From: Pseudomonadales bacterium
GTDB lineage: Bacteria > Pseudomonadota > Gammaproteobacteria > Pseudomonadales > Azotimanducaceae
Direction of reading: 5' to 3'
Length of the DNA: 64,000 nt
Assembly (NCBI GenBank): GCA_965199815.1
Contig: CBDATE010000010.1
Coordinates: 26,384-90,383, forward strand
In this document: one piece after another, positions 1-64,000 of the stretch
Layout of the letters: every line of letters starts with the position of its first letter
Position numbering within the stretch: the first letter of the stretch is position 1
Notes under the pieces: generated by a model
The model's database searches: none
What the model saw: the letters and a program-made list of their open reading frames with translations, nothing else
What the model was told of the DNA's origin: nothing
Program-made: the position numbers and the translations under genes

Positions 1-915
1 CGTTTCCGCAATCACTTGTACGCCTGCACACGCCGCTTGAGCAAAGAGTTCGGCGAGCCGGGTCTGGCCTCGCGGGTGCAGGTGTGCTTCGGGATTTTCG
101 ATGACACACAGGGAACCGGGTTTCGCGAGCAGCGCCGTCAGCACCGGCAGGGTGTAGGACAGGCCGAACCCGACATTGGTAGGACGAAAGCTGCGGGTGG
201 CGATGTCCTTGCGACGAGCAAACGAAAATCCGGCAACCAGCATATCCGCCTGGACAATCCTGTCACCGATTTTCAGTTGTGCTCCCGGACTCACCACAGT
301 CAACCAACGATTGATGATCGCAAGCAGCCGCCCGCCATCATCAGGAGTCGAGCGAGGGTCATTGTCGGCTAACGCCTCCTGCTGCTCGCTCAGATAGTTC
401 ATGACGAACTCTCCGCGCGCCCCCAATTCCCCCTGTCTCGCCATTGACTCCGAGCGAGAGTAGGACTTGCGCGGACCGATTCTCTCGGCATTGACGTACA
501 GCAGGTCGCCACCAAAAGGCGGCTCCTGTATCGACTGGACTCTTTGCTCGGATGCACCCGTTGAAGCCGCGAGATGATCTCCGCGGATGCCCAGGTCCGG
601 GTGCGCCTGAAATGTCATCTCCCAATCAGTAACCTTGTCCGAGAACGCAAGTCCGAACTTCAGCGCATCGCTGTCGGCATCTTCATGCAGAGCGTCTTCG
701 ATGTTGCCGATCTCGACCAGAGCGCCGTTGAGTTCAAGTCTTGGTGGATCTTCGAGCAGCGCACGGGCCTGCATGGACTGACGCAACAGGAGCAGAGATT
801 GCAACACACTGCTTTTGCCCGTGCCATTCAACCCGGAGAGAATCGTCAGAGGCGCACAGGGAAGCGAGAGCGCCTTGAAAGCCTTGAAATTCTCGAGCCT
901 GACGAGAGTGATCAC
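1..915 (-). CDS. AAA/ABC-type ATPase (AAA15/DUF3696-like); 3' end lies outside the window
   Basis: From my own minus-strand translation; it is absent from the ORF track because the ORF runs off the window. GTG at 915..913 gives (M)ITLVRLENFKAFKALSLPCAPLTILSGLNGTGKSSVLQSLLLLRQ (Walker A GxxGxGKS), later CVIENPEAHLHPRGQTRLAELF (Walker B/D-loop-like). The GTG overlaps the TGA of the upstream DUF262 gene (GTGA at 912-915). Confidence 0.7.
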   Translation of the reverse strand, partial: MITLVRLENFKAFKALSLPCAPLTILSGLNGTGKSSVLQSLLLLRQSMQARALLEDPPRLELNGALVEIGNIEDALHEDADSDALKFGLAFSDKVTDWEMTFQAHPDLGIRGDHLAASTGASEQRVQSIQEPPFGGDLLYVNAERIGPRKSYSRSESMARQGELGARGEFVMNYLSEQQEALADNDPRSTPDDGGRLLAIINRWLTVVSPGAQLKIGDRIVQADMLVAGFSFARRKDIATRSFRPTNVGFGLSYTLPVLTALLAKPGSLCVIENPEAHLHPRGQTRLAELFAQAACAGVQVIAET

Positions 916-2321
916 GCCAGACACTCCCTGATCAAATCGTCAACGCGACCAAATCTGGTTTTCACCCGCTTGTAGTCTCCCGTGGTGTTGGAGATAGCCG
1001 CCACATAGTCCTGATCGCCCATCAGGCGGAAGAGCCCCTCTTGCACGGCTTTCCTGTTGCTCGCGAGGCGTACGCGTTGATCCGGTGAAAGCCGCGCCAG
1101 GCCAACGCCCCAGACTTCAAACAGCGCCTTGTTGATGGGGCGCTTTCTGTCTTGAAGACTCGAGCGTTTTCGAAACGCGTAGTCCCCGAATAGCCTGTGA
1201 GCCGTGCGCATCGCATCCCGAAAGGCTGTTTCCATCCACTCACGCTCTTCGGAATTGGTTCGATTTATGCGCTCCATGGTGCGATTGAGCCAAGGGTCAA
1301 GGTCATCGCTTACCCCGTATTCTTGCCAACGGCGCGGATAGAAGGACAGGAAACGTAACACACACTCCTGATCTGCCAGGCGACTTGATCTAACAGATCT
1401 CTGAGTCGCTTTCAGAAAGTCCTCGGTTTCGGCCAGGCGTTTGAGGTATTTCAACACCGGACCTTGGGAATGGAGCGCATGCCTGATTTCCTGGCGTGTG
1501 AGTTGCATACCTCCGGTGTTGATGCGACTGAAAATATTGAAGGTGACCTCTCCGGGTGTCCCCGGCTGGATGACGTTCACGGATAGCTCCGTTTCATCGA
1601 TTCTGCGCTGCATGTTCCGAGGCAGGTCTCCGTACGTCATTCCCTCGAAGTCCCTCAAATATTCCAGCCCCTTGAGCTTGAAGCTCGCTCCCGAGACAAA
1701 CTCGAAAATCGAGGTCGTCCTTTGCAATCCGTCAACGACCGACCAATCGTCATTACTATCCGCAGAAAAATAAAACACGGGAATCGGAATACGCAGCAAG
1801 AGTGATTCAATGAGTCGGCTTTTTCGTTGTCTATCCCATATGCCCTCCTTGCGCTGAAACTCCGGCCGAATGATCTCCTTGTTCTCCATTCGTGTGACCA
1901 ACTGGCCGATTACAAGCTGCTTGTGCAAAACCTGGATTTTCTCCGGGTCGAATGGCTTGCGAATGGGCGCATCGCCTTCATCTTCACTCTCAACGCCATC
2001 TTCTTCACTTGGCAGGTTATCCAGATACCGATCCTGTTCATCTCCCAGTGAATAACCGCCCATCACCTTGACGTGCCTTCGCCCCTCATAGGGACTCTGG
2101 TGCCCCAGGGAAGCCGCCCACTCCTGTGGCGAATCGAATCGAGCGGCTCGCTCGCCCTTTTCTTCAACGGATCCATCAGATCGCAGAATCGCAACATGAT
2201 TCTGGCCACCTCGCTTCGCCCGACATTCAATCGACGAATTCGGCTTCAGATAGCCACTCTCCAACATCTTTTTCAATGTCTTCAGATCATCCATTTCCCT
2301 GTTCTCACTTATTGCTTGCAT
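912..2321 (-). CDS. DUF262 (ParB-like nuclease superfamily) protein with an extra ~130-aa N-terminal domain
   Basis: 469-aa ORF. It carries IPIPVFYFS...WSVVDGLQRTTSIFEF, a DGQQR-type DUF262 signature. I noticed no DUF1524/HNH-type C-terminal motif. It is translationally coupled to the downstream ATPase. Confidence 0.7.
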   Translation of the reverse strand: MQAISENREMDDLKTLKKMLESGYLKPNSSIECRAKRGGQNHVAILRSDGSVEEKGERAARFDSPQEWAASLGHQSPYEGRRHVKVMGGYSLGDEQDRYLDNLPSEEDGVESEDEGDAPIRKPFDPEKIQVLHKQLVIGQLVTRMENKEIIRPEFQRKEGIWDRQRKSRLIESLLLRIPIPVFYFSADSNDDWSVVDGLQRTTSIFEFVSGASFKLKGLEYLRDFEGMTYGDLPRNMQRRIDETELSVNVIQPGTPGEVTFNIFSRINTGGMQLTRQEIRHALHSQGPVLKYLKRLAETEDFLKATQRSVRSSRLADQECVLRFLSFYPRRWQEYGVSDDLDPWLNRTMERINRTNSEEREWMETAFRDAMRTAHRLFGDYAFRKRSSLQDRKRPINKALFEVWGVGLARLSPDQRVRLASNRKAVQEGLFRLMGDQDYVAAISNTTGDYKRVKTRFGRVDDLIRECLA

Positions 2322-2350
2322 TCCACGAAACCCGCAGCCCTACGTATGTT

Positions 2351-3205
2351 CTGATCAAGTCCATCCGTGGACTTGATCAGATTCGCAAATCAGAAATGCG
2401 CTACAGCGGGCACTTCCATGTGCCCGCCCCTGCGGGCGGCTCCGCCGTGCATTTTTGCTGTCCTGCAAAAATGTCAGCGGGCACTTCCTTGTGCCCGCCC
2501 CTGCGGGCGGCTCCGCCGTGCATTTTTGCTGTCCTGCAAAAATGTCAGCGGGCACTTCCATGTGCCCGCCCCTGCGGGCGGCTCCGCCGTGCATTTTTGC
2601 TGTCCTGCAAAAATGTCAGCGGGCACTTCCTTGTGCCCGCCCCTGCGGGCGGCTCCGCCGTGCATTTTTGCTGTCCTGCAAAAATGTCAGCGGGCACTTC
2701 CATGTGCCCGCCCCTGCGGGCGGCTCCGCCGTGCATTTTTGCTGTCCTGCAAAAATGTCAGCGGGCACTTCCATGTGCCCGCCCCTGCGGGCGGCTCCGC
2801 CGTGCATTTTTGCTGTCCTGCAAAAATGTCAGCGGGCACTTCCATGTGCCCGCCCCTGCGGGCGGCTCCGCCGTGCATTTTTGCTGTCCTGCAAAAATGT
2901 CAGCGGGCACTTCCATGTGCCCGCCCCTGCGGGCGGCTCCGCCGTGCATTTTTGCTGTCCTGCAAAAATGTCAGCGGGCACTTCCATGTGCCCGCCCCTG
3001 CGGGCGGCTCCGCCGTGCATTTTTGCTGTCCTGCAAAAATGTCAGCGGGCACTTCCTTGTGCCCGCCCCTGCGGGCGGCTCCGCCGTGCATTTTTGCTGT
3101 CCTGCAAAAATGTGCTGATTTGCTCGCAGATTCAATGCCTTACGGCACTGAATCTGGCGGCACATCCATGTGCCGCACGGGAAACTCTGTTATTCAGAGT
3201 TTCCC
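2351..3205. repeat. Composite palindromic (REP-like) element carrying an internal tandem array
   Basis: The left arm is a 13-bp-stem hairpin, CTGATCAAGTCCA-tccg-TGGACTTGATCAG (2351-2380). The right arm is CGGCACAT-cc-ATGTGCCG followed by GGGAAACTCTG-ttatt-CAGAGTTTCCC (3179-3205). The two arms together match the ~85-bp solo element at 38612-38700 in reverse orientation, at about 85% identity by eye. A 9-bp inverted repeat, GCAAATCAG (2385-2393) / CTGATTTGC (3115-3123), brackets the array. Confidence 0.8.
2404..3113. repeat. Tandem array: 10 head-to-tail copies of a 71-bp unit
   Basis: Unit: cagcgggcacttccatgtgcccgcccctgcgggcggctccgccgtgcatttttgctgtcctgcaaaaatgt. Units start at 2404, 2475, 2546 and so on to 3043, an exact 71-bp period. 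The only variation I see is A/T at one loop position (ttccat vs ttcctt in units 2, 4 and 10). Each unit contains the hairpins GCGGGCAC-N6-GTGCCCGC, CCGCCC-ctgc-GGGCGG and CATTTTTGC-tgtcct-GCAAAAATG. Confidence 0.95.
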
Positions 3206-3972
3206 TACTCCCCGAGCAAGACCGCCTTGGCGCGGTTGACGACCGCGGCCAGATAATCGGAACCGCCAAGGTCCGGGTGCAGTCTTTGCATGAGCTGCCT
3301 GTAGGCAGCGCGCACTTCCTTGTGGCTCGCACCTTCGTTCAGTCCGAGGATTCGCAGCGCTTCATCCCTGGTCATGTGGCCACCTGCCACCCCGTCCGAG
3401 TGAGGCTCATCCTCGTCCACTGCGTCCGCCCCGTCTGCCTGGTCTCGCCAGCCCGCATGGTGTCGGTCCAGCCAGGCATCAAGCAGGCGCAGGGAGTCCG
3501 CCGAATCCTTCATGCTTTGCCTGAGCACCAGCAACTGCGACCAGTCAAGTTCACTCAAATGCTTGCCGAGATGCTCACCGAGAAGGATTTCGCCATCCAT
3601 GTGGCCGGTTGCATGATCGAGCGTCATACGCAGCCAGGTGCTGCGAACCTCGCTGGTTCGCGCTCCCCCCTGAGCGCCGCCAAAATCGCCCGCGCGAAAA
3701 CGGCTCACAAGGGCGCTGATCAGTTGCATACCTATAGGGGCCAGGCCACCGAGCAATGGTGCCCACCAGACGGAGGGGAATCTGAAGCCGAAGAACAGGA
3801 TGATGAGCACCGCCAGGAGTATGAACCCGGTGATCACGTACCTGTTGTAACCACCAGCCGAAGCGCCCGAACCTGATGCCTGGGCGGAACCTGAGGTCTT
3901 GAAGCGACTGATCAGGTAGCGCGTGACAAGCACGGCGAGGAGTCCGAGCAGGATGATCGGGATCAGCATCAT
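3205..3972 (-). CDS. Membrane protein with a C-terminal J domain (DjlA-like architecture, different middle region)
   Basis: 255-aa ORF with N-terminal hydrophobic helices (IPIILLGLLAVLV, ITGFILLAVLIILFFGF, APLLGGLAPIGMQLISALV). The C-terminal J domain has the HPD motif (EALRILGL...YRQLMQRLHPDLGG). Its ATG overlaps the TGA of the upstream VWA gene (ATGA at 3969-3972). Confidence 0.75.
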   Translation of the reverse strand: MMLIPIILLGLLAVLVTRYLISRFKTSGSAQASGSGASAGGYNRYVITGFILLAVLIILFFGFRFPSVWWAPLLGGLAPIGMQLISALVSRFRAGDFGGAQGGARTSEVRSTWLRMTLDHATGHMDGEILLGEHLGKHLSELDWSQLLVLRQSMKDSADSLRLLDAWLDRHHAGWRDQADGADAVDEDEPHSDGVAGGHMTRDEALRILGLNEGASHKEVRAAYRQLMQRLHPDLGGSDYLAAVVNRAKAVLLGE

Positions 3973-4730
3973 GGGCGCGGACTCGGCAGTTGCTCGAGCA
4001 CCTGACGGGCAGCGTCGGAGCCTTCCCGTTCCAGCAATTCGCGCCCGCCTACCGCGAAACTGACTGCCGCGCCCAAAAGCCGCCGCAGGTGTTCGGCGCT
4101 GCCGGAAGCAAAGGGAAGATGCGCGCCGCCCGTGAGCCTGGCGATCTTCGCGAACACCATGCTGGCTTGCGGGACATGTCCTTCCTGCAACAGGATGACC
4201 GGCGTGTTGAGCAGCGCCAGCTTGCCAGCGAGCGCGAGCACCTCATCTTCCGGCTCCTCGAAACAGTCTCCGACGAATATCAGCGCCTTGACTGGCTGCG
4301 TTGTGGCCTCGCGAGCAGCCTCCCGGAGCAGCCTGCCGATTTGCGTCATCCCGCCAGCACAGGACACGCGCTGCATCAGGCGAAGCAGCTTGCGCTTCGA
4401 GGTAATCCAGGGGCTCTTCCTGAGCTCACCGAGTCCACGGTAGAAGAGCAGCTGCACCGCGACCTCGCCGACTTCGCGCGCGGCGAGAAAGAGTTCCGAG
4501 TGCAGCGAACAGGCCATGTCCCAGGTAGGCTGCCGACTCGCTGTGGCATCAAGGGCAAACATGATGCGGTGCGTCTCCTCCTGACGGCGTGAGCAGGTCG
4601 GCAACCTTTTCGCCGTATTCAGGAAAGCATCTATGTCCTTGCTATTTTGACTGACAGGTGGACGCGCCATATGTTGCGACATGAAAGCGAGGCAGAGAGG
4701 TACAGAATACTGCACCAATCCCGCGCTCAA
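3969..4730 (-). CDS. Small cytoplasmic VWA-domain protein
   Basis: 253-aa ORF with a MIDAS-like IMFALDATASR (DxTxS), then ...GGMTQIG... and ...KALIFVGDCFEE, typical of a VWA Rossmann-like fold. The start codon choice is uncertain; several Met lie near the N-terminus. Confidence 0.65.
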   Translation of the reverse strand: MSAGLVQYSVPLCLAFMSQHMARPPVSQNSKDIDAFLNTAKRLPTCSRRQEETHRIMFALDATASRQPTWDMACSLHSELFLAAREVGEVAVQLLFYRGLGELRKSPWITSKRKLLRLMQRVSCAGGMTQIGRLLREAAREATTQPVKALIFVGDCFEEPEDEVLALAGKLALLNTPVILLQEGHVPQASMVFAKIARLTGGAHLPFASGSAEHLRRLLGAAVSFAVGGRELLEREGSDAARQVLEQLPSPRP

Positions 4731-4944
4731 CTCAATCTCGCAAATGTCGCGACATCGGGCGCGCCGCCGACCGCGAGGCGCGCGCGGGCACCGCGGGTGC
4801 CTGTATGCTCGCGACTCTCTCCTGCGCCGACCGCGAGGGACACTATAGACACAGCCTGTGGAGTATCAGGGCACCGCGAGGGGAAGTGATACACTTCGGG
4901 AAATGCTGCAAGGATGCAGTTGCAACGCACAAAGGAGGTCGCCA

Positions 4945-5894
4945 TTGCCTGTTCCTGACTTTCAATCGCTCATGCTGCCAGCACTCAAGGCACTGGCTGA
5001 CGGCACACCAACACCAATCGCGGAAGTCCGCGATCGCGTGGCCTCATCGGAAGGGATCAATCTTGCAGATCAGCGCGAGATGCTACGAAGCAATCGACAA
5101 CCCATCCTGGTAAACCGTGTGAGCTGGGCGATGACCCACATGGTGCATGCCGGCCTGCTGGAGCGAACCCGGCGGGGAGTGAAGCAAAGAGCGCCACGCA
5201 GTATCGATTGAAACCGAAGGGGAAACACCTGTTATCCCAGTCACCTTCTCACATCGACCTGAACCTGCTTCAGGGGTATTCGGATTACGCCACATGGAAA
5301 GGCACATGGTCGCAACCCATTCCCGCAAAGAATGCACCTTTCACACCAGCCAACGACTTGAGTGAGACACCAGAAGAAAGGCTGGAACATGCCGCGGAAG
5401 AATTACGAGCGTTGGTGGAAGAAGAAATCCTGCAACGTGTTCGGGAAGCAGAACCAGACTTTCTCGAGAAGACAGTCGTCGATCTGCTCATTGCAATGGG
5501 TTACGGCGGGGGCGATATCGAACGAGGTCGAGTGACAGGGGGCTCGGGTGACGGCGGTATTGATGGCACCATTCGCGAAGACGCACTCGGTCTGGACGAA
5601 ATTTATCTGCAGGCCAAGAAATACGGAGACGGCAATTCTGTCGGCGAAGGCGACCTGCGTAATTTTGCTGGTGCCATTGATGCCGCAGGCACCCACAAGG
5701 GGGTGTTTGTCACCACCGCCGGCTTCACCCGCGCTGCAAAGGACTATGTGCAGAAGATCCCGAAACGCATCATTCTCATTGACGGCACTGCACTTGCCCG
5801 CCTGATGGTCCACTATGGGGTCGGTGTGCGAACACGCAGTCAATACGAAATCAAACGTATTGATGAAGAGTATTTTGACGAGAACCCTCTGTGA
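4945..5894 (+). pseudogene. mrr: Mrr-family type IV restriction endonuclease, split by a frameshift near 5185-5208
   Basis: An AAGGAGG Shine-Dalgarno precedes TTG at 4945, giving (M)PVPDFQSLMLPALKALADG... (Mrr_N winged helix), which stops at 5211. A second frame, open across 5160-5208, continues SATQYRLKPKGKHLLSQSPSHIDL... and then the Mrr catalytic core (GGSGDGGIDG...EIYLQAKKY). Removing one base near 5187-5190 would join the two parts. Confidence 0.8.
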
Positions 5895-6105
5895 GTGCCT
5901 CGAAACGTTCAGCAATCGCAGACCGGGAGTACCCGCGACACATCCGCTCGCCCGTACCCTTCTGTAGCGCCTCGTCGCATCGCAGACAGCAGGCTGATGT
6001 TCAACGCAGCGTGTGAGATTACCCCGCTCGCACGTACAATACGCGCCTCGTATTCCTGAATTGACCGTGGCTCCCGATCGGGTGCCAGACCCCCAGCTAC
6101 ACACC

Positions 6106-7146
6106 ATGAGCAACTTCTTCGCATACGGACTCGGACTGGCACATCGGGATGAGGCGGGTACGCTTGATGTCTGGTTTGCCTTTCTCGGCTGTGCCGAGCG
6201 GCGCGCACCCGCCTTTGAAGCGCTCCTGCACCGGTACGCCACCACCGAAGTCACGCCCCTGTCGCAAGCGCTTGCCGGACAAATCCGGGCGACTCCGGAT
6301 GCTGAAACAGGGCACCTGTCAGACTTTCTCTCGGCGCTGCCCGCCGCCAACAAAACGGGCCAGGATCAGCTCCTGCCCGTCATCGTCTGCCTGCGCGAGG
6401 ATGCGCCCATCAAGACAGTCGAGGCAGCGTATCTCAAGCTGCACCTGCTCTCGGCGCGCCTCAAGCGGCCCAACAGCATGAATCTCGACGGTCTCTTCAG
6501 CACCCTGCCAACGCTCGCCTGGACCAACCTTGGCCCGGTACGCCCGCACCGCCTGCCAGCCCTCATCCTGCGCGAACGACTGCATGCCCGCACGTTGCAG
6601 GTGCGCTCACTGGACAAGTTCCCGGCCATGACCGACTATCTGGCACCCTCAGGTGTGCGTATCGGTGATGCCGCGCGCATACGTCTCGGTGCCTATCTCG
6701 GAGAAGGTGCCACCGTCATGCACGAGGGATTCGTCAATTTCAATGCCGGCGCACTGGGCCCCAACATGATCGAAGGCCGCATCAGTCAGGGCGTGGTGGT
6801 CGGTGCACACTCGGATCTTGGTGGCAGCGCCAGCACCATGGGCACCCTCGCGGGCGGCGGCACGGTACGCATCTCAATCGGTGCCCAGTGTCTGATCGGT
6901 GCCAACGCCGGCACCGGCATTTCGCTCGGCGACCGCTGCACGATTGAAGCCGGCCTGTATATCACCGCTGCAACACCCGTTCGCGTTCTCGACGCAAGTG
7001 GACATCCGGCAGGACAGGTGAAGGCGCGCGAGCTCTCCGGGCAGAGCGACCTGCTGTTCCTGCGCAACGGAGCTACCGGCAGCGTCGAGTGTCGCAGCAA
7101 CCGAACCGCCATAGAGCTCAACAAAACCCTGCACAGACACAACTGA
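6106..7146 (+). CDS. dapD: 2,3,4,5-tetrahydropyridine-2,6-dicarboxylate N-succinyltransferase (long form)
   Basis: It shows hexapeptide-repeat LbH sequence (GVRIGDAARIRLGAYLGEGATVMHEGFVNFNAGALGPNMIEGRISQGVVVG...). Adjacency to dapE supports the call. The start is taken at MSNFFAYG rather than the upstream Met at 6013. Confidence 0.8.
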   Translation: MSNFFAYGLGLAHRDEAGTLDVWFAFLGCAERRAPAFEALLHRYATTEVTPLSQALAGQIRATPDAETGHLSDFLSALPAANKTGQDQLLPVIVCLREDAPIKTVEAAYLKLHLLSARLKRPNSMNLDGLFSTLPTLAWTNLGPVRPHRLPALILRERLHARTLQVRSLDKFPAMTDYLAPSGVRIGDAARIRLGAYLGEGATVMHEGFVNFNAGALGPNMIEGRISQGVVVGAHSDLGGSASTMGTLAGGGTVRISIGAQCLIGANAGTGISLGDRCTIEAGLYITAATPVRVLDASGHPAGQVKARELSGQSDLLFLRNGATGSVECRSNRTAIELNKTLHRHN

Positions 7147-7236
7147 CCACACAACTGACACGCGCAACGGCTCGAGCAGCCGCTGCCCGAACGGAGTACC
7201 CGAGGCAATGCACAGATTCACGTGCGAGGCACAAAC

Positions 7237-8358
7237 ATGAACGCCCTGAATATCGCCAAGAAATTGATCGCGCGACGCTCGGTCACGCCGAAGGATGCCG
7301 GTTGTCAGGAGCTGATTGCAGAACAGCTTGAAGGCCTCGGCTTCGAGACCTGGTCTCTGCCCTTCGGCAAGGTGTCCAACCTGTGGGCAAGGCTGGGTAG
7401 CGAACCCCCGCTGTTTGTCTTTGCCGGCCATACAGATGTGGTTCCCCCGGGCCCGCGAGAAGCCTGGGACAGCCCGCCCTTCTCGCCGAGGGTGCGAGAC
7501 GGCTATCTCTACGGGCGCGGAGCAGCGGACATGAAGGGCGGCATCGCCGCCATGCTGGCCGCCACCGGGAACTTTCTGCATTCTGGCGAGATGCGCGGGT
7601 CTCTCGGCTTCCTCATCACCAGCGATGAGGAAGGTGATGCTCTGGACGGGACACTTCAGGTCATGCATGTACTCGCCGAAGAAGACGAACTGCCGGACTA
7701 TTGCCTGGTCGGGGAGCCTTCTTCAAGCAGGCAGGTCGGTGATACCCTGCGCCATGGTCGGCGCGGTTCGATGAACGGGCGCGTCACGCTGTTCGGCGTA
7801 CAGGGCCATGTGGCCTACCCGGAGGCGGCGCAAAACCCGATCAGCATGGCCGCGCGCATTATCCACGCCCTGAACAGCGAAACCTGGGGCGAGGACAGTG
7901 ACGACTTCCCGGCCACGCATCTCGAATTTTCCAACATCTCGGCGGGCACCGGTGCGAAGAATGTCATCCCCGGCAATCTGCAACTGGACCTCAACTTTCG
8001 ATTCTCGCCATCCGAGGATCATGAGTCGTTGCGTTGGCGTGTCGCAGAGATAGTTGGCGAACAGTGCGAAGACTTCGAGATCGACTGGATGGTAAGTGCC
8101 CTGCCGTTCCTGACCTCGGATCAGGACTTCACCTCGAATGTGGCGCGCGCCGTACAGGAAGTGACCGGCATCACGCCGAAGTTCGACACGGGAGGCGGTA
8201 CCTCGGATGCGCGCTTCATTGCCGCACACGGCTGCCCGGTCATGGAGCTGGGGCCTTGTAACGACACCATCCACAAGGTGAACGAGCGCATCCGTGTCGA
8301 AGAACTGGACACGCTCACCAATATCTACACCCGCATCCTGGAAATCATGCTGCGATGA
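7237..8358 (+). CDS. dapE: Succinyl-diaminopimelate desuccinylase
   Basis: The sequence is MNALNIAKKLIARRSVTPKDAGCQ...FAGHTDVVPPG...YGRGAADMKGG, showing M20 peptidase/DapE motifs. Confidence 0.9.
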   Translation: MNALNIAKKLIARRSVTPKDAGCQELIAEQLEGLGFETWSLPFGKVSNLWARLGSEPPLFVFAGHTDVVPPGPREAWDSPPFSPRVRDGYLYGRGAADMKGGIAAMLAATGNFLHSGEMRGSLGFLITSDEEGDALDGTLQVMHVLAEEDELPDYCLVGEPSSSRQVGDTLRHGRRGSMNGRVTLFGVQGHVAYPEAAQNPISMAARIIHALNSETWGEDSDDFPATHLEFSNISAGTGAKNVIPGNLQLDLNFRFSPSEDHESLRWRVAEIVGEQCEDFEIDWMVSALPFLTSDQDFTSNVARAVQEVTGITPKFDTGGGTSDARFIAAHGCPVMELGPCNDTIHKVNERIRVEELDTLTNIYTRILEIMLR

Positions 8359-9095
8359 ACCTGCGAGTCATCTGCGCCTATTGTGCTTTTGGACTTGTCG
8401 CGTTCTGTGCGGCCTTGCTCTGGCAACTGCCGGCAAGCCTTGTGCCGAGGCTGCTGTACGCATCCCCGCAAGGGCAGTCATTCCAGCTCGACAGTGTCGA
8501 GGGCAGCTTCTGGCAAGGCACGGCGCACCTGTCGATAGACGGCATACACCTCGGCAGCCTGGATTGGCGTGTGCCACCGCTGCCGCTGCTGGGTCTATCG
8601 CCGAGAATCGACTGGCACCTTGAAGGTTCCAATCTTTCAGGACGCATCACCGTGACGCAAGCGTCCACGATCACCGACCTTGAAGGCAGCCTTGATCTCG
8701 TACGCATCGCTCCGGTCTTGTCGCGCTATGCTGTGCACATGGAAGGCCACTTGCGATTCGATGATTTTCGTCTGGAGACGCGCGCACAAACGGCAAGTCT
8801 GGCGGGTCAGATCGAATGGAGCGGCGGAGATGTGCGTGTGCGTATCGGCGACTGGCAAGAACGACAGGCACTCCCGACCATGCGTGCAACGGCAACCGAA
8901 GCGTCACGCATGGTTGTTACACTGCGCGATGATCAGACCCACACCCATGTACTTGCCGGAGAAATCCGGCTGCTCGGAGATGGTTGGGTGAAACTTGGAG
9001 CCACTGGACATCTGACCAGACGATTCAACCCATCGCTGGCGACGGGCGCTGACCCGGATGCCATTCTGGTCTCGGTAGAAGAACGGATTCTGTAA
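8355..9095 (+). CDS. gspN: Type II secretion system protein N-like
   Basis: 246-aa ORF with one N-terminal TM helix (ICAYCAFGLVAFCAALLW). Its size and its position directly upstream of gspC-gspD fit GspN. Its ATG overlaps the dapE stop (ATGA at 8355-8358). The family assignment is tentative. Confidence 0.45.
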   Translation: MNLRVICAYCAFGLVAFCAALLWQLPASLVPRLLYASPQGQSFQLDSVEGSFWQGTAHLSIDGIHLGSLDWRVPPLPLLGLSPRIDWHLEGSNLSGRITVTQASTITDLEGSLDLVRIAPVLSRYAVHMEGHLRFDDFRLETRAQTASLAGQIEWSGGDVRVRIGDWQERQALPTMRATATEASRMVVTLRDDQTHTHVLAGEIRLLGDGWVKLGATGHLTRRFNPSLATGADPDAILVSVEERIL

Positions 9096-9159
9096 CCCGA
9101 CACACAGGCCACAACCCGCCTGGGCAGCAAGCAATCAACCGGAAAAGAGTCACTCGCAC

Positions 9160-10107
9160 ATGCACTCTGCGCTCAGCATCAAGAACCATGTCAGCGCCGC
9201 CTGGCACAGCCCGGACAGGCTGATGAAACTGTCGCGACTGGCTGCCCGAACGATGAGCCTGACGCTCATCGTGCTGATCGCCTGGCTGATTGCCTCGACC
9301 CTGCTTGCATTGACCTTGCCGCGCGATTCGCTGCAAACGCCCGCAGACCCGCGTACACCGCAGACACCGGCACCTGATGCGGACACGCTTGCCGAAGCTG
9401 GCAATCTGTTTGGCATCTGGCAGGAGCGCACAGACGCTGTGCCGGTCGCACACGCCGAGGTGCCCACGGAAACCAGTCTGCCGCTCCGCCTCATCGGTGT
9501 GTATGTCAGCGCGTCTGCCGAGCGTTCCGCCGCGATTATTGCCAGAGGCAGTGAACAGGGTGTGCGTTATGTCGTCGGGGAGCGGATTCCGGGTAATGCT
9601 GTGCTGGCTTCGGTAAACGCGAACAGCGTGATGCTGACGCGAGCCGGGCGAACAGAGCGCCTGAGCTTCCCCGATATTGACGCAGACAACGCCATCAGGG
9701 CGCACGAATCCCGGGCAAGCGAGCCGCCACCCGATGTCGCACCGCCCATCGCGCGCACACAGCTCGGGAGCACACTGCCCGAGGTTTCCAGTCTGGGGGA
9801 GAAGATCGAAGAGTACCGGTCGCTCGCCACCCGTAATCCGGACGAAGCTCTGCAGCGGCTCGGGCTGCAACCGGTGAGCCAATCCGAAGCCAGTGGCTAT
9901 CGGGTGGCCGACCTGCCGGATAATCCATGGGTACGGCGCACCGGATTGCAGGATGGCGATCTGGTGCTCTCGGTGAATGGCCGTGCAATCGGTGACCCGC
10001 AGCTTGACCGATTGGAAATCGACAATCTGTTCGCGGAAGGTCGGGTACGGTTGGAGATTCAGCGCGGTGAGCGACGATTCTTTGTGGACACCACACTCGC
10101 CCGTTAG
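9160..10107 (+). CDS. gspC: Type II secretion system protein C (TM + HR region + C-terminal PDZ)
   Basis: It has an N-terminal TM helix (LTLIVLIAWLIASTLL) and a C-terminal PDZ-like segment (GYRVADLPDNPWVRRTGLQDGDLVLSVNGRAIGD). It lies immediately upstream of the secretin gene. Confidence 0.7.
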   Translation: MHSALSIKNHVSAAWHSPDRLMKLSRLAARTMSLTLIVLIAWLIASTLLALTLPRDSLQTPADPRTPQTPAPDADTLAEAGNLFGIWQERTDAVPVAHAEVPTETSLPLRLIGVYVSASAERSAAIIARGSEQGVRYVVGERIPGNAVLASVNANSVMLTRAGRTERLSFPDIDADNAIRAHESRASEPPPDVAPPIARTQLGSTLPEVSSLGEKIEEYRSLATRNPDEALQRLGLQPVSQSEASGYRVADLPDNPWVRRTGLQDGDLVLSVNGRAIGDPQLDRLEIDNLFAEGRVRLEIQRGERRFFVDTTLAR

Positions 10108-10120
10108 CCATTTCATCAGC

Positions 10121-12055
10121 ATGCAACTGACACCGAGACATCTTCTCTGCGCGCTGCTGCTCGGTACAGCTGCGCTCATGCCAGCGGTGGCGACCGGCGA
10201 AGAGACCTGGGAGATGAACCTGCGCGGTGCGGATATACGCGAACTCATCGGCAAGGTGTCGGAGATCAGCGGACGCAACTTCGTGCTCGACCCGCGAGTG
10301 CGCGGAGAAGTGACGGTCATAGCACCGCAACCGCTCGATGCAGATGGCATCTACGAGCTGTTTCTCGCGGTGCTCAGGGTGCACGGCTTTGCCGCCATAG
10401 ACTCGGATACGGGCGTGAAGATCATTCCTCAGGCAACCGCCCGGCAATCGATTCCGCTGACCGACCCGGACACCCTGTCTGGCGAGGACCTGGTCACCGA
10501 AGCCCTGTCCGTGATCAATGTACAGGCCAGCGGCCTGGTGGACATACTGCGTCCGCTGGTTGCCCAGCACGGACACATCTCGGCCGTGGAAAGCGCCAAT
10601 GTCATCATCCTGAGTGATCATGTGTCAAATCTGACGCGGCTCAAGAAGATCATCGAGGAAATCGATGTGGCCGATGAACTCGATATGCTGGTACTCCCGC
10701 TCGAACACATGTTCGTGGGCAATCTGGTGGAAATCCTGCAAAGGCTCGCGCCGGAAACGCTCGGACAGGTCGGCTCCGGCCCGCAGCGAGTGCAGCTCAT
10801 TGGCAACAGCTTCAATAATTCGCTGGTATTGCGGGGCAAATCCAGCGCAGTAGCACCAGTGCTCAAACTGGTACGGGAGCTTGATCAACCGGGGCGCGAA
10901 AACGGTGCGCCCGAGGTGCATTTTCTGCAACATTCCGATGCCACCGCAGTCGCGGAACTCTTGCGTGAACTCACCCCCACACCCAGTGGGGAAGATGCTA
11001 CCGTGGATGTCACTATCGGCGTGGATACATCAACCAATTCGGTAGTTGTGCGCGCTGACCCACGAGTGCGGATGGAACTTCGCCAGGTGATCAGGCAACT
11101 GGATATCCGGCGGCCGCAGGTGTTGATTGAAGCGGCAATCATTGAAGTGTCGGTGATCGATACACTGAAAGCCGGCGTTGAGCTGGCGGTGGCCGATGGT
11201 GAGGGACGCTCGGTGCCACTTGCCACCACGGCGCTCGATGCCACGCTCGCGCCGCTCTTTCGGGGGGTGTTGACGGATGAGAATGCCTCACGCGTTGATC
11301 CGATTGCAACGACAGCCGATGTGTATGGTGCGCGCCGGGGTGCATCCCTGGCCGTGGCGCGACTCGATGCGAGTGGCATCAGCTTCGCCGCCATGCTGCA
11401 ACTACTCGCTACCAATACCGCCGTCAACCTGCTGTCCACTCCGAGCGTGGTCACGCTCAACAATCAGGCAGCCAGCATCCAGGTAGGTCAGAACGTGCCT
11501 TTTCTGACCGGCACCTTTACCACTACCGCAGACGGTGCCAGCAACCCCTTTCGCACCACCGAACGACGCGACATAGGCATCACGCTTCAGGTCACGCCAC
11601 AGATTAATACCGGGGATGCCCTGCGTCTCGAGGTCATGCAGGTGGTGGAAACCATCGAACCGGTGGCGACTGCGACGGTGAACGATATAGTCACCAACAA
11701 GCGCGAAATATCCGCGACCATCCTGGCTCAGGATGAACAGACCATCGTGCTCGGCGGCCTCATTCAGGACAATTTCGAGAGCATCGAGCGCAAGGTGCCC
11801 TTGCTTGGTGATATTCCCGTCCTGGGTCGGCTGTTCCGCTCGGATTCGGATACCCGTCGCAAACGCAACCTCATTGTGCTGCTGCGACCAACGATCCTGC
11901 GCGATGCCTCAGGAGTGGCGCAAGCCACCAGACGCAAGTATGAAGGTGTATTTGAAGCCGAACTCGAAGCGGGTGATGTGCCGTCAATCGAAGGCGTGTA
12001 CGAGGGCCTCATGCGTGAATCCGAGGCATTTGCAGAGGATGCGACCGAGCAATGA
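10121..12055 (+). CDS. gspD: Type II secretion system secretin
   Basis: It has a signal peptide (MQLTPRHLLCALLLGTAALMPAVATG), N0 domain (NLRGADIRELIGKVSEISGRNFVLDPRVRGEVTV) and a secretin C-domain (VPLLGDIPVLGRLFRSDSDTRRKRNLIVLLRPTIL). The start is taken at the ATG at 10121. Confidence 0.9.
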   Translation: MQLTPRHLLCALLLGTAALMPAVATGEETWEMNLRGADIRELIGKVSEISGRNFVLDPRVRGEVTVIAPQPLDADGIYELFLAVLRVHGFAAIDSDTGVKIIPQATARQSIPLTDPDTLSGEDLVTEALSVINVQASGLVDILRPLVAQHGHISAVESANVIILSDHVSNLTRLKKIIEEIDVADELDMLVLPLEHMFVGNLVEILQRLAPETLGQVGSGPQRVQLIGNSFNNSLVLRGKSSAVAPVLKLVRELDQPGRENGAPEVHFLQHSDATAVAELLRELTPTPSGEDATVDVTIGVDTSTNSVVVRADPRVRMELRQVIRQLDIRRPQVLIEAAIIEVSVIDTLKAGVELAVADGEGRSVPLATTALDATLAPLFRGVLTDENASRVDPIATTADVYGARRGASLAVARLDASGISFAAMLQLLATNTAVNLLSTPSVVTLNNQAASIQVGQNVPFLTGTFTTTADGASNPFRTTERRDIGITLQVTPQINTGDALRLEVMQVVETIEPVATATVNDIVTNKREISATILAQDEQTIVLGGLIQDNFESIERKVPLLGDIPVLGRLFRSDSDTRRKRNLIVLLRPTILRDASGVAQATRRKYEGVFEAELEAGDVPSIEGVYEGLMRESEAFAEDATEQ

Positions 12056-12375
12056 TGCCGGGGCGACTGATGCGTGTGTCCTGAAGGGGTGCTCTTCTTG
12101 TCCGGGGAAAACCCGACGGCATAGGGATGTAGGGAGGGAGGTATGCCGCCGGGCGAACCCTGAAACTCAATCTCGAATCAGCTTGAATCGGTGTGCTCGG
12201 GTAGTCGAGCTTGATTCCTGCTGCAATGCAATTGGCTACTATAAACTGATTCGAGCGTGAGTATTTACTTGAGTTGTGAGTGTTACGCACATGTGTGCAA
12301 GAACTGTCTCTCGCCAGTGCAACTTTTTGAACACGCATCGCAAGCCGGATATTCTCCGTTTATGCACATGTCATT

Positions 12376-12431
12376 CACATGATTGGCACACGATTGGCAC
12401 ACGATTGGCACACGATTGGCACACGATTGGC
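12376..12431. repeat. Five phased copies of an 11-bp motif (CACAYGATTGG)
   Basis: GATTGGCACAC begins at 12381, 12392, 12403 and 12414, with a degenerate copy at 12425. The repeat lies in the 440-bp AT-richer spacer between convergent gspD and tusA. Confidence 0.9.
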
Positions 12432-12498
12432 CCGGCGATTGCTGTGCGTATCACTTCTGAACACCGCAAGCTGATCCGGGCAGTGCCCGTCAACAACT

Positions 12499-12756
12499 TC
12501 ATGCCCCACCTTTTTCAACAACATAGACATAGAGTTCGGCTTCTTGCGAGGCGTACAGCAAGCGGTGTCCGAGGAAGTGGCAGTAGTCGGAGAAATCCTT
12601 GCGGGTCGTTGGGTCGGTCGCGGTGATGCGTATGCGCTCACCAACCGACATGTCACGAACGCAGTTGCGCAGCAGCATGAGCGGCTCCGGGCAGGTCAAC
12701 CCCCTGGCATCGAGGCTTCTTTGCGTCATCTGCTGTGTTGTCGGCGTATCTTGCAT
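12499..12756 (-). CDS. tusA: Sulfurtransferase TusA/SirA family
   Basis: 85-aa ORF with LDARGLTCPEPLMLLRNCV (CPxP active-site motif). Confidence 0.85.
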   Translation of the reverse strand: MQDTPTTQQMTQRSLDARGLTCPEPLMLLRNCVRDMSVGERIRITATDPTTRKDFSDYCHFLGHRLLYASQEAELYVYVVEKGGA

Positions 12757-12802
12757 CAGGATATGGAGTAATCTCTCACTACATTCAACCAGACAGACAT
12801 TC

Positions 12803-14155
12803 GTGCATACATGTCCCCGGATTCAGGCAAGGCTTCGGGCAGCGCTCCTGCTGGCAGCCTGCATCGGCAGTCAACAACTATACGCGACACCCGATACCGA
12901 AACGCGCATCGAGACAGCGCGGTTTGAGCTTGCTTCAGCCCTGGAGCGTACCAGAGAGCAGATTGCGCGCCTTGAAGGTACAGAAGCCATCGCGCCTCTC
13001 GAGCAGGCTATTCGTGGCTTCGAGATACAAATCTTCAGAGATGCCCCGGAACTGGCAGAAGCCTGGATGTGGCTTGGCGATGCCTATCTGCAAGCCGAGC
13101 AGATACAGGCCGCGAGCAATGCCTACGAACAATCGATTCACATCACGCGTGTGAATCGCGGACTGTTCACACTGGAACAGCTTGAAACCCTGTACCGCCA
13201 GGCCAGGCTGCTTGAAACCACTGGCGACCTTGATGGTGCCACCGCGCGCGAAGAATACGCTCTGGTCCTGCAGCGACGACAATTCGGGCGTACCCCCGAA
13301 CTGGTTCCGAGCCTGAATCGTCTGGCCGGGTGGTATCTCTCGCTGTCCGAACCTGTGCGTGCACGCCAGTTGTACGACGAAGCTATCTCGACTATGGAAA
13401 GTGCCCCCGACAAGCACGACACAACACTCAAGAGCGCGTTGATAGACTCCCATGTTGGTATCGCGAATGCCTATCGTATGGAGCGATTCCCTCCTGACGG
13501 CTTCTACGAAGATGAGGACAAGGAATTCAACTGGCGGGCGGGACAGCGGCAACCCGCCAAATTGAACCTGTCTCACGGTCTGTATTTCGCGCCGGCCAAT
13601 CGCGCCCTGTTGCGTGCCGAGGCTCTGCTGGCACCGCAGGCCGATGCTTCCGATGCAGCCAGATTGCGACTGTCAACAGTCAGAATCGCCCTCGGAGACT
13701 TGAACATGCTGTTCGAGCGCTGGGGCAGCGCCGAACAGTGGTACAAGTCCGTCTTTGCACTCTGGGAAGGCTTGCCAGAGGGCGAGCCACAGGAGACCGG
13801 GCAAACTCTGGACGAGAGACTGCACACCTGGTTCGGCAATCCGGTTCCGCTGCATCTTCCCCTGCCAAAGGATATAGGGCGGGTCAAGGACTACCCACCG
13901 GAAAGGATTGGCATCGGATCGATTACGCTCGCTTTTTCACTGTCTCCGCAAGGCAAGGTCGAACGTATCAAGACGCTTGACATGGAGCCTGACCGGTTTC
14001 GGGACCTGCGTTTCCGGCGTATCCTGCGTGAATCGCGCTTTCGTCCGCGCATCGAGCAGGGTGTAGCCGTGAGTTCTGAAGAATTCGTCCATCGCCACGA
14101 GTTCCTGTACGTGACGCAGGATGCGTCAGGCGCAGAATCGGGCACTGCGGATTGA
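12803..14155 (+). CDS. Secreted TPR-like protein with a C-terminal TonB_C-like domain
   Basis: The start is moved to GTG at 12803 to avoid overlapping tusA. The signal peptide is RIQARLRAALLLAACIGSQQLYA. The middle is helical-repeat sequence. The C-terminus (YPPERIGIGSITLAFSLSPQGKVERIKTL...ILRESRFRPRIEQGVAV) resembles the TonB C-terminal fold. Confidence 0.6.
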   Translation: MHTCPRIQARLRAALLLAACIGSQQLYATPDTETRIETARFELASALERTREQIARLEGTEAIAPLEQAIRGFEIQIFRDAPELAEAWMWLGDAYLQAEQIQAASNAYEQSIHITRVNRGLFTLEQLETLYRQARLLETTGDLDGATAREEYALVLQRRQFGRTPELVPSLNRLAGWYLSLSEPVRARQLYDEAISTMESAPDKHDTTLKSALIDSHVGIANAYRMERFPPDGFYEDEDKEFNWRAGQRQPAKLNLSHGLYFAPANRALLRAEALLAPQADASDAARLRLSTVRIALGDLNMLFERWGSAEQWYKSVFALWEGLPEGEPQETGQTLDERLHTWFGNPVPLHLPLPKDIGRVKDYPPERIGIGSITLAFSLSPQGKVERIKTLDMEPDRFRDLRFRRILRESRFRPRIEQGVAVSSEEFVHRHEFLYVTQDASGAESGTAD

Positions 14156-14243
14156 CATACTGTACGTATAATCAGACTCTCGGAATACACGCGTTTGCAG
14201 ACGGCCAACCAGGGAAAACCACTGCGTGAGAGGCAGCCTCGAT

Positions 14244-15251
14244 ATGTCAATCGAACCACTCCGAACAAGAGCACCCGCGCTCCTGCTGACCCTGCTCATG
14301 GTCATGCTGATCAGTGCCTGCACTCCGCAATCGAGCAGTTCGCCCCCGGGAGTGCCCTCGCTACCCTCTGCCGGCGGTCAGGCTGGTAGCCCTCCCCCCG
14401 GGGGAGGCCCTGCGGGTGGTGGTGCGCCTTCGGCTGGCGGGGATGCGGGTGGTGGCAGCTCCGGCGAAGGCGGCGCAACGAATGCCGGTACGCCGTCCGG
14501 CAGCGCGGATGGCAGCGCTTCCGGCGGAGGGAGCTCCGCTGGAAGCATGCCATCTGGCAGCGCTTCTGGCGGAGGGAGCTCCGCTGGAAGCATGCCGTCT
14601 GGCAGCACTTCCGGAGATGGCGGACAGGACGGTGCGCAAAGCTCATCCAATGGTACGCAATCATCCTCCGGAAGCGGACAGCCGACAGCAAGTGCCTCCG
14701 GCAGCTCGGGAAGCCAACCGGCGGGGAGTGGCGCTGCGTCAGCCGGTGGCGGTACAGGTGGCGGTGCAGGTGGCGGTACGGGTGGCGGCGGGACAGTTGG
14801 TGGTACAAGTGGTGGCGGCGGTATTGGCACAGGCGATATCGGCGGTGCCGCGGCCATTTTCAACAAGGCGCTCGGCGACTTTGACGGTGTCATCCTTGCC
14901 GGTCAGCGACGCGGCGCATCCACTTCGGGCACAAGCGGCGAGCTGCCGGGCAGCAACGCCGGCAACAGAACAGGATCAGGCTCAGCCAGGCAAGGCACTG
15001 GTACGATTGCCGGTGCCCGCGGGAATTTCCCCGGCGGCACACAAACCACAAGCCGCGGCATGGGCTCGGGCGGGAGCGGCAAAGCTCCGCGTGGCAGCAA
15101 CGCGACAGTCGATGATATCCCGCCCGATATTCCGGTTGCCGACGATGATGATGTCCTCGCACGCCAACTGCGGGAAGCCGCCATGAACGAGCAGGACCCG
15201 GAACTTCGCGAAAAGCTCTGGGAAGAGTACCGACGCTACATCAAAGGCTGA
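14244..15251 (+). CDS. Gly/Ser-rich lipoprotein
   Basis: It has a lipobox (LLMVMLISAC), a long G/S/A low-complexity region containing a 45-bp tandem duplication, and a conserved-looking acidic C-terminal helix (DDDVLARQLREAAMNEQDPELREKLWEEYRRYIKG). Confidence 0.55.
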   Translation: MSIEPLRTRAPALLLTLLMVMLISACTPQSSSSPPGVPSLPSAGGQAGSPPPGGGPAGGGAPSAGGDAGGGSSGEGGATNAGTPSGSADGSASGGGSSAGSMPSGSASGGGSSAGSMPSGSTSGDGGQDGAQSSSNGTQSSSGSGQPTASASGSSGSQPAGSGAASAGGGTGGGAGGGTGGGGTVGGTSGGGGIGTGDIGGAAAIFNKALGDFDGVILAGQRRGASTSGTSGELPGSNAGNRTGSGSARQGTGTIAGARGNFPGGTQTTSRGMGSGGSGKAPRGSNATVDDIPPDIPVADDDDVLARQLREAAMNEQDPELREKLWEEYRRYIKG

Positions 15252-15293
15252 AGATTGACACATGACTCACAGTCACTGGAGACTACCAACATC

Positions 15294-16568
15294 ATGAACC
15301 CCTCGCGAATCTGCCTCGTCCTGTCGCTTGCCATCCCGCTGCTCGCCATGTCTCTCGGCGGCTGTGCGACCACGGCCGAAGTGCGCCGGGTGGACATCAC
15401 TCCGGCGAAGCAGAGTCCGCAGCCAATTGACGAAATGCGCCTGCTCGATGTCGGCATACTGCACTTTCAGCCGAACATCCCGGAGGATTTCGACGAGCAG
15501 ATTGAAGACAACATCATGCCCGAGATTCGCCGCGCCGAAGCCTATTTCCTGGCCTATCAGCAAAAGCTGGTGCTTGAAGGCACAGGCAATTGGGGAGCAG
15601 TGCGCGTACTTCCGCGGCCGAGCAACGCAGTCGATGTCCTCCTCGAAGGGCAGATCGATGTTTCCAATGGCGAGCGACTGGCGGTGCACGCCAAGGCAAC
15701 CGATGCCACCGGACGCATCTGGCTGAACAAATCCTACAAGGCGCTTACCAGCCGCTATTCCTACGGGAACAGGCAGGGCGAACAGATAGATCCCTACCAC
15801 GGGGTCTTCCGCGAGATCGCCGACGACCTGCTCAAAGCCATGCTGGAACTGCGCGATGAGCAGCTCGACCGCATCAAGCTCGCGGGGGAATTGCGCTTTG
15901 CGCGCGACTTCTCCACGGAAGGATTCGGCGACAACATCAGCATCCGGCGCGACGGACGGGTCACCATCAAGCGCCTGCCCGCCGAAGGCGACCCGATGTT
16001 CGCGCGGGTGCGCGAGATTCGCAAGAAGGAACATCTGTTCATCGACACCCTGGACGAGTACTACGGTCAATTCAGCGACGAAATGTCAACGGCCTACAAC
16101 GAATGGCGACAAGCTTCCTTCGAGGAGGTGTATCAACAGCAGGCGATGAAGCGCGAAGCACTGACAGAACTCATCGCCGGTGCCGCGCTGATTGCCGGTG
16201 GCATCTACGCACAGACGAGCAGCAATCCGATTACCACAACCTCCGGGGCGGTGGGCATGGCAGGCGGCGCGGGGCTCATCAAGAGTGGTCTGGACAAGCG
16301 CGCCGCGGCCCAGATTCACTCGGAAATCCTGGCGGAACTCGGCGAGTCCGCGGGCGAGTCCATCGCCCCGCACACGATCGAGCTGGAGAATCGCACCATC
16401 TATCTGACAGGCAATGTCGAGGCACAGTACGAAGTCTTTCGCGAGGCCCTGCGTCGCTTGTACTTCGAGGAAATGGGACTGACGCTACCGGAAGAAGCGG
16501 CTGACTCGGACGTACAGGCAGAGCGCCCGCAACCCGAGCAGGTGCCAGAGACCCCGTACACCGGCTAG
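15294..16568 (+). CDS. Lipoprotein, unknown function
   Basis: It has a lipobox (LLAMSLGGC). The 424-aa sequence is non-repetitive, with a Gly/Ala-rich hydrophobic segment near the C-terminus (LIAGAALIAGGIYA...GAVGMAGGAGLI). Confidence 0.6.
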   Translation: MNPSRICLVLSLAIPLLAMSLGGCATTAEVRRVDITPAKQSPQPIDEMRLLDVGILHFQPNIPEDFDEQIEDNIMPEIRRAEAYFLAYQQKLVLEGTGNWGAVRVLPRPSNAVDVLLEGQIDVSNGERLAVHAKATDATGRIWLNKSYKALTSRYSYGNRQGEQIDPYHGVFREIADDLLKAMLELRDEQLDRIKLAGELRFARDFSTEGFGDNISIRRDGRVTIKRLPAEGDPMFARVREIRKKEHLFIDTLDEYYGQFSDEMSTAYNEWRQASFEEVYQQQAMKREALTELIAGAALIAGGIYAQTSSNPITTTSGAVGMAGGAGLIKSGLDKRAAAQIHSEILAELGESAGESIAPHTIELENRTIYLTGNVEAQYEVFREALRRLYFEEMGLTLPEEAADSDVQAERPQPEQVPETPYTG

Positions 16569-16616
16569 ACCAGATTGCGTCCTGCGGCGCAGACTCCGGG
16601 CCGCCACCGGCAGCAA

Positions 16617-18095
16617 ATGTCTGATTCTGAAGTCATCCAACCGCGCAAGGTACAGCTCGGTGCCGACACCTCGCTGGTGCCCGGATTCAGGTTCAGGTAC
16701 ATCTGGGTGACCCTGGCCGTGGGTCTCGCAGCCTTGTCCCTGACTGCGCTCATTCTGTTGGCACCGGAAATATCACGCGACCCGCCGCCGCCACCTCAGC
16801 CACAGACAGGGGCAGCGCCGATGGCGGACAGAGGCGAGCTCTCCACCCCCTTGCAGATGCAGCGACACGAGCGCGCGCTCGAAGAGGCGAACCGTTTCGT
16901 CAGGCAATTCACGGAACTCGAAATTGAACTTGAAGACGCATGGAATGTGCGCGCCTGGGGCAAACAGGCATTCGAAGCGGCGGGGCAGCTGGCAATCGAA
17001 GCCGAACGCGCCTTTTCCGAGCGAGACTACGAATCGGCAATGACAGGCTACACGCAAGGTGTCGGCGCGCTGGAGAACATGCTCGCGAATGCGCGCTCGA
17101 ACTACGAACAGCAGGTGCAGATCGCCCTTGATGCACTCGCCGAACGCGATGCCGAAGCGGCCAGTCAGGCGCTCGATGCGGCCGCGCTCTATCAGCCGGA
17201 GGCCGCCATGATCGAGAGTGGTCGGCGACGACTCGCGCGGCTTGATGAACTCGATGCCCTGCTCAACCGGGCATCCGAGGCAGAGACCGGCGGCAACTAC
17301 GGCGAAGCCCTTCGTCTGGCCGAACAAGCGCGCGCCATGGATCCGGGTACGCGAGGCATCGCCGACATCATCAGCCGCTTGCGCCAGGCGGGCCTTGATG
17401 CGAAGTTCAGGGCGATACTGGCAGAAGGTTATACCGCTCTTGATGGCGAGGACTTCGAGAGCGCAGAAACGGCCTTCACGGCGGCGCTCGCCCTGATTCC
17501 GGGTGACCCGGCGGCTCGACAGGGACTCGATCAGGTGCTGACCAGCCGCTCGAACTCGCGCATCCGGATCGGGTTGGCCGAGGCGACGCAAAAGATCCAG
17601 GCAGAAGACTGGGAAGGCGCAATCGAGGCACTTGAACAGGTGCGCCAGATCGATCCCAACCTGAGCGAAGTCAATGCAGGTCTCCTGAATGCTCGCAGTC
17701 GCAAGGCGCTCGACGAGGCGCTCGACGAAGTGCTGCGCGACCCGGGGCGGTTGGCCGATGAGCGCCGCTTCACGCGCGCCAGCACACTGCTGAGCGAGAG
17801 TTCACGCATCGAGTTGGCCGGGCCAAGGCTGAGCGCACAGCGCGAGAAGCTTGCCGAGTTCATCGACATCGCCTCCGGAGAAGCCAGGGTCACCCTCTTG
17901 TCCGACGACAAGACGGATGTGCGCCTGCAATACCACGGAGACCTCGGTCGATTCAGGCAGCGCGAGATGATTCTGCGACCTGGCCGCTATCTGATTCAGG
18001 GCGGTCGTGACGGCTACCGCGATGTACGCTTCGAGGTTGACGTAGCGCCCGGTGAGCAGCGCATCGAAGTGCTGTGCGAGGAGCCGGTGCGCTAG
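16617..18095 (+). CDS. Membrane-anchored TPR-repeat protein with a PEGA-like C-terminus
   Basis: It has one TM helix (IWVTLAVGLAALSLTALILLAP) and an Ala/Glu/Leu-rich TPR-like repeat region. The C-terminus (RVTLLSDDKTDVRL...ILRPGRYLIQGGRDGYRDVRFEVDV) resembles a PEGA beta-sandwich. The start is taken at the ATG at 16617. Confidence 0.55.
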   Translation: MSDSEVIQPRKVQLGADTSLVPGFRFRYIWVTLAVGLAALSLTALILLAPEISRDPPPPPQPQTGAAPMADRGELSTPLQMQRHERALEEANRFVRQFTELEIELEDAWNVRAWGKQAFEAAGQLAIEAERAFSERDYESAMTGYTQGVGALENMLANARSNYEQQVQIALDALAERDAEAASQALDAAALYQPEAAMIESGRRRLARLDELDALLNRASEAETGGNYGEALRLAEQARAMDPGTRGIADIISRLRQAGLDAKFRAILAEGYTALDGEDFESAETAFTAALALIPGDPAARQGLDQVLTSRSNSRIRIGLAEATQKIQAEDWEGAIEALEQVRQIDPNLSEVNAGLLNARSRKALDEALDEVLRDPGRLADERRFTRASTLLSESSRIELAGPRLSAQREKLAEFIDIASGEARVTLLSDDKTDVRLQYHGDLGRFRQREMILRPGRYLIQGGRDGYRDVRFEVDVAPGEQRIEVLCEEPVR

Positions 18096-18099
18096 CCTG

Positions 18100-20166
18100 A
18101 TGTTCGCATCCAACTCCGGCACCATCACGCCAACCCCCTACCGGGCAACGCACAGACCGAACGCCGGGCGATTGCTGCGCGCCTGGCTTTTCGCCGTCAC
18201 GCTCGCTGTTGTTGCGCTACTCATCGGCCTGGCAAGCTGGTTCCTGTTCACCGCCAAGCGCGTCGAAATTATCGTGAGCGAGTACAGCGGGGCCGCTATC
18301 GAGCGCCCCGTCGAACTGGCAATACGCGGAGGCCTGTCCCTGCCGCTGGGAAATCTCAGGCTCATCCGCCGAGGGACGTACCAAATCAGGATTACCGCCC
18401 CCGGTTATCACGATTTCGAGGATGACCTCAGCATCAAGGCAGGCTCGCGACGCTTCGAATACCGCCTGGAGCGGCTGCCCGCACAACTGAGCGTGACCTC
18501 CGAGCCGAGTGGTGCGCGCATTCGCCTGGGCGAGACCGAGCTCGGCACAACGCCTCTCTCCGATGCCCCGGCAGCGGCCGGTACCTGGTCGCTGTATGCC
18601 GAATTACCGCTCTACCGGAGTGTGGAGAAAGAGATCGAAATCGAAGGGCTGGACTTGCCGCAGCAACTGCACATCGAACTTGATCCGGACTTCGCGCGTG
18701 TCAGCCTGAGCACGATTCCGAGCGGTGCCGAGGTGCTGGTGGATCGGGAAGTACGCGGCATCACGCCGCTGGAACTCGACCTTGCGTCGGGGACACACAC
18801 CGTCCTCTTGCGCAAGAGCGGCTATGCGCCGAGGTCCGAGCGGCTCGAAGTTGTCGCCAATCAGGCACAGGAATTGCGTGACCTGCGTCTGACCAGGGCA
18901 TCCGCGCGACTGCGCGTGGAGACCACTCCCGAGGGCGCAGTGGTGTTTCTGGGCGACGACTATCAGGGACTGTCTCCCTTGAACCTGAGCCTGGCACCGG
19001 AACGAACTCAACGCCTGCGCGTACGCAAGATCGGCTACGAGGATGCCGAGCGCAGCCTCACGCCCTCACCCGGCAGCAACGAGACGATTCGCGTCGAGCT
19101 GGTCCGTTCGCTCGGCGCGGTGGTGGTGCAGGTCTCACCCGGAGATGCCGAACTTTTCGTGGACGGAAGCAAGACCCCACAGGCCAATACCCGCCTGGAA
19201 CTCTCGGCCGAGCCGCATCGCCTGGAGTTTCGTCGTCTCGGCTACGAACCCGTGGTGCGCGAAGTGCTGCCGAGACCCGGCTTCACGCAGCGTATTGAAG
19301 TGCGCATGCTGACGCTCGAAGACGCGCGCATCGCCAGGCTCAAGCCGGAAATCACCACAGCAGCCAATCACAGGCTGGTGCTTCTCCAGCCCACGACCAT
19401 CGAACTCGGTGCCTCCCGGCGCGAGGCCGGACGGCGCGCCAACGAAGTGCTGCGCGAGGTGCCGCTCACGCGCGAGTTCTATCTCGCCACTACCGAGGTC
19501 ACCAACGCCGAGTTTCGTGCCTTCGCTTCCGGCCATCAGTCGGGCACACATGCCGGACATTCGCTCGACGGCGACACGCAACCAGTGGTCAACATCAGTT
19601 GGCAGGATGCCGCGCGCTATTGCAACTGGCTGTCCGAGCAGGACGGCCTGACACCCGTGTACACAGTGCGCGGGGCGAATGTCGAAGGCTGGGACATGCG
19701 CCGAAGCGGCTATCGGCTACCGACCGAGGCCGAGTGGGCCTGGGCGGCCCGCTATCAGGGAGATGCACAGCCGCTGCTGAGAATGCCCTGGGGCGATGCC
19801 GCGAAACCCCCGGAACGGCACGGAAACTACGCCGACACCTCGGCCACCTATGTCGTCAGCCGGGTGATTTTCGGCTACAACGACAATCACATTGTCAGTG
19901 CGCCCGTGGCCAGCTTTGCCGCCAATCAGCACGGACTGTTTGATATGGGCGGGAATGTCGCCGAGTGGGTACAGGACTTCTACGAACAATCGCCGACTCG
20001 CCAGCAGCCGCCGGATGCCACGGGCCCGGACGAGGGGGAGTACCATGTCATACGAGGTTCGAGCTGGATGCATGGCTCCGTCAGTGACCTGCGACTTTCC
20101 TACAGAGACTATGGCGAGGATGGCCGCTCCGACCTCGGCTTTCGCATTGCCAGGTACGTAAACTGA
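18100..20166 (+). CDS. Membrane-anchored 4-5x PEGA repeat protein with a C-terminal FGE/SUMF1 (formylglycine-generating-enzyme-like) domain
   Basis: It has a TM helix (LLRAWLFAVTLAVVALLIGLASWFLF) and repeated PEGA-type units (VTSEPSGARIRLGETELGTTPL; LSTIPSGAEVLVDREVRGITPL; VETTPEGAVVFLGDDYQGLSPL; VQVSPGDAELFVDG). The FGE-sulfatase motifs are TEVTNAEFRAF, PVVNISWQDAARYCNWLS, YRLPTEAEWAWAAR, GGNVAEWVQD and IRGSSW. Confidence 0.75.
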   Translation: MFASNSGTITPTPYRATHRPNAGRLLRAWLFAVTLAVVALLIGLASWFLFTAKRVEIIVSEYSGAAIERPVELAIRGGLSLPLGNLRLIRRGTYQIRITAPGYHDFEDDLSIKAGSRRFEYRLERLPAQLSVTSEPSGARIRLGETELGTTPLSDAPAAAGTWSLYAELPLYRSVEKEIEIEGLDLPQQLHIELDPDFARVSLSTIPSGAEVLVDREVRGITPLELDLASGTHTVLLRKSGYAPRSERLEVVANQAQELRDLRLTRASARLRVETTPEGAVVFLGDDYQGLSPLNLSLAPERTQRLRVRKIGYEDAERSLTPSPGSNETIRVELVRSLGAVVVQVSPGDAELFVDGSKTPQANTRLELSAEPHRLEFRRLGYEPVVREVLPRPGFTQRIEVRMLTLEDARIARLKPEITTAANHRLVLLQPTTIELGASRREAGRRANEVLREVPLTREFYLATTEVTNAEFRAFASGHQSGTHAGHSLDGDTQPVVNISWQDAARYCNWLSEQDGLTPVYTVRGANVEGWDMRRSGYRLPTEAEWAWAARYQGDAQPLLRMPWGDAAKPPERHGNYADTSATYVVSRVIFGYNDNHIVSAPVASFAANQHGLFDMGGNVAEWVQDFYEQSPTRQQPPDATGPDEGEYHVIRGSSWMHGSVSDLRLSYRDYGEDGRSDLGFRIARYVN

Positions 20167-20459
20167 TGGTCAACACAGGATTCGCATTCATGTTGGGCGT
20201 GGCGTTCAGCAGCCTGCTCCTGATAACGCCTGTGTCGCTGCGGGCGCAGACGCAAGATCAGGATCAACAAACGGTACCGGGCGCGGTTATTGCGCCGCAA
20301 CCTGCAGGAGATGATGAAATCGATCCGGCAGGCGAGCCGCAGGAGGACGATGAGGACAGCACGGCTCAGCAACAGGCCCCTGCAGTGCTGATCGAAGATA
20401 TTATCCCCTCCGAGATGATCTCGGAGGATCTGGCGGTGGACTTTCCGATAGACATATGA
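20166..20459 (+). CDS. Small secreted acidic protein
   Basis: 97-aa ORF with a signal peptide (FAFMLGVAFSSLLLITPVSLRAQ) and a D/E/Q-rich remainder. Its start overlaps the upstream stop (TGATG) and its stop overlaps the next start (ATGA). Confidence 0.5.
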   Translation: MVNTGFAFMLGVAFSSLLLITPVSLRAQTQDQDQQTVPGAVIAPQPAGDDEIDPAGEPQEDDEDSTAQQQAPAVLIEDIIPSEMISEDLAVDFPIDI

Positions 20460-21256
20460 AGTCAACCACACGCACAGAACTGCTCTTCCAGGTCAGCGCA
20501 CTGGTGATTTGTGCGCTTCTGGTGCATCTGGTGTATGTGATCCTCATTCGCCCGAGCGCCGATGCCATACTCGAATCGCAAGCCGCCCTGGCGGCCGCCG
20601 GGCAGATGGTCGATACCCCCAGATCCATCTACGTCATATTGCGCGACTTCGAGCAGGAGGCGTGCTTCATTCTCATGTTCTGGTCTTTCGCCATCATGGG
20701 ATTCAAGGCCAGAATCGCTCTTGCGGAGCGTTCGCTGCTCGCTCAGGATCTGATCGGCGTGGTAGAAGGCGTGAGCATCCTGCCCGGCGATTCGCGCAAG
20801 TTTCTGCGCCCACTCGAAGCCCTGCCGGGACAGCAGCGCGAAGCACTCCTGACGCGCGCGCTCATGGCCGCTCTGAGTCGCTTTGCCTCGACGCGAAACG
20901 TGCAGGATGTATCCGAATCCATGCGCTCGATTTGCGAAAGCGAGGCCGAGCGCCTGGACAGCGAACTCGCCATGGTGCGTTATATCGCCTGGGCGATTCC
21001 CTCCATCGGCTTTATCGGCACGGTGCGCGGCATTGGCGAAGCTCTGGGGCAGGCGTACAAGGCGGTCGAGGGAGATATTGCCGGGGTCACGGCATCACTC
21101 GGGGTGGCATTCAACTCCACATTTACTGCCCTGCTCATCAGCATTCTGGTGATGTTCTTTGTCTATCAGTTGCAGCTCGTACAGGAACGACTGGTGCTTG
21201 ATGCCCAGCGCTACTGCGATGAGCGGCTGATTCGTCACATGACCGTTCGTGAGTGA
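20456..21256 (+). CDS. MotA/TolQ/ExbB-family proton channel protein
   Basis: 266-aa ORF with an N-terminal TM helix. The C-terminal pair of TM helices carries the family signature region (AWAIPSIGFIGTVRGIGEALGQAY...GVTASLGVAFNSTFTALLISILVMFFVYQL). Confidence 0.75.
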   Translation: MKSTTRTELLFQVSALVICALLVHLVYVILIRPSADAILESQAALAAAGQMVDTPRSIYVILRDFEQEACFILMFWSFAIMGFKARIALAERSLLAQDLIGVVEGVSILPGDSRKFLRPLEALPGQQREALLTRALMAALSRFASTRNVQDVSESMRSICESEAERLDSELAMVRYIAWAIPSIGFIGTVRGIGEALGQAYKAVEGDIAGVTASLGVAFNSTFTALLISILVMFFVYQLQLVQERLVLDAQRYCDERLIRHMTVRE

Positions 21257-22673
21257 GCCACGGGTGACTGCCAGACCCACCCTGAAAGTGCTTGATCTCA
21301 ACGACTGGGAGCTTTCCCTGTACGGCGAGCGGGAACCCGGAGGCGCGTGGGAACTGGCAGTACAGGCACCCGGCTTTGCCATGATCGATGGCAAGAACAT
21401 CCACTTCGGCGAACAGGCGATGCAGACGCACCGGCGCACACCGCTTGGCTCGTACGCCGCCTACTGGCATCGAATGGACGCATCGCCCCTGCGCTCGCGC
21501 AATCGTGAAGTGCGTACCGGTGCCGACCTGGTCTTCCATCAGCTCAGGTGCCTGATTGCCGAGAGCGAGGGTTCGGGGAGCACGGGAAGGGGAGATGTCT
21601 CCGCGTCGCGGACAGTGATCACGGTGCCAAGCCACTACAGCAAGGATCAGCTCGCAGTACTGCTCGGCATTATCGAGCAGACGAACATTGCGCCGGTCGC
21701 GATGGTCGATAGCCTGATCGCAGCCGGGGCCACGGACCCGGCGGACTTCATCATCGATCTGTCGTTGCACCAGATGACCATCGTCCGCTCCGAGGTCTCG
21801 CCCGAGCTGGTGAAACGCGTGACGGTGGAATCGGTACCGGACGGCGGCTTGCTGCCACTCCTCGATGCCTGGCTGGCGCGCATTGCCGACGAGTTCGTGC
21901 GCGAGACGCGGTTTGATCCGCTGCGCATCGCCGACACGGAACAGCAGCTCTGGTCGCATCTCTACGCCTGGCTGAGCGGCGAAGTGAGCGCGCGGGACCA
22001 CGGGCTGCATCTCGAGGTCAGCAACAGCTCCGGGCATTGGCACGTGAACTTTGATACCCGCGAGCTGGAGCGCATGACCGCGAAGCTGGTGCAGGACGCG
22101 GTGGCACTGTGCGCCGAGGTCGAGGATGCCGCGCTGCGAGTCAGTGCGCGCGCGGCGCGCATACCGGGGCTCGTCAAGGGTATTCGCGAGGCCGGGATCA
22201 GGAACTGCGCGACGCTCGCCGCGGATGCCGTCGTCAGGGGCATCGCGGGCAATGCGGATGTGCCTGGACAGGACAGCCAGGCGGGCATCAGATTCATGAC
22301 GGCTCTCGAGACGGTGGAGAACGACGCGACGGCTGCCGGGCTGAATGCGGGGACACACACCGACATGGGTGACATGGGTGCGGGGACACACGACAAAAGC
22401 GACGGGGACACACACCGCCCAGGCGAAACGCGCCCATCGGCACCCACGCATCTGGTCTATGCCGGCGCGGCCTACGAAGTGCCCGACGGAGCCGAACTGA
22501 CCACGCTGATCAGCGCATTTCCGGAGAGCGACTCATATCGTCTGGTCAAGACAGCTGATGCCATTCACTTCTACCGCATCGGCGAGGATGCCGAAGAGCC
22601 GGTGCAATCGCTCGGCTGCGGAGAGGTCTTTGCCACGGACGGCGGCAACCTCCTGGCCATCAGGCTCGCGTGA
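21249..22673 (+). CDS. Hsp70/actin-fold protein with degenerate nucleotide-binding loops
   Basis: ITVPSHYSKDQLAVLLGIIEQTNIAPVAMVDSLIAAG parallels DnaK [37 protein letters not shown]. The phosphate-1 position reads VLDLNDWELS (DnaK GIDLGTTNS). The phosphate-2 position reads FIIDLSLHQMTIV (DnaK VYDLGGGTFDVS). The start is a GTG at 21249. Confidence 0.55.
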   Translation: MSEPRVTARPTLKVLDLNDWELSLYGEREPGGAWELAVQAPGFAMIDGKNIHFGEQAMQTHRRTPLGSYAAYWHRMDASPLRSRNREVRTGADLVFHQLRCLIAESEGSGSTGRGDVSASRTVITVPSHYSKDQLAVLLGIIEQTNIAPVAMVDSLIAAGATDPADFIIDLSLHQMTIVRSEVSPELVKRVTVESVPDGGLLPLLDAWLARIADEFVRETRFDPLRIADTEQQLWSHLYAWLSGEVSARDHGLHLEVSNSSGHWHVNFDTRELERMTAKLVQDAVALCAEVEDAALRVSARAARIPGLVKGIREAGIRNCATLAADAVVRGIAGNADVPGQDSQAGIRFMTALETVENDATAAGLNAGTHTDMGDMGAGTHDKSDGDTHRPGETRPSAPTHLVYAGAAYEVPDGAELTTLISAFPESDSYRLVKTADAIHFYRIGEDAEEPVQSLGCGEVFATDGGNLLAIRLA

Positions 22674-22674
22674 C

Positions 22675-23754
22675 ATGGCGCGCAGGAAGCTGTCAACTTT
22701 CTCCATGTCCTTCCTGGACGTGATGTCCTGCGGGCTCGGTGCCGTCGTGCTCATGTTCTTCATCCTCAATCACGAGAGCATTCAGGCGTTTGCCGAAGAC
22801 AATGAAGTCCTGCTCGCAGAAATACGGCGACTCGATTTCCTCTCGCAGGAAAGCGACATGAGCCTGTCCGATCTCGAAAGCGCCATCGCCGAGATCGAAC
22901 AGCAACTCGAGCAGACGCGCGCCTCGAAGGAGCAGCTCACGGAAACGGCGGAGCGCGATCAGGAGTCCCTGCAGCGCATCACTTCCGGCCTCGCGGCAGA
23001 AGAGTCGCGCGTCGAGACCCTGGCGAGACAGGTCGAAGCGCAAAAACAACAAGTGGAAGCCCTCGAGCGGGATGCACAGGATGGCGGCGGCACTTCACTG
23101 CGCGAACTCGAAGGCGAAGGCAGCCGCCAGTACCTGTCCGGCATACGCATGGACGGTCGGCGCATCGTGGTCGCCATAGACACCTCGGCGAGCATGCTCG
23201 ATGAAACTCTGCTGAACGCGATACGCAGGAAGAACATGCCCGCCGAGCAGCGCCGGACATCCGACAAGTGGATGCGCACAGTGCGCACCGCGAACTGGAT
23301 TGCCGCCTCGCTCCCGCTGGAGAGCCAGTTCGAATTGATCGTGTTCGCAGAAACAGCGCAGGCAATCCTGGGCGAAGCTCGCTGGCGACCCAGCGCAACC
23401 GGCGATCATCTGCAACGCGCCTTCGACGCACTCGAAGAGATTGCCCCCGAGGGCGGCACCAACCTGGCCGCGCTGATGGATGTGCTGGACAGCCTGTCTC
23501 CGAAACCGGACCGCGTATTTCTGGTGACTGACGGGCTGCCGACCCTCGGCCGCCGTACACCTCGGCGCAATACCATATCGGCGCGTGAGCGGCTGGAGTT
23601 ATTCCTCGATGCCGTCAATCGCGTGACCCCCGGTATGGCGTTCAATATCATCCTGCTCCCGCTTGAAGGAGACAACGCGGCGGCCGGTGCTTACTGGGAA
23701 CTCGCGCGCAATACCGGCGGCTCCTTCCTGTCACCATCGGTGGACTGGCCATGA
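22675..23754 (+). CDS. ExbD/TolR-like TM helix + coiled coil + VWA domain protein (paralog 1)
   Basis: The start is taken at the ATG at 22675. The N-terminus MARRKLSTFSMSFLDVMSCGLGAVVLMFFIL resembles the ExbD/TolR TM helix and keeps the membrane Asp. An E/Q/L/R-rich heptad region follows. The VWA MIDAS is VVAIDTSASM, with a later EGGTNLAAL and FLVTDGLPT. Confidence 0.65.
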   Translation: MARRKLSTFSMSFLDVMSCGLGAVVLMFFILNHESIQAFAEDNEVLLAEIRRLDFLSQESDMSLSDLESAIAEIEQQLEQTRASKEQLTETAERDQESLQRITSGLAAEESRVETLARQVEAQKQQVEALERDAQDGGGTSLRELEGEGSRQYLSGIRMDGRRIVVAIDTSASMLDETLLNAIRRKNMPAEQRRTSDKWMRTVRTANWIAASLPLESQFELIVFAETAQAILGEARWRPSATGDHLQRAFDALEEIAPEGGTNLAALMDVLDSLSPKPDRVFLVTDGLPTLGRRTPRRNTISARERLELFLDAVNRVTPGMAFNIILLPLEGDNAAAGAYWELARNTGGSFLSPSVDWP

Positions 23755-24758
23755 TGAAACGCAGGGAAAACGAAGACTTTGGCATGCCGTTTCTGGCCAT
23801 GATCTGTTGTGGATTCGGTGGCCTGCTGCTGCTCCTGATGGTGGCCGAGACCTCGGAGACGCGCATCAACGAACAATCCGTAATCGACCTTGAAGCCCGC
23901 GTCAACATGATGCGCGATGCCCTGCTCGATTCGCGCCGCGACTCTGACCAGGCCAAACTGACCTTCTCCGACATGCAGTCGGAACTCGACCGGGAGTCGC
24001 GAGCGCTTCGCGACTTGCGCGCACGCATCGCGAGAATCGAGCAGGAGCTCGAGGCAGCGGACGAGCAGGCATATCAACTTGCCGAACAGGCGCGCGGTCT
24101 GGCGAAGGCGCGCCAGTCCCTGACTGAAGAGATGCTGGCGCTTCAGGTGACAGGCGGAATCACCGGCACGAACGCCATCGGCGGCATCACCGCCGACAGT
24201 CAATACATCATCTTCGTCATCGACACCTCGGGCAGCATGTTCAGCTACGCCTGGGAGGGGGTGCGACGCAAGGTGGGAGAGGTGCTGGCGGTGTACCCGG
24301 AAGTCAGGGGCATTCAGGTGATGAATGATATGGGGGACTACATGTTCCGCAGCTTTGCCGGGCGCTGGATGCCGGACTCTCCGACCGTGCGCAGGCAGAT
24401 AGTTGACCGACTGTCATCCTGGAATCCGTTCTCCAATTCAAGCCCGGTCGAGGGTATTCAACGTGCGATTTCCACCTTCTTCGACCCCGAACTGGAGATT
24501 TCCATTTATGTGTTCGGAGACGACTTTCAACAAAACAATTCCATCCAGGGAGTTGTCGATGCCGTGGACCGGGCCAATCGCGAGAGTCAGGAAACGGGCC
24601 GTCGCCGGGTGCGCATTCACGCTGTGGGCTTTCCCGTGCTCTTTCAGCCAGACGCTCCGCAACAAGCGCGCATCAGCGCGTACAGGTTCGCCGCGCTGAT
24701 GCGCGAATTGACGCAGCGAAACCTCGGTGCCTTTGTCGGCTCTTCGGAATTGCAATAG
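23751..24758 (+). CDS. TM helix + coiled coil + VWA domain protein (paralog 2, lacks the TM Asp)
   Basis: The N-terminus is MMKRRENEDFGMPFLAMICCGFGGLLLLLMVA, followed by a coiled-coil region. The VWA MIDAS is IFVIDTSGSM. Its start overlaps the upstream stop (ATGA at 23751-23754). Confidence 0.65.
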   Translation: MMKRRENEDFGMPFLAMICCGFGGLLLLLMVAETSETRINEQSVIDLEARVNMMRDALLDSRRDSDQAKLTFSDMQSELDRESRALRDLRARIARIEQELEAADEQAYQLAEQARGLAKARQSLTEEMLALQVTGGITGTNAIGGITADSQYIIFVIDTSGSMFSYAWEGVRRKVGEVLAVYPEVRGIQVMNDMGDYMFRSFAGRWMPDSPTVRRQIVDRLSSWNPFSNSSPVEGIQRAISTFFDPELEISIYVFGDDFQQNNSIQGVVDAVDRANRESQETGRRRVRIHAVGFPVLFQPDAPQQARISAYRFAALMRELTQRNLGAFVGSSELQ

Positions 24759-24787
24759 AGTGTGCCCATACATGGAGTGCGCCCATA

Positions 24788-25477
24788 ATGCCCCGATTCG
24801 GAAAATTCAACATGGCTTCAGTGCGGGTTGTCGGCCTCCTGATGCTGGCGGGCCTCATCACAGCCTGTGGCGGCGCGCAGGTACAGATGCAAAGCAGCTA
24901 TCCCCCGCCGCTGGTGCAACCGGTGCCGGTACATGTCGGCCTGCTGACCGATGATGCGTTCGCGAACTATCAGCACACGGAATCCATCGAGGGGTTCGGC
25001 GACTGGAGTGTGCTGGTCGGCAGCGATCAGCAACACATGTTCGAGCAAACCATGCGCGGACTCTTCGCCCGATTCTCGCAGGTGAGCGGCATCGGCCAGA
25101 CGGCGATGGGCGCTGAACTCATCATCAAGCCAGAGGTCGATACGTTCGAGATCAGCATTCCCGGACAGTCGCAAACCGAGTTTTTCGAGGTTCGCATCGT
25201 GTATCAGATACAACTTCTCGAAACGCAGGGGCAGGAGGTGGTCAATTGGACACTGTCTGCTTATGGCCGCTCCGATGTGCGCAACTTCCGCAGCCTCACG
25301 GGTTCGAACTCCGGGGCCGCACTGGCGGCCGCCACCAGAACGGCACTGCGGGATGCGTCAGCCCTGATCGCGCGCCAGCTTCCGCTCCTGCCGGAGATGA
25401 AAACCTGGTTGGCGGAACGCGCGCGTCGCGGCGAATCATCTGCTGGCGAGGTATCCGGCGAGGCGACCGGCGAATAG
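24788..25477 (+). CDS. Lipoprotein, unknown function
   Basis: It has a lipobox (LMLAGLITAC). An alternative start is the second Met at 24812. Confidence 0.55.
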   Translation: MPRFGKFNMASVRVVGLLMLAGLITACGGAQVQMQSSYPPPLVQPVPVHVGLLTDDAFANYQHTESIEGFGDWSVLVGSDQQHMFEQTMRGLFARFSQVSGIGQTAMGAELIIKPEVDTFEISIPGQSQTEFFEVRIVYQIQLLETQGQEVVNWTLSAYGRSDVRNFRSLTGSNSGAALAAATRTALRDASALIARQLPLLPEMKTWLAERARRGESSAGEVSGEATGE

Positions 25478-25583
25478 CCCGCCCACGGGCCTCCCCGTCA
25501 CGGTGTGTGTCGCCTTCGCTTGACGAAGGGCGTACTATCTACCATCATCGTTGCAAGCGTCGGGTCGTCCCCGGAAGGTACTG

Positions 25584-26243
25584 ATGAGAAGATTTCTGTG
25601 CATCGCCTGTCTTGCCGGGATCATGACAACCCTGACGGGCTGCGTCACCTCGAGCGTTCAAATCATCAGGGAGGGCGACACCGGCATTGACGGGCAGGAT
25701 GCCGTGGTGGTACTTGGCAAGAGTCAGCAGACCGCCGGCCACGAAACCGAGATCGAGTATATCGGCTGCGTCGGACGCTCCCTGCTACGCGCCGACACAC
25801 CGTTTCAGGTGATTTCCCAGAACGATTTCAAGGATATGACCTTCCCCTGGTTCGAACCCCGCTTTGCGCCGCGGGAGGTCAGCGAATTCAGTGCTCTCAT
25901 TGAAGAACCCATGTTGCGTCAGCGTATGGAGTCTCTCAGTGTGCGCTACATTGTCTGGATTGAAGGCACCACGGAAAACACGGGGTCGGGCGGTGGCATG
26001 ACCTGCGCGGCATCACCCGCCGGGGCAGGATGCTTCGGCTTCGTGCGCTGGGACAAGTCCTCGCAATACGAAGCCTCCATCTGGGATGTCAGGAACAACA
26101 CGACCGTCGGCAAGATCAGCGCTCAGGCCTCGGGCACATCATTCATGCCCGCCGTAATCGTGCCTGTGCCCATGATTGCGCCGGTGCAGTCAAACGCCTG
26201 CAACCAGATGGCTGATCAGATCGGGGAGTTTCTTGCCGGGTGA
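25584..26243 (+). CDS. Lipoprotein, unknown function
   Basis: The start is taken at the ATG at 25584, giving [20 protein letters not shown] (lipobox). Confidence 0.5.
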
Positions 26244-26267
26244 AGGGGCGGTCGAGGTTGTCGAAGC

Positions 26268-28292
26268 TCACACCAACAGTGGGGCAATGACCAGAGAGAC
26301 AATGGCCATCACGTTGATGAGAATGTTCATGCTCGGCCCGGAGGTGTCCTTGAACGGGTCACCGACCGTATCGCCCACCACGGTGGCGGCATGGGTGTCC
26401 GAACCCTTGCCGCCAAGATGACCCTTCTCCACATACTTCTTGGCGTTATCCCAGGCACCGCCAGCATTCGCCATAGTCAGCGCGAGCAACACGCAGCCGA
26501 GCAATCCGCCACCAAGCGCGCCACCTAGCGCCTCCGGGCCTATACCGAACCCGACCGCCGGTGGCACACCCACGGCGATCACGCCCGGAATAATCATGCG
26601 ACGCAAGGCTGCTTGCGTGGCAATATCGATACAGCGCGCGGTATCCGGCTTCCCCGTGCCCTCGAGCAGGCCGGGAATCTCACGAAACTGGCGACGAATT
26701 TCGTTCACCATATCCATGGCCGCATCGCCGACTGAAGTCATGGTCAATGACGCAATGAGAAATGGTGTGATGCCCCCGATAAAGAGCCCGATGAGCACCT
26801 TGGGGTCACCCAGGTGCAACGAAAATTCACCCTGTATGTTGCTGATGGTTTCAACATAGGCCGTGATGATGGCCAGCGCAGCCAGCGCAGCTGCTCCTAT
26901 GGCGAAGCCCTTGCCGAGCGCGGCGGTGGTGTTGCCCACTTCGTCGAGTGAATCCGTGATCTTGCGCGTCTCTTCCCCAAGCCCGCCCATCTCGGCAATG
27001 CCGCCGGCGTTATCAGCCACGGGCCCGTAGGCATCCACCGCCATGGTCATGCCCACAGTGGCAAGCAAGCCGACGGCGGCGATGCCAACGCCATAAAGCC
27101 CCGCCAGTTCCGTCGAAACCCAGATGATGGCGCATATGGTCAACAGTGGTACGACGACTGACTGCATGCCGTTGGCAAGACCGGTGATCATGACGGTGGC
27201 GGAACCCGTCTGGCCCGCCTCGGCGATCTTGCGAATGGGTTTCGCCGAGGTGTAATACTCGGTGACCAGTCCGATGATGACACCGCCCACGGAGCCGAGC
27301 AGCACTGCCTGCCAAACCGAGGCGCTGGCATTGCTCAGATCCACAACGAACCAGGCCGCAACAAGGAAGATGACGGGAGTGCCTACCATGCCGATCCTGA
27401 GCGCCTTGGCGGGATTTGCCGACGAGAACGCGCGCACCAGAGCGATGCCCAGCACCGAACAGACGAGCCCCACCGAAGCGAGCATGAGCGGCAGAAACAT
27501 GAGTATTTCCTTGCCCCTGTACTCGCCAAGGCCGGGGGCGATAGTTTCCACCGTCGCTGCACTCAAGGTTGCAGCGATAGCGATAGTGGCAATCATGGAG
27601 CCGCAGTAGGACTCGAAGATATCCGAACCCATGCCGGCCACATCTCCGACGTTATCGCCGACATTGTCGGCAATCACACCCGGGTTGCGCGGGTCGTCCT
27701 CGGGAATACCGGCTTCGATCTTGCCAACCAGATCCGCGCCCACATCGGCACTCTTGGTATAAATGCCGCCGCCGACGCGCGAAAAGAGCGCTACCACCGA
27801 AGCTCCCATGCCGAAGCCGTGAATGTTCTCGGCAGTGTGCGGGTCTCCACCAAAAAACAGGTACACCGCACCCAGACCGAGCAGGCCCAGAGCGGCAACG
27901 GCGAGCCCCATGATGGAGCCGCCAAAGAAGGCGACGGACAGTGCGTCCGACATGCCTCGGGTGTGCGCCGCTGTGGTGGTACGCACATTCGCGCGCGTTG
28001 CGGTGTACATCCCCAGCCAGCCAGCCAGTGCCGACGAAAGCGCCCCGGCAAGGAATGCCAGTGCCGTTTCCGGACCCAGAGACCACCACAGGATACCCAG
28101 AAGGATGGCCGCGAATATGGCGAGATTCAGATACTCCCGGCGCATGAACACCATGGCGCCTTGATGAATCGTCTCGGCGATGTCCTGCAATGCCTGCTCT
28201 CCGGCTGGATAGCGTCGCACGAGAAAATAGATGACCCCCGCAACTGCGAGGCCAAACGCACCGACAAGGGGCGGAACTAGTTCTATCTGCAT
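26268..28292 (-). CDS. hppA: Membrane-bound proton-translocating pyrophosphatase
   Basis: The 674-aa part of the 944-aa track ORF begins at [19 protein letters not shown]. The motifs are [42 protein letters not shown] and [13 protein letters not shown]. Confidence 0.9.
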
Positions 28293-28379
28293 GGTTGTGA
28301 TCACCGTGAAAGTGCTGGCGAGTCCGCCAGGGTCAGGTGGAATGGGAAAATGAATAGCCCGCAATTTTAGCATGAGGAC

Positions 28380-29440
28380 AGAGGCGAACTCCGAACGGGG
28401 AGCTCGTTCACTAGATATGAGACCGAGGGGCGGGCGCGGAAAGGGAGGATACGGCGACGGGGTTTCCTGATCGAGGGACATATGGGGCCGGATGTTGTTG
28501 TATCCGTACCTGGCGAACGACTTCGGCGACGGTGAGTTCGCCGCCGAATCCGCCCCGGAATTCGATACGAGATGTTCGACACAGCCGTTGAGCGCGTGGC
28601 GGGAGGACGAAGAGCGGGAGTTTGTTGTGTTGGCAGGCTCGTTCGAACTCGGCCATGAACTCGGAGCCGGCTGAAGGGATTTGATCCACGAGTAGTCATC
28701 GAGCAGGGCGTTGAGGAAGCGGCGAGCGTTGTAAGCGGTGGCGGACGTGAAGACGCGGCAGAACATGATCTTGGTACTTGGGCAGACGGCCGGAACTCCT
28801 TGAGTGTTTTGCCGTCGCGGGAGATGGACATGTGGTCGATACAGACGAGTTGGCCGGGTGTGGAGGCGCGCATACCGGAGGGGAGGCGCTTGGCGTGGCC
28901 GTGGGCGAAGTTGCGACGCTTCTTGGGTTTGGTACGACCGCGGAGGAAGGCGCAGGGGCGTATATGGCCGAGTGCAATGCCTTTCTTCAAGATGCGCCCG
29001 ATAGTGGACTCGCTCAGGAGGGTACCTTGATGGGCGAGCACGATGTGCAGCCTGGCCTTTCCCATAGACTTTTCCTACATAAGAGGGGAACTTGCGACGC
29101 ATGTTCCAGACTGCCCACGCGGTATCGCGTGTCCACTCGTGTCCCCGGGACGAGCGCGGCTTCCTGCTCTTTGCGGCGAGTGCGCGGACTCCGCCATCCC
29201 GGTAGCGTTTCTTCCAGCGGTCCAGCTGTGGAGAGTCGCCCTCGACCAGCCGATAGCATCAAGTGGTGGCCTCGGAGCAGCCTTCGGAGCGAATCGGAGG
29301 TACATCCCGGATCGGTCGAAGGCATCCGCGTGACTTCGTCAAATTTTCTCTTGGAGTAAAATTGCATCGTTCGGTACCCTTTCGGTTGTAAAAAAGAAGT
29401 CAGTATCCGAACCGTCGCCCGGATGCTGCGTGTGCGTGGC
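28380..29440 (-). mobile_element. Decayed IS transposase (HTH + rve/DDE integrase core) scattered over three reading frames
   Basis: Fragments appear in different minus-strand frames. These are ...[11 protein letters not shown]; [29 protein letters not shown]...[11 protein letters not shown]...GKTLKEF; [25 protein letters not shown]; [25 protein letters not shown]; and [15 protein letters not shown] (the rve C-terminal YNxxRPHxxL pattern). I identified no terminal inverted repeats. Confidence 0.65.
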
Positions 29441-29648
29441 ATCCGGGGGTACCGGCGCAGATGAATCGCTGCGCCCCTTATTGGACAGGATCGTTCAAGG
29501 AGTCCTCGTCGAGATGAGGTGTGGTTTGGGTCAGGGCTCGAGAATCAGGTGACGCAGAGTGATGGATTTGGGCCGGGTACTCTTGCCGAGGGGCTGTGTG
29601 AAGTCAGGAAGGAGTGAGGTGGTCGGGAACGCTGCGGGGGGCGGCGAG

Positions 29649-29678
29649 TCATGGCCGGAAGCGAACTTCCGGCCATGA
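29649..29678. other. 13-bp-stem perfect hairpin in the spacer downstream of res
   Basis: TCATGGCCGGAAG-cgaa-CTTCCGGCCATGA. There is no flanking T/U tract on either strand, so it is not a canonical intrinsic terminator. Confidence 0.6.
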
Positions 29679-29792
29679 ATGACCGGCGTATAACTGCCAG
29701 TTTTCAGGGCACTCCCTGAAAGAAATCAATCAATCCTTACCCAGGCTCCGCATCTGTTTGGACTAGTACAAACGGGGAGCTGGTCAAGGCAG

Positions 29793-29819
29793 GGGAAACT
29801 CTGAATAACAGAGGTTTCC
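29793..29819. repeat. Partial copy of the REP-like terminal hairpin (GGAAACTCTG-aataa-CAGAGGTTTCC)
   Basis: It matches the hairpin at 3179-3205 in opposite orientation (loop aataa vs ttatt) and the one at 38617-38645. It abuts the res stop codon at 29819-29821. Confidence 0.7.
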
Positions 29820-32374
29820 TATGCCCCCAGCGCTGCATTCAGTTGCCGTTGCCAGGCATCCTCATCCACCACCCTGAAACTCACCACCTTGTTGCGCATG
29901 GCGGGCACGAATTCCGCCCAGTCGGCCCTGCGGGCATGCTCGCTACACAGATCGAACACGGAGCGCTTGTATTCCGTGTTGGCCGATTGCCCGAGATGCA
30001 GCCCCTTGGTCTCCAGAACATACACCCGATGGAAGGCATCGCTGGAATTTTCCTCATCGGGTCTCAAGGTGACGATGAAATCTGCGTAGATGCGGCCTCG
30101 CTGCCAACCCTGAACGTAGTAATCCTTGCGGGCGCGGTTGCGGTACCAGAAGAACAGGCGCTCCTGACGGTCCAGATAAGTGGCCACCTTGCTCTCCAAG
30201 TCGTTCAGGTCATCCTCCGCGGTCCAGTCGAACAGGCTGCGCTGGTAGGGGGTGCCGTCCTCGCGATTGGCTTGCTTGGCCGGTGGCACTTCGATGGCGG
30301 CGGGCAGTCGATGGAAGCTCAAGTCGTCCATCACCACCATGAAACGCATCAGACCGGAATCGAGCAACTCGCCGAACACGCGCTCGGCGAGGCGGTCACG
30401 TTCTGCGCCAAGTCGCTTGCGCATTTCTTCCAGTATGAAGAGTGCGTTCGCCGCCACCTGCTGTTTGGAGTGTCTTTCCAGCAGCTTCCCGAACACACGG
30501 CGAGCCAGATCATGGCCCCGCCACGGATTGGGCATGACATCGAGCAAGTGGTGCGCCGCAAAGTAGAAATCCATCCCGTCACCCCTGGTGACCGGGCTTT
30601 CAATCCTGTCCGGCTCAGCGAGCAGAGGTTCCCGAGCCAGGCCCGCCCGCAGTGCCAACTCGCGGCGCTCGCCGTGTTCCAGAGGAAGGTCGTACAGCGG
30701 AGACACATCCACCTCGTCCCAAGGCACCTTCGAGAGAATGTCCGCCTCGTAGTACACGAGCCGCCACTTGCCCTGGTCCTGAATCATGAAGGCTGGCAGC
30801 ACAAGGTCCCGGGCCGCTTGTCCAAGGGGCTGGCGCGGCTCATGCCGAACGAGGCCGGCTGGCCGGGCGGAGGCATCCTCGTCCAACTCGATATGTCCCT
30901 CCAGGCCATGCAGACCCTCGAGACCAAATCCCTTGCGTACATCCTTCAGCAGATCGTTGCCGCGGCGATGGAAGCAGAAGACATAGCTTTCATCCAGCGA
31001 GCGGACATGGGTCTTGCGGGCAGCTGGCTGCCGCAGAATTCGGCCAACCAGCTGCGTGAGGGCGTTGCGGGAACCGGGGTTGGTCAACAGGCACAGGACA
31101 TAGGCAAACGCGCAATCCCACCCCTCCTGCAGCGCCTGCCTGGTGATGATGTAGCGAATCGGACAATCACGAGACATCAATCCGCCGACTTCGTCCACAT
31201 CCTTCAGTTCATCGCGTTGGCTGGTCTTGACGGCGATGTGCTCGCGCCGGATGCCCGGTACCCTGATCAGGTACTCGCGCACATCCTCCGCATGAATCAA
31301 GCCTGCCTGTCGCTGCTCGCGCCCGGTGCGCTCGACCTGAATCACACAGATTGGCCTGATGTAGTGCCCGCTCGCTGCTTCATAGGTACGCGCTTCTTCT
31401 TCAAGATAGTCGCGATGGGTGAGCGCGGCAAGCAGGGTCTGACGCCAATCAACATTGGCACTGTTGCGGATGTGCAGGTCGAGCTTGATCATCTCTTCGG
31501 ACAGGAGGTCGCGCCCCGACACTTCCACCAGTATGTTGGCAGTCTCGGGCGGCGTGGCGGACAGCTCGACGATCATGCAGGGGTTGAACCCCTCGAGCGT
31601 CGCCTTGGCACCGGGGCTGTACGCCTTGTGCCCCTCATCAAGAATGATGAGGGGCTGCAACAGGCGCAGGGTGTTGCCGAGCGAGGTCTTGATTTGACGC
31701 TCCCAAAGACCCGCGCCGCCAGCACCGCCATCGCCGCCAGCACCGCCATCAAAGGTGTCGAGATTGGGCACCTCTTCCAGCAGTTGTCGCTGCCCCGCCA
31801 AGTCGTCATCGTCCGGAAAGAAGCGCTCGAAGCCGGCGCTGTCGCGAAACATCCGCAAGGTTTCCTTGGTCATGCGATTGGCTGACGGCAGCATGAGCAT
31901 CAACACACACAGATTCTCGCGCACATCAGCAGGATTGAAGCGGCTGTTCTTTTCCAGCACCAGGGTTCGGCCAGCAGAAGCCAGATCAAGTTGCTGTCGG
32001 TAGGGATGGTCGCGGTCCTTCAGGGCACCCAGGGTTTGACGGTAGATCTGCGTTGTCGGAACAACCCACAACACCAGCCCGGTCTGACGGCGCAGGTAGT
32101 GAATGTTCACCAGATCAATGACCTTGATCGCAAGCAGTGTTTTGCCCCCGCCGGTCGGGATCTCGAGGCAGAAAGATGGCAGCGGTCGGCCCAGAGCGTC
32201 ACGACGTGACTGATAGGGACGCCCGGGTACAGCCTTCAGCCAGGTACTTCGCGCCCAATCGTAATCCGGGTCCACTTCCAGCAAAGGCAGCGCTTTTTCG
32301 CGCCACTCCCGCAATCGCTCAAGGTAGTTCTGAACGGTCTCCAGAGCGCGCTTCTGGAAGTCCTTGAGGATCAT
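29819..32374 (-). CDS. res: Type III restriction enzyme, Res subunit (SF2 helicase + C-terminal PD-(D/E)xK)
   Basis: The motifs are CLEIPTGGGKTLLA (motif I) and LIILDEGHKAYS (motif II), with C-terminal YADFIV...VYVLETKG. Its start overlaps the mod stop (ATGA at 32371-32374). Confidence 0.85.
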   Translation of the reverse strand: MILKDFQKRALETVQNYLERLREWREKALPLLEVDPDYDWARSTWLKAVPGRPYQSRRDALGRPLPSFCLEIPTGGGKTLLAIKVIDLVNIHYLRRQTGLVLWVVPTTQIYRQTLGALKDRDHPYRQQLDLASAGRTLVLEKNSRFNPADVRENLCVLMLMLPSANRMTKETLRMFRDSAGFERFFPDDDDLAGQRQLLEEVPNLDTFDGGAGGDGGAGGAGLWERQIKTSLGNTLRLLQPLIILDEGHKAYSPGAKATLEGFNPCMIVELSATPPETANILVEVSGRDLLSEEMIKLDLHIRNSANVDWRQTLLAALTHRDYLEEEARTYEAASGHYIRPICVIQVERTGREQRQAGLIHAEDVREYLIRVPGIRREHIAVKTSQRDELKDVDEVGGLMSRDCPIRYIITRQALQEGWDCAFAYVLCLLTNPGSRNALTQLVGRILRQPAARKTHVRSLDESYVFCFHRRGNDLLKDVRKGFGLEGLHGLEGHIELDEDASARPAGLVRHEPRQPLGQAARDLVLPAFMIQDQGKWRLVYYEADILSKVPWDEVDVSPLYDLPLEHGERRELALRAGLAREPLLAEPDRIESPVTRGDGMDFYFAAHHLLDVMPNPWRGHDLARRVFGKLLERHSKQQVAANALFILEEMRKRLGAERDRLAERVFGELLDSGLMRFMVVMDDLSFHRLPAAIEVPPAKQANREDGTPYQRSLFDWTAEDDLNDLESKVATYLDRQERLFFWYRNRARKDYYVQGWQRGRIYADFIVTLRPDEENSSDAFHRVYVLETKGLHLGQSANTEYKRSVFDLCSEHARRADWAEFVPAMRNKVVSFRVVDEDAWQRQLNAALGA

Positions 32375-34026
32375 GGCGCAAGGGTCTCCACTGCCTCGTA
32401 AATCTCGAACGGCAGCTGCTGGAAGACGATGCGGTAATAATGCAGAAAATCCGGGTCCATGTACTTGGTAGGGGCAAACACCAGCTTGAGCCGATCACCT
32501 TTCGGCAGCTTCCTGGCCACTGGCAGCGACAATGCGAGGTTCTTGAGCGCCTCGACATCATCGGCATAGATCAGGAAGAGATCGTAGAGTTTGCTGCGGC
32601 CGATGAACCAGGTGGATTCATCGACTTGCGTCGGGTCGAACTCCTCGCCGGTAGCGGTGAAGAAGATATAACTCGCGAGCTTTTCGTAGTCGGGCAAGCT
32701 GGTGCCGTCGAGGATGGCTTGGCGGCGCATGGGTTCGCCGAGCTTGAAGTAACTGAAGGTGCCGCCCAGCCCGGCCTTGAGCAGGGGATCCCTGGCGGTT
32801 GGCACACCCTGAATCACGCGACGCACACGCTCCGCGGTGATGTTGTCCGCGTAGTCCTCGCATTCGATGAGCACAAAGCGCCGGTTGCCGCCATCCTCCT
32901 TGTTGAGCGCCAGCACCGCGTGGGCGGTGGTGCCGGAACCGGCGAAGGAGTCAAGGATGATGGAGTCCTTGTCGGTGGCGATCTCGAGGATGCGCTTGAT
33001 TAATCTGGTTGGCTTTACCGTATTGAAAACATCTTCCGACTTTTGAAATTCCAACGCCGCCACAAGTTCCTTCTTCGCTTCCTGAGTGTGTCCAACATCT
33101 TTGTGAGGCCAGAGCGTCTGGGGCACGACTCCGCCGCGCACATCCGACAAGTAGCGCTTGAGGCGCGGCATGCTGTTATCCTTCGCTCCCCACCAAATGC
33201 GACCGTCGTGATCGAGTGCTTTGAACTTGCTTGCAGAGACTTGGAAGTACCTGCCTACTGAGGGTGAGAATGTCTTGCCGGAAGGGCTTTCAACCTCATA
33301 GGTACCCGCGCTGTAGTGGTTTCGGGCAGTGAGGTCGCTGGAAGACCAGGGGCCGCGCGGATCGTCATCGGGATTACTGTAGCGACGGTTGGCTCGTGCA
33401 CTTCGCTCCAGCAAGTTTGGCATCCAACTCTCTGCGTGTCGGGAATAGATCAAAATGTGATCATGATCTTCCGAAAAGTGCCTCGCAGAGTTTTTGGGTG
33501 AAAAGACCTTTTGCCAGACGATATTGGCAACGAAGTTCTCCTCCCCAAACACCTCATCCATCAGGCATCGCAGCCGATGCGCTTCGTTGTCGTCAATGGT
33601 GATGAAGATGGCTCCGTCGTCGGTGAGCAGTTCCCGCAACAGCTTCAAGCGTGGCAGCATCATGCAGCACCACTTGTCATGTCGGGTCAGATCATCCCGG
33701 TCCACCACCTTGCCGAGCCAGTCCTGCATCATGGGTGAGTTCACCCGGTCGTTGTAGGCCCAGCCCTCATTGCCCGTGTTGTAGGGCGGATCAATGAAGA
33801 TGCACTTCACCTTGCGGTGATGGGTTGGCAGCAGCGCCTTCAGCGCCGCAAGGTTATCGCCGTGGATAATGAGATTGTCGTGCAGGCTGGCCTTCTCGGA
33901 CAGACCCTTGGCCTTGACCGGCGTGAGTTGGTGATAAGGCACCACCAAGTGGTAGTTCTCGACAAAAACCTTGCCTTTGAAGCCGAGGCTGGTCACGCAC
34001 CGATTGTCCCTGAATTTGCCCATCAT
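32371..34026 (-). CDS. mod: Type III DNA methyltransferase, Mod subunit (beta-class N6A/N4C MTase)
   Basis: CIFIDPPYNTGNEGWAYND (motif IV, DPPY) precedes ILDSFAGSGTTAHA (motif I). This order is typical of Type III Mod. The start is among the Met codons at 34041/34026/34023. Confidence 0.85.
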   Translation of the reverse strand: MMGKFRDNRCVTSLGFKGKVFVENYHLVVPYHQLTPVKAKGLSEKASLHDNLIIHGDNLAALKALLPTHHRKVKCIFIDPPYNTGNEGWAYNDRVNSPMMQDWLGKVVDRDDLTRHDKWCCMMLPRLKLLRELLTDDGAIFITIDDNEAHRLRCLMDEVFGEENFVANIVWQKVFSPKNSARHFSEDHDHILIYSRHAESWMPNLLERSARANRRYSNPDDDPRGPWSSSDLTARNHYSAGTYEVESPSGKTFSPSVGRYFQVSASKFKALDHDGRIWWGAKDNSMPRLKRYLSDVRGGVVPQTLWPHKDVGHTQEAKKELVAALEFQKSEDVFNTVKPTRLIKRILEIATDKDSIILDSFAGSGTTAHAVLALNKEDGGNRRFVLIECEDYADNITAERVRRVIQGVPTARDPLLKAGLGGTFSYFKLGEPMRRQAILDGTSLPDYEKLASYIFFTATGEEFDPTQVDESTWFIGRSKLYDLFLIYADDVEALKNLALSLPVARKLPKGDRLKLVFAPTKYMDPDFLHYYRIVFQQLPFEIYEAVETLAP

Positions 34027-34123
34027 TAGACAGGAACGCAAAGCACGGAGTCAATGCGTTCGTGGTCGTTCACCGGTTTTGGGACGTAATGCCTCGCCCG
34101 CGGCGCGTCAGGGTTCTTCGTTT

Positions 34124-34322
34124 TTCCGCTGGCTCTCGCCCGCGTCCCCGAAGCCGCCTCCACCGGGGGTGTGCATGACGATGGCATCGCCCGCGTCAAG
34201 AAACACGCGCTCACAACCGCGCAGCGTCTCCACGCGCCCATCGGCGCGACGAAGCTGATTCACTCCGCGCGCCCCCGGGCTGTCCGCCCGCGAGTCCCGG
34301 CGGTGGTGTCTCGCGATGGCTG
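34124..34322. repeat. Non-coding duplicate of the last ~65 codons of the oxoprolinase gene (direct repeat copy A)
   Basis: It is near-identical to 34937-35135. By eye the differences are two 1-nt indels, TTCCGCTGG vs TTCCCGCTGG and C5 vs C4 in GCGCCCC(C)GGGC. Confidence 0.9.
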
Positions 34323-34840
34323 TTGGGCTTATGGGACAAATTTACGGTCAAATTGACCCATCGCGATTAGGCGAGGTTGAGAGGTATGTGCGGGTGTCGT
34401 TAGAGTACGGATCCAGACTACAATCAGGAAATGTGAAATCCGATACCATCATCAAACTCGTTGCTGGGTACCCGTCGCACGAATTTGTTATAGATCGAAC
34501 CGAAGCGCGAGAACTTTTCAATAGGATTGACAAGCCTACTGACGAGTTGGAAAGGCTCTGGGATACGCTTTCCAGTATCAAATCAAAAGCAATTCGATCC
34601 GGAGAGAGTTTCACACGTTGCCTCAGCAGGAACGAAATGACTCATGAACATGAATCTGAAGGAGATGCAAGTGAACCGAAATCCGCTGAAAAATCGGGAA
34701 CTACAACAAGAAAAGATAGCTCGAATGCGCAGTCAAATGACGGACAAGTACGATCCAAACCTGCCAAAAAGCGACATACACTCCCTTCGGACGCTCAAAA
34801 CACCAACTGCAAAAGAGGTGATCAGAGCAGGGTAGCCTGA
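34316..34840 (+). CDS. Hypothetical protein, possibly a 5'-truncated gene remnant
   Basis: 174-aa ORF in a ~47% GC segment. Its ATG lies in the last bases of repeat copy A, so the N-terminus is probably fortuitous. The C-terminal third is low-complexity and basic/Ser-rich. I recognised no family. Confidence 0.3.
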   Translation: MAVGLMGQIYGQIDPSRLGEVERYVRVSLEYGSRLQSGNVKSDTIIKLVAGYPSHEFVIDRTEARELFNRIDKPTDELERLWDTLSSIKSKAIRSGESFTRCLSRNEMTHEHESEGDASEPKSAEKSGTTTRKDSSNAQSNDGQVRSKPAKKRHTLPSDAQNTNCKRGDQSRVA

Positions 34841-34927
34841 AGATGTGATTCCGATTCGCTGGACAGTTCGGTGGCGAGAACGAGGCATACTCGGGTTGGT
34901 TTTGAAACCCCGGTAGCCTATTGCTGG

Positions 34928-37900
34928 CTACTCGCTTTCCCGCTGGCTCTCGCCCGCGTCCCCGAAGCCGCCTCCACCGGGGGTGTGCATGACGATGGCA
35001 TCGCCCGCGTCAAGAAACACGCGCTCACAACCGCGCAGCGTCTCCACGCGCCCATCGGCGCGACGAAGCTGATTCACTCCGCGCGCCCCGGGCTGTCCGC
35101 CCGCGAGTCCCGGCGGTGGTGTCTCGCGATGGCTGGTGAGCAGGTTGATTTCCATGGGACGCAGGAACTTCAGGATGCGCAGCACACCGTCGCCGCCACG
35201 AAACCTTCCCGCGCCACCCGAACCGCGGCGAATTTCAAACCGCTCGAGCAGCACTGGAAATCGAGATTCCAGCACTTCCGGATCCGTCAGGCGGGTGTTG
35301 GTCATGTGGCTGTGCACGGCATCGGTGCCATCAAACCCGCATCCCTGATTATCGATGCCGGCACCCGTACCGCCGCACAGGGTTTCGTAGTTCTGGCAGT
35401 GCACATCGCCCCAGATGAAGTTGTTCATGGTGCCCTGAGCAGCGGCGCTCACCTGCAGCGCGGCGAACAGGGCACTGGTCACGGCCTGACTCACCTCGGT
35501 ATTGCCGGCCACCACAGCGGCGGGGTACTCCGGGGAGAGCATGGAGCGCTCGGGAATCACCAGCTCGATGGGTTCGAGGCAGCCCGCATTCATCGGGATG
35601 TCCGCATCCACCAGAGTGCGAAAGCAGTAGAGCACCGCGGCGCGGGTGACCGGGCGCGGCGCATTGAAGTTGTCGCTCTGCTGCCCACTCGTGCCGGAGA
35701 AATCCACCGTCACTCGCTGTCGCTTGCTGTCCGGGCGAACAGCGACGCAAATGCGCCTGCCCGCATCAAGTTCGAGGCAGATACTGGCATCCCGCAATGC
35801 CTTGATAACGCCGCGAATGGATTCAGCAGCGTTTTCCTGCACATGGCGCATATAGGCTTGCACCACATCAAGGCCATACATATCCATCATGGACAGCAGC
35901 TGTTGTGCGCCCTTCGAGTTGGCGGCCGCCTGCGCCTTGAGGTCGGCCATGTTCTGCGCCACATTGCGTACCGGATACTGCGCGCGCGTGAGCAGGTCAC
36001 GCAGCGCCTGCTCCTGAAATTCGCCCCGGCGCACCATCTGAAAGCACTCGATCAACACACCTTCCTCGATAATGCTTCGCGCATCGACGGACGATGACCC
36101 CGGAGAGAGTCCGCCCACATCGGCATGATGGCCGCGGCTGGCGACGAAGAACAGCAGTTGCGTCCCGGTCTTGTCGAAGACGGGAGTTACCACCGTGATG
36201 TCCGGCAGATGAGTACCGCCGTCGTAGGGCGCATTGATGACGAATACATCGCCCGCCTCGAACCGGCCACGCCGTGACCTGATGATGCTCATCACGCTCC
36301 TGTCCATGGAGCCGAGGTGCACCGGCAGGTGCGGCGCGTTGGCTACCAGCGCCCCGCTGGCATTGAAGATGGCGCAGGAGAAGTCGAGTCGCTCCTTGAT
36401 GTTCACCGAGTCTGCGGTTGCCTGCAGAGTCACCCCCATCTGTTCGGCGATGGACATGAAGAGATTATTGAAGATTTCCAGCATGATCGGGTCGGCGCGC
36501 GTTGCCAGCAGCTTCCTCTTGGGCGAAGGCTCATGGCGCATGAGCAGCAGATGTCGCCGACTGGTCATTTCCGCGCTCCAGCCAGGCTCGACCACGATGG
36601 TGCCAATGGACTCGACGATCAGCGCCGGACCCTTCAATCGCTGCCCGGGAAGTATCTGTTCGCGCTTCACGACGGGCACATGATGCAACTGGTCGCCAGA
36701 AAAAAACTCGGCGTGTTCGTGCACTTGAATATCGCTGGTCTCGAGCGCCGCCTCGGGTTCGGATTCCATTTCGTCGGCAACAAGACTTTCCACCTCGATT
36801 GCCTCGATTACCAGGCGTTTGTCCGAGGACACGAAGCCGAACCTCGATCTGTGTTCCCGCTCGAAGGCTTCGCGCAGTTCGCGCTCGCCCGTCGCAGGGA
36901 CCACCAGTGCCGTATCGGTACCCTGATACCTCAGGTGTACCCGACGCTTGACGGTTATGCGCTCAATTTCCACACCCTGCACCGTCAGTTCTTCTCTGGT
37001 GCGCTCAATGAGAGACGTGAATCCTGCCGAGAGCTGGCGTTCCACATCCTGTGCAAGCACTTCTTCAATCGCCATCTGGCGATGCGCACCCAGGCTCGCA
37101 AGTCCCATCCCGTAGGCAGAGAGGACACCCGCAAGTGGATGCAAGAGCACGCGCTCCATACCCAGAGCATCCGCGACCAGGCAGGCGTGCTGACCACCGG
37201 CACCACCGAAGCAATTGAGCGTGTAGCGCGTGACATCGTAGCCGCGCTCGGTGGATACCTTTCTGATGGCGTTGGCCATGTTTTCGACGGCAATGCGCAC
37301 GAATCCTTCCGCCACCTGCTGTGCGCATCGCCCATCGCCGAGCCGGTTTGCGAGCGCCTGAAAGGCCTGCTGCACTGACCCCCGATCGAGCGGCTGCCGC
37401 CCGTCCGCGCCAAACAGATGCGGAAAGTGCTGCGGCAGCAACTTGCCGAGCATGAGGTTGGCATCGGTCAAGGCGAGTGGCCCCTGATTCCGATAGCACA
37501 TGGGTCCCGGGTGTGCACCGGCGGACGCAGGACCGACGCGGAAGCGCCTGCCGTCATAGGTGAGCAGTGAGCCGCCGCCGGCGGCGATGGTGTGTATGTG
37601 CATCATGGGTGCACGTACGCGCACACCGGAAACTTCCGTTTCAAAGGTGCGTTCAAACTCGCCCGCATGGTGGGAAATATCCGTCGAGGTGCCGCCCATG
37701 TCGAATCCGATAACCTGCTCACAGCCAGCCGCTCTCGATATCTCGGCCATGCCCACGACACCACCCGCCGGCCCCGAGAGAATGGCATCCTTGCCGGTGA
37801 AGAGGCGCGCATCGGTGAGGTCCCCGGAAGACATCATGAACCTGAGTTTCGGCATCCTGTGCTGCCCGCCGAGCGCGTTGATGATGCGCTGCACATAGCG

Positions 37901-38653
37901 AGCGAGAATGGGGGACAGGCAGGCATCCATGACGGTGGTGTCGCCACGGCTGATGAACTTGATCAGGCCGCTGGTCTCGTGGCTGGTGGAAACCTGCGAA
38001 AACCCCAGTGTGCGCGCCAGTTGCGCCACCTGCTGCTCGTGCCGGGGAAAATTGAAGTTGTGCAGAAACACGACGGCGAGTGCGCTGATCCCTTCCGCCC
38101 TGATGTCGGTGAGCACAGTGCGCACTTCGTTCATATCAAGCCGCTCCAGTTCCTCACCTGACGCGCTCATGCGCCCGCGTACGCCATACACGCGATCAAA
38201 GAGCATTTCCGGCTTGACGATATGTCTGTTGAAGAGTTCCGGCCGGTTCTGATACCCGATGCGCAGAAAATCCTCGTGGCCGCGGTTGGTGACCAGCGCC
38301 ACCCGCTCGCCCGTGCGTTCGAGCAGGGCGTTGGTCGCCAGGGTGGTGCCCATCCTGATCTCATCGATCTGCTCGGCGGGGATGGCTTCGTCGGGTGCGA
38401 GGCCCATGAGCACACGAATCCCCTCGACGGCGGCATCCCTGCCGCCCCCGGTCTGCTCAGAGAGCAGCTTGTGGTGCAGCAGCTGACCGCTCGGTGTGCG
38501 CGCCACCAGATCGGTGAAGGTGCCGCCGCGGTCGATCCGGAAGCGCCAGCGACCTGTTGCAGTTTCTCCGGGCACTATTGCTGAGTGGTTGAAGAAGGCC
38601 GGACACCACGCACACCGGGGAAACTCCGCATGACAGAGGTTCCCGTGCGGCAC
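34928..38653 (-). CDS. Fused hydantoinase A/B family enzyme (5-oxoprolinase / N-methylhydantoinase-like)
   Basis: The N-terminus has [15 protein letters not shown], the hydantoinase_A signature, and the C-terminal half is HyuB-like. The first Met (38653) lies inside the REP-like element, so a GTG at 38576 ([18 protein letters not shown]) is the more likely start. Confidence 0.85.
34937..35135. repeat. Direct repeat copy B (the genuine 3' end of the oxoprolinase gene)
   Basis: See the entry for 34124-34322. This copy is in frame with the rest of the 1241-aa ORF. Confidence 0.9.
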
Positions 38654-38700
38654 ATGGATGTGCGAATCCGATCAAGCTCACGTATGGGCTTGATCAAGAA
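38612..38700. repeat. Solo ~85-bp REP-like three-hairpin element (reverse orientation relative to 2351-3205)
   Basis: Its reverse complement is ttcttgatcaagcccatacgtgagcttgatcggattcgcacatccatgtgccgcacgggaacctctgtcatgcggagtttcccc. This aligns with the left arm (2348-2387) plus the right arm (3167-3205) of the array-bearing element. It overlaps the GST stop codon at 38694-38696. Confidence 0.8.
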
Positions 38701-39635
38701 GATGCATCGCCCGGAGGCGTGATGTCGAAGTGAGTGCGCGGGAAATGCGTCATGATCGGCCCGGTTTCGGGTGTCGTGCGCGCGAGCACGATTTCGCTCG
38801 AGCCACATGCCACCAGTTTGCCCTCGACGGGTATCTTGCCGTAATCGTCGGGTGTGACGGTGACGCGGTCTCCGAGCGCGATACCCGAGGGCAGCATGGG
38901 CTCGATATCCGGCAGCACAGGTGCCATGGCGCGCGCATGTTCCAGTGCCTTCTCACCGGAGCTGCCGGTCATCTGTCCGTATCCAAAGCTGGCGACACGC
39001 TCAAACCAGGCATTGACTGCGGGATAGCCCGCAGCGAGCGAGCGGGTGCCCGATGCGGTTTGCAGCGCCCAGAGCGTGAGATACACGGAGAAATCCGCGA
39101 TGGTTGGACGCTCGCCGAGCAGGTAGGGGGTGTCGAGAGAGGCTTCGAGTTCAGTCATCACCTGAGTGAATCGCTGCATGGTGACCTCGGGCGACGGCAT
39201 GGCCATGGTTCCGCCCGCGGAGAGTTCCGCGCGGTCGGCGAGGAATCCCCTGGCCTCTTCCGCGGGAAGGCGGGCCAGCATCTCCTGCACGGACTCGGGA
39301 GCGCCGAAGCCGAGCGCCACGCCGATGAGGAAGAACTCGCGGTCTGCCCAGTCAACGATGCGCGCGGAGGCGAAGCTCTGCCCGAGCACCTCGGGTGCGT
39401 CGAGATGGCGCGACAGCCCCCTGACGATCACGGCGGTGTCGCAGTAGATGTTGGCACCGATCTGCAGGCAGGGAATGCGCCGATACCCGCCTGTGAGCGG
39501 CATCAGCAAGGGTCTTGGCATAATGGAAGTGGTCTCCACCGAATGCCAGGGGATATCCAGATAACCGAGCAGCGAGCGAATCTTCTCCGCGAAACGCGAT
39601 ACGGGGTAGTGGTGCAGGAAGACCTGTGCTGACAT
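38694..39635 (-). CDS. Glutathione S-transferase-family protein with a C-terminal extension
   Basis: 313-aa ORF with a thioredoxin-like N-domain pattern (HHYPVSRFAEKIRSLLGYLDIPW...RIPCLQIGANIYCDTAVI) and a helical C-domain. The assignment is moderate. Confidence 0.5.
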   Translation of the reverse strand: MSAQVFLHHYPVSRFAEKIRSLLGYLDIPWHSVETTSIMPRPLLMPLTGGYRRIPCLQIGANIYCDTAVIVRGLSRHLDAPEVLGQSFASARIVDWADREFFLIGVALGFGAPESVQEMLARLPAEEARGFLADRAELSAGGTMAMPSPEVTMQRFTQVMTELEASLDTPYLLGERPTIADFSVYLTLWALQTASGTRSLAAGYPAVNAWFERVASFGYGQMTGSSGEKALEHARAMAPVLPDIEPMLPSGIALGDRVTVTPDDYGKIPVEGKLVACGSSEIVLARTTPETGPIMTHFPRTHFDITPPGDASS

Positions 39636-39680
39636 ATTGAACTCCTGATATGTGATGTGTTCTGGCGGCTTTGGTGAAGG

Positions 39681-41132
39681 GTGTCAGTGTACAAACTCAT
39701 TCGACAGGACACGGCCTTGCCGAACTATCGTGTAACCAATGCAACCAATGTATCCAACGCTGGCAGGGTCTTCAACCCTGAGCGGCCTGATGCCCACCGC
39801 ACCGGAACATACGTAGTGTCCCGTTCGCGCATTCTGCGCCTGGCTGTGCCGGTCATGCTGGCGCAAGCTGCAATTGCGGCCACCGGCGTGGTCGATACCG
39901 CCGTCATGGGACTGTATGGCGACAAGTCAGACCTCGCTGCGGTCGCGATTGCCAGCGTCGCTTTCAGCTTCATCTATTGGGGTTTTGGTTTCCTGCGCAT
40001 GGCAACCACCGGACTGGTTGCGCAGGCGTTGGGGCGCAGGGACGGTGCGCAAGCGCGGGCGACCCTGCAACGCGGAGTATTGCTCGGTGCCGCCTTCGGG
40101 CTGTGCATCCTTGCGCTGTCTCCGATCCTGCGCCTTGGCGTGTTCGCACCGTTCGGGGCGGAGCCGGATGTGGTGATGCTGGCCGATGGTTATTTTGCCG
40201 CCCGCGTCTGGGGCGCACCGGCGCTGCTGACCCAGTATGCGATCACCGGCTGGCTGCTTGGCACCGGGCGCACCGGAGCGCTGCTTGCGATGCAGATCGT
40301 CATGAACGGCGTGAATGTCCTGCTTGATATCTGGTTCGTTGCCAGCCTCGGCTGGGGCCCGGCCGGGATTGGGGCCGGCACGGCGATTGCCGAATGGGTC
40401 GCGCTCATCTTTGCTGTCACACTGATCTGGCGCAGCCTGAAGCGCGAGCAGGGGTTGCTCGATCGCACCGCCCTGATGACGCTGTTCAACGCCAATCGGG
40501 ACATTCTCATCCGCACACTGGCGCTGCTTTTTGCCTTTGCCTGGTTTGTCCGATCGGGAGCGCAGATCGGCACGGCGCAACTGGCCGGGAACGAGGTTTT
40601 GCTGCAATTCATTACCGTCGCCGCCTTCGTGCTCGACGGGTTTGCCTTTGTTGCCGAGAAAGAGGTCGGCGAAGCTTACGGCGCCCGCAGTGTTCCGCGT
40701 TTGCGCCGCGCCATGCGGCTCACCACAGAGCTGGCACTGGCGTTTGCCGTTGTGATCAGCATCACGTACCTGCTCGCGGGAGCAGCCATCATCGAGCGGT
40801 TTGTCAGTGATACGGAAGCTCGCGGAGTTGCGCTGGCGTATCTACCGTATTGTGCAGCTGTACCGTTGCTCGGTGTCGCGGCGTTTCAGCTCGATGGCTT
40901 TTTTCTTGGTGCGACCCAGGGTCGGGCGATGCGTAATGCGGCAGTGGTGACGACGGCGGCTTATGTTGTGCTTGATCTCGTCCTGAGGTCCGCTTGCGGC
41001 AATACCGGAGTGTGGCTGGCTTTCCTCGGCATGTATGTATTCCGCGCCCTGGCGCTCGGCTATTACCTGCCGAGCCTCGTGCGCGCGACAGCAGATTTGC
41101 GATCCCGCAGATCAGCCGCTTGCCGGACATGA
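39681..41132 (+). CDS. dinF: MATE-family efflux transporter (DinF-like)
   Basis: ILRLAVPVMLAQAAIAATGVVDTAVMG...FLRMATTGLVAQALG, with about 12 hydrophobic segments. The true start may lie downstream of 39681. Confidence 0.75.
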   Translation: MSVYKLIRQDTALPNYRVTNATNVSNAGRVFNPERPDAHRTGTYVVSRSRILRLAVPVMLAQAAIAATGVVDTAVMGLYGDKSDLAAVAIASVAFSFIYWGFGFLRMATTGLVAQALGRRDGAQARATLQRGVLLGAAFGLCILALSPILRLGVFAPFGAEPDVVMLADGYFAARVWGAPALLTQYAITGWLLGTGRTGALLAMQIVMNGVNVLLDIWFVASLGWGPAGIGAGTAIAEWVALIFAVTLIWRSLKREQGLLDRTALMTLFNANRDILIRTLALLFAFAWFVRSGAQIGTAQLAGNEVLLQFITVAAFVLDGFAFVAEKEVGEAYGARSVPRLRRAMRLTTELALAFAVVISITYLLAGAAIIERFVSDTEARGVALAYLPYCAAVPLLGVAAFQLDGFFLGATQGRAMRNAAVVTTAAYVVLDLVLRSACGNTGVWLAFLGMYVFRALALGYYLPSLVRATADLRSRRSAACRT

Positions 41133-41181
41133 AGACAGTCCGGGTTTGCAGTACCCTGCAATACTGCTGTAGTCCACGAGG

Positions 41182-41733
41182 GTGTACATGACCTGGCTGC
41201 TGATCGGCCTGCTGTTTCTGGCCGCCTTTGGCCCGATTCTCTGGCTTTTGCCGAATGAAGCTGACAAGCGACTGTCGCGGCTTCGTACGCAAGCCCGGCG
41301 CAGGGGTCTCAGCGTTGAATTGGCGAGATTGCCGGATCCGCGCCCTCGTGCACAAGACCGCGTGAGCAGTGGCGGCGTGATCAAGCAACCCGTGATCAGG
41401 TGCGCTGCGTACAGAATGGCTATCACTCGCCCGCTACAGGACTTGCAACCCTGGCGCGTCGTGCGCGGTGACCCCGAAGCCGAGATGAGGCTGCACGGCT
41501 TTCTCGATGATATGCCTGACGGATGGCTTGCGGTCGAGCTCGACCGCCATGGCGCTTGCCTGTATTGGCAGGAAGAATCCGGCGATTGCCTGCAACATGA
41601 CGGGCAGCATGACAGCCAACTTGATGCCGTGATCAAACTGCTCAGCGGCTTGATCGGGACGGCTGTCAATAGCCAGCCGGACCAGTCGCTCGAACCTGCC
41701 AACCTGTCCGGGAAGCGCACGGCCCGGACTTGA
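41182..41733 (+). CDS. Hypothetical membrane-anchored protein
   Basis: 183-aa ORF with an N-terminal TM helix ([19 protein letters not shown]). I recognised no motif. Confidence 0.45.
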
Positions 41734-41789
41734 TCAGAACGCACCTCGGTATAGTAGGACGCTACCAGCAACGATCAAGGTATGTTTTC

Positions 41790-42947
41790 ATGCAACCACT
41801 CGCAGGGGGGCCGCTCACAGGCACCAGATTCATCGAATTGGCCGGCATAGGCCCAGGGCCTTTCTGCGGCATGATGCTCGCCGATATGGGCGCGGAGGTC
41901 ATCAGCATCGATCGCATGGCAGCAGCGCCGCGGCGTGAGAAAGATGTTCTCAAACGCAATCGGCGTTCACTTGCGGTGAACCTGAAGCGGCCCGAAGGCG
42001 TGGCGCTGGTGCTGAAACTTTGCGAGCAGGCGGATGGTCTCTTCGAGGGGTTTCGACCGGGTGTCACCGAGCGACTCGGCCTCGGCCCCGAAGAGTGCAT
42101 GGCGCGCAACGCCAGGCTGGTGTATGGACGCATGACGGGCTGGGGACAGGAAGGTCCGATTGCCCAGGCGGCCGGGCACGACATCAACTACATCGCACTG
42201 TCGGGCGCTCTGCACGCTATCGGTCGTGCGGATGGGTTTCCCGTGCCGCCGCTCAATCTTGTCGGTGATTTTGGCGGTGGCGGCATGTTGCTGGCATTTG
42301 GCCTGGTCTGTGGCGTACTCGAGGCATCGCGCTCGGGACGCGGGCAGGTGGTGGATGCGGCCATGATTGATGGCGCGTCGGTCCTCATGAGCATGTTCTA
42401 CGGCATGCTCGCAAGCAACCTGTGGAGCGATGAGCGTGGTCGCAACCTGCTCGACACAGGGGCGCACTTCTACGATACCTATGAGACAGCTGACGGCAAG
42501 TTCGTGTCCATCGGTTCGATTGAGCCGCAGTTTTACGCCGAGCTCTTGCGTCTGGCTGAACTCGACCCGGAAGTCTTTGGCGAGCAGATGAATACCGGAC
42601 GCTGGCCAGAACAAAGGGCGGCGCTCGCCGAGGTGTTCAAGCAGAAGACGCGCGACGAATGGTGTCGGATCATGGAAGGTACTGACGTGTGCTTTGCCCC
42701 GGTGCTGTCCTTGCGCGAGGCACCCGAGCACCCGCACAATGTGGCGCGCGGTGTTTTCGAGACGCATGATGGACTTGTGCAACCCGCTCCGGCACCGCGC
42801 TTTTCAAGAACCCGGGGCAGTATTCACAGCGCACCGCGCTCTCCGGGCGAGGACAGCTTCGACGTATTGCGAGATTTCGGCTACCACGAAGAGGAAGCCA
42901 GGGCGCTGCTTGATGCCGGTGTCATAGGAAGCAATCGGCCTGGCTGA
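41790..42947 (+). CDS. Family III CoA-transferase (CaiB/BaiF; alpha-methylacyl-CoA racemase-like)
   Basis: [32 protein letters not shown]...[16 protein letters not shown]...[10 protein letters not shown]. The start is taken at the ATG at 41790. Confidence 0.8.
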
Positions 42948-42973
42948 TCGTTCTGGCATTCGCAAGCAGGCTG

Positions 42974-44857
42974 ATGATGCGGCAGACGACATGGCACAGC
43001 GAATATCGCCGTTCGCTTGAAACTCCCGAAGCCTTCTGGGAGGAGCAGGCAGCGCAGCTTCCCTGGCTTCAGGCCCCGAAGCGGACCCTCGGCAAGGATG
43101 CCAATGGTGTTTATCGCTGGTTTGCGGGCGGAAAGACCAACGCCAGCTGGCTTGCCATCGACCGGCATTGCGATGCCGGGCGCGGCGCGGACACGGCGCT
43201 CATCTACGACTCGCCGGTGACGGGGCAGATGCGGGCGTTCAGTTTCTCCGAGCTGCGCGAGCAGGTGTCGCGAGTGGCCGGCCTGCTTGCATCACTTGGC
43301 GTTGCGCCTGGCGACCGGGTGATCATCTACATGCCGATGATTCCCGAGGCCATCATCAGCATGCTCGCCTGTGCGCGCATCGGGGCGGTTCATTCGGTGG
43401 TGTTCGGGGGCTTTGCCGCACCCGAGTTGGCGGCGCGCATTGATGATGCGGCACCCAGTGTGCTGCTCGCAGCCTCCTGCGGTATCGAGTTCGAAACGCC
43501 GATAGCCTACATGCCACTCATTGAAGCGGCACTCGGGAGCGCGCGGCATCCGCCCGAGCGCTGCGTGATCAAGCAGCGTGATGTGCTGCGCGCTGAACTC
43601 ACGCGCGGGCGAGACCTGGACTGGGACGAGGCGCTCGCCGGCGCCACGGCGAAGGACTATGTGCCGGTCGATGCTCTCGACCCGCTGTACATCCTGTACA
43701 CCTCGGGCACCACCGGGCGGCCCAAGGGCGTACTGCGCGACACGGGCGGTCATGCGGTTGCGCTCAATTACAGTATGTCCACGATTTACGACAGCCATCA
43801 AGGCGATGTGTTCTGGGCGGCTTCCGATGTCGGCTGGGTGGTCGGGCATTCGTATATCGTATATGCGCCGCTCATTCGCGGGTGCGCGAGTGTCCTGTAT
43901 GAAGGCAAGCCGGTGCGCACACCGGATGCCGGGGCCTTCTGGCGAGTGATCGAATCGCATCAGGTGCAGACATTCTTCGTGGCACCCACGGCATTTCGTG
44001 CGGTGCGCAAGGAAGACCCCGATGCCAGCTTGCTTGCGCACCATGACATATCGAGCCTGAAGAATCTGTTTCTGGCCGGGGAGCGCCTTGATCCGGCCAC
44101 CTTTCACTGGCTCGGCGAACACCTTGATGTGCCGATCATCGATCACTGGTGGCAAACCGAGTCGGGCTGGCCCATCTGCGCGAACCCGGCGGGGCTGGGA
44201 TTGGTGCCGCCGAAGGCGGGGTCTGTCAGCCTGCCTGTGCCCGGCTACGACCTCAGGGTGCTCGACGATCAGGGCAATGCCTGCGAGACCGGCCAGGAAG
44301 GGCAGATCGTCCTGGCTGAACCCCTGCCTCCGGGAAGTCTCTATTCGGTGTGGGGCGATCATGACCGCTATGTCGAGTCCTACTGGAGCGATTTCACTGG
44401 CTTCTATCTGACCGGCGACGGCGGTTATCGCGATGAGGACGGATATGTCTTCGTCATGGGGCGCACCGATGACGTGATGAATGTGGCCGGGCACCGGCTT
44501 TCGAGCGGCGGGCTTGAAGAGGTGATTGCCGCGCATCCGGCAGTAGCGGAATGCGCAGTGGTGGGTGTTCGGGACGAGACTCGGGGACAGGTACCGCTCG
44601 CCATAGTGGTGCTCAAGGACGGCGTGAAAATCGATGAGCAGGCGCTGGAGGGCGACCTGATTGCCAAGGTGCGCGCCGAGGTAGGCGCGTTCGCCTGTTT
44701 TCGACGCGCGATTGCGGTGCCGCGCTTGCCCAAGACCCGCTCAGGCAAGATTCTGCGTCACTTGCTGAGAAAGATGGTTGATAGAGATGACTGGACCATG
44801 CCAGCGACCATCGAAGACCCGGCAGTTGTTGATGAACTGCGTCAGCGGGTGGGGTAG
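42974..44857 (+). CDS. Acyl-CoA synthetase (propionate/acetate-CoA ligase family)
   Basis: It has the AMP-binding motif YTSGTTGRPKGV, an N-terminal PEAFWEEQAAQLPW and a C-terminal LPKTRSGKILR. Confidence 0.85.
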   Translation: MMRQTTWHSEYRRSLETPEAFWEEQAAQLPWLQAPKRTLGKDANGVYRWFAGGKTNASWLAIDRHCDAGRGADTALIYDSPVTGQMRAFSFSELREQVSRVAGLLASLGVAPGDRVIIYMPMIPEAIISMLACARIGAVHSVVFGGFAAPELAARIDDAAPSVLLAASCGIEFETPIAYMPLIEAALGSARHPPERCVIKQRDVLRAELTRGRDLDWDEALAGATAKDYVPVDALDPLYILYTSGTTGRPKGVLRDTGGHAVALNYSMSTIYDSHQGDVFWAASDVGWVVGHSYIVYAPLIRGCASVLYEGKPVRTPDAGAFWRVIESHQVQTFFVAPTAFRAVRKEDPDASLLAHHDISSLKNLFLAGERLDPATFHWLGEHLDVPIIDHWWQTESGWPICANPAGLGLVPPKAGSVSLPVPGYDLRVLDDQGNACETGQEGQIVLAEPLPPGSLYSVWGDHDRYVESYWSDFTGFYLTGDGGYRDEDGYVFVMGRTDDVMNVAGHRLSSGGLEEVIAAHPAVAECAVVGVRDETRGQVPLAIVVLKDGVKIDEQALEGDLIAKVRAEVGAFACFRRAIAVPRLPKTRSGKILRHLLRKMVDRDDWTMPATIEDPAVVDELRQRVG

Positions 44858-44873
44858 CACCAGGTACATTACA

Positions 44874-47800
44874 TCAACCAACCCAAGTCCCGGCAAGCAC
44901 TTCAGCCTGCTGAAGCACAGTCCGCACGGCGGAGGCTTGCAGGTCGGGCGGATAGCCGTACTTGCGCAGGATGCGCTTGACCAGAACGCGCATTCCGGCG
45001 CGCGCCTGTTCACGATGTTGCCAATCCACGGAGGCATTGGCTTTCAGGCTGCTCAGCAACTCATGGGCGATGACGCGAAGTTGCGCGTTGCCCATCACAT
45101 CGACCGCGCTTTCGTTTTCGGCCAAGGCATCGTAGAAGGCGACCTCCTCGTCGCTCAACCCCTCTTCCGCACCGCGCTGGTGTGCGGCGCGGATGTCCCT
45201 GGCAAGCCTGATCAGTTCCTGAAGAACCTCCGCCGTGGTGATGGCGTTGCTGTGGTAGCGGGCGATGGCTTCCTCCAGCCTTTGGGAGAATGCGCGGGTC
45301 TGCACGACATTGATCTGGCTGCGCGAGCGAAGCCCGCCGTTGATGAGTTTGCGCAGTGCCTCCATTGCGAGATTCTTCATCTCCATTCCCTGAATCTCGG
45401 CGAGGAACTCGTCGGAAAGGATGGAGATGTCCGGCGCATTCACCCCGGCTGCTTCGAGAATATCGACAATCTCGGTCGAGACGATGGCGCGGCTGACGAT
45501 CTGCTGCACGGCGAGGTCGCGTTCGGCGGAGGACTTGCCGGTGCCGGGCGCACTCTTGGCAAGTGCTGCACGGAGCGTCTGGAAGAAACCCACTTCGTCC
45601 CGGACACAACGCGCCGCGTCGCTGGCGGCGGCGAGCGCGAAGGCTTTGGTGAGATCCAGCACGGCATCGTTGAATCGACACCGGACACGCTTCCTGTCTT
45701 CTTCGTTCGTTTCCCGCGCCGCATCGCATTGCTGCATCGTGAGAACCCATTCCATGGCGTTGGCCAGTGCGGCGAGCCGCTCCTGCGCCGACCCGACCAG
45801 ACCCTTTTGGTAATCAAACCCGTGGAACATGGCGCGCAGAATATCGAGTGTATCGAGCATCACTGCGACAGCTTCGGCTTCGTCGATGCCAGCGTGCTTC
45901 CGGTCGCCCTGTGAGTAACGACCGAGGGCCGTCTTCAGGTTCTGCGCGATGCCGATGTAGTCCACCACCAGCCCGGCCGGTTTGTCGCGGAACACGCGGT
46001 TGACGCGAGCGATGGCCTGCATGAGGCCGTGCCCCTTCATCGGCTTGTCAACATACATCGTATGCAGGCTCGGAGCGTCGAATCCGGTCAGCCACATGTC
46101 GCGCACGATCGCCAGCCCGAATGCGTCGTCCGGGTCCTTGATGCGTTTGGCGAGCAGCTCCCGCCGAGTCTTGCCCCCGATGTGAGCCTGCCATTGCTGC
46201 GGGTCTGATGCCGAACCGGTCATGACGATCTTGACGATGCCTTTCTCGTCGTCGTCGCTGTGCCAGTGCGGGCGCAGCCTGACGATCTCGCGATAGAGTG
46301 CGACGCAAATCCGGCGGCTCATGCAGACGACCATGGCCTTGCCGTCCATGCCGACGACGCGGCTCTCGAAATGCTTGACCAGATCCCGAGCGACGAGTCG
46401 GAGGCGCTTCTCCGCGCCGACGACCGCCTCGACATTCGCCCATCTGCGCCTGAGCTGCTCCTGCTCGCCTTCGTCCGCATCTTCCGTCAATTCGGCTATC
46501 TCGTCGTCAATCCCGGGTTTCTCATCTTCATCAAGTTCGACGCGCGCGAGACGGCTCTCATAGTAGATCGGTACCGTTGCGCCGTCCTCGACACCGCGGT
46601 TGATGTCATAAACATCTATGTACTCGCCGAATACAGCGGGCGTATTCACATCTTCCTGTTCGATCGGCGTACCCGTAAAGCCGATGAAGGATGCGTTCGG
46701 CAAGGCATCGCGCAGATATTTGGCAAAGCCGTAGGATATTTCGCCGCTCCTGTGCGCCACCCTGGCGCGGAATCCGTACTGGCTGCGATGCGCTTCGTCG
46801 GCAATGACGATGACATTGCGGCGCTCGGTAAGCATCGGGTAATCGACTTTTCCATGCTCGGGCGAGAACTTTTGAATGGTGGTGAACACCACTCCGCCGA
46901 CTGGTCGGGAGAGGATTTGCTTCAGGTTTTCGCGGTTATCTGCCTGCTGTGGGGTCTGGCGTAGCAGATCGCGGCACATGGAGAAGGTGCCGAATAACTG
47001 ATCATCAAGATCGTTGCGGTCGGTGACCACCACCAGTGTCGGGTTTTCCATGGCAGGATGGGCGATGACCTGTCCGGCATAGAAGGCCATCAGCAAACTC
47101 TTGCCGGAGCCTTGGGTGTGCCAGATGACACCGATGCGCTTGTCGCCCTGTTGCTGCGATTCGATGACGGGCAGTCCGTACTTCGCCGGTTCATCGCGCA
47201 GCTCGTGGGCGAATCTCGGCAGTGCGCTCAAGGTGGATGCGACGGCGCGGCGCACGGCATGGAACTGGTGATATCCGGCGATGATCTTGACAAGCCCTGC
47301 CCCGCTATCCGCGAACACGGTGAAATCGCGAAGCAGACTCAGGAACCGTCCCTTGTCGAAAACGCCCTTGATGAGGGTTTCCATCTCGGGTGTTCCCTTT
47401 GGGTCGATAGTGGTGCCGTGCACGGTGCGCCAGGGCATGAATCGTTCGCGATTGGCCGTGAGTGAACCGAGACGCGCCTGAATCCCGTCCGAGGTCATGA
47501 GTACCGCGTTAAAGCGGAACAGCGAGGATATATCTCTCTTGTAGGTCTGAAGCTGATTGAACGCGCCTTCAAGGGTGGCGTTTTCGTCTCCGGGGTTTTT
47601 CAGTTCGATGACCGCCAGTGGCAGGCCATTGACGAACAGCACCACATCGGGTCGGCGGTTGCGATGTGCTTCAATCACCGTGAACTGATTCACGGCAAGC
47701 CAGTCGTTGGCACAGATGTCCTCGAAGTCGATCAGTTGCGCCGAATCCCCGCCGATGCTGCCGTCCTCGCGGGCGATCTCGATGGGCACACCCTCGATCA

Positions 47801-48098
47801 GGTAGCGGTGCAGACGGCGGTTTTCCTCGATAAGCGAAGGGGTTTCCGTTTGTCGCAGCTTGCGCAGGACTTCGTCCCGTGTGTCAGTGGGCAGATGCGG
47901 GTTGAGTCGTTCAAGCGCCGCGCGAAGCCGACCGATCAGCAGCACTTCATCGTAGCTGACGCGCTCCGCCACCGGGCTTTCGGGAGCAATGTCCGCGCCG
48001 TCCGTCACGGTATATCCGAGTTCTTCCAGCCACCCGAGCGCGGCGTTCTCGACCTCTCCCTCGGTGATGAGCATCATGAAACCATCCGCAGAGGACAA
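44874..48098 (-). CDS. hsdR: Type I restriction enzyme, R subunit
   Basis: The N-terminus is [18 protein letters not shown]. The motifs are [15 protein letters not shown] (motif I) and [14 protein letters not shown] (DEAH). It is 1074 aa long. Confidence 0.9.
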
Positions 48099-48195
48099 CG
48101 CAGTGAGATGGTCAACATCGGGCAGAGGCTCCCTGAAGTCAGGAGTGCGCCATTGTCCTACATGGAAGAGTCAATTTCCGGCTCGTGGTTCTGAA

Positions 48196-49068
48196 TCACC
48201 TCGGAGATGGTCGAGTTGCGCGATCGCGGAACGAACGCGCCACCTCGCGCAGAATGGGCGCATCTGCCTTGCCGAAGCGAACAGGCGCACCTGAAATGTT
48301 TGATGGTCTTGTGCAAGCCCACAAAACTTCTATATCAAGAGATGTAAAAGGTTCGATGATCTGCACCAAGGCCTCGCACAGGTTTGCGCTTACCCCTTCG
48401 GCTACAGCTTCTCCAAACGCGACTCCATCGCCGGTGGCGACACTTTCGCTCGCCTCTCGCGCCGCTGCCAGCGCGCCAATCAGACGTCTCGTCAAACGCC
48501 GTGCGATGGGTGCCTGCCTGTCGTCGGAATCTGGCAATAGCGTCGATATTGCCGGTGCGATCTCGGGGGTCAGCAAAGTCACCGCGAAACTGCCCTGATC
48601 TGTCTGGCCAAGACGCATCCGCTTCATCAGATCGGTCGCCTCCCGATTCGCGCCCACACGATAGACATTCCGCGGTTCGCCCAGCGAACACGCCGTTGCA
48701 AGCAGTAGGTCGCGGGCACCCGAGACGAGCCTGACACCATCTTCGATCCCGATACTCCCGTCGTCGCCTGCGGCAGCGCGTATACGTATGATGTCGCGGT
48801 CGGCAGTCGCCAAGTGCCGGTACACCGCAAGCTCATCCTGATTGATGACCTGTGCGAAAGTCTTGACGAGCGCCCCCACAGCACTGGCGTAATCGCCGAG
48901 TTTTGTCGTGCGCGGAATGATGATATCCGGCAAGTTGTCGCCAACATAGACGGACGAGTGGGTGCGATAGGGTTCTCCCTGATGCCACCCTCTGGCGTGT
49001 GCGTAGGCAGCCAGCGCAGCAGGTGATATTGCGCGAAGGGCATCCGCGTCTCTTATGCTGACCTGCAT
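48196..49068 (-). CDS. Hypothetical protein (Type I R-M cargo)
   Basis: The start is taken at the ATG at 49068..49066 (MQVSIRDADALR), which overlaps the upstream stop. I recognised no motif. Confidence 0.45.
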   Translation of the reverse strand: MQVSIRDADALRAISPAALAAYAHARGWHQGEPYRTHSSVYVGDNLPDIIIPRTTKLGDYASAVGALVKTFAQVINQDELAVYRHLATADRDIIRIRAAAGDDGSIGIEDGVRLVSGARDLLLATACSLGEPRNVYRVGANREATDLMKRMRLGQTDQGSFAVTLLTPEIAPAISTLLPDSDDRQAPIARRLTRRLIGALAAAREASESVATGDGVAFGEAVAEGVSANLCEALVQIIEPFTSLDIEVLWACTRPSNISGAPVRFGKADAPILREVARSFRDRATRPSPR

Positions 49069-49880
49069 CAGGCGACCAGCCGAGGCTGCCATTCGTGACG
49101 GGCAGACCATGGAATGGGTACCACATTGTAGTTACGCATGGCGTTCATAACGTTATCGGAAACCCCTTGCTCCGAATCGTTCAGCACTGCACAGGCTTCT
49201 GCCTCGGCAGATCGTGTTTCCTTGATGTCCATCCATGAGAATGCCATGGTCTGCGCCGCTTCTCGATTCGGACGATTGATGGCGTGAAGAAAGCGCTCCG
49301 GTTGAGTTCTCGATTTCGGAATCACGAAATCGAAGCGATGGTCGTAGCCGCTCTTGCCCGTGAACTTGACGCTTGGCGTATAGCGGATTTCTGATAGATC
49401 CAGCCATGCGATTACATGTTCGTGAAACAAATTCGCGACATTTGAGGAAGCCAGATAGAAGAGGTCGTTGATTGCGAGCATGGCCTGCACAAGATTGTGC
49501 TTCCGCAAGGCGAAATTGTCCGCAGACGCATTGACCTCGAGCGCTTTTCCATTTGATTGCACACCGAAACCGTTCAGTGTTGTTCTGAACAGGGATTCGC
49601 GCTTTGGACTGTTGATCTTGCACCCGGACATCTCGAGGTCATCAAGAACATAGCCATCATCCGTCAACACATAACCGCCGTTCACGCGCTTGGCGTAAAT
49701 CCGGAGATAGTCGTTATGCCGGTCGAGGTAAGGCGTGGTGACTTCCACGCAGTCCGCAAGTTTTCGCAGATGCGTTCTGTCACGAAGCCAATGTGAGTAC
49801 TGATCGAGCAGCATCTGAATGTCTTCAATCATGCAAACACCCTGTACCGGATCAAATAGTGCCTGATATATCTGGGCCAA
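49068..49880 (-). CDS. DUF1828/DUF1829-type protein
   Basis: YSHWLRDRT...VEVTTPYLDRHNDYLRIYAKRVNGGYVLTDDGYVLDDLEMSGCKINSPKRESLFRTTLNGFGV...NFALRKHNLVQAMLAINDLF matches my recollection of the DUF1828 pattern. Confidence 0.6.
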   Translation of the reverse strand: MAQIYQALFDPVQGVCMIEDIQMLLDQYSHWLRDRTHLRKLADCVEVTTPYLDRHNDYLRIYAKRVNGGYVLTDDGYVLDDLEMSGCKINSPKRESLFRTTLNGFGVQSNGKALEVNASADNFALRKHNLVQAMLAINDLFYLASSNVANLFHEHVIAWLDLSEIRYTPSVKFTGKSGYDHRFDFVIPKSRTQPERFLHAINRPNREAAQTMAFSWMDIKETRSAEAEACAVLNDSEQGVSDNVMNAMRNYNVVPIPWSARHEWQPRLVA

Positions 49881-49892
49881 TACTGACTCGCC

Positions 49893-52067
49893 TCAATCCT
49901 CGAACGGTCGGTATTCAAGCAGGGATGAACGACCCATGATGTCAACGATGGTGACCGACAACTCGGTGCCATACGCGTCGGTGAGTCTCATGGGCTTGCC
50001 TACGCGAAAAGTCACCGGCTGTTGCCGCCCTTGCTCGACCGCAATGTTGTTCGCGTAGATATAGGTTCGGTTAGAGGTGTCAAGAATGGGATTCAAGCGT
50101 CCCCGCAGGCCGGGGAGATTCCCCGTGCCTTGATCGAAAATGGCGGCACCGCCAGGCTCAAACGGCTCAAGTTCGAGCAGCAGGCCACCCTGGCTGGGTG
50201 TCCACGCTCGTTGCAGTCCAGCTCTGTACCCGGAGCCGGCGGCATAGACGGTCATTGGCAAGTGTGTCGTGTAGAGATCAAGCGCCGCCTCGCCAGCATT
50301 GTCGGTCACAGAGCGCACCCAAGTCTTGTTGGGGAAGAGCGCGAGAATCTCGATACCTGCGAGAGGTTCCCCCGCGGAATGCACCGTGACCGTCGCGTCG
50401 GCGGGAACGAGTTCCAGTCTCGCAGCCGGGATGTGCAGCAGCAAGCTTGATTCATCAATCATTTTGTATTCTGGCGGTGCGCCGGCAATCTCTCGAGTCT
50501 TCCTGCGAATGAGCGACACGCCGTCTCCGCGGCGTTCCATCAGGTATTTGCGAGCACCCGAGCCCGGCACATTGGCGACGGGTATGCGACCAAACACGGA
50601 AGCGATGGCCTCGTTGCGAGTCACCTGACTGGCCTCCATACCTTCGATGGTCATACCATTGGGAAGCTGGCCGGGCGACTCGATTTCCAGGCGGTCCTTG
50701 AACATGGAGATTCGAATCCTGCGCTCGGACATGGAGTAGTCGCGGTGCGCGACCGCGTTGACCACCGCCTCGAATACGGCGGTTTTGCTGTATTGCGGGA
50801 TGTCCTCTCGTTCCGGGGTTTTGCGCGCGGCAACGCGCATATTGCGAACGACGAACTTGACCGCGTCGGCAACCTGATCAGGAAGCGGCCCGACGATTTC
50901 CTGCGCGTCCAGCTGACCGGAGGCGCGGTCCTTCCCGCGATAGTGTGTCGCCACGATAGTTGCTTGCGGCAACCACTGCTGCGGGGAAGGGGCGCAGAGC
51001 AGTACGCCAGCCACGGTCGCGTACACCGATTCAGCATCATCAAGCGCCAGCAACCTGAGATTTCGAAGGGCTCGTTGCGGATCCGCCGCGCCCTCCACAC
51101 TGATGAGCGGCTCCCACAGGCGTTCGCCAAGTGTTTCGAATCCGGTCTCGGGCACGACCTGCTTGTCGAACCAGAGGTAGCGGTTTTGTGCGCGATTCTG
51201 CGCCAGCCGCAGGCGCTCGGCGCTCTGAAGGCGGCGCTTGGTTGCGCCAACCCGCATGAAGGCTTGTCCGCGCCGTTCATGTATCGCTTCGCCGCGCGGC
51301 ACAACCACCATCACGAATGCCTTGCCATCGAGTTCCCGGTGATAAATGTCGATGCGCAGCGGTGGCTCAAGCTTGTTGGTGCTGACTTCCGCCAGCAGGA
51401 TTTATCGAGCTCTGGCCATCCGTTTTGGCGACATGCCCTGAATCGTTCCGTCGTCGGCCACCCCGCACAGCATAATTCCACCGTCCGCATTGGCGAACGC
51501 GCCGAGTTCATCCGCGAAACTGTCTCTGCTCGGGCTCGTCGGCTTATCGCCTTTGAATTCGATCTGTTTGAATTCCCAGTGGCTATCCTTGCCCAAGCGA
51601 AGTTGTCGGCGGATTTCTTCGTCCTTTATCGAAAACCAGTCACCGACTTCATCTGCGACGGTCTCGACCGTGTGGCTGCGTGAAGTAAACCACAGGTCGG
51701 AAACGCGCAGAGCCGCCTGAGCGACCAGAGTGACCGCTTCCCCCAATGCATTGATTTTTTCGATTTGAAGCGTGAGTTCCCCACGGTTGAGACTTACCCC
51801 CAGTGTTTGGCACACATCCGCAATCAGGCGTTCCTGTTTCGATGACCTCTGCGGGCTTGTCGTTTGCAGGCCAAGCCATCCCAAGGTCTCGCCAAAGTCC
51901 GTAACGCTGTAGTGCGTCCCGCAGTCAATTACATGAACCTCGATGAGCCCGCCATCTGGATACATCAAAGGTGTCCTCACCCGGATGTCCCCGCGGGGTG
52001 CCTTCGCGCACTCGAATAGCGAAGGAAGCGAAGCTTCTATTGTCGCGTACAAGTGGTCAGTACTCAT
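49893..52067 (-). pseudogene. DUF1828-like + AlbA_2 (Schlafen-type) + HATPase_c_4 protein, interrupted by one in-frame TAA at 51402-51404
   Basis: The track ORFs 51402..52067 and 49893..51314 share one frame: (52067-51314) is divisible by 3, and the 87 nt between them is open (ILLAEVSTNKLEPPLRIDIYHRELDGKAFV). The AlbA_2 motif is WEFKQIEF...LGAFANADGGIMLCGVADDGTIQG. The HATPase_c_4-like region is FEAVVNAVAHRDYS...ISMFKDRLEIESPGQLPNG. Confidence 0.7.
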
Positions 52068-52122
52068 GACGGCAGTTCATCCTGAATAGCCGGATGGCTC
52101 TTTTTTCCAACGTGAGAAACCT

Positions 52123-53179
52123 TCATGTCCTGATGGATATCCCGCTGGATTTCGCTCTCTTTTTGTTGCTCTTGTTTTTCGCCTGATGCGCGGACCAAAT
52201 ATCGTCAATAGATTCAGCTTCCAATGTGAGCCTGACCTTCTCAATAGCCTTGCATGAGTATCTTTTGTAAGTCGAGGCACCGATCTTGAACTCCTTATAG
52301 CATTCACCGTCCTTTCGAAGGCTTATGTGATTAGCGATCGCACCCAACCTGGGTACTGTCAGACCAAGTTTTTTGGCAAGATCGGTTGCACCTAAACTGT
52401 AATGATCGAGTTCATTGACTCTTCGTATTCCAACAACAGCTTCGGTTCTTTCGTCCTCCTGTAACAGACTCACGGGGGTTCCTTCGTTCTTTGTTAGCCG
52501 CAGATTCAGAGTCGACCCCTCGCCTCCTGTCGCGATATTGATGGATGCAACTCCGGGAAAGATATCCCTGCCATGCTTTTCCTTCTGCGATGCGATCACA
52601 GATCTTTCTTAATTCTGAGTCACCGGGCTGTTCGTCGTCACCTGCTACAGCACCCTCCAACACGGAGAGGCTTCTTGCCTTTGCAATTGCATCCATTTTC
52701 CTTCTGGTTCCCTCGACCAAGAGTTGCTGTATTTCTGCGACTTCTGTCTCGAACAATGTCGATAAATCCTTGGGCGCGGTTGTGGAGACGGGGAGGACGC
52801 GTTCGGGCAGTTCGAGCAAAAGGCTGCTCTCGAATATATCGTCATGAACGTCACGAAAGAGCGTCACACCCGCCTGAGCATGGAAATAAAGCAGATGCTC
52901 GGATATATCGACAATGTAATGTTGAGCTGCGTTTCGCTGCCCGTTAATCACTTGCAGAGCGAGCGCCTGCTCATCGGTTAGAAACTTGATTTTCCCATCG
53001 GTAAGGCATTTTCTCACGCAATCACTATAGCTAATAGTCTGCTTTTGGCGCGGCTTACGAATCTTTCCCTGCCTTTGCAGGATCGCTGATTTGAGAAGCA
53101 TTTCGAAGGAGTGGTGGAGCAAGATCAGCACGGCCTCTGTTCTGCCATCCGACGGTCGATTGAACTCGATTGATAGCAA
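52123..53179 (-). pseudogene. Hypothetical (DUF3644-like N-terminus?) gene, probably frameshifted near 52575-52585
   Basis: Two ORFs (52412..53179 and 52123..52599) overlap by 188 nt in different frames. The first turns Arg-rich and implausible after ...RKICDRIAEGK. The second looks protein-like from ...KHGRDIFPGVASINIATGGEG. One base fewer at the GGAAAAGC run would join them. GC is about 45%. Confidence 0.5.
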
Positions 53180-53185
53180 GCGCGT

Positions 53186-53584
53186 TTATGCCTTTCGCGA
53201 GTCGGCGAACTTCCTTTTTCCGTCACGGCCTGTGGACTCTTTCAGCGTCCGGACACGGATTTCGCCGGATATGAGTTTGGGGAGGAGGATATCTCGGGTT
53301 TGAGACAGCGTTCTCGCTTCACGACGGTTTGAGAGTAGTTGATCAAGGGAATCGATCTTCGAACAGTTCGAGCAGCAATGGGTCTTCAAGCACCTTGCGA
53401 GTTGCAGGGCTTTCGGCGGAACGCGCTGATGACTCTTTGATGTCCCGGTGACCATGGCAATCATCTTCCTCCTGAAGCCTTCGCATGAAGAGGAGTACGA
53501 ATACTGCGGGTCGCAGGCGAGATAGGTGGCAAGAATTCGGTAGATGCTACCTGTGGCACTTCCCCTTTCGCGTTCGGCAGCCAA
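53186..53584 (-). pseudogene. hsdS: HsdS C-terminal remnant
   Basis: The end of the ORF (VPPKALQLA...IDSLDQLLSNRREARTLSQTRDILLPKLISGEIRV) matches the second conserved helical region and C-terminal LLPKLISGExRV tail of Type I S subunits. It shares a frame with 53726..54727 but is separated from it by several stops. Confidence 0.6.
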
Positions 53585-53725
53585 CTCTTTCGATTTCCGG
53601 ATTCAGTTTGGAGAGGAGAACTGCGTTCTCTGGCACCATCATCGAGTCGCGATATCAAGTGATGCTCGTTTGCAGCATCAAAGGATGGGATGCTGTAGTG
53701 CTCGGACGCCCCGGATCAATCGAGA

Positions 53726-54727
53726 TTATTGCAAGTGATGATGTGCGAGATCGTTCAGGGTAAATGCTGTCCACCCCTCCGGCTTTCCCTCGTCGTCGAG
53801 GGTGTCGGGGAACAGGTTCCACAGTTCGGGCGGGAGGTAGGGGCTGCGGCCTTCCATCTTGGCGCGGGTGGGGCCGAAATCGACGAACCAGTCCTTGAAG
53901 ATGGCCCGCGCCATTGCTTCAAGCGTCGCGTTCATGCGCCGGTTCAACTCGATCTTGTCGTCCAGTGTGCCGAGGATGTGGGCAATGGCGCGCTGTTCGC
54001 TGATAGTAGGCAGCTTTACAGGCATCTCCGTAAATGACCGAAGTCTGAGTGACTTTACGGTTGATCCCACGGCTACCCGCTCCCAATATCTCCTGTTATC
54101 AAGTAGGAGGTAGTAGAGGAATCGTGTGCTAACGGCAAGTTCGTCAGTTGAAGTGACTCGATAGGCCCGCTGATGTAGATCGAACTTTCCGCTGAAGTAT
54201 TCAGGCACGAACTCCCGACCCTCGCCTGGGACAATAACTGCTTGACAATCAAAGAGATACTTCGAGCTTCGCTTCACGGTTGAAGATCTGTCAAAGAGGG
54301 GAAACTCACCGTCATCGACTGCGTCTTGCCGATTGCTCTTGCCCGTCCCAATCATGGCAACTTGACCGAGATTGGTTCGTCTCCATCTAGAAAGGGGAAC
54401 ATTCGGTCGGTGAACAACCACATACTCCCGCTCGATCACCTTCCGAAAGCCGTTGGACGCTCTCCCCCAATCGACAACATCGACTTTGAAGGGGAGGTCG
54501 GATTCGCCAAACGCTTCGGCCAGCGCCGAGCTTGCGCTCAGTGGAAGCGGCTCATCGCCCAGAATTGCGAGATCGAGGTCGGAGTATTCCTTCGCCGTCC
54601 AGGTGACACGGGATCCGAAGGCCCATACCGCTCGGTCCGGCACATGTTGCCGCAAGATATCGCGCACTATGTCCCAATAATCAGGCCGAAGGTCGATTCG
54701 CGGCATCGGTTCGCTCATGTCAGACAT
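53726..54727 (-). CDS. MNT-type nucleotidyltransferase (antitoxin-like) fused in frame to HsdS TRD1 + central conserved region; truncated at the start of TRD2
   Basis: Residues 1-~108 are AVWAFGSRVTWTAKEYSDLDLAILG...DLPFKVDVVDW (GSx10DxD NTase). From ~110 the sequence is HsdS-like (WRRTNLGQVAMIGTGKS...LPTISEQRAIAHILGTLDDKIELNRRMNATLEAMARAIFKDWFVDF...PEGWTAFTLNDLA), followed by a stop. Confidence 0.7.
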   Translation of the reverse strand: MSDMSEPMPRIDLRPDYWDIVRDILRQHVPDRAVWAFGSRVTWTAKEYSDLDLAILGDEPLPLSASSALAEAFGESDLPFKVDVVDWGRASNGFRKVIEREYVVVHRPNVPLSRWRRTNLGQVAMIGTGKSNRQDAVDDGEFPLFDRSSTVKRSSKYLFDCQAVIVPGEGREFVPEYFSGKFDLHQRAYRVTSTDELAVSTRFLYYLLLDNRRYWERVAVGSTVKSLRLRSFTEMPVKLPTISEQRAIAHILGTLDDKIELNRRMNATLEAMARAIFKDWFVDFGPTRAKMEGRSPYLPPELWNLFPDTLDDEGKPEGWTAFTLNDLAHHHLQ

Positions 54728-55131
54728 TCACGCAGCCTGTCTCTCAAGTAAGCCACCTCTCTGATGAAGTGCGGAATGACACTGACCACTTCCAGTGCGA
54801 CATCCTCGTCGTAGGTATGGCTGGTTTTCCTACGTATTTCACGAAAGCCACGCCAATCCGGCCAGTCTCCGAGCAGCAATCCTCGTTCGTTTCCGGTGCG
54901 GATCAGATCCTGAAATGTCATCTCATCGAACTGCTCCGGGTTGGCGGAAGCATATTCAAGATAGCGTTTCAGAATCTTGTGGCCGAGCTCATACGTGAAC
55001 TCGAAACGCTGGACCAGACCATCGCGAATCCGGATGTCGCTCGTATCGGCCAGGTATCGCGCCAAACCTTCTTCAAGGCGTTGAATCGCCCGTTCGAAGG
55101 GGGCAGTCTTGAGTGTATTGTCGAAGGACAT
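54715..55131 (-). CDS. hepT: HepT/HI0074-family HEPN protein (nucleotidyltransferase substrate-binding protein)
   Basis: 138-aa ORF with RFEFTYELGHKILKRYL and the HEPN Rx4H motif in EIRRKTSHTYDE. It overlaps the downstream MNT start by 13 nt. Confidence 0.75.
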   Translation of the reverse strand: MSFDNTLKTAPFERAIQRLEEGLARYLADTSDIRIRDGLVQRFEFTYELGHKILKRYLEYASANPEQFDEMTFQDLIRTGNERGLLLGDWPDWRGFREIRRKTSHTYDEDVALEVVSVIPHFIREVAYLRDRLRECLT

Positions 55132-55183
55132 GTCGTTATTCGCTTGAGCAACCTGATTTGCGGAGCCGGTTGTAGCTCACCTG

Positions 55184-55249
55184 TGACCTACAAACGGTTT
55201 TGTGGTTCGTTTTATCGCAAAAATGACCCACAAACTCCTTTGTAGGTCA
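55184..55249. promoter_or_regulatory. Nested inverted repeats between fic and hepT (candidate operator or RNA stem-loop)
   Basis: The outer pair is 11 bp, TGACCTACAAA (55184-55194) / TTTGTAGGTCA (55239-55249). The inner pair is 7 bp, TTTGTGG (55199-55205) / CCACAAA (55228-55234). This gives four CCYACAAA-type half-sites within 66 bp. Confidence 0.45.
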
Positions 55250-55259
55250 TCTATGAGCA

Positions 55260-56378
55260 TCAAAATACCTTTCTCCCTTCAGCAGCGTTCAACAAATCCG
55301 GGAATACCAGCACCGCTGCTCGACTCCCTTTCCCCTCGACCAGTGTTTTGACGATACTCGCGTCGCGCAGAACATGCAGTATCCGTTTTGCCGAGGATTG
55401 AGGAATACTTGATTGTTTCGCGAAATCGGTACTGCAGAAGATCGGGCACTCGAATATCCAGTCCAGCGCGTAGATGGCGTATTGCGAATGGGTCAGTTGC
55501 ACGACACGATCCTTCAAATTGTCGTAAAGCCTGCGAATCTCCCGCGCCTTGGCCAGATTGTCTTCCGCCTGCCGCGTCACGGCTTCAAGAAAGAATTGGC
55601 ACCAGCCCGTCCAGTCGTCATCGCGGGACACCCGCAGTAGCCCCTCATAGTAGGCAGATCGGTTGGTCTCCAGCCAGGCGCTGATGTAGAACACCGGTCG
55701 GGCAATCAGCCCGCGCCGCCAGAGAAAAAGCGGCACGAGCAAGCGACCGAGACGCCCGTTGCCGTCCAGAAACGGGTGCAGCGCTTCGAACTCGGCATGC
55801 AGCACTGCCAGTTGAATCAGCGGGTCGGGCACCTCGTCATTGTTGATATAGCGCTCCCAGCGAGCCATGGCATCAGGCAATCGATCCGCCGAGATGGGGA
55901 CATAGGATGCGGTGTGTATGTCGCTGCCGGGCGGGCTAATCCAGTTACGGATGCGACGCAATTCGCCCGGGTCCTTGTTTGCGCCGCGCACTCCGGACAT
56001 GAGCACACGATGCGCCTCCTTGATCACGCGCAGGCACAGGGGTAATTCCTCGAGCATCTGTTCCGAGACCCGGAGTGCTTCACGGTAATTGATGATCTCC
56101 ACGATGTCGGCTTGGCGCTCGGCGGACGCGGGCGTTTGCCCCGCCTCGTATTCCAGCACTTCGCCCAGAGTGGCTTGGGTGCCCTCGATGCGCGAGGAAA
56201 GTACCGCTTCCCGCATCAGCAAGGGAGCCACCAGAATGCGTGGATTCGGCACCGTGGCAAGCGTACCGTCGTACCGCGCCAAGGCCGCGCTTGCCTGACC
56301 GATCAGCGGTGCCAGCAAGCGCCAGTCGAGGCGCTCTTCCGGCGGAAATGCCTCTTGCTGATACTGTGCAGCGCTCAT
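55260..56378 (-). CDS. Fic/DOC-family protein
   Basis: It has the Fic motif [14 protein letters not shown], and its C-terminus is winged-helix-like. Its start overlaps the hsdM stop (ATGA at 56375-56378). Confidence 0.85.
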
Positions 56379-58024
56379 GAGCTCTCCCGAAAGCCGAGAC
56401 GCTCCAGATTTTCGGCGATGGCAGCGTCCAGCAGCGCACCTTCGGCCTGCTGCTCGCGCAGTTCGGCCACGAGACGCTGCATCCTGTCGGCAAAGGGTTC
56501 GCCATCATCCTCTGCGGGCGGGGCACCAACATAGCGCCCTGGAGTCAGCACATGACCGTGCATGCGCACCTCCTCGAGCGACACGCTCTTGCAGAATCCC
56601 GGCTCGTCCTCGTAGGTTGGCGCATCCGTCGCGCCACGCCAGGCGTGATACACATCGGCGACCCGGGCGATGTCTTCTTCGGAGAATTCCCTTCGGGTTC
56701 GATCAACCATGTGTCCGAGCCTGCGAGCGTCGATGAACAGCACCTTGCCACGCCGGTCGCAGCAGCTTCCGCCAATTTGGGGGGGGGGGGGGGGGGGGGG
56801 GGGATTCTTGTTGCGCGCCAGAAACCAGAGGCAGGCCGGAATCTGCGTCGAGTAGAAGAGCTGTTCGGGCAGTGCGATCATGCAATCCACGATATCGGCC
56901 TCGATCATGGCGCGGCGGATATTGCCCTCGCCGGATGTTGTCGTGGACATGGAGCCGTTGGCGAGCACCACGCCCGCCGTCCCATTCCGCCCAAGATGAT
57001 GGTAGATGTGTTGCAGCCAGGCGTAGTTGGCGTTGCCCTTCGGCGGTACACCGAATGCCCAGCGGGCATCCTCGCGCAATCGCTCGCCTCCCCAATCCTT
57101 CACGTTGAACGGCGGGTTGGCGAGAATGAAGTCGAACTTCAGGTCAGGCAGTTCGTCCTTGTGAAAGCTGCCTTCGTTGTTCCAGCGAATATCTGCGTCG
57201 ATACCGCGCACCGCAAGGTTCATCCTGGCGAGTCGCCAGGTTGTGTTATTGCTTTCCTGCCCATAGATGGCTATGTCGCCAATACGCCCACCATGTTCCT
57301 CGACGAACTTCCTGGATTGCACGAACATGCCGCCGGAACCGCAGCAGGGGTCATAGACACGGCCCTTGAAGGGTTGCAGCATTGCAACCAGCAATCGGAC
57401 GACGGACGCGGGTGTGTAAAATTCCCCGCCACCCTTGCCTTCAACACCGGCAAAGGCACCGAGGAAGTACTCGTATACGCGCCCGAGGATGTCGCGTGAG
57501 CGGTGTATATCACTCGTCATGCCGATTCCGCTCACCAGATCGATAAGCTCGCCGAGCATGATCGTGTTCAGTGCCGGTCGGGCGTATTCCTTGGGCAGCA
57601 CACCCCTGAGCGAAGCGTTATCCGTTTCAAGTGCCTGCATGGCATCGTCGATGTCCTTGCCGATCGTTGGCCGCCTGGCATGCTCCTGCATACGCGACCA
57701 GCGGGCGGCCTTCGGCACCCAGAAGACGCTGTCGGCAAGGTACTCTTCCGGGTCTTCGGCATCGGCCAGAGGATCTTCAAGCAGCTCTGCCCGTTTGGTC
57801 TCGAAGACATCGGAGATGTACTTGAGAAAGATCAGCCCCAAAGCCACATGCTTGTAGTCCGACGGCTCCATGTTGCCACGCATCTTGTCCGCCGCGGCCC
57901 AGAGCTGCGCCTCGAACCCGAGGTTGGCATCGCTGGTGCCCCTGCCGCCACTCGCGCCAGTGTCCTTGCCTGACTTCGCCTGTCTTGCCATGTGCTCCTT
58001 CGCAGGGCCTGTCTGCCGAGTCAC
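56375..58024 (-). CDS. hsdM: Type I R-M DNA methyltransferase, M subunit, containing a poly-Pro insert encoded by a homopolymer tract
   Basis: The N-terminus is [36 protein letters not shown]. Motif I is [12 protein letters not shown] and motif IV is ILANPPFN. The tail reads [24 protein letters not shown]...[14 protein letters not shown]. Confidence 0.9.
56779..56803. repeat. 25-nt homopolymer (G on + strand, C on the hsdM coding strand)
   Basis: Counted from the sequence: gg (56779-56780) + 20 g (56781-56800) + ggg (56801-56803). It currently reads in frame as 8 x CCC plus the C of CAA. Confidence 0.95.
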
Positions 58025-58101
58025 CTTATACTATGTGTGCACTATGAAATAGACCCTTCCTCGTACAACTGCACACAACTCCACACAACTGCGATACTCC
58101 C

Positions 58102-59247
58102 GTGCCGAATCCCATCTATCTCGACTATGCATCCACGACACCCGTAGATCCGCGGGTGGCGGACAAGATGGCGGCATGCCTCGGCCGTGAAGGCAACTTC
58201 GGCAACCCGGCCTCGCGCACGCACAGCCTTGGCTGGCAGGCCAGTGAAATCGTCGAGGAGGCGCGTTCCGATCTTGCCACGCTGATTGGTGCCGACCCGC
58301 GCGACATCATCTGGACATCCGGTGCCACCGAATCCGACAATCTGGCCATCAAGGGCGTGGTGGAAGCTTCGCAAGCGCCCGCAGGCCACATCGTTACCAG
58401 CCGCATCGAGCACAAGGCGGTCGTGGACACCTGCAAGCACCTCGAATCGCTCGGACACAGGGTCACCTGGCTCGCGCCCGACCACGACGGCCTGATTACC
58501 CCCGCCATGGTCGAGCAGGCGATGGCCGACGACACCTTGCTGGTGTCCATCATGTACGCCAACAACGAAATCGGCACGGTCAACGACATCCCCGGCATCG
58601 CGCAGCTGTGCCGCGCCCGTCAGGTACCGCTGCATGTCGATGCGGCGCAAATGGTCGGCAAGCTGCCGATTGACCTCGGCAGCGTCCCCATCGATCTGAT
58701 GAGCATATCCGGCCACAAGTTCTACGCCCCCAAGGGGATAGGCGCGCTCTATGTGCGCCGCGGCGCGGTGCGCCTGAGCGCGCAGATTCACGGTGGCGGC
58801 CATGAATTTGGCATGCGCTCGGGCACATTGGCCACGCATCAGATACTCGGCATCGGCGAGGCGGCGCGCATTGCACACTCCGAGGTATCGCAAGAAGCCT
58901 GGCATCTCACCCACTTGCGCGAGGTCTTTCTCGAACGCATGGCGGCGCTCGAAGGCGCGCACCTCAATGGCAGCAGGACGCACCGGCTGCCGGGTCTGGT
59001 CAACCTGTCCTTTGAAGGCGTGGACGGCGAAACCCTGATCAACGCCCTGCCGGGTATCGCCGTCTCCAATGGCTCGGCATGCACCTCGGCGAGCGTCGAG
59101 CCTTCCTATGTGCTCTCCGAACTCGGCTTGCCGCGCAATCTGGCGTTCGGGTCGGTGAGATTCAGCTTCGGGCGCTTTACCCGCGAGGAAGATCTCGTCA
59201 TGGCGGCCGAGGAAGTAATACGCGTGGTGAGAGCACTGCGCGCATGA
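58102..59247 (+). CDS. Cysteine desulfurase (IscS/NifS family, short C-terminus)
   Basis: The start is a GTG. The sequence is [16 protein letters not shown]...[12 protein letters not shown]...[13 protein letters not shown]...[17 protein letters not shown] (PLP Lys)...[10 protein letters not shown] (active-site Cys). It is 381 aa long. Confidence 0.85.
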
Positions 59248-59324
59248 GCCCAGCTTGCGGGTATCGGGCGCTACAGAATTTCGTGCGCCGTTTTGCGAAG
59301 CGCAACGCCTCGCGAAGCGCAAAA

Positions 59325-59351
59325 TTGGCGACCGCGCTTCCCGCTTATAAT
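59325..59351 (+). promoter_or_regulatory. Possible sigma70-type promoter for ndk
   Basis: TTGGCG (59325-59330), a 15-nt spacer, then a perfect TATAAT (59346-59351). It lies 48 nt upstream of the ndk GTG, which is preceded by AGGAGG. The short spacer and weak -35 keep this tentative. Confidence 0.3.
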
Positions 59352-59398
59352 GTGCGACTGATCAAAACCGCTACGTCTGGCCAGGAGGATGCTTCACA

Positions 59399-59824
59399 GT
59401 GTCGATACAACGAACCCTTTGTATTATCAAGCCGGATGCTGTCGCGCGTAATCTGATCGGAGAAATCATTGCGCGCATTGAACAGGCGGGATTCACGCTC
59501 ATCGCTGCGCGCATGGAACGACTCGACGCTGAGCGTGCCGGCGGGTTTTACGCCGAACACCGCGACAAGCCGTTCTTTGCCGGATTAATCGAATTCATGA
59601 CCTCCGGTCCTGTCGTACCCATGGTGCTCGAGCGCGACAACGCCATTTCCGAGCTGCGCGAGCTCATGGGTGCCACGAACCCGCAGGATGCCGCGCCCGG
59701 CACCCTGCGCGCCGACTATGCACAATCCATCGACATGAACAGTGTGCATGGCTCTGACTCACCGGCATCGGCAGAGCGCGAAATCGCCTGCTTCTTCGAG
59801 CCGAATCACATGCACATGAGATGA
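59399..59824 (+). CDS. ndk: Nucleoside diphosphate kinase
   Basis: [11 protein letters not shown]...[12 protein letters not shown]...MTSGPVV...GTLRADYA...NSVHGSDS. Confidence 0.95.
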
Positions 59825-60954
59825 CACACGCTCCCGTTCATCTGTTCGATATGAACCGACCGGCTCTCGGACAATTTCTCGAGGGCCTGGATGTCGCCCC
59901 TTGGCGCGCGTCGCAGATACTCAAGTGGCTCTATCATCAGCGCGAGCTCAATCCGGAGGGCATGTCGAATCTGGCCAAGCCACTGCGCGCCAGAATCGCC
60001 GCCCTGACGCGATGCGAGCTTCCCGAAATCATCGAAGAACGGGTGGCGGCGGACGGTGTGCGCAAGTTCCTGATGCGCCCCATGGATCTTGCCAGAGACC
60101 AGGCAATCGAGACGGTGCTCATCCCCGATGGCAAGCGTAATACCCTGTGTGTGTCCTCGCAGGTCGGGTGCGCTCTGGGGTGTGTCTTTTGCGCGACCGG
60201 AATGCAAGGCTTTTCCGCCAACCTGAGTACCGCTGACATCATCGGCCAGGTGTGGCTGGTGGCCGGAAGACTGCGCGAACTCGGAGACCCCCGAGGCATT
60301 ACCAACGTCGTCTTCATGGGCATGGGCGAACCCCTGCTCAACTTCGAGGCGGTGATGCGCGCTGTGGATATCATGATCGACGACTGCGGCTTCGGGCTGG
60401 CCAACCATCGCGTGACCGTCAGCACCGCCGGTGTGGTGCCGGGCATCAATGCCATGGTCGGTCGCACCTCCGCGTCTCTCGCCATCTCGCTGCACGCCGC
60501 TGACGACGCACTGCGCTCGCAACTGGTGCCGATCAATCGCAAGTACCGCCTGCCGACCCTCCTGTCGAGCGCCAGGGCGTACCTCGATTCGTTGGGTCGG
60601 CGCAGGCGATTGACCATGGAATACACGCTGCTTCGAGATGTCAACGATGCGCCTGCACAGGCCCGGGCGCTCGTCCGGCTGCTCGCGGATGTGCGCTGCA
60701 ATGTCAACCTGCTGCCGTTCAATCCGGTGCCCGGTTCCGGTTTTGAACGCCCGAGCGAGCGCACGGTGCGCGCATTTCAGCGTGTGCTGCTCGATGCCGG
60801 GTGCTCATCCATCGTGCGCCGAACCCGAGGCGACGAGATCAACGCAGCTTGTGGCCAGTTGGTGGGCGGGCTGAGGCCGAACAGGCAGGCGTTGCGCCGC
60901 TTTGCGCGCGAATCCGCGCCGGAACCACTAGACCTGCTGGCGAGCACCGTCTGA
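59821..60954 (+). CDS. rlmN: 23S rRNA/tRNA (adenine-C2)-methyltransferase, radical SAM
   Basis: [19 protein letters not shown] (CxxxCxxC), [18 protein letters not shown]. It overlaps the ndk stop. Confidence 0.9.
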
Positions 60955-61415
60955 TGGAGCAAGCGGATTCGGCCAGGCACGATGCAGCTCAGGCACCCGA
61001 GAAGAGTGCCATCGAGGTAGCAGCCGAGGCGTTTCGTGCGGCCAGAATCGAGGCCGGGCTGACTGAGGATCAGGTAGCCGATGCACTCAAAATCACGCGC
61101 AAGCGGGTCATGTGTATCGAGCGAGGCGATCTGGGGGATCTGCCGCCGTATATCTACGTCAAGGGATATATCCGCGAGTATGAACGCATACTGGGGCTGG
61201 AACCCGGAAGCATCGGACAGCTGTTTGTGTGCGCCCTGAAAGAATATGCACACACCATCAAGAAGCCGACGCCGACTATCGGGCAAAGCTACGCATCGTT
61301 CGGTCAGCGCGTTTCCATGTTCCTGCACACACATCCTGGCCGCGTGTTGACCGGCATCCTGCTCATCGCTCTGGCCGGCATCGGAAGCATCGCCTGGTGG
61401 CTGTTCGCCACCTGA
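60954..61415 (+). CDS. HTH (XRE-like) + single TM protein, RodZ N-terminal-like
   Basis: GLTEDQVADALKITRKRVMCIERGDLGDLPPYIYVKGYIREY resembles the RodZ HTH region. It has a C-terminal TM helix (VLTGILLIALAGIGSIAWWLF). At 153 aa it is much shorter than E. coli RodZ. Its start overlaps the rlmN stop (TGATG). Confidence 0.55.
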   Translation: MEQADSARHDAAQAPEKSAIEVAAEAFRAARIEAGLTEDQVADALKITRKRVMCIERGDLGDLPPYIYVKGYIREYERILGLEPGSIGQLFVCALKEYAHTIKKPTPTIGQSYASFGQRVSMFLHTHPGRVLTGILLIALAGIGSIAWWLFAT

Positions 61416-61434
61416 CGCACAGCACATTCATCTC

Positions 61435-62754
61435 GTGGCGCAGTTTCAATCCATTCGCGGTATGCGTGACCTCCTGCCGGATGAGTGTGACATCTGGATG
61501 CGCGTCGAGCAGGCCGTACAGGCATCGGTGCGCGCCTTCGGATATCGCGAGATTCGGCTGCCTCTGGTGGAGACGACAGCCCTGTTCGAGCGCAGTGTGG
61601 GCGATGCCACCGACATTGTCGAAAAGGAGATGTACAGCTTCGAGAGTCGCGATGGCGAATCCTTGACGCTGCGCCCGGAAGGCACCGCGGGCTGCGTACG
61701 CGCGGCGCTGCAACACGGGCTGGCTTTCAACCGCATTTCGCGACTCTGGTATCGCGGCCCCATGTTTCGCTACGAGCGGCCACAGAAGGGCCGCTATCGC
61801 CAGTTCGAGCAGATTGGCGTGGAGGCTTTCGGTATGGCAACACCGGCGCTTGATGTGGAACTGATCGAGATGAACCGCAGTTATCTGCAAGCACTCGGGT
61901 TGGCTCGCCAGGTCAGGTTGCGAGTCAATTCACTGGGTACGCCCGCCTCGCGTATGCATTATCTGGAGAAGCTCGGAACCTACTTCGAGTCGCGCATTGA
62001 CGAACTCGATGCCGACAGTGTGCGTCGCCTGGAGCGTAATCCGCTACGCATTCTCGATAGCAAGCACACCGCGACGCGCGCTGTAGTTCGCGAGGCGCCG
62101 CGTATTGCCGACAGTCTGGATGCTGCCTCGAAGCGGCACTTCGAGACAGTGCTCGATTTGTTGACCGCCTCGTCAATCGAGTATCAGGTCGATCACGAGC
62201 TGGTGCGCGGACTGGACTATTACACACATACCATCTTCGAGTTCGAGACCGACAGGCTCGGTGCCCAGGGTGCTGTCTCTGGCGGTGGCCGATATGATGG
62301 GCTGGTGCAGGCTCTGGGTGGGCGACCTGCACCCGGTGCGGGGTTTGCCATAGGCATGGACAGACTGGTGCTGCTGTATCGCGAAGTTCATGGCGAGCAA
62401 TCTGCATCGCGCCCCGGCATCATTTACTGTGCGAGCGTGGATCCGGAGAGCATCGCGTATCTCATGGGCTGCGCCAACCGGCTACGCCAACACCTGCCCG
62501 ATTATCAGGTGATTTTCGATGCCGCTGGCGGCAAACTGGCCACTCAGCTGCGCCGTGCCGACCGGGAAGGCGCGGCCTGGGCGGTGATTGCCGGTGAGAC
62601 GGAGCGTGACAGTTCCACCCTGACGCTCAAGCCCATGAACACGGTAGGCGAACAGCAACGCCTGTCGTATGATGCGCTTGTAGCTCACCTGCGTGAATCC
62701 ACATCCAGCGAGCTTGCGGCTGTCGGCAACTCGACCGTTTATCAACACACTTGA
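61435..62754 (+). CDS. hisS: Histidine--tRNA ligase
   Basis: The start is a GTG. The sequence is FQSIRGMRDLLP...LWYRGPMFRYERPQKGRYRQFEQIGVE...GGGRYDGL. Confidence 0.95.
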   Translation: MAQFQSIRGMRDLLPDECDIWMRVEQAVQASVRAFGYREIRLPLVETTALFERSVGDATDIVEKEMYSFESRDGESLTLRPEGTAGCVRAALQHGLAFNRISRLWYRGPMFRYERPQKGRYRQFEQIGVEAFGMATPALDVELIEMNRSYLQALGLARQVRLRVNSLGTPASRMHYLEKLGTYFESRIDELDADSVRRLERNPLRILDSKHTATRAVVREAPRIADSLDAASKRHFETVLDLLTASSIEYQVDHELVRGLDYYTHTIFEFETDRLGAQGAVSGGGRYDGLVQALGGRPAPGAGFAIGMDRLVLLYREVHGEQSASRPGIIYCASVDPESIAYLMGCANRLRQHLPDYQVIFDAAGGKLATQLRRADREGAAWAVIAGETERDSSTLTLKPMNTVGEQQRLSYDALVAHLRESTSSELAAVGNSTVYQHT

Positions 62755-62768
62755 ACCGCGTATTGGCC

Positions 62769-63695
62769 ATGGTAGATCTGTTGGAAGAAGATGAAGTCGT
62801 TGATCGAATACGCGAGTGGTGGCGCAAGAACGGCCTCTCACTGGCGGGTGGACTGATCCTGATCGTCGCGGGCTGGTCCGGTTGGAACTGGTATGACGCG
62901 CGTACCGAAGAACACGCTCAGGCAGCGTTCGATCAGTTTTCGCAATATGTCGAGCTGCGTACGGCGGGAGAGGCGGACGGTGAAGAGGCTCTGGAGATTC
63001 TTGCGCTGCTTGACGGGCAGTATCAGGGCTCCGGGGCGCAGCTCCTGAGCCTCTTGTATCGCGCTGGTGATGCGGTGGCGGAGGGCGAACTCGCACAGGC
63101 GGTGGGATACCTTGAAGATGTACTGGAGGCAGCGCCGGGTGGACAGGTGGAGACGCTTGCCGCGCTGCGCCTGGCACGTATCCATATTGCACAAGATGCG
63201 CTTGACGAGGCGCAAGCGCTGCTTGACAGCACTGACGGGGCGGGGTTCCTGGCCATGAAGCAGGAGCTGCAGGGCGACCTGCATGCATCGAGGGAGGATT
63301 GGGACAGCGCGCGCGCCGCTTACCAGGCCGCCCTCGAATCCGAGGAAGCGGCTGAACTGCAGGACACCTGGCCGTTCCTGTCCATGAAAATCCACGCTGT
63401 TCAATCCGCGGATGACGATCCATTGATGGTTGCGGTTGCTGAAGGCGAGGATGAAGACGTATTGGGGAGCGTCGCAGATGCCGACGAGGTCGGTGCTCCG
63501 GTTACCTTCGAGGTGTCGAGAGATGAACAGGGGGAGATGGTGTTCACACCGACCGGGGATCAGGAGGGGTCTGATACGCCGAATGTCACTCTCTCCGGAG
63601 TGGAGGATTCGGATGCCTCCGAGCAGGCGGATGTTGGCGACCAGGCGCAAGCCGACGAGCAAGCCGACGCTGATGACCAGGAAGAGGAAGCGTGA
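62769..63695 (+). CDS. YfgM-like membrane-anchored TPR protein with a long acidic C-terminal tail
   Basis: The N-terminus EEDEVVDRIREWWRKNGLSLAGGLILIVAGWSGWNWY matches the YfgM/UPF0070 pattern. Its position between hisS and bamB supports the call. The last ~90 aa are D/E-rich. Confidence 0.65.
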   Translation: MVDLLEEDEVVDRIREWWRKNGLSLAGGLILIVAGWSGWNWYDARTEEHAQAAFDQFSQYVELRTAGEADGEEALEILALLDGQYQGSGAQLLSLLYRAGDAVAEGELAQAVGYLEDVLEAAPGGQVETLAALRLARIHIAQDALDEAQALLDSTDGAGFLAMKQELQGDLHASREDWDSARAAYQAALESEEAAELQDTWPFLSMKIHAVQSADDDPLMVAVAEGEDEDVLGSVADADEVGAPVTFEVSRDEQGEMVFTPTGDQEGSDTPNVTLSGVEDSDASEQADVGDQAQADEQADADDQEEEA

Positions 63696-63697
63696 AC

Positions 63698-64000
63698 ATG
63701 ATGCGATTATCGATGCACACCAGACACACCCGATACCGGGGGCACGGGCAGCTTGCGTCCAGAGTACTGCGCCTGTGCGCCTGTGCATTATTGCTCGGCC
63801 TGCTCTCCGGGTGTGCGACGCTTGGCAAGCTCGAGTTCTGGGGCAACGGTGATGATGATGTCGAAGCTCCCATGCCCTTGCCCGAGATCGAGAGCGAGGT
63901 TTCGATCAAACGCGCCTGGAGCGCGAGCGTCGGCAAGGGACTCGGCAAGAAGTATGCGCGCATCACACCGGCGCTACTGGCTGACCTGATCATCGCCGCG
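63698..64000 (+). CDS. bamB: Outer membrane protein assembly factor BamB (5' part; continues beyond the window)
   Basis: From my own translation; it is not in the ORF track because it is open-ended. The sequence is MMRLSMHTRHTRYRGHGQLASRVLRLCACALLLGLLSGC (lipobox)...PLPEIESEVSIKRAWSASVGKGLGKKYARITPAL. Synteny downstream of yfgM supports the call. Confidence 0.7.
   Translation, partial: MMRLSMHTRHTRYRGHGQLASRVLRLCACALLLGLLSGCATLGKLEFWGNGDDDVEAPMPLPEIESEVSIKRAWSASVGKGLGKKYARITPALLADLIIAA

Follow-up and report, generated by a model that had tools for sequence, protein, structure and literature searches.

A conserved twelve-gene envelope cluster of marine gammaproteobacteria that pairs a TolQ/ExbB-family channel with two VWA proteins and probably encodes an ion-driven motor

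The window, a 64,000-nucleotide stretch of a Pseudomonadales genome, contains an operon-like cluster of twelve plus-strand genes, designated G01 to G12 (Table 1). Re-checking the ORFs and re-reading the sequence bore out the original prediction of twelve co-directional frames between 12803 and 26243, with their ends and tight junctions. Successive gaps from G01 to G12 are 70, 3, 6, 4, −1, −4, −8, 1, −4, 29 and 73 nt, and include TGATG at 20164-20168 (G05/G06), ATGA at 20456-20459 (G06/G07), the overlap at 21249-21256 (G07/G08), the 22673/22675 junction (G08/G09) and ATGA at 23751-23754 (G09/G10). G02, G03, G04 and G12 probably start at internal ATGs (14244, 15294, 16617 and 25584, respectively). 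If these starts are real, three of the short gaps lengthen by a few dozen nt; the ends of G05 to G10 still overlap or abut, an arrangement compatible with translational coupling. The gene actually adjoining the cluster upstream is a tusA homolog, transcribed divergently from G01 and present at this place in at least 40 of the related loci; it bounds the cluster on that side and lies outside the system.

Table 1. Genes of the cluster and its upstream neighbour, with positions in the window
Gene	Positions	Strand	Product	Set	Principal evidence
tusA	12508..12678	-	TusA homolog		tblastn with L001 TusA: 46% identity, E 1e-14
G01	12803..14155	+	Secreted TPR + TonB_C-like protein	accessory	TPR_12 E 1.9e-9
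G02	14226..15251	+	Gly/Ser-rich lipoprotein	core	lipobox LISAC / LWACAP conserved
G03	15255..16568	+	Lipoprotein of ~400 aa	core	lipobox in 61/71 orthologs
G04	16575..18095	+	Bitopic inner-membrane TPR protein	core	TPR_19/TPR_14 matches
G05	18100..20166	+	Bitopic PEGA + FGE-like protein	core	4 PEGA 1.3e-44; FGE-sulfatase 3.2e-44
G06	20166..20459	+	Small secreted acidic protein	core	overlaps both neighbours
G07	20456..21256	+	Channel subunit	core	PF01618 (MotA_ExbB) E 1.8e-14, above gathering score
G08	21249..22673	+	Cytoplasmic Hsp70-NBD/actin-fold protein	accessory	AF2 model + Foldseek
G09	22675..23754	+	Putative first axle subunit	core	VWA_2 E 1.4e-9; coiled-coil matches
G10	23751..24758	+	Putative second axle subunit	core	full-length G09 paralog
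G11	24788..25477	+	Lipoprotein	accessory	lipobox in 63/72
G12	25551..26243	+	Lipoprotein	accessory	lipobox in 65/69

The original prediction had named a secreted TPR protein with a TonB_C-like end, four lipobox lipoproteins, a membrane-anchored TPR protein, a multi-PEGA and FGE/SUMF1 protein, a small secreted acidic protein, a channel of the MotA/TolQ/ExbB family, an Hsp70/actin-fold protein with degenerate phosphate loops and two paralogous TM, coiled-coil and VWA proteins, and each of these calls is backed by profile, structure or ortholog evidence. Profile searches of the ORFs against Pfam and NCBIfam matched MotA_ExbB, VWA, PEGA, FGE-sulfatase and TPR. The N-terminus of G01 is signal-peptide-like; its TonB_C match is weak in the window copy (E 0.015) and is supported by 19 of 22 orthologs, the best at 1.3e-11. 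Orthologs of G02, G03, G11 and G12 share their lipoboxes. G02, which has no Pfam match, also has a conserved acidic C-terminal helix (..EQDPELREKLWEEY..), and G12 carries four further invariant cysteines (C62, C141, C150 and C206). No relatives were found for G03 in Pfam, NCBIfam or the PDB, nor for G11 and G12 in Pfam or the PDB.

Two core proteins are predicted to be anchored in the inner membrane. For G04, the predicted topology comprises a short cytoplasmic N-tail, a TM helix at about residues 42-64 and periplasmic TPRs; its C-terminal beta domain looks PEGA-like by eye. In G05, a cytoplasmic tail and one TM helix precede the four PEGA domains and the FGE-like domain. Its best NCBIfam match is GldK/PorK (6.4e-30, at 105 bits against an equivalog cutoff of 350), and among PDB sequences T. 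denticola variable protein 1 and PorK/GldK come closest (~1e-18 to 1e-17), with true FGEs behind. The segment corresponding to the FGE catalytic pair contains no Cys, and the domain is predicted to be non-catalytic, of the PorK/GldK type. G06 is made up of a signal peptide, a low-complexity region rich in acidic residues and a C-terminal peptide, of which only the last is conserved (IIPSEMISEDLAVDFPIDI-COOH; ..F.PSEEISEDFAVxFPVDI in the 75-locus alignment).

Window G08 has no Pfam match, and its PDB sequence matches are only DnaK and Ssz1 (E 0.7); one ortholog matches Pfam HSP70 (2.6e-4). The fold is recognized from the AF2 model (pLDDT 84.7), for which the top Foldseek matches in the PDB are all Hsp70 NBDs (E ~1e-15, TM ~0.7, rmsd ~4 Å). 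The phosphate/nucleotide-binding loops are degenerate, and there is a small C-terminal beta domain of ~70 aa. One G08 homolog bears an FHA domain (PF00498).

The cluster is widely conserved in marine gammaproteobacteria. Among about 80 related loci from Pseudomonadales genomes (Azotimanducaceae, Halieaceae and relatives), the twelve-gene order is collinear in nearly all that are long enough to show it, which makes the cluster more than a chance arrangement. It is a single, vertically inherited locus that dozens of genomes hold at a fixed place next to tusA and suf. A more distant clade of Oceanicoccus and Porticoccaceae type (four loci, L084-L087) keeps a compact core of eight genes (G02 to G07, G09 and G10), in conserved order at 24-37% protein identity and between unrelated flanks. 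The compact loci lack the Hsp70-like G08, the TPR-TonB_C protein G01 and the last two lipoproteins, G11 and G12, and these four genes are clade-specific additions. Co-conservation, which the original prediction had proposed as one of its tests, is strong across related genomes; the twelve genes are collinear in the window's own clade, but only eight of them belong to the deep core. At the G02 position the compact clade encodes a Gly/Ser-rich protein of 175-220 aa with a similar C-terminal helix. G03 is alignable across both clades (30-34% identity to the same-position proteins of L084/L085), and compact-clade G06 has shrunk to 37-42 aa, ending in PFPEDI, PFPENI or PFLVDM. Motifs in the cytoplasmic tails of G04 (I-x-P-x-x-V-P-L-S-H type; 55/66 loci versus 3.2% of shuffles) and G05 (71/74 loci versus 1.8% of shuffles) occur in none of the four compact loci, and are found only where G08 is found.

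G07, the presumed pentameric stator of the TolQ/ExbB family, shows the strongest conservation of all twelve (60-91% identity across the ~80 loci). The closest fold to its AF2 model (pLDDT 88.3) is TolQ, followed by ExbB, with MotA weaker. T189 and T222, which align to TolQ T145 and T178, are invariant in both clades. No ExbD/TolR/MotB partner was found in the cluster or in ~85 related loci by Pfam, NCBIfam and locus comparison. As had been claimed from the sequence, the cluster also holds no ExbD/TolR domain (PF02472), OmpA-like domain, TonB-dependent receptor, MoxR/DUF58 or Zorya component detectable with Pfam and NCBIfam profiles or PADLOC.

The channel gene is instead always accompanied downstream by the G09/G10 pair, whose members share a basic N-terminal segment and the helix motif F(L/I)D(V/I)xxCG(F/L)GA. 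In G09, the basic N-terminus is followed by the putative trans-pore helix SFLDVMSCGLGAV with Asp15 (invariant, 75/75), a coiled coil of ~135 aa and the VWA domain, which has a complete MIDAS (D169, S171, S173 and D286 invariant; T262 is T or S in 74/75). G10 has no Pfam VWA match, and its paralogy to G09 is established by profile comparison (hhalign, A4 against A5: 99.5%, E 2.8e-23 over 300 columns); its DxSxS motif is invariant (72/72). The G10 Asp is kept in 68 of 72 orthologs and in all four compact loci, and is lost only in the window, where the helix reads PFLAMICCGFG with Ala in place of Asp, and in L005-L007. The window copy can therefore not operate, as such, by a mechanism in which two Asp residues act symmetrically. 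The linkers between TM helix and VWA domain vary together in G09 and G10 (136/124, 113/112, 104/101, 94/93 and 101/97 by locus), as expected of a parallel heterodimeric coiled coil. Searched by itself against the PDB and Pfam, the N-terminal helix gave no statistically significant match to ExbD/TolR/MotB; its likeness to ExbD/TolR is drawn from motif resemblance and genomic context. The earlier suggestion that the TM-VWA paralogs stand in for the usual partner gains support from the Asp helix in both paralogs and from invariant T189/T222.

Together, the Asp helices, the TolQ-type pore threonines and the linker co-variation are consistent with a 5:2 motor whose axle is a heterodimer. We consider it probable that these genes specify an ion-driven motor in the inner membrane, one that belongs to the MotA/ExbB/TolQ '5:2' class but has an unusual, dimeric inner component. 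We infer its assembly, topology, protein contacts and physiological output as follows. TolQ-like G07 would form the outer ring, and a G09/G10 heterodimer would take the place of ExbD/TolR/MotB, inserting the Asp-bearing N-terminal helix of each VWA subunit into the ring. A parallel coiled coil of ~120-135 residues would cross the periplasm and end in VWA domains with a MIDAS metal-ion site. Protons passing through the ring would rotate or pull the axle, and anything bound by the VWA heads near the outer membrane would thereby be moved or loaded. The scaffold or targets are likely G05, G04, the outer-membrane lipoproteins G02 and G03, and G06, whose conserved acidic C-terminus may be a ligand of the MIDAS or the TPRs. 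Of the proteins added in the window's clade, G01 would be periplasmic, and G08 may be a cytoplasmic pseudo-ATPase that docks on the G04/G05 tails in the manner of PilM on PilN. These G08 and G06 contacts are suggested by co-occurrence in two clades, the compact one with four loci, and by analogy. Neither a beta-barrel of the outer membrane nor an adhesin or secretion pore is encoded in the cluster, which leaves the output without an obvious handle; our best guess is that the motor mechanically remodels or tethers a lipoprotein complex of the outer membrane.

Alternatively, the motor might drive the movement or release of a surface protein as part of an apparatus for gliding, surface adhesion or secretion, comparable to T9SS GldKLMN or to the Agl-Glt system, whose VWA adhesin is CglB. 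We regard this as unlikely. The hosts, which belong to planktonic marine clades, are not known to glide. A motor combined with a long dimer in the periplasm and an FGE-like protein nearest PorK/GldK does resemble GldL, GldM and GldK; however, G05 falls far under the GldK equivalog cutoff and is anchored by a TM helix rather than lipidated, and the cluster has no GldL/GldM/GldN/SprA-type, outer-membrane barrel, cargo or adhesin gene. VWA domains serve as adhesins in Glt (PMC9946355), and the authors of PMC12204202 raise gliding for a related SHLS-type vWA family.

A diverged Ton- or Tol-Pal-type system, in which the channel energises a TonB/TolA-like transducer (G01 with its TonB_C domain, or G06) that serves uptake or stabilises the outer membrane and the VWA proteins are peripheral, seems improbable. 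Although the G07 fold is nearest TolQ and ExbB, G01 orthologs carry TonB_C, and Tol-Pal also has TPR companions (CpoB/YbgF, with a weak YbgF match in the cluster), profiles detected no ExbD/TolR, TM-anchored TonB/TolA, TolB, Pal or TonB-dependent receptor here. G01 has a signal peptide and no membrane anchor, the compact clade retains the motor yet lacks G01, and the Asp-bearing helices sit on the VWA proteins.

There is little to recommend reading the locus as two or three unrelated adjoining operons (G01; G02-G10; G11-G12): the wider gaps at G01/G02, G10/G11 and G11/G12 and the absence of G01, G11 and G12 from the compact clade would suit it, but those gaps hold no terminator-like site above chance, all twelve products are envelope proteins, and the twelve-gene order persists in nearly every long-enough locus of the window's clade. 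A Zorya-kind anti-phage or conflict system, with a MotAB-like sensor motor and effectors, is very improbable: Zorya is a 5:2 motor and VWA, FGE-like and Hsp70-like domains occur in conflict systems, but PADLOC yields only coiled-coil noise, the cluster has no nuclease or other effector, and a single, vertically inherited locus fixed beside tusA/suf, with so conserved a channel across families, is unlike fast-turnover defence islands.

The proposed ion-driven motor with a VWA heterodimer can be compared with previous work. The original prediction could not map the cluster onto a known system, which holds for experimentally characterised systems but not for computational ones. As far as our searches show, the literature contains no description of the conserved partner set or of the Asp loss in this lineage's second VWA subunit. 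The motor core is not new, since it was already predicted computationally in PMC12204202 (2025; section 8, Fig. 4c-d) as a tolQ-like gene with a pair of trans-pore-helix vWA genes and no tolR/exbD. The likeness to our cluster is drawn from the gene description, the proteins used there being from Idiomarina. Independent support comes from the AF3 models of that study, which place such vWA helices inside a pentamer of the TolQ-like protein and show Thr residues encircling the two Asp.

Re-reading of the sequence confirmed that 12803-26243 is filled by twelve same-strand open reading frames, G01 to G12 in order, with junction gaps of 70, 3, 6, 4, -1, -4, -8, 1, -4, 29 and 73 nt. Every junction was checked, the TGATG, ATGA and 8-nt overlaps were found exactly where the original prediction had placed them, and all of its component calls are confirmed by the profile, fold and ortholog evidence presented here. 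Comparison with orthologs suggests that internal ATGs are the likely starts of G02 (14244), G03 (15294), G04 (16617) and G12 (25584), which would make three short gaps somewhat longer; G05 to G10 overlap or abut whichever starts are taken. A longer frame of G01, 12599-14155, overlaps the divergent tusA homolog, which makes 12803 the sensible start. The block has clear borders, with tusA, a conserved upstream neighbour in at least 40 related genomes, on one side and a convergent H+-pyrophosphatase gene on the other. Promoter and terminator consensus scans of the cluster gave counts at chance level, so that operon boundaries could not be drawn, and no RNA family from Rfam was found in 11500-27000.

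Genes of the cluster and neighbouring loci in the window
Feature	Position	Strand	Description
gspN	8355-9095		type II secretion gene upstream of the cluster
gspD	9977-12055		secretin; type II secretion gene upstream of the cluster
tusA homolog	12508-12678	-	divergent from G01
G01	12803-14155	+	secreted TPR protein with TonB_C-like domain
G04	16575-18095	+	TM-TPR protein
G05	18100-20166	+	4 PEGA and an FGE-sulfatase-like domain behind a cytoplasmic tail and TM helix
G06	20166-20459	+	acidic filler between a signal peptide and a C-terminal peptide
G07	20456-21256	+	TolQ/ExbB-family channel; PF01618
G08	21249-22673	+	Hsp70-NBD fold, degenerate ATP loops
G09	22675-23754	+	TM, coiled coil and VWA; VWA_2 match
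G10	23751-24758	+	full-length paralog of G09 (profile-profile 99.5%, E 2.8e-23)
G12	25551-26243	+	lipoprotein
H+-pyrophosphatase	26268-29102	-	converges on the cluster from 26268
res helicase	29819-32374		type III-like; first restriction-modification system
N6/N4 methylase	32371-34041		first restriction-modification system
hsdR	44874-48098		type I; second restriction-modification system
HATPase_c_4 protein	49893-51314		between hsdR and hsdM
hsdM	56375-58024		type I; second restriction-modification system, ~8 kb from hsdR

The channel protein G07 scored 54 bits against PF01618 (gathering cutoff 22.9, E 1.8e-14), a family carried by all G07 homologs listed. As a single sequence it gave no match in the PDB and as a profile a weak match to TolQ; its identity was then settled by a fold search, in which the AlphaFold2 model (38 sequences, pLDDT 88.3) was closest to TolQ (TM up to 0.67), followed by ExbB, with flagellar MotA clearly weaker. 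Residues T189 and T222 align to T145 and T178 of TolQ, the pore-lining threonines of its last two TM helices (T148 and T181 in ExbB), and are invariant in two ortholog alignments (A3 and A7) covering both clades of loci described below. Ahead of its cytoplasmic domain G07 has two hydrophobic helices (~13-31 and ~71-89), against one in TolQ and ExbB, so that its membrane topology may comprise four helices as in MotA, combined with a TolQ-like core fold. As is typical of the MotA/ExbB/TolQ family, an Asp-bearing single-pass partner is encoded beside the channel, namely G09 and, in most genomes, also G10.

G09 and G10, hereafter the axle of the proposed motor, share an invariant DxSxS in their VWA domains, and in G09 the Thr and Asp of the MIDAS are conserved too; the VWA domain of G10 was not matched by Pfam, and a plasmid collection contained no match to this protein. 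Both proteins start with a basic stretch, followed by a helix of the pattern F-(L/I)-D-(V/I)-x-x-C-G-(F/L)-G-A. The motif, F-L-D-V-M in G09, resembles those of ExbD (F-I-D-V-M) and TolR (L-L-D-V-L). The helix is too short for homology statistics, and its profile matched no ExbD, TolR or MotB in the PDB or Pfam. Neither PF02472 (ExbD/TolR) nor an OmpA-like peptidoglycan-binding domain was detected among the twelve cluster proteins, and ExbD, TolR and MotB are encoded in none of the loci examined in either clade. Positive-inside topology would place the coiled coil and VWA domain of both axle proteins in the periplasm. The distance from the helix to DxSxS is nearly constant among the 12-gene loci (133-136 residues in G09, 122-127 in G10), and from locus to locus the paralogs vary in step, with 113/112, 104/101, 94/93 and 101/97 in the four loci of the compact second clade, a pattern expected of a parallel heterodimeric coiled coil.

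Asp15 of the G09 helix is invariant (75/75 orthologs), and its counterpart is kept in 68 of the 72 orthologs of G10; in the four compact loci, every copy of either paralog has the Asp. The window G10 helix reads PFLAMICCGFG, with Ala in place of Asp (FLAM vs FLDV, residues 13-17), a change common to the window and its three closest relatives (L005-L007). The rest of this G10 is conserved and the gene is intact despite the loss of the Asp. If the motor model proposed below is right, the motor of the window lineage depends on a single protonatable Asp in each axle.

Relatives of the channel are numerous, with at least 8000 among the matches listed; in an exhaustive search of 50%-identity representatives, 145 clusters had E values under 1e-30 and 1260 had values under 1e-10. 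Scanning one genome per species gave 333 relatives, of which the best 80 all belong to the GTDB order Pseudomonadales (Ca. Azotimanducus/Azotimanducaceae, Ca. Azophilus, Halieaceae and Halioglobus), and tblastn of the twelve window proteins recovered the same 12-gene order in nearly every locus of this set that was long enough. The genes around the channel are strongly co-conserved, a point that the original prediction had put forward as a check. Identity to the window proteins was 60-91% for the channel, ~50% for G10, ~42% for G03, G05 and G09, and ~30% for G01, G04, G08 and G11. The block lies between tusA and a methyltransferase gene with sufBCD in many related genomes; in the sublineage of the window it is instead flanked by gspD and the pyrophosphatase gene. 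It has the appearance of a chromosomal locus passed on vertically and not of an island. One protein (P0016, locus L002) is labelled in one source as coming from a Limisphaerales (Verrucomicrobia) MAG, but the gene order and methyltransferase/sufBCD context of its contig match those of the Pseudomonadales loci at 70% identity, so that mis-binning of the contig is likelier than a genuine verrucomicrobial copy.

Re-searching from a channel representative only 37% identical reached a second clade of four loci (L084-L087), one of them in an Oceanicoccus sp. assembly; other matches were labelled Porticoccaceae. These compact loci have four different sets of flanking genes around an eight-gene version of the block, in the order Gly/Ser-rich secreted protein (its C-terminal helix resembling that of G02), G03, G04, G05, mini-G06, channel and two TM-VWA genes. 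Mini-G06 is a minimal form of G06, with 37-42 aa that comprise nothing but a hydrophobic leader and a tail; the last residues are PFPEDI, PFPENI or PFLVDM. In L084 and L085 no gene had been called in its slot between the PEGA-FGE and channel genes, and in L085 none could be read convincingly. G01, G08, G11 and G12 are missing from the compact version, so that the deep core consists of eight genes, to which four were added in the clade of the window.

The nearest solved sequences to the FGE-like domain of G05 are the non-enzymatic variable protein 1 of T. denticola and PorK/GldK, ahead of true formylglycine-generating enzymes. The C-terminal segment in which these enzymes carry their catalytic Cys pair corresponds in G05 to HVIRGSSWMHGSVSDLRLSYRDYGEDGRSDLGFRIARYVN, which contains no Cys. 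Against the GldK equivalog TIGR03525, G05 scored 104.8 bits (cutoff 350) and matched in its C-terminal half alone. By its sequence, the domain is PorK/GldK-like and non-catalytic. G06 is conserved only in its C-terminal peptide, ..ISEDFAVxFPVDI-COOH. The TonB_C match of G01 is sub-threshold in the window copy (E 0.015) and is found in 19/22 orthologs (best 1.3e-11). The lipoboxes of the lipoproteins G02, G03, G11 and G12 are conserved; none of the four has a detectable relative in Pfam or NCBIfam, and the profiles of G03, G11 and G12 found nothing in the PDB. Besides that of the lipobox, G12 has four cysteines (C62, C141, C150 and C206, counting from the 25584 ATG) that do not vary among 22 orthologs, a pattern suggestive of two disulfides in a protein of the periplasm or outer membrane.

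The AlphaFold2 model of G08 (pLDDT 84.7) resembles Hsp70 nucleotide-binding domains (Foldseek E ~1e-15; target-normalised TM ~0.7 to isolated NBDs), although the window protein matched no family, Pfam HSP70 included. Its phosphate loops read LDLNDWE and IDLSLHQ, at positions where Hsp70 has DLGTTNS and DLGGGTFD, and this degeneracy makes ATP hydrolysis doubtful. In the model, the C-terminus forms a ~70-residue beta domain, not an Hsp70 substrate-binding domain; FHA (PF00498) is annotated on one homolog and was matched by 0/25 orthologs. In the 12-gene clade, the cytoplasmic tails of G04 and G05 carry conserved motifs (55/66 and 71/74 loci, against 3% and 2% of shuffles), which are missing from all four compact loci, where G08 is likewise absent. 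From this co-occurrence, seen across two clades only, we propose that G08 may clamp the tails of G04 and G05 as PilM does that of PilN in type IV pili. The analogy lies in the actin/Hsp70-superfamily fold of G08 and in bitopic partners with short cytoplasmic tails; it is an analogy only, and G08 is structurally nearest to Hsp70 NBDs and not to PilM.

The surroundings of the block were also considered. A link with type II secretion was rejected: gspD is nearby only in the closest relatives of the window, so the gspN/gspD neighbourhood gives no sign of a functional connection. In the H+-pyrophosphatase frame of 944 aa the Pfam match begins only at residue 283; translation probably leaves out the N-terminal 280 aa, with the true start further downstream. 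Two restriction-modification systems occupy 29819-34041 and 44874-58024, and the interval between hsdR and hsdM includes DNA of lower GC content (0.52-0.55 at 52-56 kb).

Ion-driven 5:2 motors (MotAB, ExbBD, TolQR, GldLM and ZorAB) carry energy beyond the inner membrane, and every family newly understood has revealed fresh envelope biology. For the present family, the likeliest mechanism is a motor of this class. A pentamer of G07 would surround a G09-G10 heterodimer, and proton flow would turn or pull this shaft, which from its residue count may be ~15-20 nm long. Near the outer membrane, a ligand would then be held by the two MIDAS heads; a candidate for binding to the MIDAS or to a TPR domain is the acidic peptide at the C-terminus of G06, which is invariant. 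The scaffold on the stator side and the targets would most likely be the other core proteins. A wider reading, which we consider possible and hold with reserve, is that of a trans-envelope rotary machine, in which the TolQ-like ring would turn its VWA/MIDAS-tipped heterodimeric shaft against a PorK/GldK-like PEGA-FGE scaffold and outer-membrane lipoproteins, with gating by the actin/Hsp70-fold pseudo-ATPase G08 through the bitopic tails and, in the window lineage, a single Asp per axle. No barrel, receptor, adhesin or pore is encoded in the cluster. As its output, the tethering or remodelling of a complex of outer-membrane lipoproteins by mechanical force seems to us more probable than uptake or gliding.

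The finding overturns nothing. The family swaps the universal ExbD/TolR/MotB partner for coiled-coil VWA proteins and is abundant in marine gammaproteobacteria. If the wider reading is true, the single-Asp lineage would be a natural test of whether 5:2 motors need both Asp residues. The GldK-like scaffold and the peptide-tailed small protein are candidate interactors and, together with the partner set and the one-Asp variant, give structural studies, and genetics in cultured Halieaceae, concrete points to test.

Among the alternatives, all of them unlikely, a gliding or secretion device of the T9SS or Glt kind is the least so. In its proposed layout the block resembles GldL-GldM with the GldK-GldN ring (PorKLMN), with a motor in the inner membrane, a long dimeric shaft in the periplasm and a non-catalytic FGE-like partner, and the proposed work of G07 and its axle against the scaffold would recall that of GldL-GldM against the GldK-GldN ring. 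However, G07 is of the PF01618 TolQ type and not a GldL, homologs of GldL, GldM, GldN and SprA are absent from the cluster, and G05, which has a TM anchor and PEGA domains, falls short of the GldK family cutoff. The Agl-Glt system of Myxococcus (AglRQS motor, GltG/J, CglB) likewise combines a TolQ-like motor with TPR and TonB_C-like domains, lipoproteins and VWA. Its TolR-like AglQ and AglS have no counterpart here, its VWA domain is on an outer-membrane lipoprotein and not on the axle, and the Glt barrel proteins are absent from the cluster. All defining families of both machineries are missing.

A diverged Ton or Tol system fares less well. Tol-Pal of E. coli (TolQ-TolR-TolA; PDB 8odt, 9ddm) provides the nearest solved fold and sequence to G07, with T145/T178 kept, and in both cases energy would pass across the periplasm. 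Domain searches found no TolR, TolA, TolB or Pal in the cluster, the axle has a coiled coil and VWA instead of a peptidoglycan-binding domain, and G07 has an extra N-terminal hydrophobic helix. ExbB-ExbD-TonB shares the channel family and, through the G01 orthologs, a TonB_C domain, whereas the ExbD periplasmic domain and a TonB-dependent receptor were not detected here by domain searches, and G01 lacks an anchor, is secreted and can be dispensed with in the compact clade. All defining partners of both systems are missing. A Zorya-like defence system is contradicted by PADLOC, which gave weak coiled-coil matches only on the cluster, and by the stable, vertically inherited locus; a Bat/MoxR-VWA system would bring AAA+ and DUF58, neither of which was matched among the cluster proteins. 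Adjacent unrelated operons are contradicted by the synteny, even though G01, G11 and G12 may be transcribed separately.

The proposed motor has its nearest precedent in a computational prediction, 'Origin and Evolution of Bacterial Periplasmic Force Transducers' (2025, PMC12204202; Fig. 4c-d), which describes exactly such a core in Proteobacteria, with Idiomarina loihiensis as seed: a tolQ-like gene and, close behind it, a heterologous pair of TM-tethered vWA genes, without tolR or exbD. There, the vWA proteins have a TolR/ExbD-like trans-pore helix with a conserved Asp, the channel has a Thr ring, and AF3 seats the helices in a TolQ-like pentamer with the Asp pair encircled by threonines. The paper treats three motor genes only, calls their function unknown, reports no phenotypes, and does not contain the words 'sulfatase' or 'Hsp70'; our literature search for ExbB/TolQ/MotA with PEGA, FGE-sulfatase or VWA found no other paper. 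The motor core is therefore not new, being in print as a purely computational prediction, and our results support the original prediction of a pmf-powered trans-envelope machine with a non-canonical partner set. We liken the present motor to the published family by gene arrangement and motifs: the genes are ordered G07-(G08)-G09-G10 in the window and are directly adjacent in the compact clade, with no tolR or exbD. As far as the literature found extends, the conserved partner set of eight core and four accessory genes, its PorK/GldK-like and Hsp70-like components and the single-Asp variant are new. Compared with the published family, the motor here sits in a conserved eight-gene core, extended to twelve genes in the clade of the window, and the Asp expected in each vWA protein is present in G09 and most G10 but has been lost from the second vWA subunit of the window lineage.

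Follow-up and report, generated by a model that had tools for sequence, protein, structure and literature searches.

Ion-driven motors of the 5:2 type (MotAB, ExbBD, TolQR, GldLM and ZorAB) power flagella, nutrient uptake, envelope integrity, secretion and defence. Proteins that combine a transpore helix with a vWA domain and are encoded as heterologous pairs beside tolQ-like genes were described computationally in PMC12204202 (Mol Biol Evol 2025, Fig. 4c-d). According to the account of the family given there, each monomer carries a conserved Asp, and AlphaFold3 complexes place the Asp residues within a threonine ring. Another vWA transducer family covered in the same account docks outside the pentamer and is presented there without a reported deletion phenotype. 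A literature search returned no experimental study of the transpore-helix vWA family. The predicted AglR5:AglQ:AglS complex (PMC11761067) offers a precedent for a heterodimeric plug, and GldM (PMC9389320) one for a shaft-type inner subunit.

The locus analysed here lies in a window of 64,000 nucleotides (the whole stretch of DNA that was studied) from a Pseudomonadales bacterium. Two neighbouring genes of this window, termed VWA1 and VWA2, and the parts of their products are located as follows:

22675..23754, + strand: VWA1, transpore-helix, coiled-coil, VWA protein with a membrane Asp; 359 aa, N-terminus MARRKLSTFSMSFLDVMSCGLGAVVLMFFIL
22702..22770, + strand: VWA1 transmembrane (transpore) helix SMSFLDVMSCGLGAVVLMFFILN, with the Asp15 codon GAC at 22717-22719
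22774..23082, + strand: VWA1 heptad-repeat helix, residues 34-136 (periodicity, no proline, AlphaFold2 helices 21-59 and 64-136)
23152..23751, + strand: VWA1 VWA domain (Pfam VWA_2 1.4e-09; pLDDT ~90; Foldseek VWA matches)
23751..24758, + strand: VWA2, paralogous transpore-helix, coiled-coil, VWA protein; 335 aa, N-terminus MMKRRENEDFGMPFLAMICCGFGG
23781..23849, + strand: VWA2 transmembrane helix GMPFLAMICCGFGGLLLLLMVAE, with the Ala16 codon GCC at 23796-23798 at the family Asp position
24192..24755, + strand: VWA2 VWA domain (invariant alignment columns; alignment with the VWA1 family across the domain as far as the MIDAS Asp)

The start codon of VWA2 overlaps the stop codon of VWA1 (ATGA). 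Both proteins possess a basic N-terminus, a single transmembrane helix, a heptad helix of ~100 residues and a VWA domain with a DxSxS motif. As judged from their alignments, they are true paralogues: BLASTP matched VWA1 to VWA2 with E 9e-07, and when the profiles of both orthologue families were compared, they aligned with a probability of 99.3% (E 9e-21) over the transmembrane helix, the coiled coil and the VWA domain, with the homology extending to the MIDAS Asp at VWA2 residue ~260. A PDB sequence search with VWA1 yielded nothing useful. An earlier, sequence-only reading of this DNA had described the pair as paralogues of this architecture, only one of which keeps a membrane Asp. Both points were borne out, with Asp15 of VWA1 located in an FLDVM motif and Ala16 at the corresponding position of VWA2; the two codons (GAC vs GCC) differ in a single base.

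The membrane Asp of VWA1 was present in all orthologue clusters (114/114), all genome loci (81/81) and all representatives at 50% identity (117/117). That of VWA2 was found in 105 of 118 orthologue clusters, and the 13 exceptions (11 Ala and 2 Ser) all fall in the window's own clade (at least 76% identity). On the evidence of these alignments, the Ala or Ser in VWA2 is a derived change confined to this clade. Conservation of the Asp among orthologues was thus confirmed; the suggestion of one active and one inactive helix does not hold as a family trait, since both paralogues carry the Asp everywhere outside the window's clade, L001 being an example. Each protein has one hydrophobic helix with a basic N-flank and an acidic C-flank, an arrangement that fits the N-in topology proposed earlier, by which the VWA domains would face the periplasm.

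The resemblance of the VWA1 helix to ExbD is at the level of a motif, F-[IL]-D-V-M, which is also the sequence context of the Asp in ExbD. The motif FLDVMSCGFGA is nearly invariant over hundreds of VWA clusters, and what follows the Asp in the VWA helix is a conserved run of small residues (S/C-C-G-F/L-G-A) that sets it apart from ExbD/TolR. A helix profile (44 columns, 28 helices) was searched against all PDB chains at E up to 10 and matched none of the ExbD, TolR or MotB chains, the only match being a chance one to a complex I subunit. The helix was therefore rejected as a sequence homologue of ExbD/TolR/MotB, and its likeness to ExbD stays at motif level. Pfam ExbD (PF02472) gave no match to VWA1 or VWA2 at E up to 0.1. 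Neither protein fits the ExbD/TolR profile with its periplasmic domain included, the periplasmic part consisting of a coiled coil and a VWA domain.

Proline is absent from residues 34-136 of VWA1 and 34-131 of VWA2, and the 3.5-residue hydrophobic periodicity of the two heptad regions was reached by 0.15-0.25% of shuffles (0.15% for VWA1). In the AlphaFold2 model, residues 21-59 and 64-136 form a long helix, after which comes a VWA fold predicted with confidence (pLDDT ~90), and Foldseek matched the modelled domain to VWA domains such as those of BatB (3ibs) and CLCA1. The single transmembrane helix, the significant periodicity and the long modelled helix agree with the membrane topology and coiled coil read from the sequence beforehand. 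In VWA1, the MIDAS residues are D169-T-S171-A-S173 (DTSAS, 23179-23193), T262 and D286, of which D169, S171, S173 and D286 are invariant in the alignment of VWA1 orthologues. VWA2 contains the MIDAS-type residues D158-T-S160-G-S162 (DTSGS, 24222-24236), an invariant SNSSPVEG and D257, its single-sequence match to Pfam VWA_2 being marginal (E 0.058). The assertion that both MIDAS sites are intact agrees with the presence, in both proteins, of DxSxS and, distal to it, of a Thr/Ser and an Asp, all invariant or nearly so; this assignment is made at motif level, metal binding being a prediction from it.

The putative channel subunit is encoded a short distance upstream:

20456..21256, + strand: g07, MotA/TolQ/ExbB-like channel subunit, presumed pentamer (Pfam MotA_ExbB; TolQ chain alignment)

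The product of g07 matched Pfam MotA_ExbB (PF01618) with E 1.8e-14 and 54 bits (cut-off 22.9), and a single gene (g08) separates it from VWA1, in agreement with the proposed position of the pair two genes downstream of an ExbB-like channel. In alignments with the TolQ chains 8odt and 9kpz, Thr189 (21020-21022) and Thr222 (21119-21121) of g07 fall on the two threonines that line the TolQ pore (T145 and T178 of the E. coli protein), and the corresponding motifs, GFIGTVRG and AFNST, show no variation among 72 orthologues or in the divergent loci. Almost all loci whose flanks are long enough retain the order MotA-like gene, g08, VWA1, VWA2. The pair was linked to a MotA_ExbB gene in every such locus, bar a few that were negative by tblastn with the window protein as query, and in the distant loci L087, L088 and L089 a MotA_ExbB gene still lies beside it; the co-occurrence that had been anticipated was thus found in nearly all loci with adequate flank. 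The two VWA genes lie side by side in the window, in 76 of 81 loci and in the divergent loci L084, L085, L087 and L089, the VWA2 helix motif not being detectable (e.g. at a contig end) in the other five of the 81. No ExbD/TolR homologue was detected by phmmer among the 15,429 ORFs of the 81 loci and the 64-kb window, in a single-sequence search with E. coli ExbD and TolR seeds that very divergent homologues could escape. The family comprises at least 453 clusters at 50% identity, from marine and soil Gammaproteobacteria and relatives; one carrier, Kineobactrum sediminis (L070), is cultivable. In the genome scan, members were found in Pseudomonadales and in one metagenome-assembled genome labelled Limisphaerales, with no relative closer than 45% identity.

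The family described in PMC12204202 shares with the pair, as far as its description goes, a single N-terminal TolR/ExbD-like Asp helix (VWA1, and VWA2 orthologues outside the window's clade), a C-terminal vWA fold, an arrangement as heterologous gene pairs, tight linkage to a tolQ-like gene without tolR or exbD, and a pentamer with a threonine ring. Its reported distribution is Proteobacteria and Verrucomicrobia, compared with Pseudomonadales and the one Limisphaerales-labelled genome here. There, an Asp is given for each monomer, whereas VWA2 of the window's clade has Ala or Ser, so that the window's own VWA2 (Ala16) lacks the Asp helix by which the family is described. The 12-gene cluster presented below, with its PEGA/FGE-sulfatase, TPR/TonB_C-like, lipoprotein and Hsp70-NBD-like products, is not mentioned in that description. 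PMC12204202 independently reached the same model for a family that matches the description given here; its seed is from Idiomarina loihiensis, and the likeness is one by description. The sequence-only reading knew of no described stator partner with such an architecture, but this paper had already proposed one from sequence in 2025. New here are the invariance of the Asp across the family, with exceptions in the window's clade alone, and the conserved 12-gene cluster.

The VWA pair and g07 belong to a conserved, syntenic cluster of 12 envelope genes, whose products include a TPR/TonB_C-like protein, a PEGA and FGE-sulfatase protein, four lipoproteins and an Hsp70-NBD-like protein. Its other members are:

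12599..14155, + strand: g01, TPR protein with a weakly TonB_C-like C-terminus (Pfam TPR_12 1.4e-08, TonB_C 0.018)
14226..15251, + strand: g02, predicted lipoprotein, Gly/Ser-rich, with an acidic C-terminus (lipobox ISAC; syntenic in most loci)
15255..16568, + strand: g03, predicted lipoprotein (lipobox LGGC; syntenic)
16575..18095, + strand: g04, membrane-anchored TPR protein (Pfam TPR_19 1.2e-07; hydrophobic helix at residues 45-63; syntenic)
18052..20166, + strand: g05, membrane-anchored protein with five PEGA domains and one FGE-sulfatase domain (Pfam PEGA 1.5e-44, FGE-sulfatase 3.3e-44)
20166..20459, + strand: g06, small acidic protein with an N-terminal hydrophobic segment (ends FPIDI; stop overlaps the g07 start)
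21249..22673, + strand: g08, cytoplasmic protein with an Hsp70 nucleotide-binding-domain-like fold at residues ~10-355 (AlphaFold2 mean pLDDT 84.7)
24788..25477, + strand: g11, predicted lipoprotein (lipobox ITAC; syntenic)
25551..26243, + strand: g12, predicted lipoprotein, last cluster gene (lipobox LTGC; syntenic)

The first cluster gene, g01, whose true start is uncertain, is syntenic in most loci; its TonB_C match at 0.018 falls below the Pfam cut-off. A TPR/TonB_C gene likewise neighbours the VWA pair in the divergent locus L085. Neither g02 nor g03 had a Pfam match. The product of g05 scored 6.9e-30 against NCBIfam GldK/PorK, under the family cut-off, FGE-sulfatase being the GldK/PorK fold family; the gene is present in nearly all loci and in the divergent locus L087. 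At the position of g06, L087 encodes a protein of 57 aa that ends in FPVDI, and a short gene was also called there in L001, L082 and L083. Foldseek matched g08 to the nucleotide-binding domains of Hsp70/DnaK (E ~1e-14 to 1e-15, target TM-score ~0.7), and its C-terminal beta domain (400-474) may be FHA-like, one distant homologue having a match to Pfam FHA at 5.7e-13. This gene is syntenic within the close family and missing from L087. Start and stop codons overlap or abut at g06/g07, g07/g08, g08/VWA1 and VWA1/VWA2, which fits translational coupling of the subunits of one complex. The type II secretion genes gspN, gspC and gspD, which lie just upstream, were set aside as possible members of the system, nothing in the short flanks of the relatives supporting their inclusion. 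A defence system (e.g. Zorya) was likewise rejected, PADLOC being silent on the channel, g08 and their neighbours and giving weak coiled-coil-type noise for the VWA proteins.

A 5:2-type motor driven by the proton motive force, with g07 as its outer pentamer and the VWA pair as its inner 'B' subunits, is the explanation that we consider likely. The domain architecture, the paralogy, the conservation of Asp and Thr, the gene linkage, the absence of ExbD/TolR nearby and the purifying selection are established. Judging from the sequences, the pair most likely acts as the axle at the centre of a TolQ/ExbB-type motor driven by protons, and the proposal that it replaces ExbD/TolR/MotB in the pentamer would fit the invariant Asp, the linkage to MotA_ExbB, the conserved pore threonines and the lack of ExbD/TolR nearby. 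The syntenic cluster, the overlapping codons, the homology of the two VWA families, the heptad periodicity and the modelled long helix with its VWA fold also speak for the motor. Against it stand the failure of sequence methods to tie the helix to ExbD, TolR or MotB and the loss of one Asp in the window lineage. As to pore insertion, heterodimer formation, stoichiometry, rotation and partner identity, we infer the following course of events. VWA1 and VWA2 would form a heterodimer via their heptad helices, and their N-terminal helices would enter the pore of the pentamer, with the membrane Asp level with the threonine ring (Thr189, Thr222) and taking up protons. As protons flow, the dimer would be turned or pulled with respect to the pentamer. 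The two MIDAS VWA heads would be borne across the periplasm by a helical stalk (~100 residues, roughly 15 nm), and they might bind a partner there and transmit force or rotation to it. This partner is probably encoded in the cluster itself, as the PEGA/FGE-sulfatase protein, the TPR/TonB_C-like protein or one of the four lipoproteins. The vWA family would thereby add an output module to the 5:2 motors, namely a coiled-coil stalk with metal-dependent adhesion domains at its tip, and the conserved cluster provides experimenters with a candidate partner set and a complete gene list. That the cluster as a whole constitutes a proton-driven, envelope-spanning machine, with a single Asp in its axle in the window lineage, is proposed tentatively.

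The proposed motor has in common with ExbB-ExbD, TolQ-TolR and MotA-MotB an outer subunit of the MotA_ExbB family with two pore threonines, as well as inner subunits whose N-terminus is basic and whose sole helix has an Asp close to its cytoplasmic end. It differs from ExbD, TolR and MotB in that the inner subunits are two gene products with a coiled coil and a VWA domain instead of an ExbD/TolR periplasmic or OmpA-like peptidoglycan-binding domain, in that the motif after the Asp is Gly/Cys-rich, and in that no sequence homology is detectable. Because the family lacks a peptidoglycan-binding domain, the rotating shaft of GldLM/PorLM would be the closest working analogy, rather than MotB. GldL-GldM and PorL-PorM (type IX secretion and gliding; PMC9389320) likewise have a single-pass inner subunit with a long periplasmic dimer as shaft and no peptidoglycan anchor, but show no sequence similarity to MotA/ExbB or to VWA1/VWA2, so that the likeness would be functional only. 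The GldK-GldN/PorK-PorN ring system shares an FGE-sulfatase-fold protein, GldK/PorK there and g05 here, although GldK is a lipoprotein and g05 a membrane-anchored protein with PEGA domains. In AglR-AglQ-AglS (Myxococcus gliding; PMC11761067), a heterodimeric inner pair is likewise predicted to sit in a TolQ-like pentamer, and the gene set is again large and envelope-spanning, with TPR proteins, TonB_C-like domains, an FHA domain and a VWA protein (CglB). However, AglQ and AglS are TolR-like, and the VWA domain resides on a separate outer-membrane lipoprotein, unfused to an inner subunit.

Among the structures that match the VWA domain best are those of BatB (3ibs) and of a Bacteroides aerotolerance protein related to it (4jdu), and like the VWA pair, BatA/BatB of the aerotolerance operon are membrane-anchored VWA proteins from operons with TPR proteins. 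VWA1 and VWA2 could thus be tethered periplasmic proteins of the BatA/BatB type, with their helices as plain anchors, acting in the same envelope process outside the pore, and the lack of detectable helix homology to ExbD/TolR/MotB would agree with this. However, a simple anchor needs neither an invariant buried Asp nor a near-invariant FLDVMSCGFGA, and a channel with a threonine ring would be left without a B-type partner, ExbD/TolR being absent; we therefore regard this explanation as unlikely. Bat proteins are not known to be linked to MotA/ExbB genes and have no described ExbD-like Asp helix or long coiled coil. The VWA proteins could also be force transducers similar to TonB/TolA that dock outside the pentamer, with an unrecognised protein in the pore. 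The single-pass proteins g04, g05 and g06 could in principle fill it, and g01 has a TonB_C-like domain; yet the translated N-terminal hydrophobic segments of g04, g05 and g06 lack an acidic residue, the VWA helices carry the Asp while the S-H-L-S/His motif of TonB/TolA is not evident in them, and the VWA pair is the component that is still linked to MotA_ExbB in divergent loci. Docking outside the pentamer is accordingly very improbable.

A further explanation concerns the window lineage, in which the system may be degenerating or repurposed, with the one-Asp complex serving as a static envelope tether or scaffold and not as a motor. It is suggested by the loss of the VWA2 Asp in all 13 clusters of the clade and by clade-specific changes in the channel, but we judge it distinctly improbable, as the VWA1 Asp and both channel threonines are retained, the operon is whole in the clade members L082 and L083, and dN/dS is low (0.04-0.09 for VWA2, 0.09-0.12 for VWA1 and ~0.04 for the channel; rough values, since dS is saturated). 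By these estimates, VWA2 of the clade is still under strong purifying selection. If the inner-subunit reading holds, the window lineage would have a motor with a single proton site, i.e. a natural asymmetric 5:1:1 motor, and motors of the 5:2 type would not strictly need two alternating proton sites. The loss of one Asp in this lineage fits poorly with alternating two-site models (PMC9389320). As it naturally lacks one supposedly essential Asp while its genes remain under purifying selection, it would make the requirement for both proton sites testable by comparing and swapping natural variants. In the Ala/Ser clade, the helix of VWA1 shows a change as well, F21L. Among the clade-specific changes in the channel is the replacement of His237 by Tyr at an otherwise 93% conserved position, which might compensate for the lost VWA2 Asp.

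The two proteins that the sequence-only reading had placed at 22675-24758, each with a membrane helix and a VWA domain, were recovered at exactly these coordinates as adjacent ORFs, with the stop codon of VWA1 overlapping the start codon of VWA2 (ATGA). The pair belongs to a 12-gene cluster, all on one strand:

Genes of the 12-gene cluster
g01, TPR protein whose end weakly resembles TonB_C
14226-15251, + strand, g02, predicted lipoprotein
g03, predicted lipoprotein
g04, membrane-anchored TPR protein
g05, five PEGA domains plus an FGE-sulfatase domain, membrane-anchored
20166-20459, + strand, g06, small acidic protein
20456-21256, g07, channel (MotA/TolQ/ExbB-like)
21249-22673, + strand, g08, predicted Hsp70-NBD-like protein
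22675-23754, + strand, VWA1, ORF of 359 aa, N-terminus MARRKLSTFSMSFLDVMSCGLGAVVLMFFIL, Asp15 codon GAC at 22717-22719
23751-24758, + strand, VWA2, ORF of 335 aa, N-terminus MMKRRENEDFGMPFLAMICCGFGG, Ala16 codon GCC at 23796-23798
g11, predicted lipoprotein
g12, predicted lipoprotein

VWA1 and VWA2 each contain a single hydrophobic helix; its flanks, basic or neutral on the N-terminal side and acidic on the C-terminal side, indicate the N-in topology that had been assumed. The helix is followed in both by ~100 residues without proline, whose 3.5-residue hydrophobic periodicity was equalled by just 0.15-0.25% of shuffles (VWA1, VWA2), in line with the long heptad region claimed at this position. 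The C-terminal halves are VWA domains: VWA1 matched Pfam VWA_2 (E 1.4e-09), and its AlphaFold2 model, built on 30 homologues (pLDDT ~90 across residues 160-359), found VWA domains as best PDB matches (BatB, TFIIH p44/Ssl1, CLCA1 and integrin I domains). Conserved MIDAS residues occur both in VWA1 (D169/S171/S173, T262, D286) and in VWA2 (D158/S160/S162, a Ser within the invariant SNSSPVEG, D257). Judged by BLASTP (E 9e-07) and by profile-profile comparison of the two orthologue families (probability 99.3%, E 9e-21), whose alignment begins at the helix and reaches the MIDAS Asp of the VWA domain, the proteins are true paralogues.

Sequence searches place each protein in a large family without a name, with a minimum of 2,997 relatives for VWA1 and of 7,939 for VWA2 in a word-indexed search, and 453 (E <= 1e-30) or 1,188 (E <= 1e-10) clusters at 50% identity in an exhaustive profile search. 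The 12-gene order is retained nearly everywhere the flank allows among the 81 loci examined, 80 of which are from species-representative genomes. Their hosts are mostly Pseudomonadales MAGs (e.g. Halieaceae, Azotimanducaceae), together with Kineobactrum sediminis and one MAG labelled Limisphaerales. Distant members retain the cluster core: two divergent loci (L087, L088) carry a reduced set of PEGA/FGE-sulfatase gene, small gene, MotA_ExbB gene and VWA pair, without g08; in a third (L089) the pair is followed by MotA_ExbB, and in a fourth (L085) it is adjoined by a TPR/TonB_C gene. Phmmer searches (E <= 10) of 15,429 ORFs from the 81 loci and the whole window detected no ExbD/TolR homologues; the queries were what we take to be the E. 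coli ExbD and TolR sequences. By sequence, VWA1 and VWA2 are not members of ExbD/TolR, and the claim made for them is one of ExbD/TolR-like working, not of family membership.

The sequence-only reading had named lack of Asp conservation among orthologues as a ground for refutation; it withstands this check, the membrane Asp being clearly conserved. It was found in VWA1 in 114/114 clusters and 81/81 genome loci, in 117/117 representatives (50% identity, N-terminus intact), and in VWA2 in 105/118 clusters and all 76 genome loci where VWA2 was detectable; four divergent loci keep it in both paralogues. Ala16 of VWA2 occupies the position of Asp15 of VWA1, so that the earlier statement that only one paralogue keeps the Asp is correct for the window; it does not extend to the family. 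All 13 VWA2 exceptions (11 Ala, 2 Ser) fall into the window's own clade (>= 76% identity), and the loss is therefore recent and lineage-specific. In this clade, Leu also replaces Phe at position 21 of the VWA1 helix.

The channel protein g07, separated from VWA1 by g08 only, matched Pfam MotA_ExbB (E 1.8e-14). When it was aligned with TolQ of E. coli (structures 8odt, 9kpz), Thr189 and Thr222 coincided with the two TolQ pore threonines, and their motifs (GFIGTVRG, AFNST) are invariant among 72 orthologues and likewise in distant relatives. Residue 237 (21164-21166), close to where the last helix ends on the cytoplasmic side, is Tyr in the window; it is His in 93% of other orthologues and in the divergent loci. 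The change is common to all three channel sequences compared from the Asp-less clade (window, L082, L083) and could compensate for the Asp loss in VWA2. Further clade-specific changes in the channel are Y11F, A77S, Q121E, P133T and D165E.

The sequence-only reading was not aware of any stator partner built in this way; a description of one has since been published. The vWA family of PMC12204202 tightly co-occurs with tolQ homologues, lacks syntenic tolR/exbD, occurs "predominantly in heterologous pairs" and ranges over Proteobacteria and Verrucomicrobia. VWA1/VWA2 match this account, given for a family seeded from Idiomarina, on every feature tested, the comparison being with the published description. 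The reading of the pair as a stator-type partner is reasonable and has been proposed independently. No experimental study of any family member was found in the literature; new here are the variant with a single Asp and the definition of the 12-gene context, Hsp70-NBD-like protein included.

We consider it likely that the VWA1/VWA2 helices sit inside a g07 pentamer as the axle of a proton-driven 5:2-type motor with a VWA-tipped periplasmic stalk. A precedent is the predicted AglR5:AglQ:AglS complex, whose inner pair is heterodimeric (PMC11761067). GldM is a shaft-like inner subunit without peptidoglycan anchoring, presumed to drive a ring of which GldK, with its FGE-sulfatase fold, forms part (PMC9389320); g05 shares this fold and may be analogous to GldK. 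Current 5:2 models assume two sites exchanging protonation states (PMC9389320), whereas the window's pair offers one Asp.

That the helices are plain membrane anchors is unlikely, as this would leave unexplained both the invariant buried Asp and a partnerless channel whose Thr ring is intact. Degeneration of the system in the window's lineage is less probable still: the operon is intact in L082 and L083, and dN/dS values in the Asp-less clade (VWA2 0.04-0.09, VWA1 0.09-0.12, channel ~0.04; rough, with dS saturated) point to strong purifying selection, with which decay is at odds. Least probable is a role as peripheral TonB-like docking proteins, which does not agree with Asp-bearing helices in which an SHLS/His motif is not evident.

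Among the remaining cluster products, g08 had no Pfam match. Its AlphaFold2 model (mean pLDDT 84.7) retrieved Hsp70 nucleotide-binding domains in Foldseek (E ~1e-14 to 1e-15, target TM-score ~0.7), so that we assign this predicted fold with confidence; the phosphate-binding glycine loops of Hsp70 were not apparent by eye, LDLNDWE and IIDLSLHQ standing in their place. Since Pfam FHA is clearly matched by one distant homologue, an FHA-like fold is possible for the C-terminal beta domain (residues 400-474). Evolution of g08 is faster than that of the adjacent genes, and 24 homologues were found. The g06 stop codon overlaps the g07 start codon, and its very acidic product has an N-terminal hydrophobic segment and a C-terminal FPIDI. 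A 57-aa protein at the equivalent position in L087 (9063-9236) ends in FPVDI; BLAST gave no link between the two owing to low sequence complexity, and g06 may be a conserved small subunit or ligand. Gly, Ser, Ala and Pro together make up ~60% of the g02 protein, which contains almost identical internal repeats (SASGGGSSAGSMPSG, twice) and an acidic, helical-looking C-terminal tail, and varies widely in length among relatives.

The cluster is directly preceded by the type II secretion genes gspN, gspC and gspD (8355-12055, + strand; Pfam T2SSN, T2SSC plus PDZ, Secretin), upstream of which lie ORFs that, by eye, look like dapD and dapE. An H+-pyrophosphatase gene (26268-28295, minus strand) comes after it, as in L082 and L083. 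Unlike in these two loci, ~1.5 kb (28300-29800) lies upstream of this gene, which may be an insertion and, judged by eye, might represent what is left of a frameshifted transposase or integrase; a 232-aa ORF within it had no Pfam match. Beyond this segment lies a gene for an 851-aa ResIII/DEAD helicase (29819-32374, minus strand).

Follow-up and report, generated by a model that had tools for sequence, protein, structure and literature searches.

The Type I methyltransferase gene hsdM of an uncultured environmental gammaproteobacterium contains a run of 25 identical bases, which we judge, on balance, to be a real, recent and hypermutable tract that mechanically toggles hsdM within an operon that was already eroding. 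The tract forms part of a lineage-specific 27-nt insertion in a variable loop of the HsdM protein and is most likely real DNA. It is unique to this sequence, the neighboring hsdS has lost its second target recognition domain (TRD2) and a related island has deleted hsdM; these findings speak for a recent accident in a Type I operon in decay, and not for a conserved, selected contingency locus. The length of the run counts against our preferred reading, as 25 nt of G/C exceeds the tracts usually maintained in characterised phase-variable genes. The relevant features of the window, the whole 64-kb stretch of DNA that was analysed, are as follows:

56375-58024, minus strand: hsdM, Type I N6-adenine methyltransferase subunit (identified by Pfam domains, homologues and dN/dS)
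56779-56803, minus strand: C25 homopolymer (G25 on the plus strand), encoding P408-P415 of HsdM
56774-56800, minus strand: 27-nt in-frame insertion (coding C22 + AAATT, translated PPPPPPPQI), delimited by alignments with 119 homologues, the codons of locus L001 and structure 3KHK
55260-56378, minus strand: SoFic, a Fic-domain gene (PADLOC model, 6e-108), translationally coupled to hsdM via an ATGA overlap
54715-55131, minus strand: HEPN-type gene (NTase_sub_bind, from Pfam), partner of the MNT domain encoded downstream
53726-54727, minus strand: shortened hsdS, an MNT::HsdS fusion of 333 aa comprising MNT, TRD1 and the central conserved region
53186-53725, minus strand: decayed second half of hsdS, a TRD2 remnant with at least four in-frame stops and frame changes
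44874-48098, minus strand: hsdR, an intact 1074-aa ORF with HSDR_N, SWI2_SNF2 and T1RH-like_C domains

Exactly 25 consecutive G occupy positions 56779-56803 of the plus strand, and they constitute the sole homopolymer longer than 7 nt in the 64 kb, the next longest being one A7 and a few runs of six. At the G+C content of the window (60%), the expected count of G25 or C25 in 64 kb is about 6e-9 if bases are drawn independently according to composition; extrapolating from how G/C run lengths are seen to fall off lowers it to about 8e-14. The original prediction, which described a 25-G run at these coordinates encoding eight prolines at approximately residues 408-415, is exact in this respect: the C25 begins at nucleotide 1222 of the CDS, corresponding to residue 408, and keeps the reading frame. 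Its placement of the run after the catalytic NPPF motif, before a conserved segment and currently in frame is likewise borne out by the ORF translation, in which the tract lies 3' of the FILANPPFN codons and 5' of the RDRRGxVLFIDAR segment, 74% into the hsdM ORF. Everything that the prediction says in describing the sequence is thus correct. Tract lengths that preserve the frame are those of the form 3n+1 (22, 25, 28 and so on).

The hsdM ORF encodes 549 aa when read from the GTG at 58024, with a likely ATG start at 57991 that gives 538 aa; the database version of the protein (P0001) also starts at the ATG 11 codons after the GTG and has 538 aa. Pfam domains HsdM_N (PF12161, E = 3e-26) and N6_Mtase (PF02384, E = 4e-105) cover the protein, the Methanosarcina HsdM structure PDB 3KHK matches it with E = 1.8e-133, and a SAM-binding motif of the DPxxGSGG type is present together with the catalytic FILANPPFN. 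These features mark it as a bona fide Type I hsdM with intact SAM-binding and NPPF motifs. Codon alignments and dN/dS values were referred to L001, the nearest homologous locus, found on an ENA metagenome contig. Against this locus dN/dS is 0.12 upstream of the tract and 0.11 downstream, and because of the latter value the 3' part of the gene is not degenerate. Pseudogenisation of hsdM, considered as a candidate, is unsupported given values of about 0.11-0.12 on either side of the tract. The window HsdM also carries eight substitutions at nearly invariant columns, the highest number among 120 sequences, of which others reach seven; this could mean relaxed constraint on HsdM and would be a weak hint of pseudogenisation. 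The hsdM stop codon and the start codon of the gene that follows share bases (ATGA; TCATGA).

Comparison with homologues places the tract in a wider event. Since the codon alignment with L001 contains an additional CCC x7 CAA ATT in the window sequence, the tract is part of a 27-nt in-frame insertion: the window reads AAT CCC (CCC x7 CAA ATT) GGC GGA where L001 reads AAC CCC GGC GGG, the borders of the insertion within the C-run being arbitrary. The pre-insertion sequence, as reconstructed from this alignment, was AAY-CCC joined directly to GGC-GGN, and the insertion adjoins an ancestral CCC codon. All 119 aligned top homologues read CLWFLxRNKNP-GGxxRDRRGxVLFIDAR without the nine-residue insertion, and the same nine-residue gap recurs in the alignment of the window HsdM with 3KHK. 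The best relative other than the window's own protein is 82% identical, in a database of 5.8 billion proteins that contains thousands of relatives. Both flanks align with L001 free of gaps, at 90% identity over 153 nt upstream and 80% over 150 nt downstream; a chimeric join at the tract is ruled out, both flanks belonging to one collinear hsdM. What the original prediction missed is the 27-nt insertion, absent from all homologues, of which the tract is a part.

The insertion site corresponds to the loop between the CLWFL strand, the last beta-strand of the catalytic domain, and the RDRRGxVLFIDAR strand. An AlphaFold model built from a shallow alignment (mean pLDDT 46), used for the strand-coil-strand context alone, and the 3KHK alignment place the insertion in what is predicted to be a coil between two beta-strands, and the loop, which varies in length, is most likely exposed on the HsdM surface. 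One homologue (P0099) has a different, unrelated insertion of 11 aa in the same loop, and in more distant HsdM fragments, recovered by a peptide search around the loop, the spacer from WF[LI] to LFID ranges from approximately 10 to 24 residues. Judging from these sequences, the loop naturally varies in length between families and tolerates indels. A search around the insertion for flanking direct or inverted repeats or for the footprint of a mobile element found none and suggested no mechanism by which the insertion, with the AAATT beside the C-run, arose, a point that counts against the preferred reading. In a simple scenario, a short P-Q-I insertion would have created a C7 run that later grew by 18 nt; the corresponding P-Q-I intermediate, sought in metagenome contigs as a gap of 1-31 nt followed by Q-I-G-G, gave 0 matches.

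The same observations bear on the idea that the insertion is simply a stable polyproline loop, i.e., a proline-rich linker variant in which the homopolymeric coding is incidental and the run not appreciably unstable. A loop that accepts insertions, and an insertion that is in frame, agree with this idea. However, all eight prolines are encoded by CCC, whereas selection for a stable linker would give mixed codons, and a homopolymer this long is unstable by nature (PMC7383803). Moreover, coding genes in general contain fewer poly(C)/poly(G) runs than expected (PMC2831843), and we regard a stable linker as very improbable.

The tract was then sought beyond the full-length homologues. The pattern W-F-L-x-R-(N/D)-K-(N/D) followed by C8 had 0 matches in 185,579 GTDB species genomes, 0 in 241 million JGI metagenome records and 0 in viral contigs (IMG/VR); both degenerate scan patterns match the window's own sequence. 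Polyproline at the loop was absent from all homologues inspected (0/119 full-length sequences and 0/77 fragments), and the 5.8-billion-protein database contained neither an HsdM allele more than 82% identical nor a short allele of the OFF type. Comparison of the same position in relatives, a check proposed with the original prediction, therefore went against it: no tract is found at the orthologous site in genomes, metagenomes or viral contigs. On this evidence the tract appears to be unique to this sequence and not a conserved feature. As no allele closer than 82% exists, its lack in relatives is weak evidence against its reality. The only close relative of the island lies on a related circular contig of 2.97 Mb (L002), whose SoFic is 95% identical and whose hsdM is reduced to the last ~235 nt; it says nothing on the tract because the hsdM deletion removed the tract position. 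The host is a sparsely sampled environmental gammaproteobacterium: the nearest HisS proteins among GTDB species representatives are 44-54% identical and come from MAGs of uncultured Gammaproteobacteria and Pseudomonadales, and exact-sequence look-ups of two window proteins (P0001 and P0122) matched no record. In the 857 kb of loci that were retrieved, homopolymers reach 10 nt at most. The sole G/C case, C7TC10, occupies codons 5-11 of a glycosyltransferase gene in L002 and so lies at the 5' end of that gene, a layout that is classic for a contingency locus and suggests that G/C runs may be tolerated in this lineage.

Uniqueness also enters the question of whether the run exists at all. It could be a sequencing or assembly artefact, the true genome having no tract or a far shorter one, with two-colour poly-G, consensus or polishing error and low coverage as possible sources. 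The tract is found in this sequence alone, with nothing similar in relatives; the source is an uncultured gammaproteobacterium and probably a MAG contig, of 142,399 bp; and the AATTT beside the run has no obvious biological origin, all of which favor an artefact. Poly-G is the signature of dark cycles in two-colour (NextSeq/NovaSeq) chemistry, and such an artefact resembles the present case in being a long G-run in an assembled sequence. However, artefacts of two-colour chemistry appear as tails on reads or contig ends, or take the place of bases, whereas the window has an insertion with collinear, in-frame flanks: a clean 27 nt, with collinear gene sequence of the same strand on both sides. 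That the insertion is in frame and falls in the one indel-tolerant loop of the region also argues against an artefact.

The window itself offers an indication of how it was assembled. It contains an array of ten 71-nt tandem units (710 bp) that differ at one position, including five consecutive identical units (355 bp). A short-read de Bruijn assembly is expected to collapse such a 10 x 71-nt array, and its being resolved suggests a long-read assembly. Related contigs bear metaMDBG-style names, in line with long-read assembly. If long reads were used, random homopolymer miscalls should die out in the consensus, and a consensus run of 25 nt implies that a long run truly exists; in that case neither the exact length of 25 nor the ON state that depends on it is certain. 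The quality of the consensus is good, since large ORFs across the window are intact. The caveat in the original prediction that the run might stem from two-colour Illumina chemistry is thus weakened by the collinear flanks, by the change being an insertion and not a substitution, and by the resolved array, and it retains some force. Overall we consider an artefact unlikely, although slightly likelier than any other alternative to our preferred reading.

Reading a real and recent tract in a decaying operon, our preferred interpretation, requires a view of the genes around it. On the minus strand the order is hsdM, SoFic, the HEPN-type gene, MNT::HsdS, a set of candidate defence genes (PDC-S19/DUF3644, two PDC-M24B, SLFN/HATPase_c_4 and PDC-M02B) and hsdR. 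MNT::HsdS fusions form a large natural family whose members normally have 505-575 aa. The 333-aa window member ends just after the central conserved region and is followed by the TRD2 remnant, in which the C-terminal conserved helix is still recognisable at about 53249-53329. The earlier impression that hsdS looks decayed is confirmed by the at least four in-frame stops in TRD2 and by this difference in length. The second TRD of HsdS is, by its sequence, non-functional, and with a specificity subunit that has no functional second TRD, even methylation activity is uncertain. Half-size HsdS proteins made of TRD1 and the central conserved region can nevertheless work as dimers, for which there are precedents (PMC7383803), and by analogy the half-HsdS of the window could still function as a dimer. 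Comparison of L002 with the window shows, as far as these two loci indicate, that islands of this family undergo erosion of their Type I genes but keep the nested ones.

The consequences of a change in tract length can be computed directly. At its present length the tract would be read through as eight prolines followed by Q-I, making a full-length HsdM possible. A -1 or +2 change (24 or 27 nt) yields products of 492 or 493 aa, and a +1 or -2 change (26 or 23 nt) yields products of 440 or 439 aa. Each frameshift product loses 134 native C-terminal residues, including the conserved segment and the C-terminal helical region, in close agreement with the expectation that a slip of one nucleotide in either direction would truncate about 135 aa. 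Neither the M2S1 methylase nor the R2M2S1 endonuclease can do without HsdM. Because the one subunit serves both complexes, OFF variants would lose modification and restriction jointly, which would be a non-lethal way of switching the system off. They may in addition lower the expression of the coupled SoFic and of genes further downstream, since the hsdM stop overlaps the next start and early termination could reduce translation beyond it. The tract would thereby act, mechanically, as a reversible frameshift switch for hsdM that permits ON/OFF changes only.

Such changes should be frequent. Judging from the established behaviour of SSRs, a G/C run of 25 nt would slip very often in replication, and cells would constantly yield variants of 24 nt, whose HsdM stops at residue 492, and of 26 nt, whose HsdM stops at residue 440. 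Mononucleotide tracts of at least 9 nt phase-vary at about 1e-3 (PMC7383803), and by analogy a run of 25 nt is expected to change length much more readily than 9-nt tracts.

Replication slippage may not be the only layer at which the run acts. A homopolymer longer than the RNA:DNA hybrid should provoke transcriptional slippage and blur the distinction between ON and OFF, and eight prolines in a row should make translation dependent on EF-P. One could accordingly imagine the tract as a multi-layer, graded dimmer of the whole defence operon and not a binary switch. Replication slippage would set the frame in the DNA, slippage of RNA polymerase on the run would produce mixed-frame transcripts from any genotype, and the in-frame product would need EF-P for its eight consecutive prolines, the combined layers giving graded and noisy levels of HsdM; ATGA coupling and polarity would then grade the expression of the nested SoFic, HEPN/MNT and half-HsdS genes. 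Leaky OFF states have been reported for an SSR in a mod gene (bioRxiv 10.64898/2026.04.01.715767). To our knowledge, contingency behaviour of this sort has not been described in an environmental gammaproteobacterium, and we regard the dimmer as a long shot.

Whether selection maintains the tract is a separate question from whether it can switch the gene. SSR surveys count hsd genes as potentially phase-variable when a mononucleotide tract of at least 9 nt lies within the ORF (PMC7383803); the C25 of hsdM is well above this length, its repeat unit is not divisible by three, and any frame-shifting change in its length truncates the protein. The proposal of a candidate phase-variable hsdM thus stands as far as the SSR sequence criteria go, but the tract does not recur at the same site in relatives. 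In its strong form the proposal holds that the tract is an evolved contingency locus, which selection maintains as an ON/OFF control of the Type I system. The benefit could lie in a trade-off between phage defence and DNA uptake or autoimmunity, or in a phasevarion acting through genome-wide methylation; a phasevarion, in the sense of a regulon, is pure speculation here.

Several observations speak for such a locus besides the agreement with the published SSR definition (PMC7383803): purifying selection continues downstream of the tract, hsdM and hsdR are both intact, the half-size HsdS could in principle dimerise and work (PMC7383803), and the glycosyltransferase gene of the relative has its own 5' C7TC10 tract. 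About 2% of hsdM genes in REBASE carry SSR tracts of this kind, including those of environmental bacteria (PMC7383803). Against it, the tract is not conserved in relatives, and whereas SSRs of hsdM mostly occur in the 5' region (PMC7383803), the window tract begins about three quarters of the way into the ORF. The dead TRD2 and the loss of hsdM in the related island suggest erosion and not refinement. A run of 25 nt, slipping in replication and probably also in transcription, would moreover make a poor binary switch (cf. bioRxiv 10.64898/2026.04.01.715767). Taken together, we find an evolved contingency locus rather improbable and favor a real but recently acquired tract in an operon undergoing decay.

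If the tract is real and variable, an uncultured environmental gammaproteobacterium of high GC content would possess an unusually long homopolymer switch in its Type I methylase. SSR-driven switching of restriction-modification systems, which has been seen mainly in host-adapted pathogens, would then reach into a free-living lineage. The tract would also show that a switch can originate de novo by insertion into an indel-tolerant loop, and would let the joint effects of replication slippage, transcriptional slippage and polyproline stalling be tested in one natural gene. Should it instead be an artefact, or a neutral scar of a dying operon, it would be of no broader consequence. In either case, the annotated ON state of the window hsdM is not to be trusted without read-level support.

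Among known systems, the Bordetella tracts are similar in being G/C homopolymers of a high-GC proteobacterium. They are approximately 10-16 nt long, occur mostly in promoters or in genes for surface proteins, and are polymorphic between strains. G/C homopolymers vary in high-GC Bordetella, where a G10 tract has been genotyped (Gogol et al. 2007, PMC1891110); the Bordetella tracts are polymorphic and rapidly variable, whereas the tract described here is known from one sequence.

A second comparison is offered by Type I systems with poly-G tracts in hsdS, namely NgoAV of N. gonorrhoeae, Salmonella serovar India (G[12]) and M. haemolytica (G[n]) (PMC7383803). These share with the window a G/C homopolymer in a Type I gene and half-HsdS products. 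However, their tracts sit between the TRDs and switch specificity, whereas the window tract lies in hsdM and could only turn the system ON or OFF, and the window hsdS was shortened by multiple stops and not by a tract.

The closest parallel is found in the potentially phase-variable hsdM genes of the SSR type that were surveyed in REBASE (Atack et al., FASEB J 2020, PMC7383803). The H. influenzae hsdM, with a CGAGA/pentanucleotide tract, is the only hsdM with experimental support, and Mannheimia haemolytica hsdM carries an ACAGC[10-40] tract (PMC7383803). Like the window gene, these have a repeat within the ORF whose unit is not a multiple of three, so that a change in length shifts the frame of the methylase and is predicted to turn modification and restriction OFF and ON. 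The known examples are pentanucleotide repeats in the 5' region, whereas the window has a mononucleotide run of 25 nt in the 3' third of the gene. The window hsdM further belongs to an uncultured environmental gammaproteobacterium of ~60% GC, its potential phase variability being read from one sequence, and it is set apart from the known SSR-bearing hsdM genes by its origin as a loop insertion and by the shortened hsdS that partners it.

At eight positions where 119 homologues show almost no variation, the window HsdM (56375–58024) has a different residue, the highest such count of the set. In the numbering of P0001, the database version of this protein, they are L37M, A62V, N88S, R187G, R195A, E227R, S298K and P335R, with R195A replacing the arginine of the EFYTPR motif. 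Such an accumulation of changes may hint at relaxed constraint on the methyltransferase sequence. An ORF of 426 aa, for which searches of Pfam and PADLOC returned no match, shares the strand of hsdM and directly precedes it, with a gap of 17 nt between the two. On the other side, a defence-gene island (48196–56378, minus strand) is nested between hsdM and hsdR.

Features of the hsdM neighbourhood in the window
58042–59322, minus strand, ORF of 426 aa
55260–56378, minus strand, SoFic
54715–55131 and the N-terminus of 53726–54727, minus strand, HEPN/MNT pair
53186–54727, minus strand, hsdS as an MNT-nucleotidyltransferase::HsdS fusion
52412–53179, minus strand, PDC-S19/DUF3644
51402–52067 and 49068–49880, minus strand, two copies of PDC-M24B
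49893–51314, minus strand, SLFN/HATPase_c_4 protein
48196–49110, minus strand, PDC-M02B

The MNT::HsdS fusion is cut down to 333 aa, and its second target recognition domain (TRD2) contains at least four stops together with frame changes. Relatives of this fusion comprise at least 8000 candidates, mostly of 505–575 aa among the matches listed, and the version at the nearest homologous hsdM locus, on a metagenome contig, has 610 aa and two MNT domains. In L002, a related circular contig of 2.97 Mb, hsdM is reduced to its last ~235 nt (9769–10004), immediately 5' of a SoFic gene 95% identical to that of the window; the remainder of hsdM is deleted, including the loop region in which the window carries its C25 run, and within the 21 kb of L002 examined hsdS and hsdR found no match either.

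Repeats occur elsewhere in both sequences. At 12376–12431 of the window, the unit CACACGATTGG is present in 5.1 copies at 97% identity; because its length of 11 nt is not divisible by three, this is a further repeat potentially prone to slippage. A C-run in L002 (6102–6118) lies within a GT2/GtrA glycosyltransferase gene (6088–7218) whose 5' start reads ATGAAACCTGATT-C7-T-C10, and a C-run so close to the 5' end is typical of surface-modification genes that are phase-variable.

Tandem array in the window
2404–3113, minus strand, ten copies of a 71-nt unit differing at one position only
~2350–2385 and ~3160–3180, hairpins flanking the array

Every copy folds into hairpins with GGA-bearing loops (CAUUUUUGC-AGGACA-GCAAAAAUG, GGC-GGA-GCC and GGGCAC-AUGGAA-GUGCCC), which provide ~30 GGA motifs in total, with a fold z-score of −7.1. 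RsmV, an Rfam family of the Csr/Rsm clan, gave weak, sub-threshold matches (22 bits vs a gathering score of 100). The array looks like a very large candidate CsrA/RsmA-sponge sRNA, similar to CsrB/RsmZ and made of tandem repeats.
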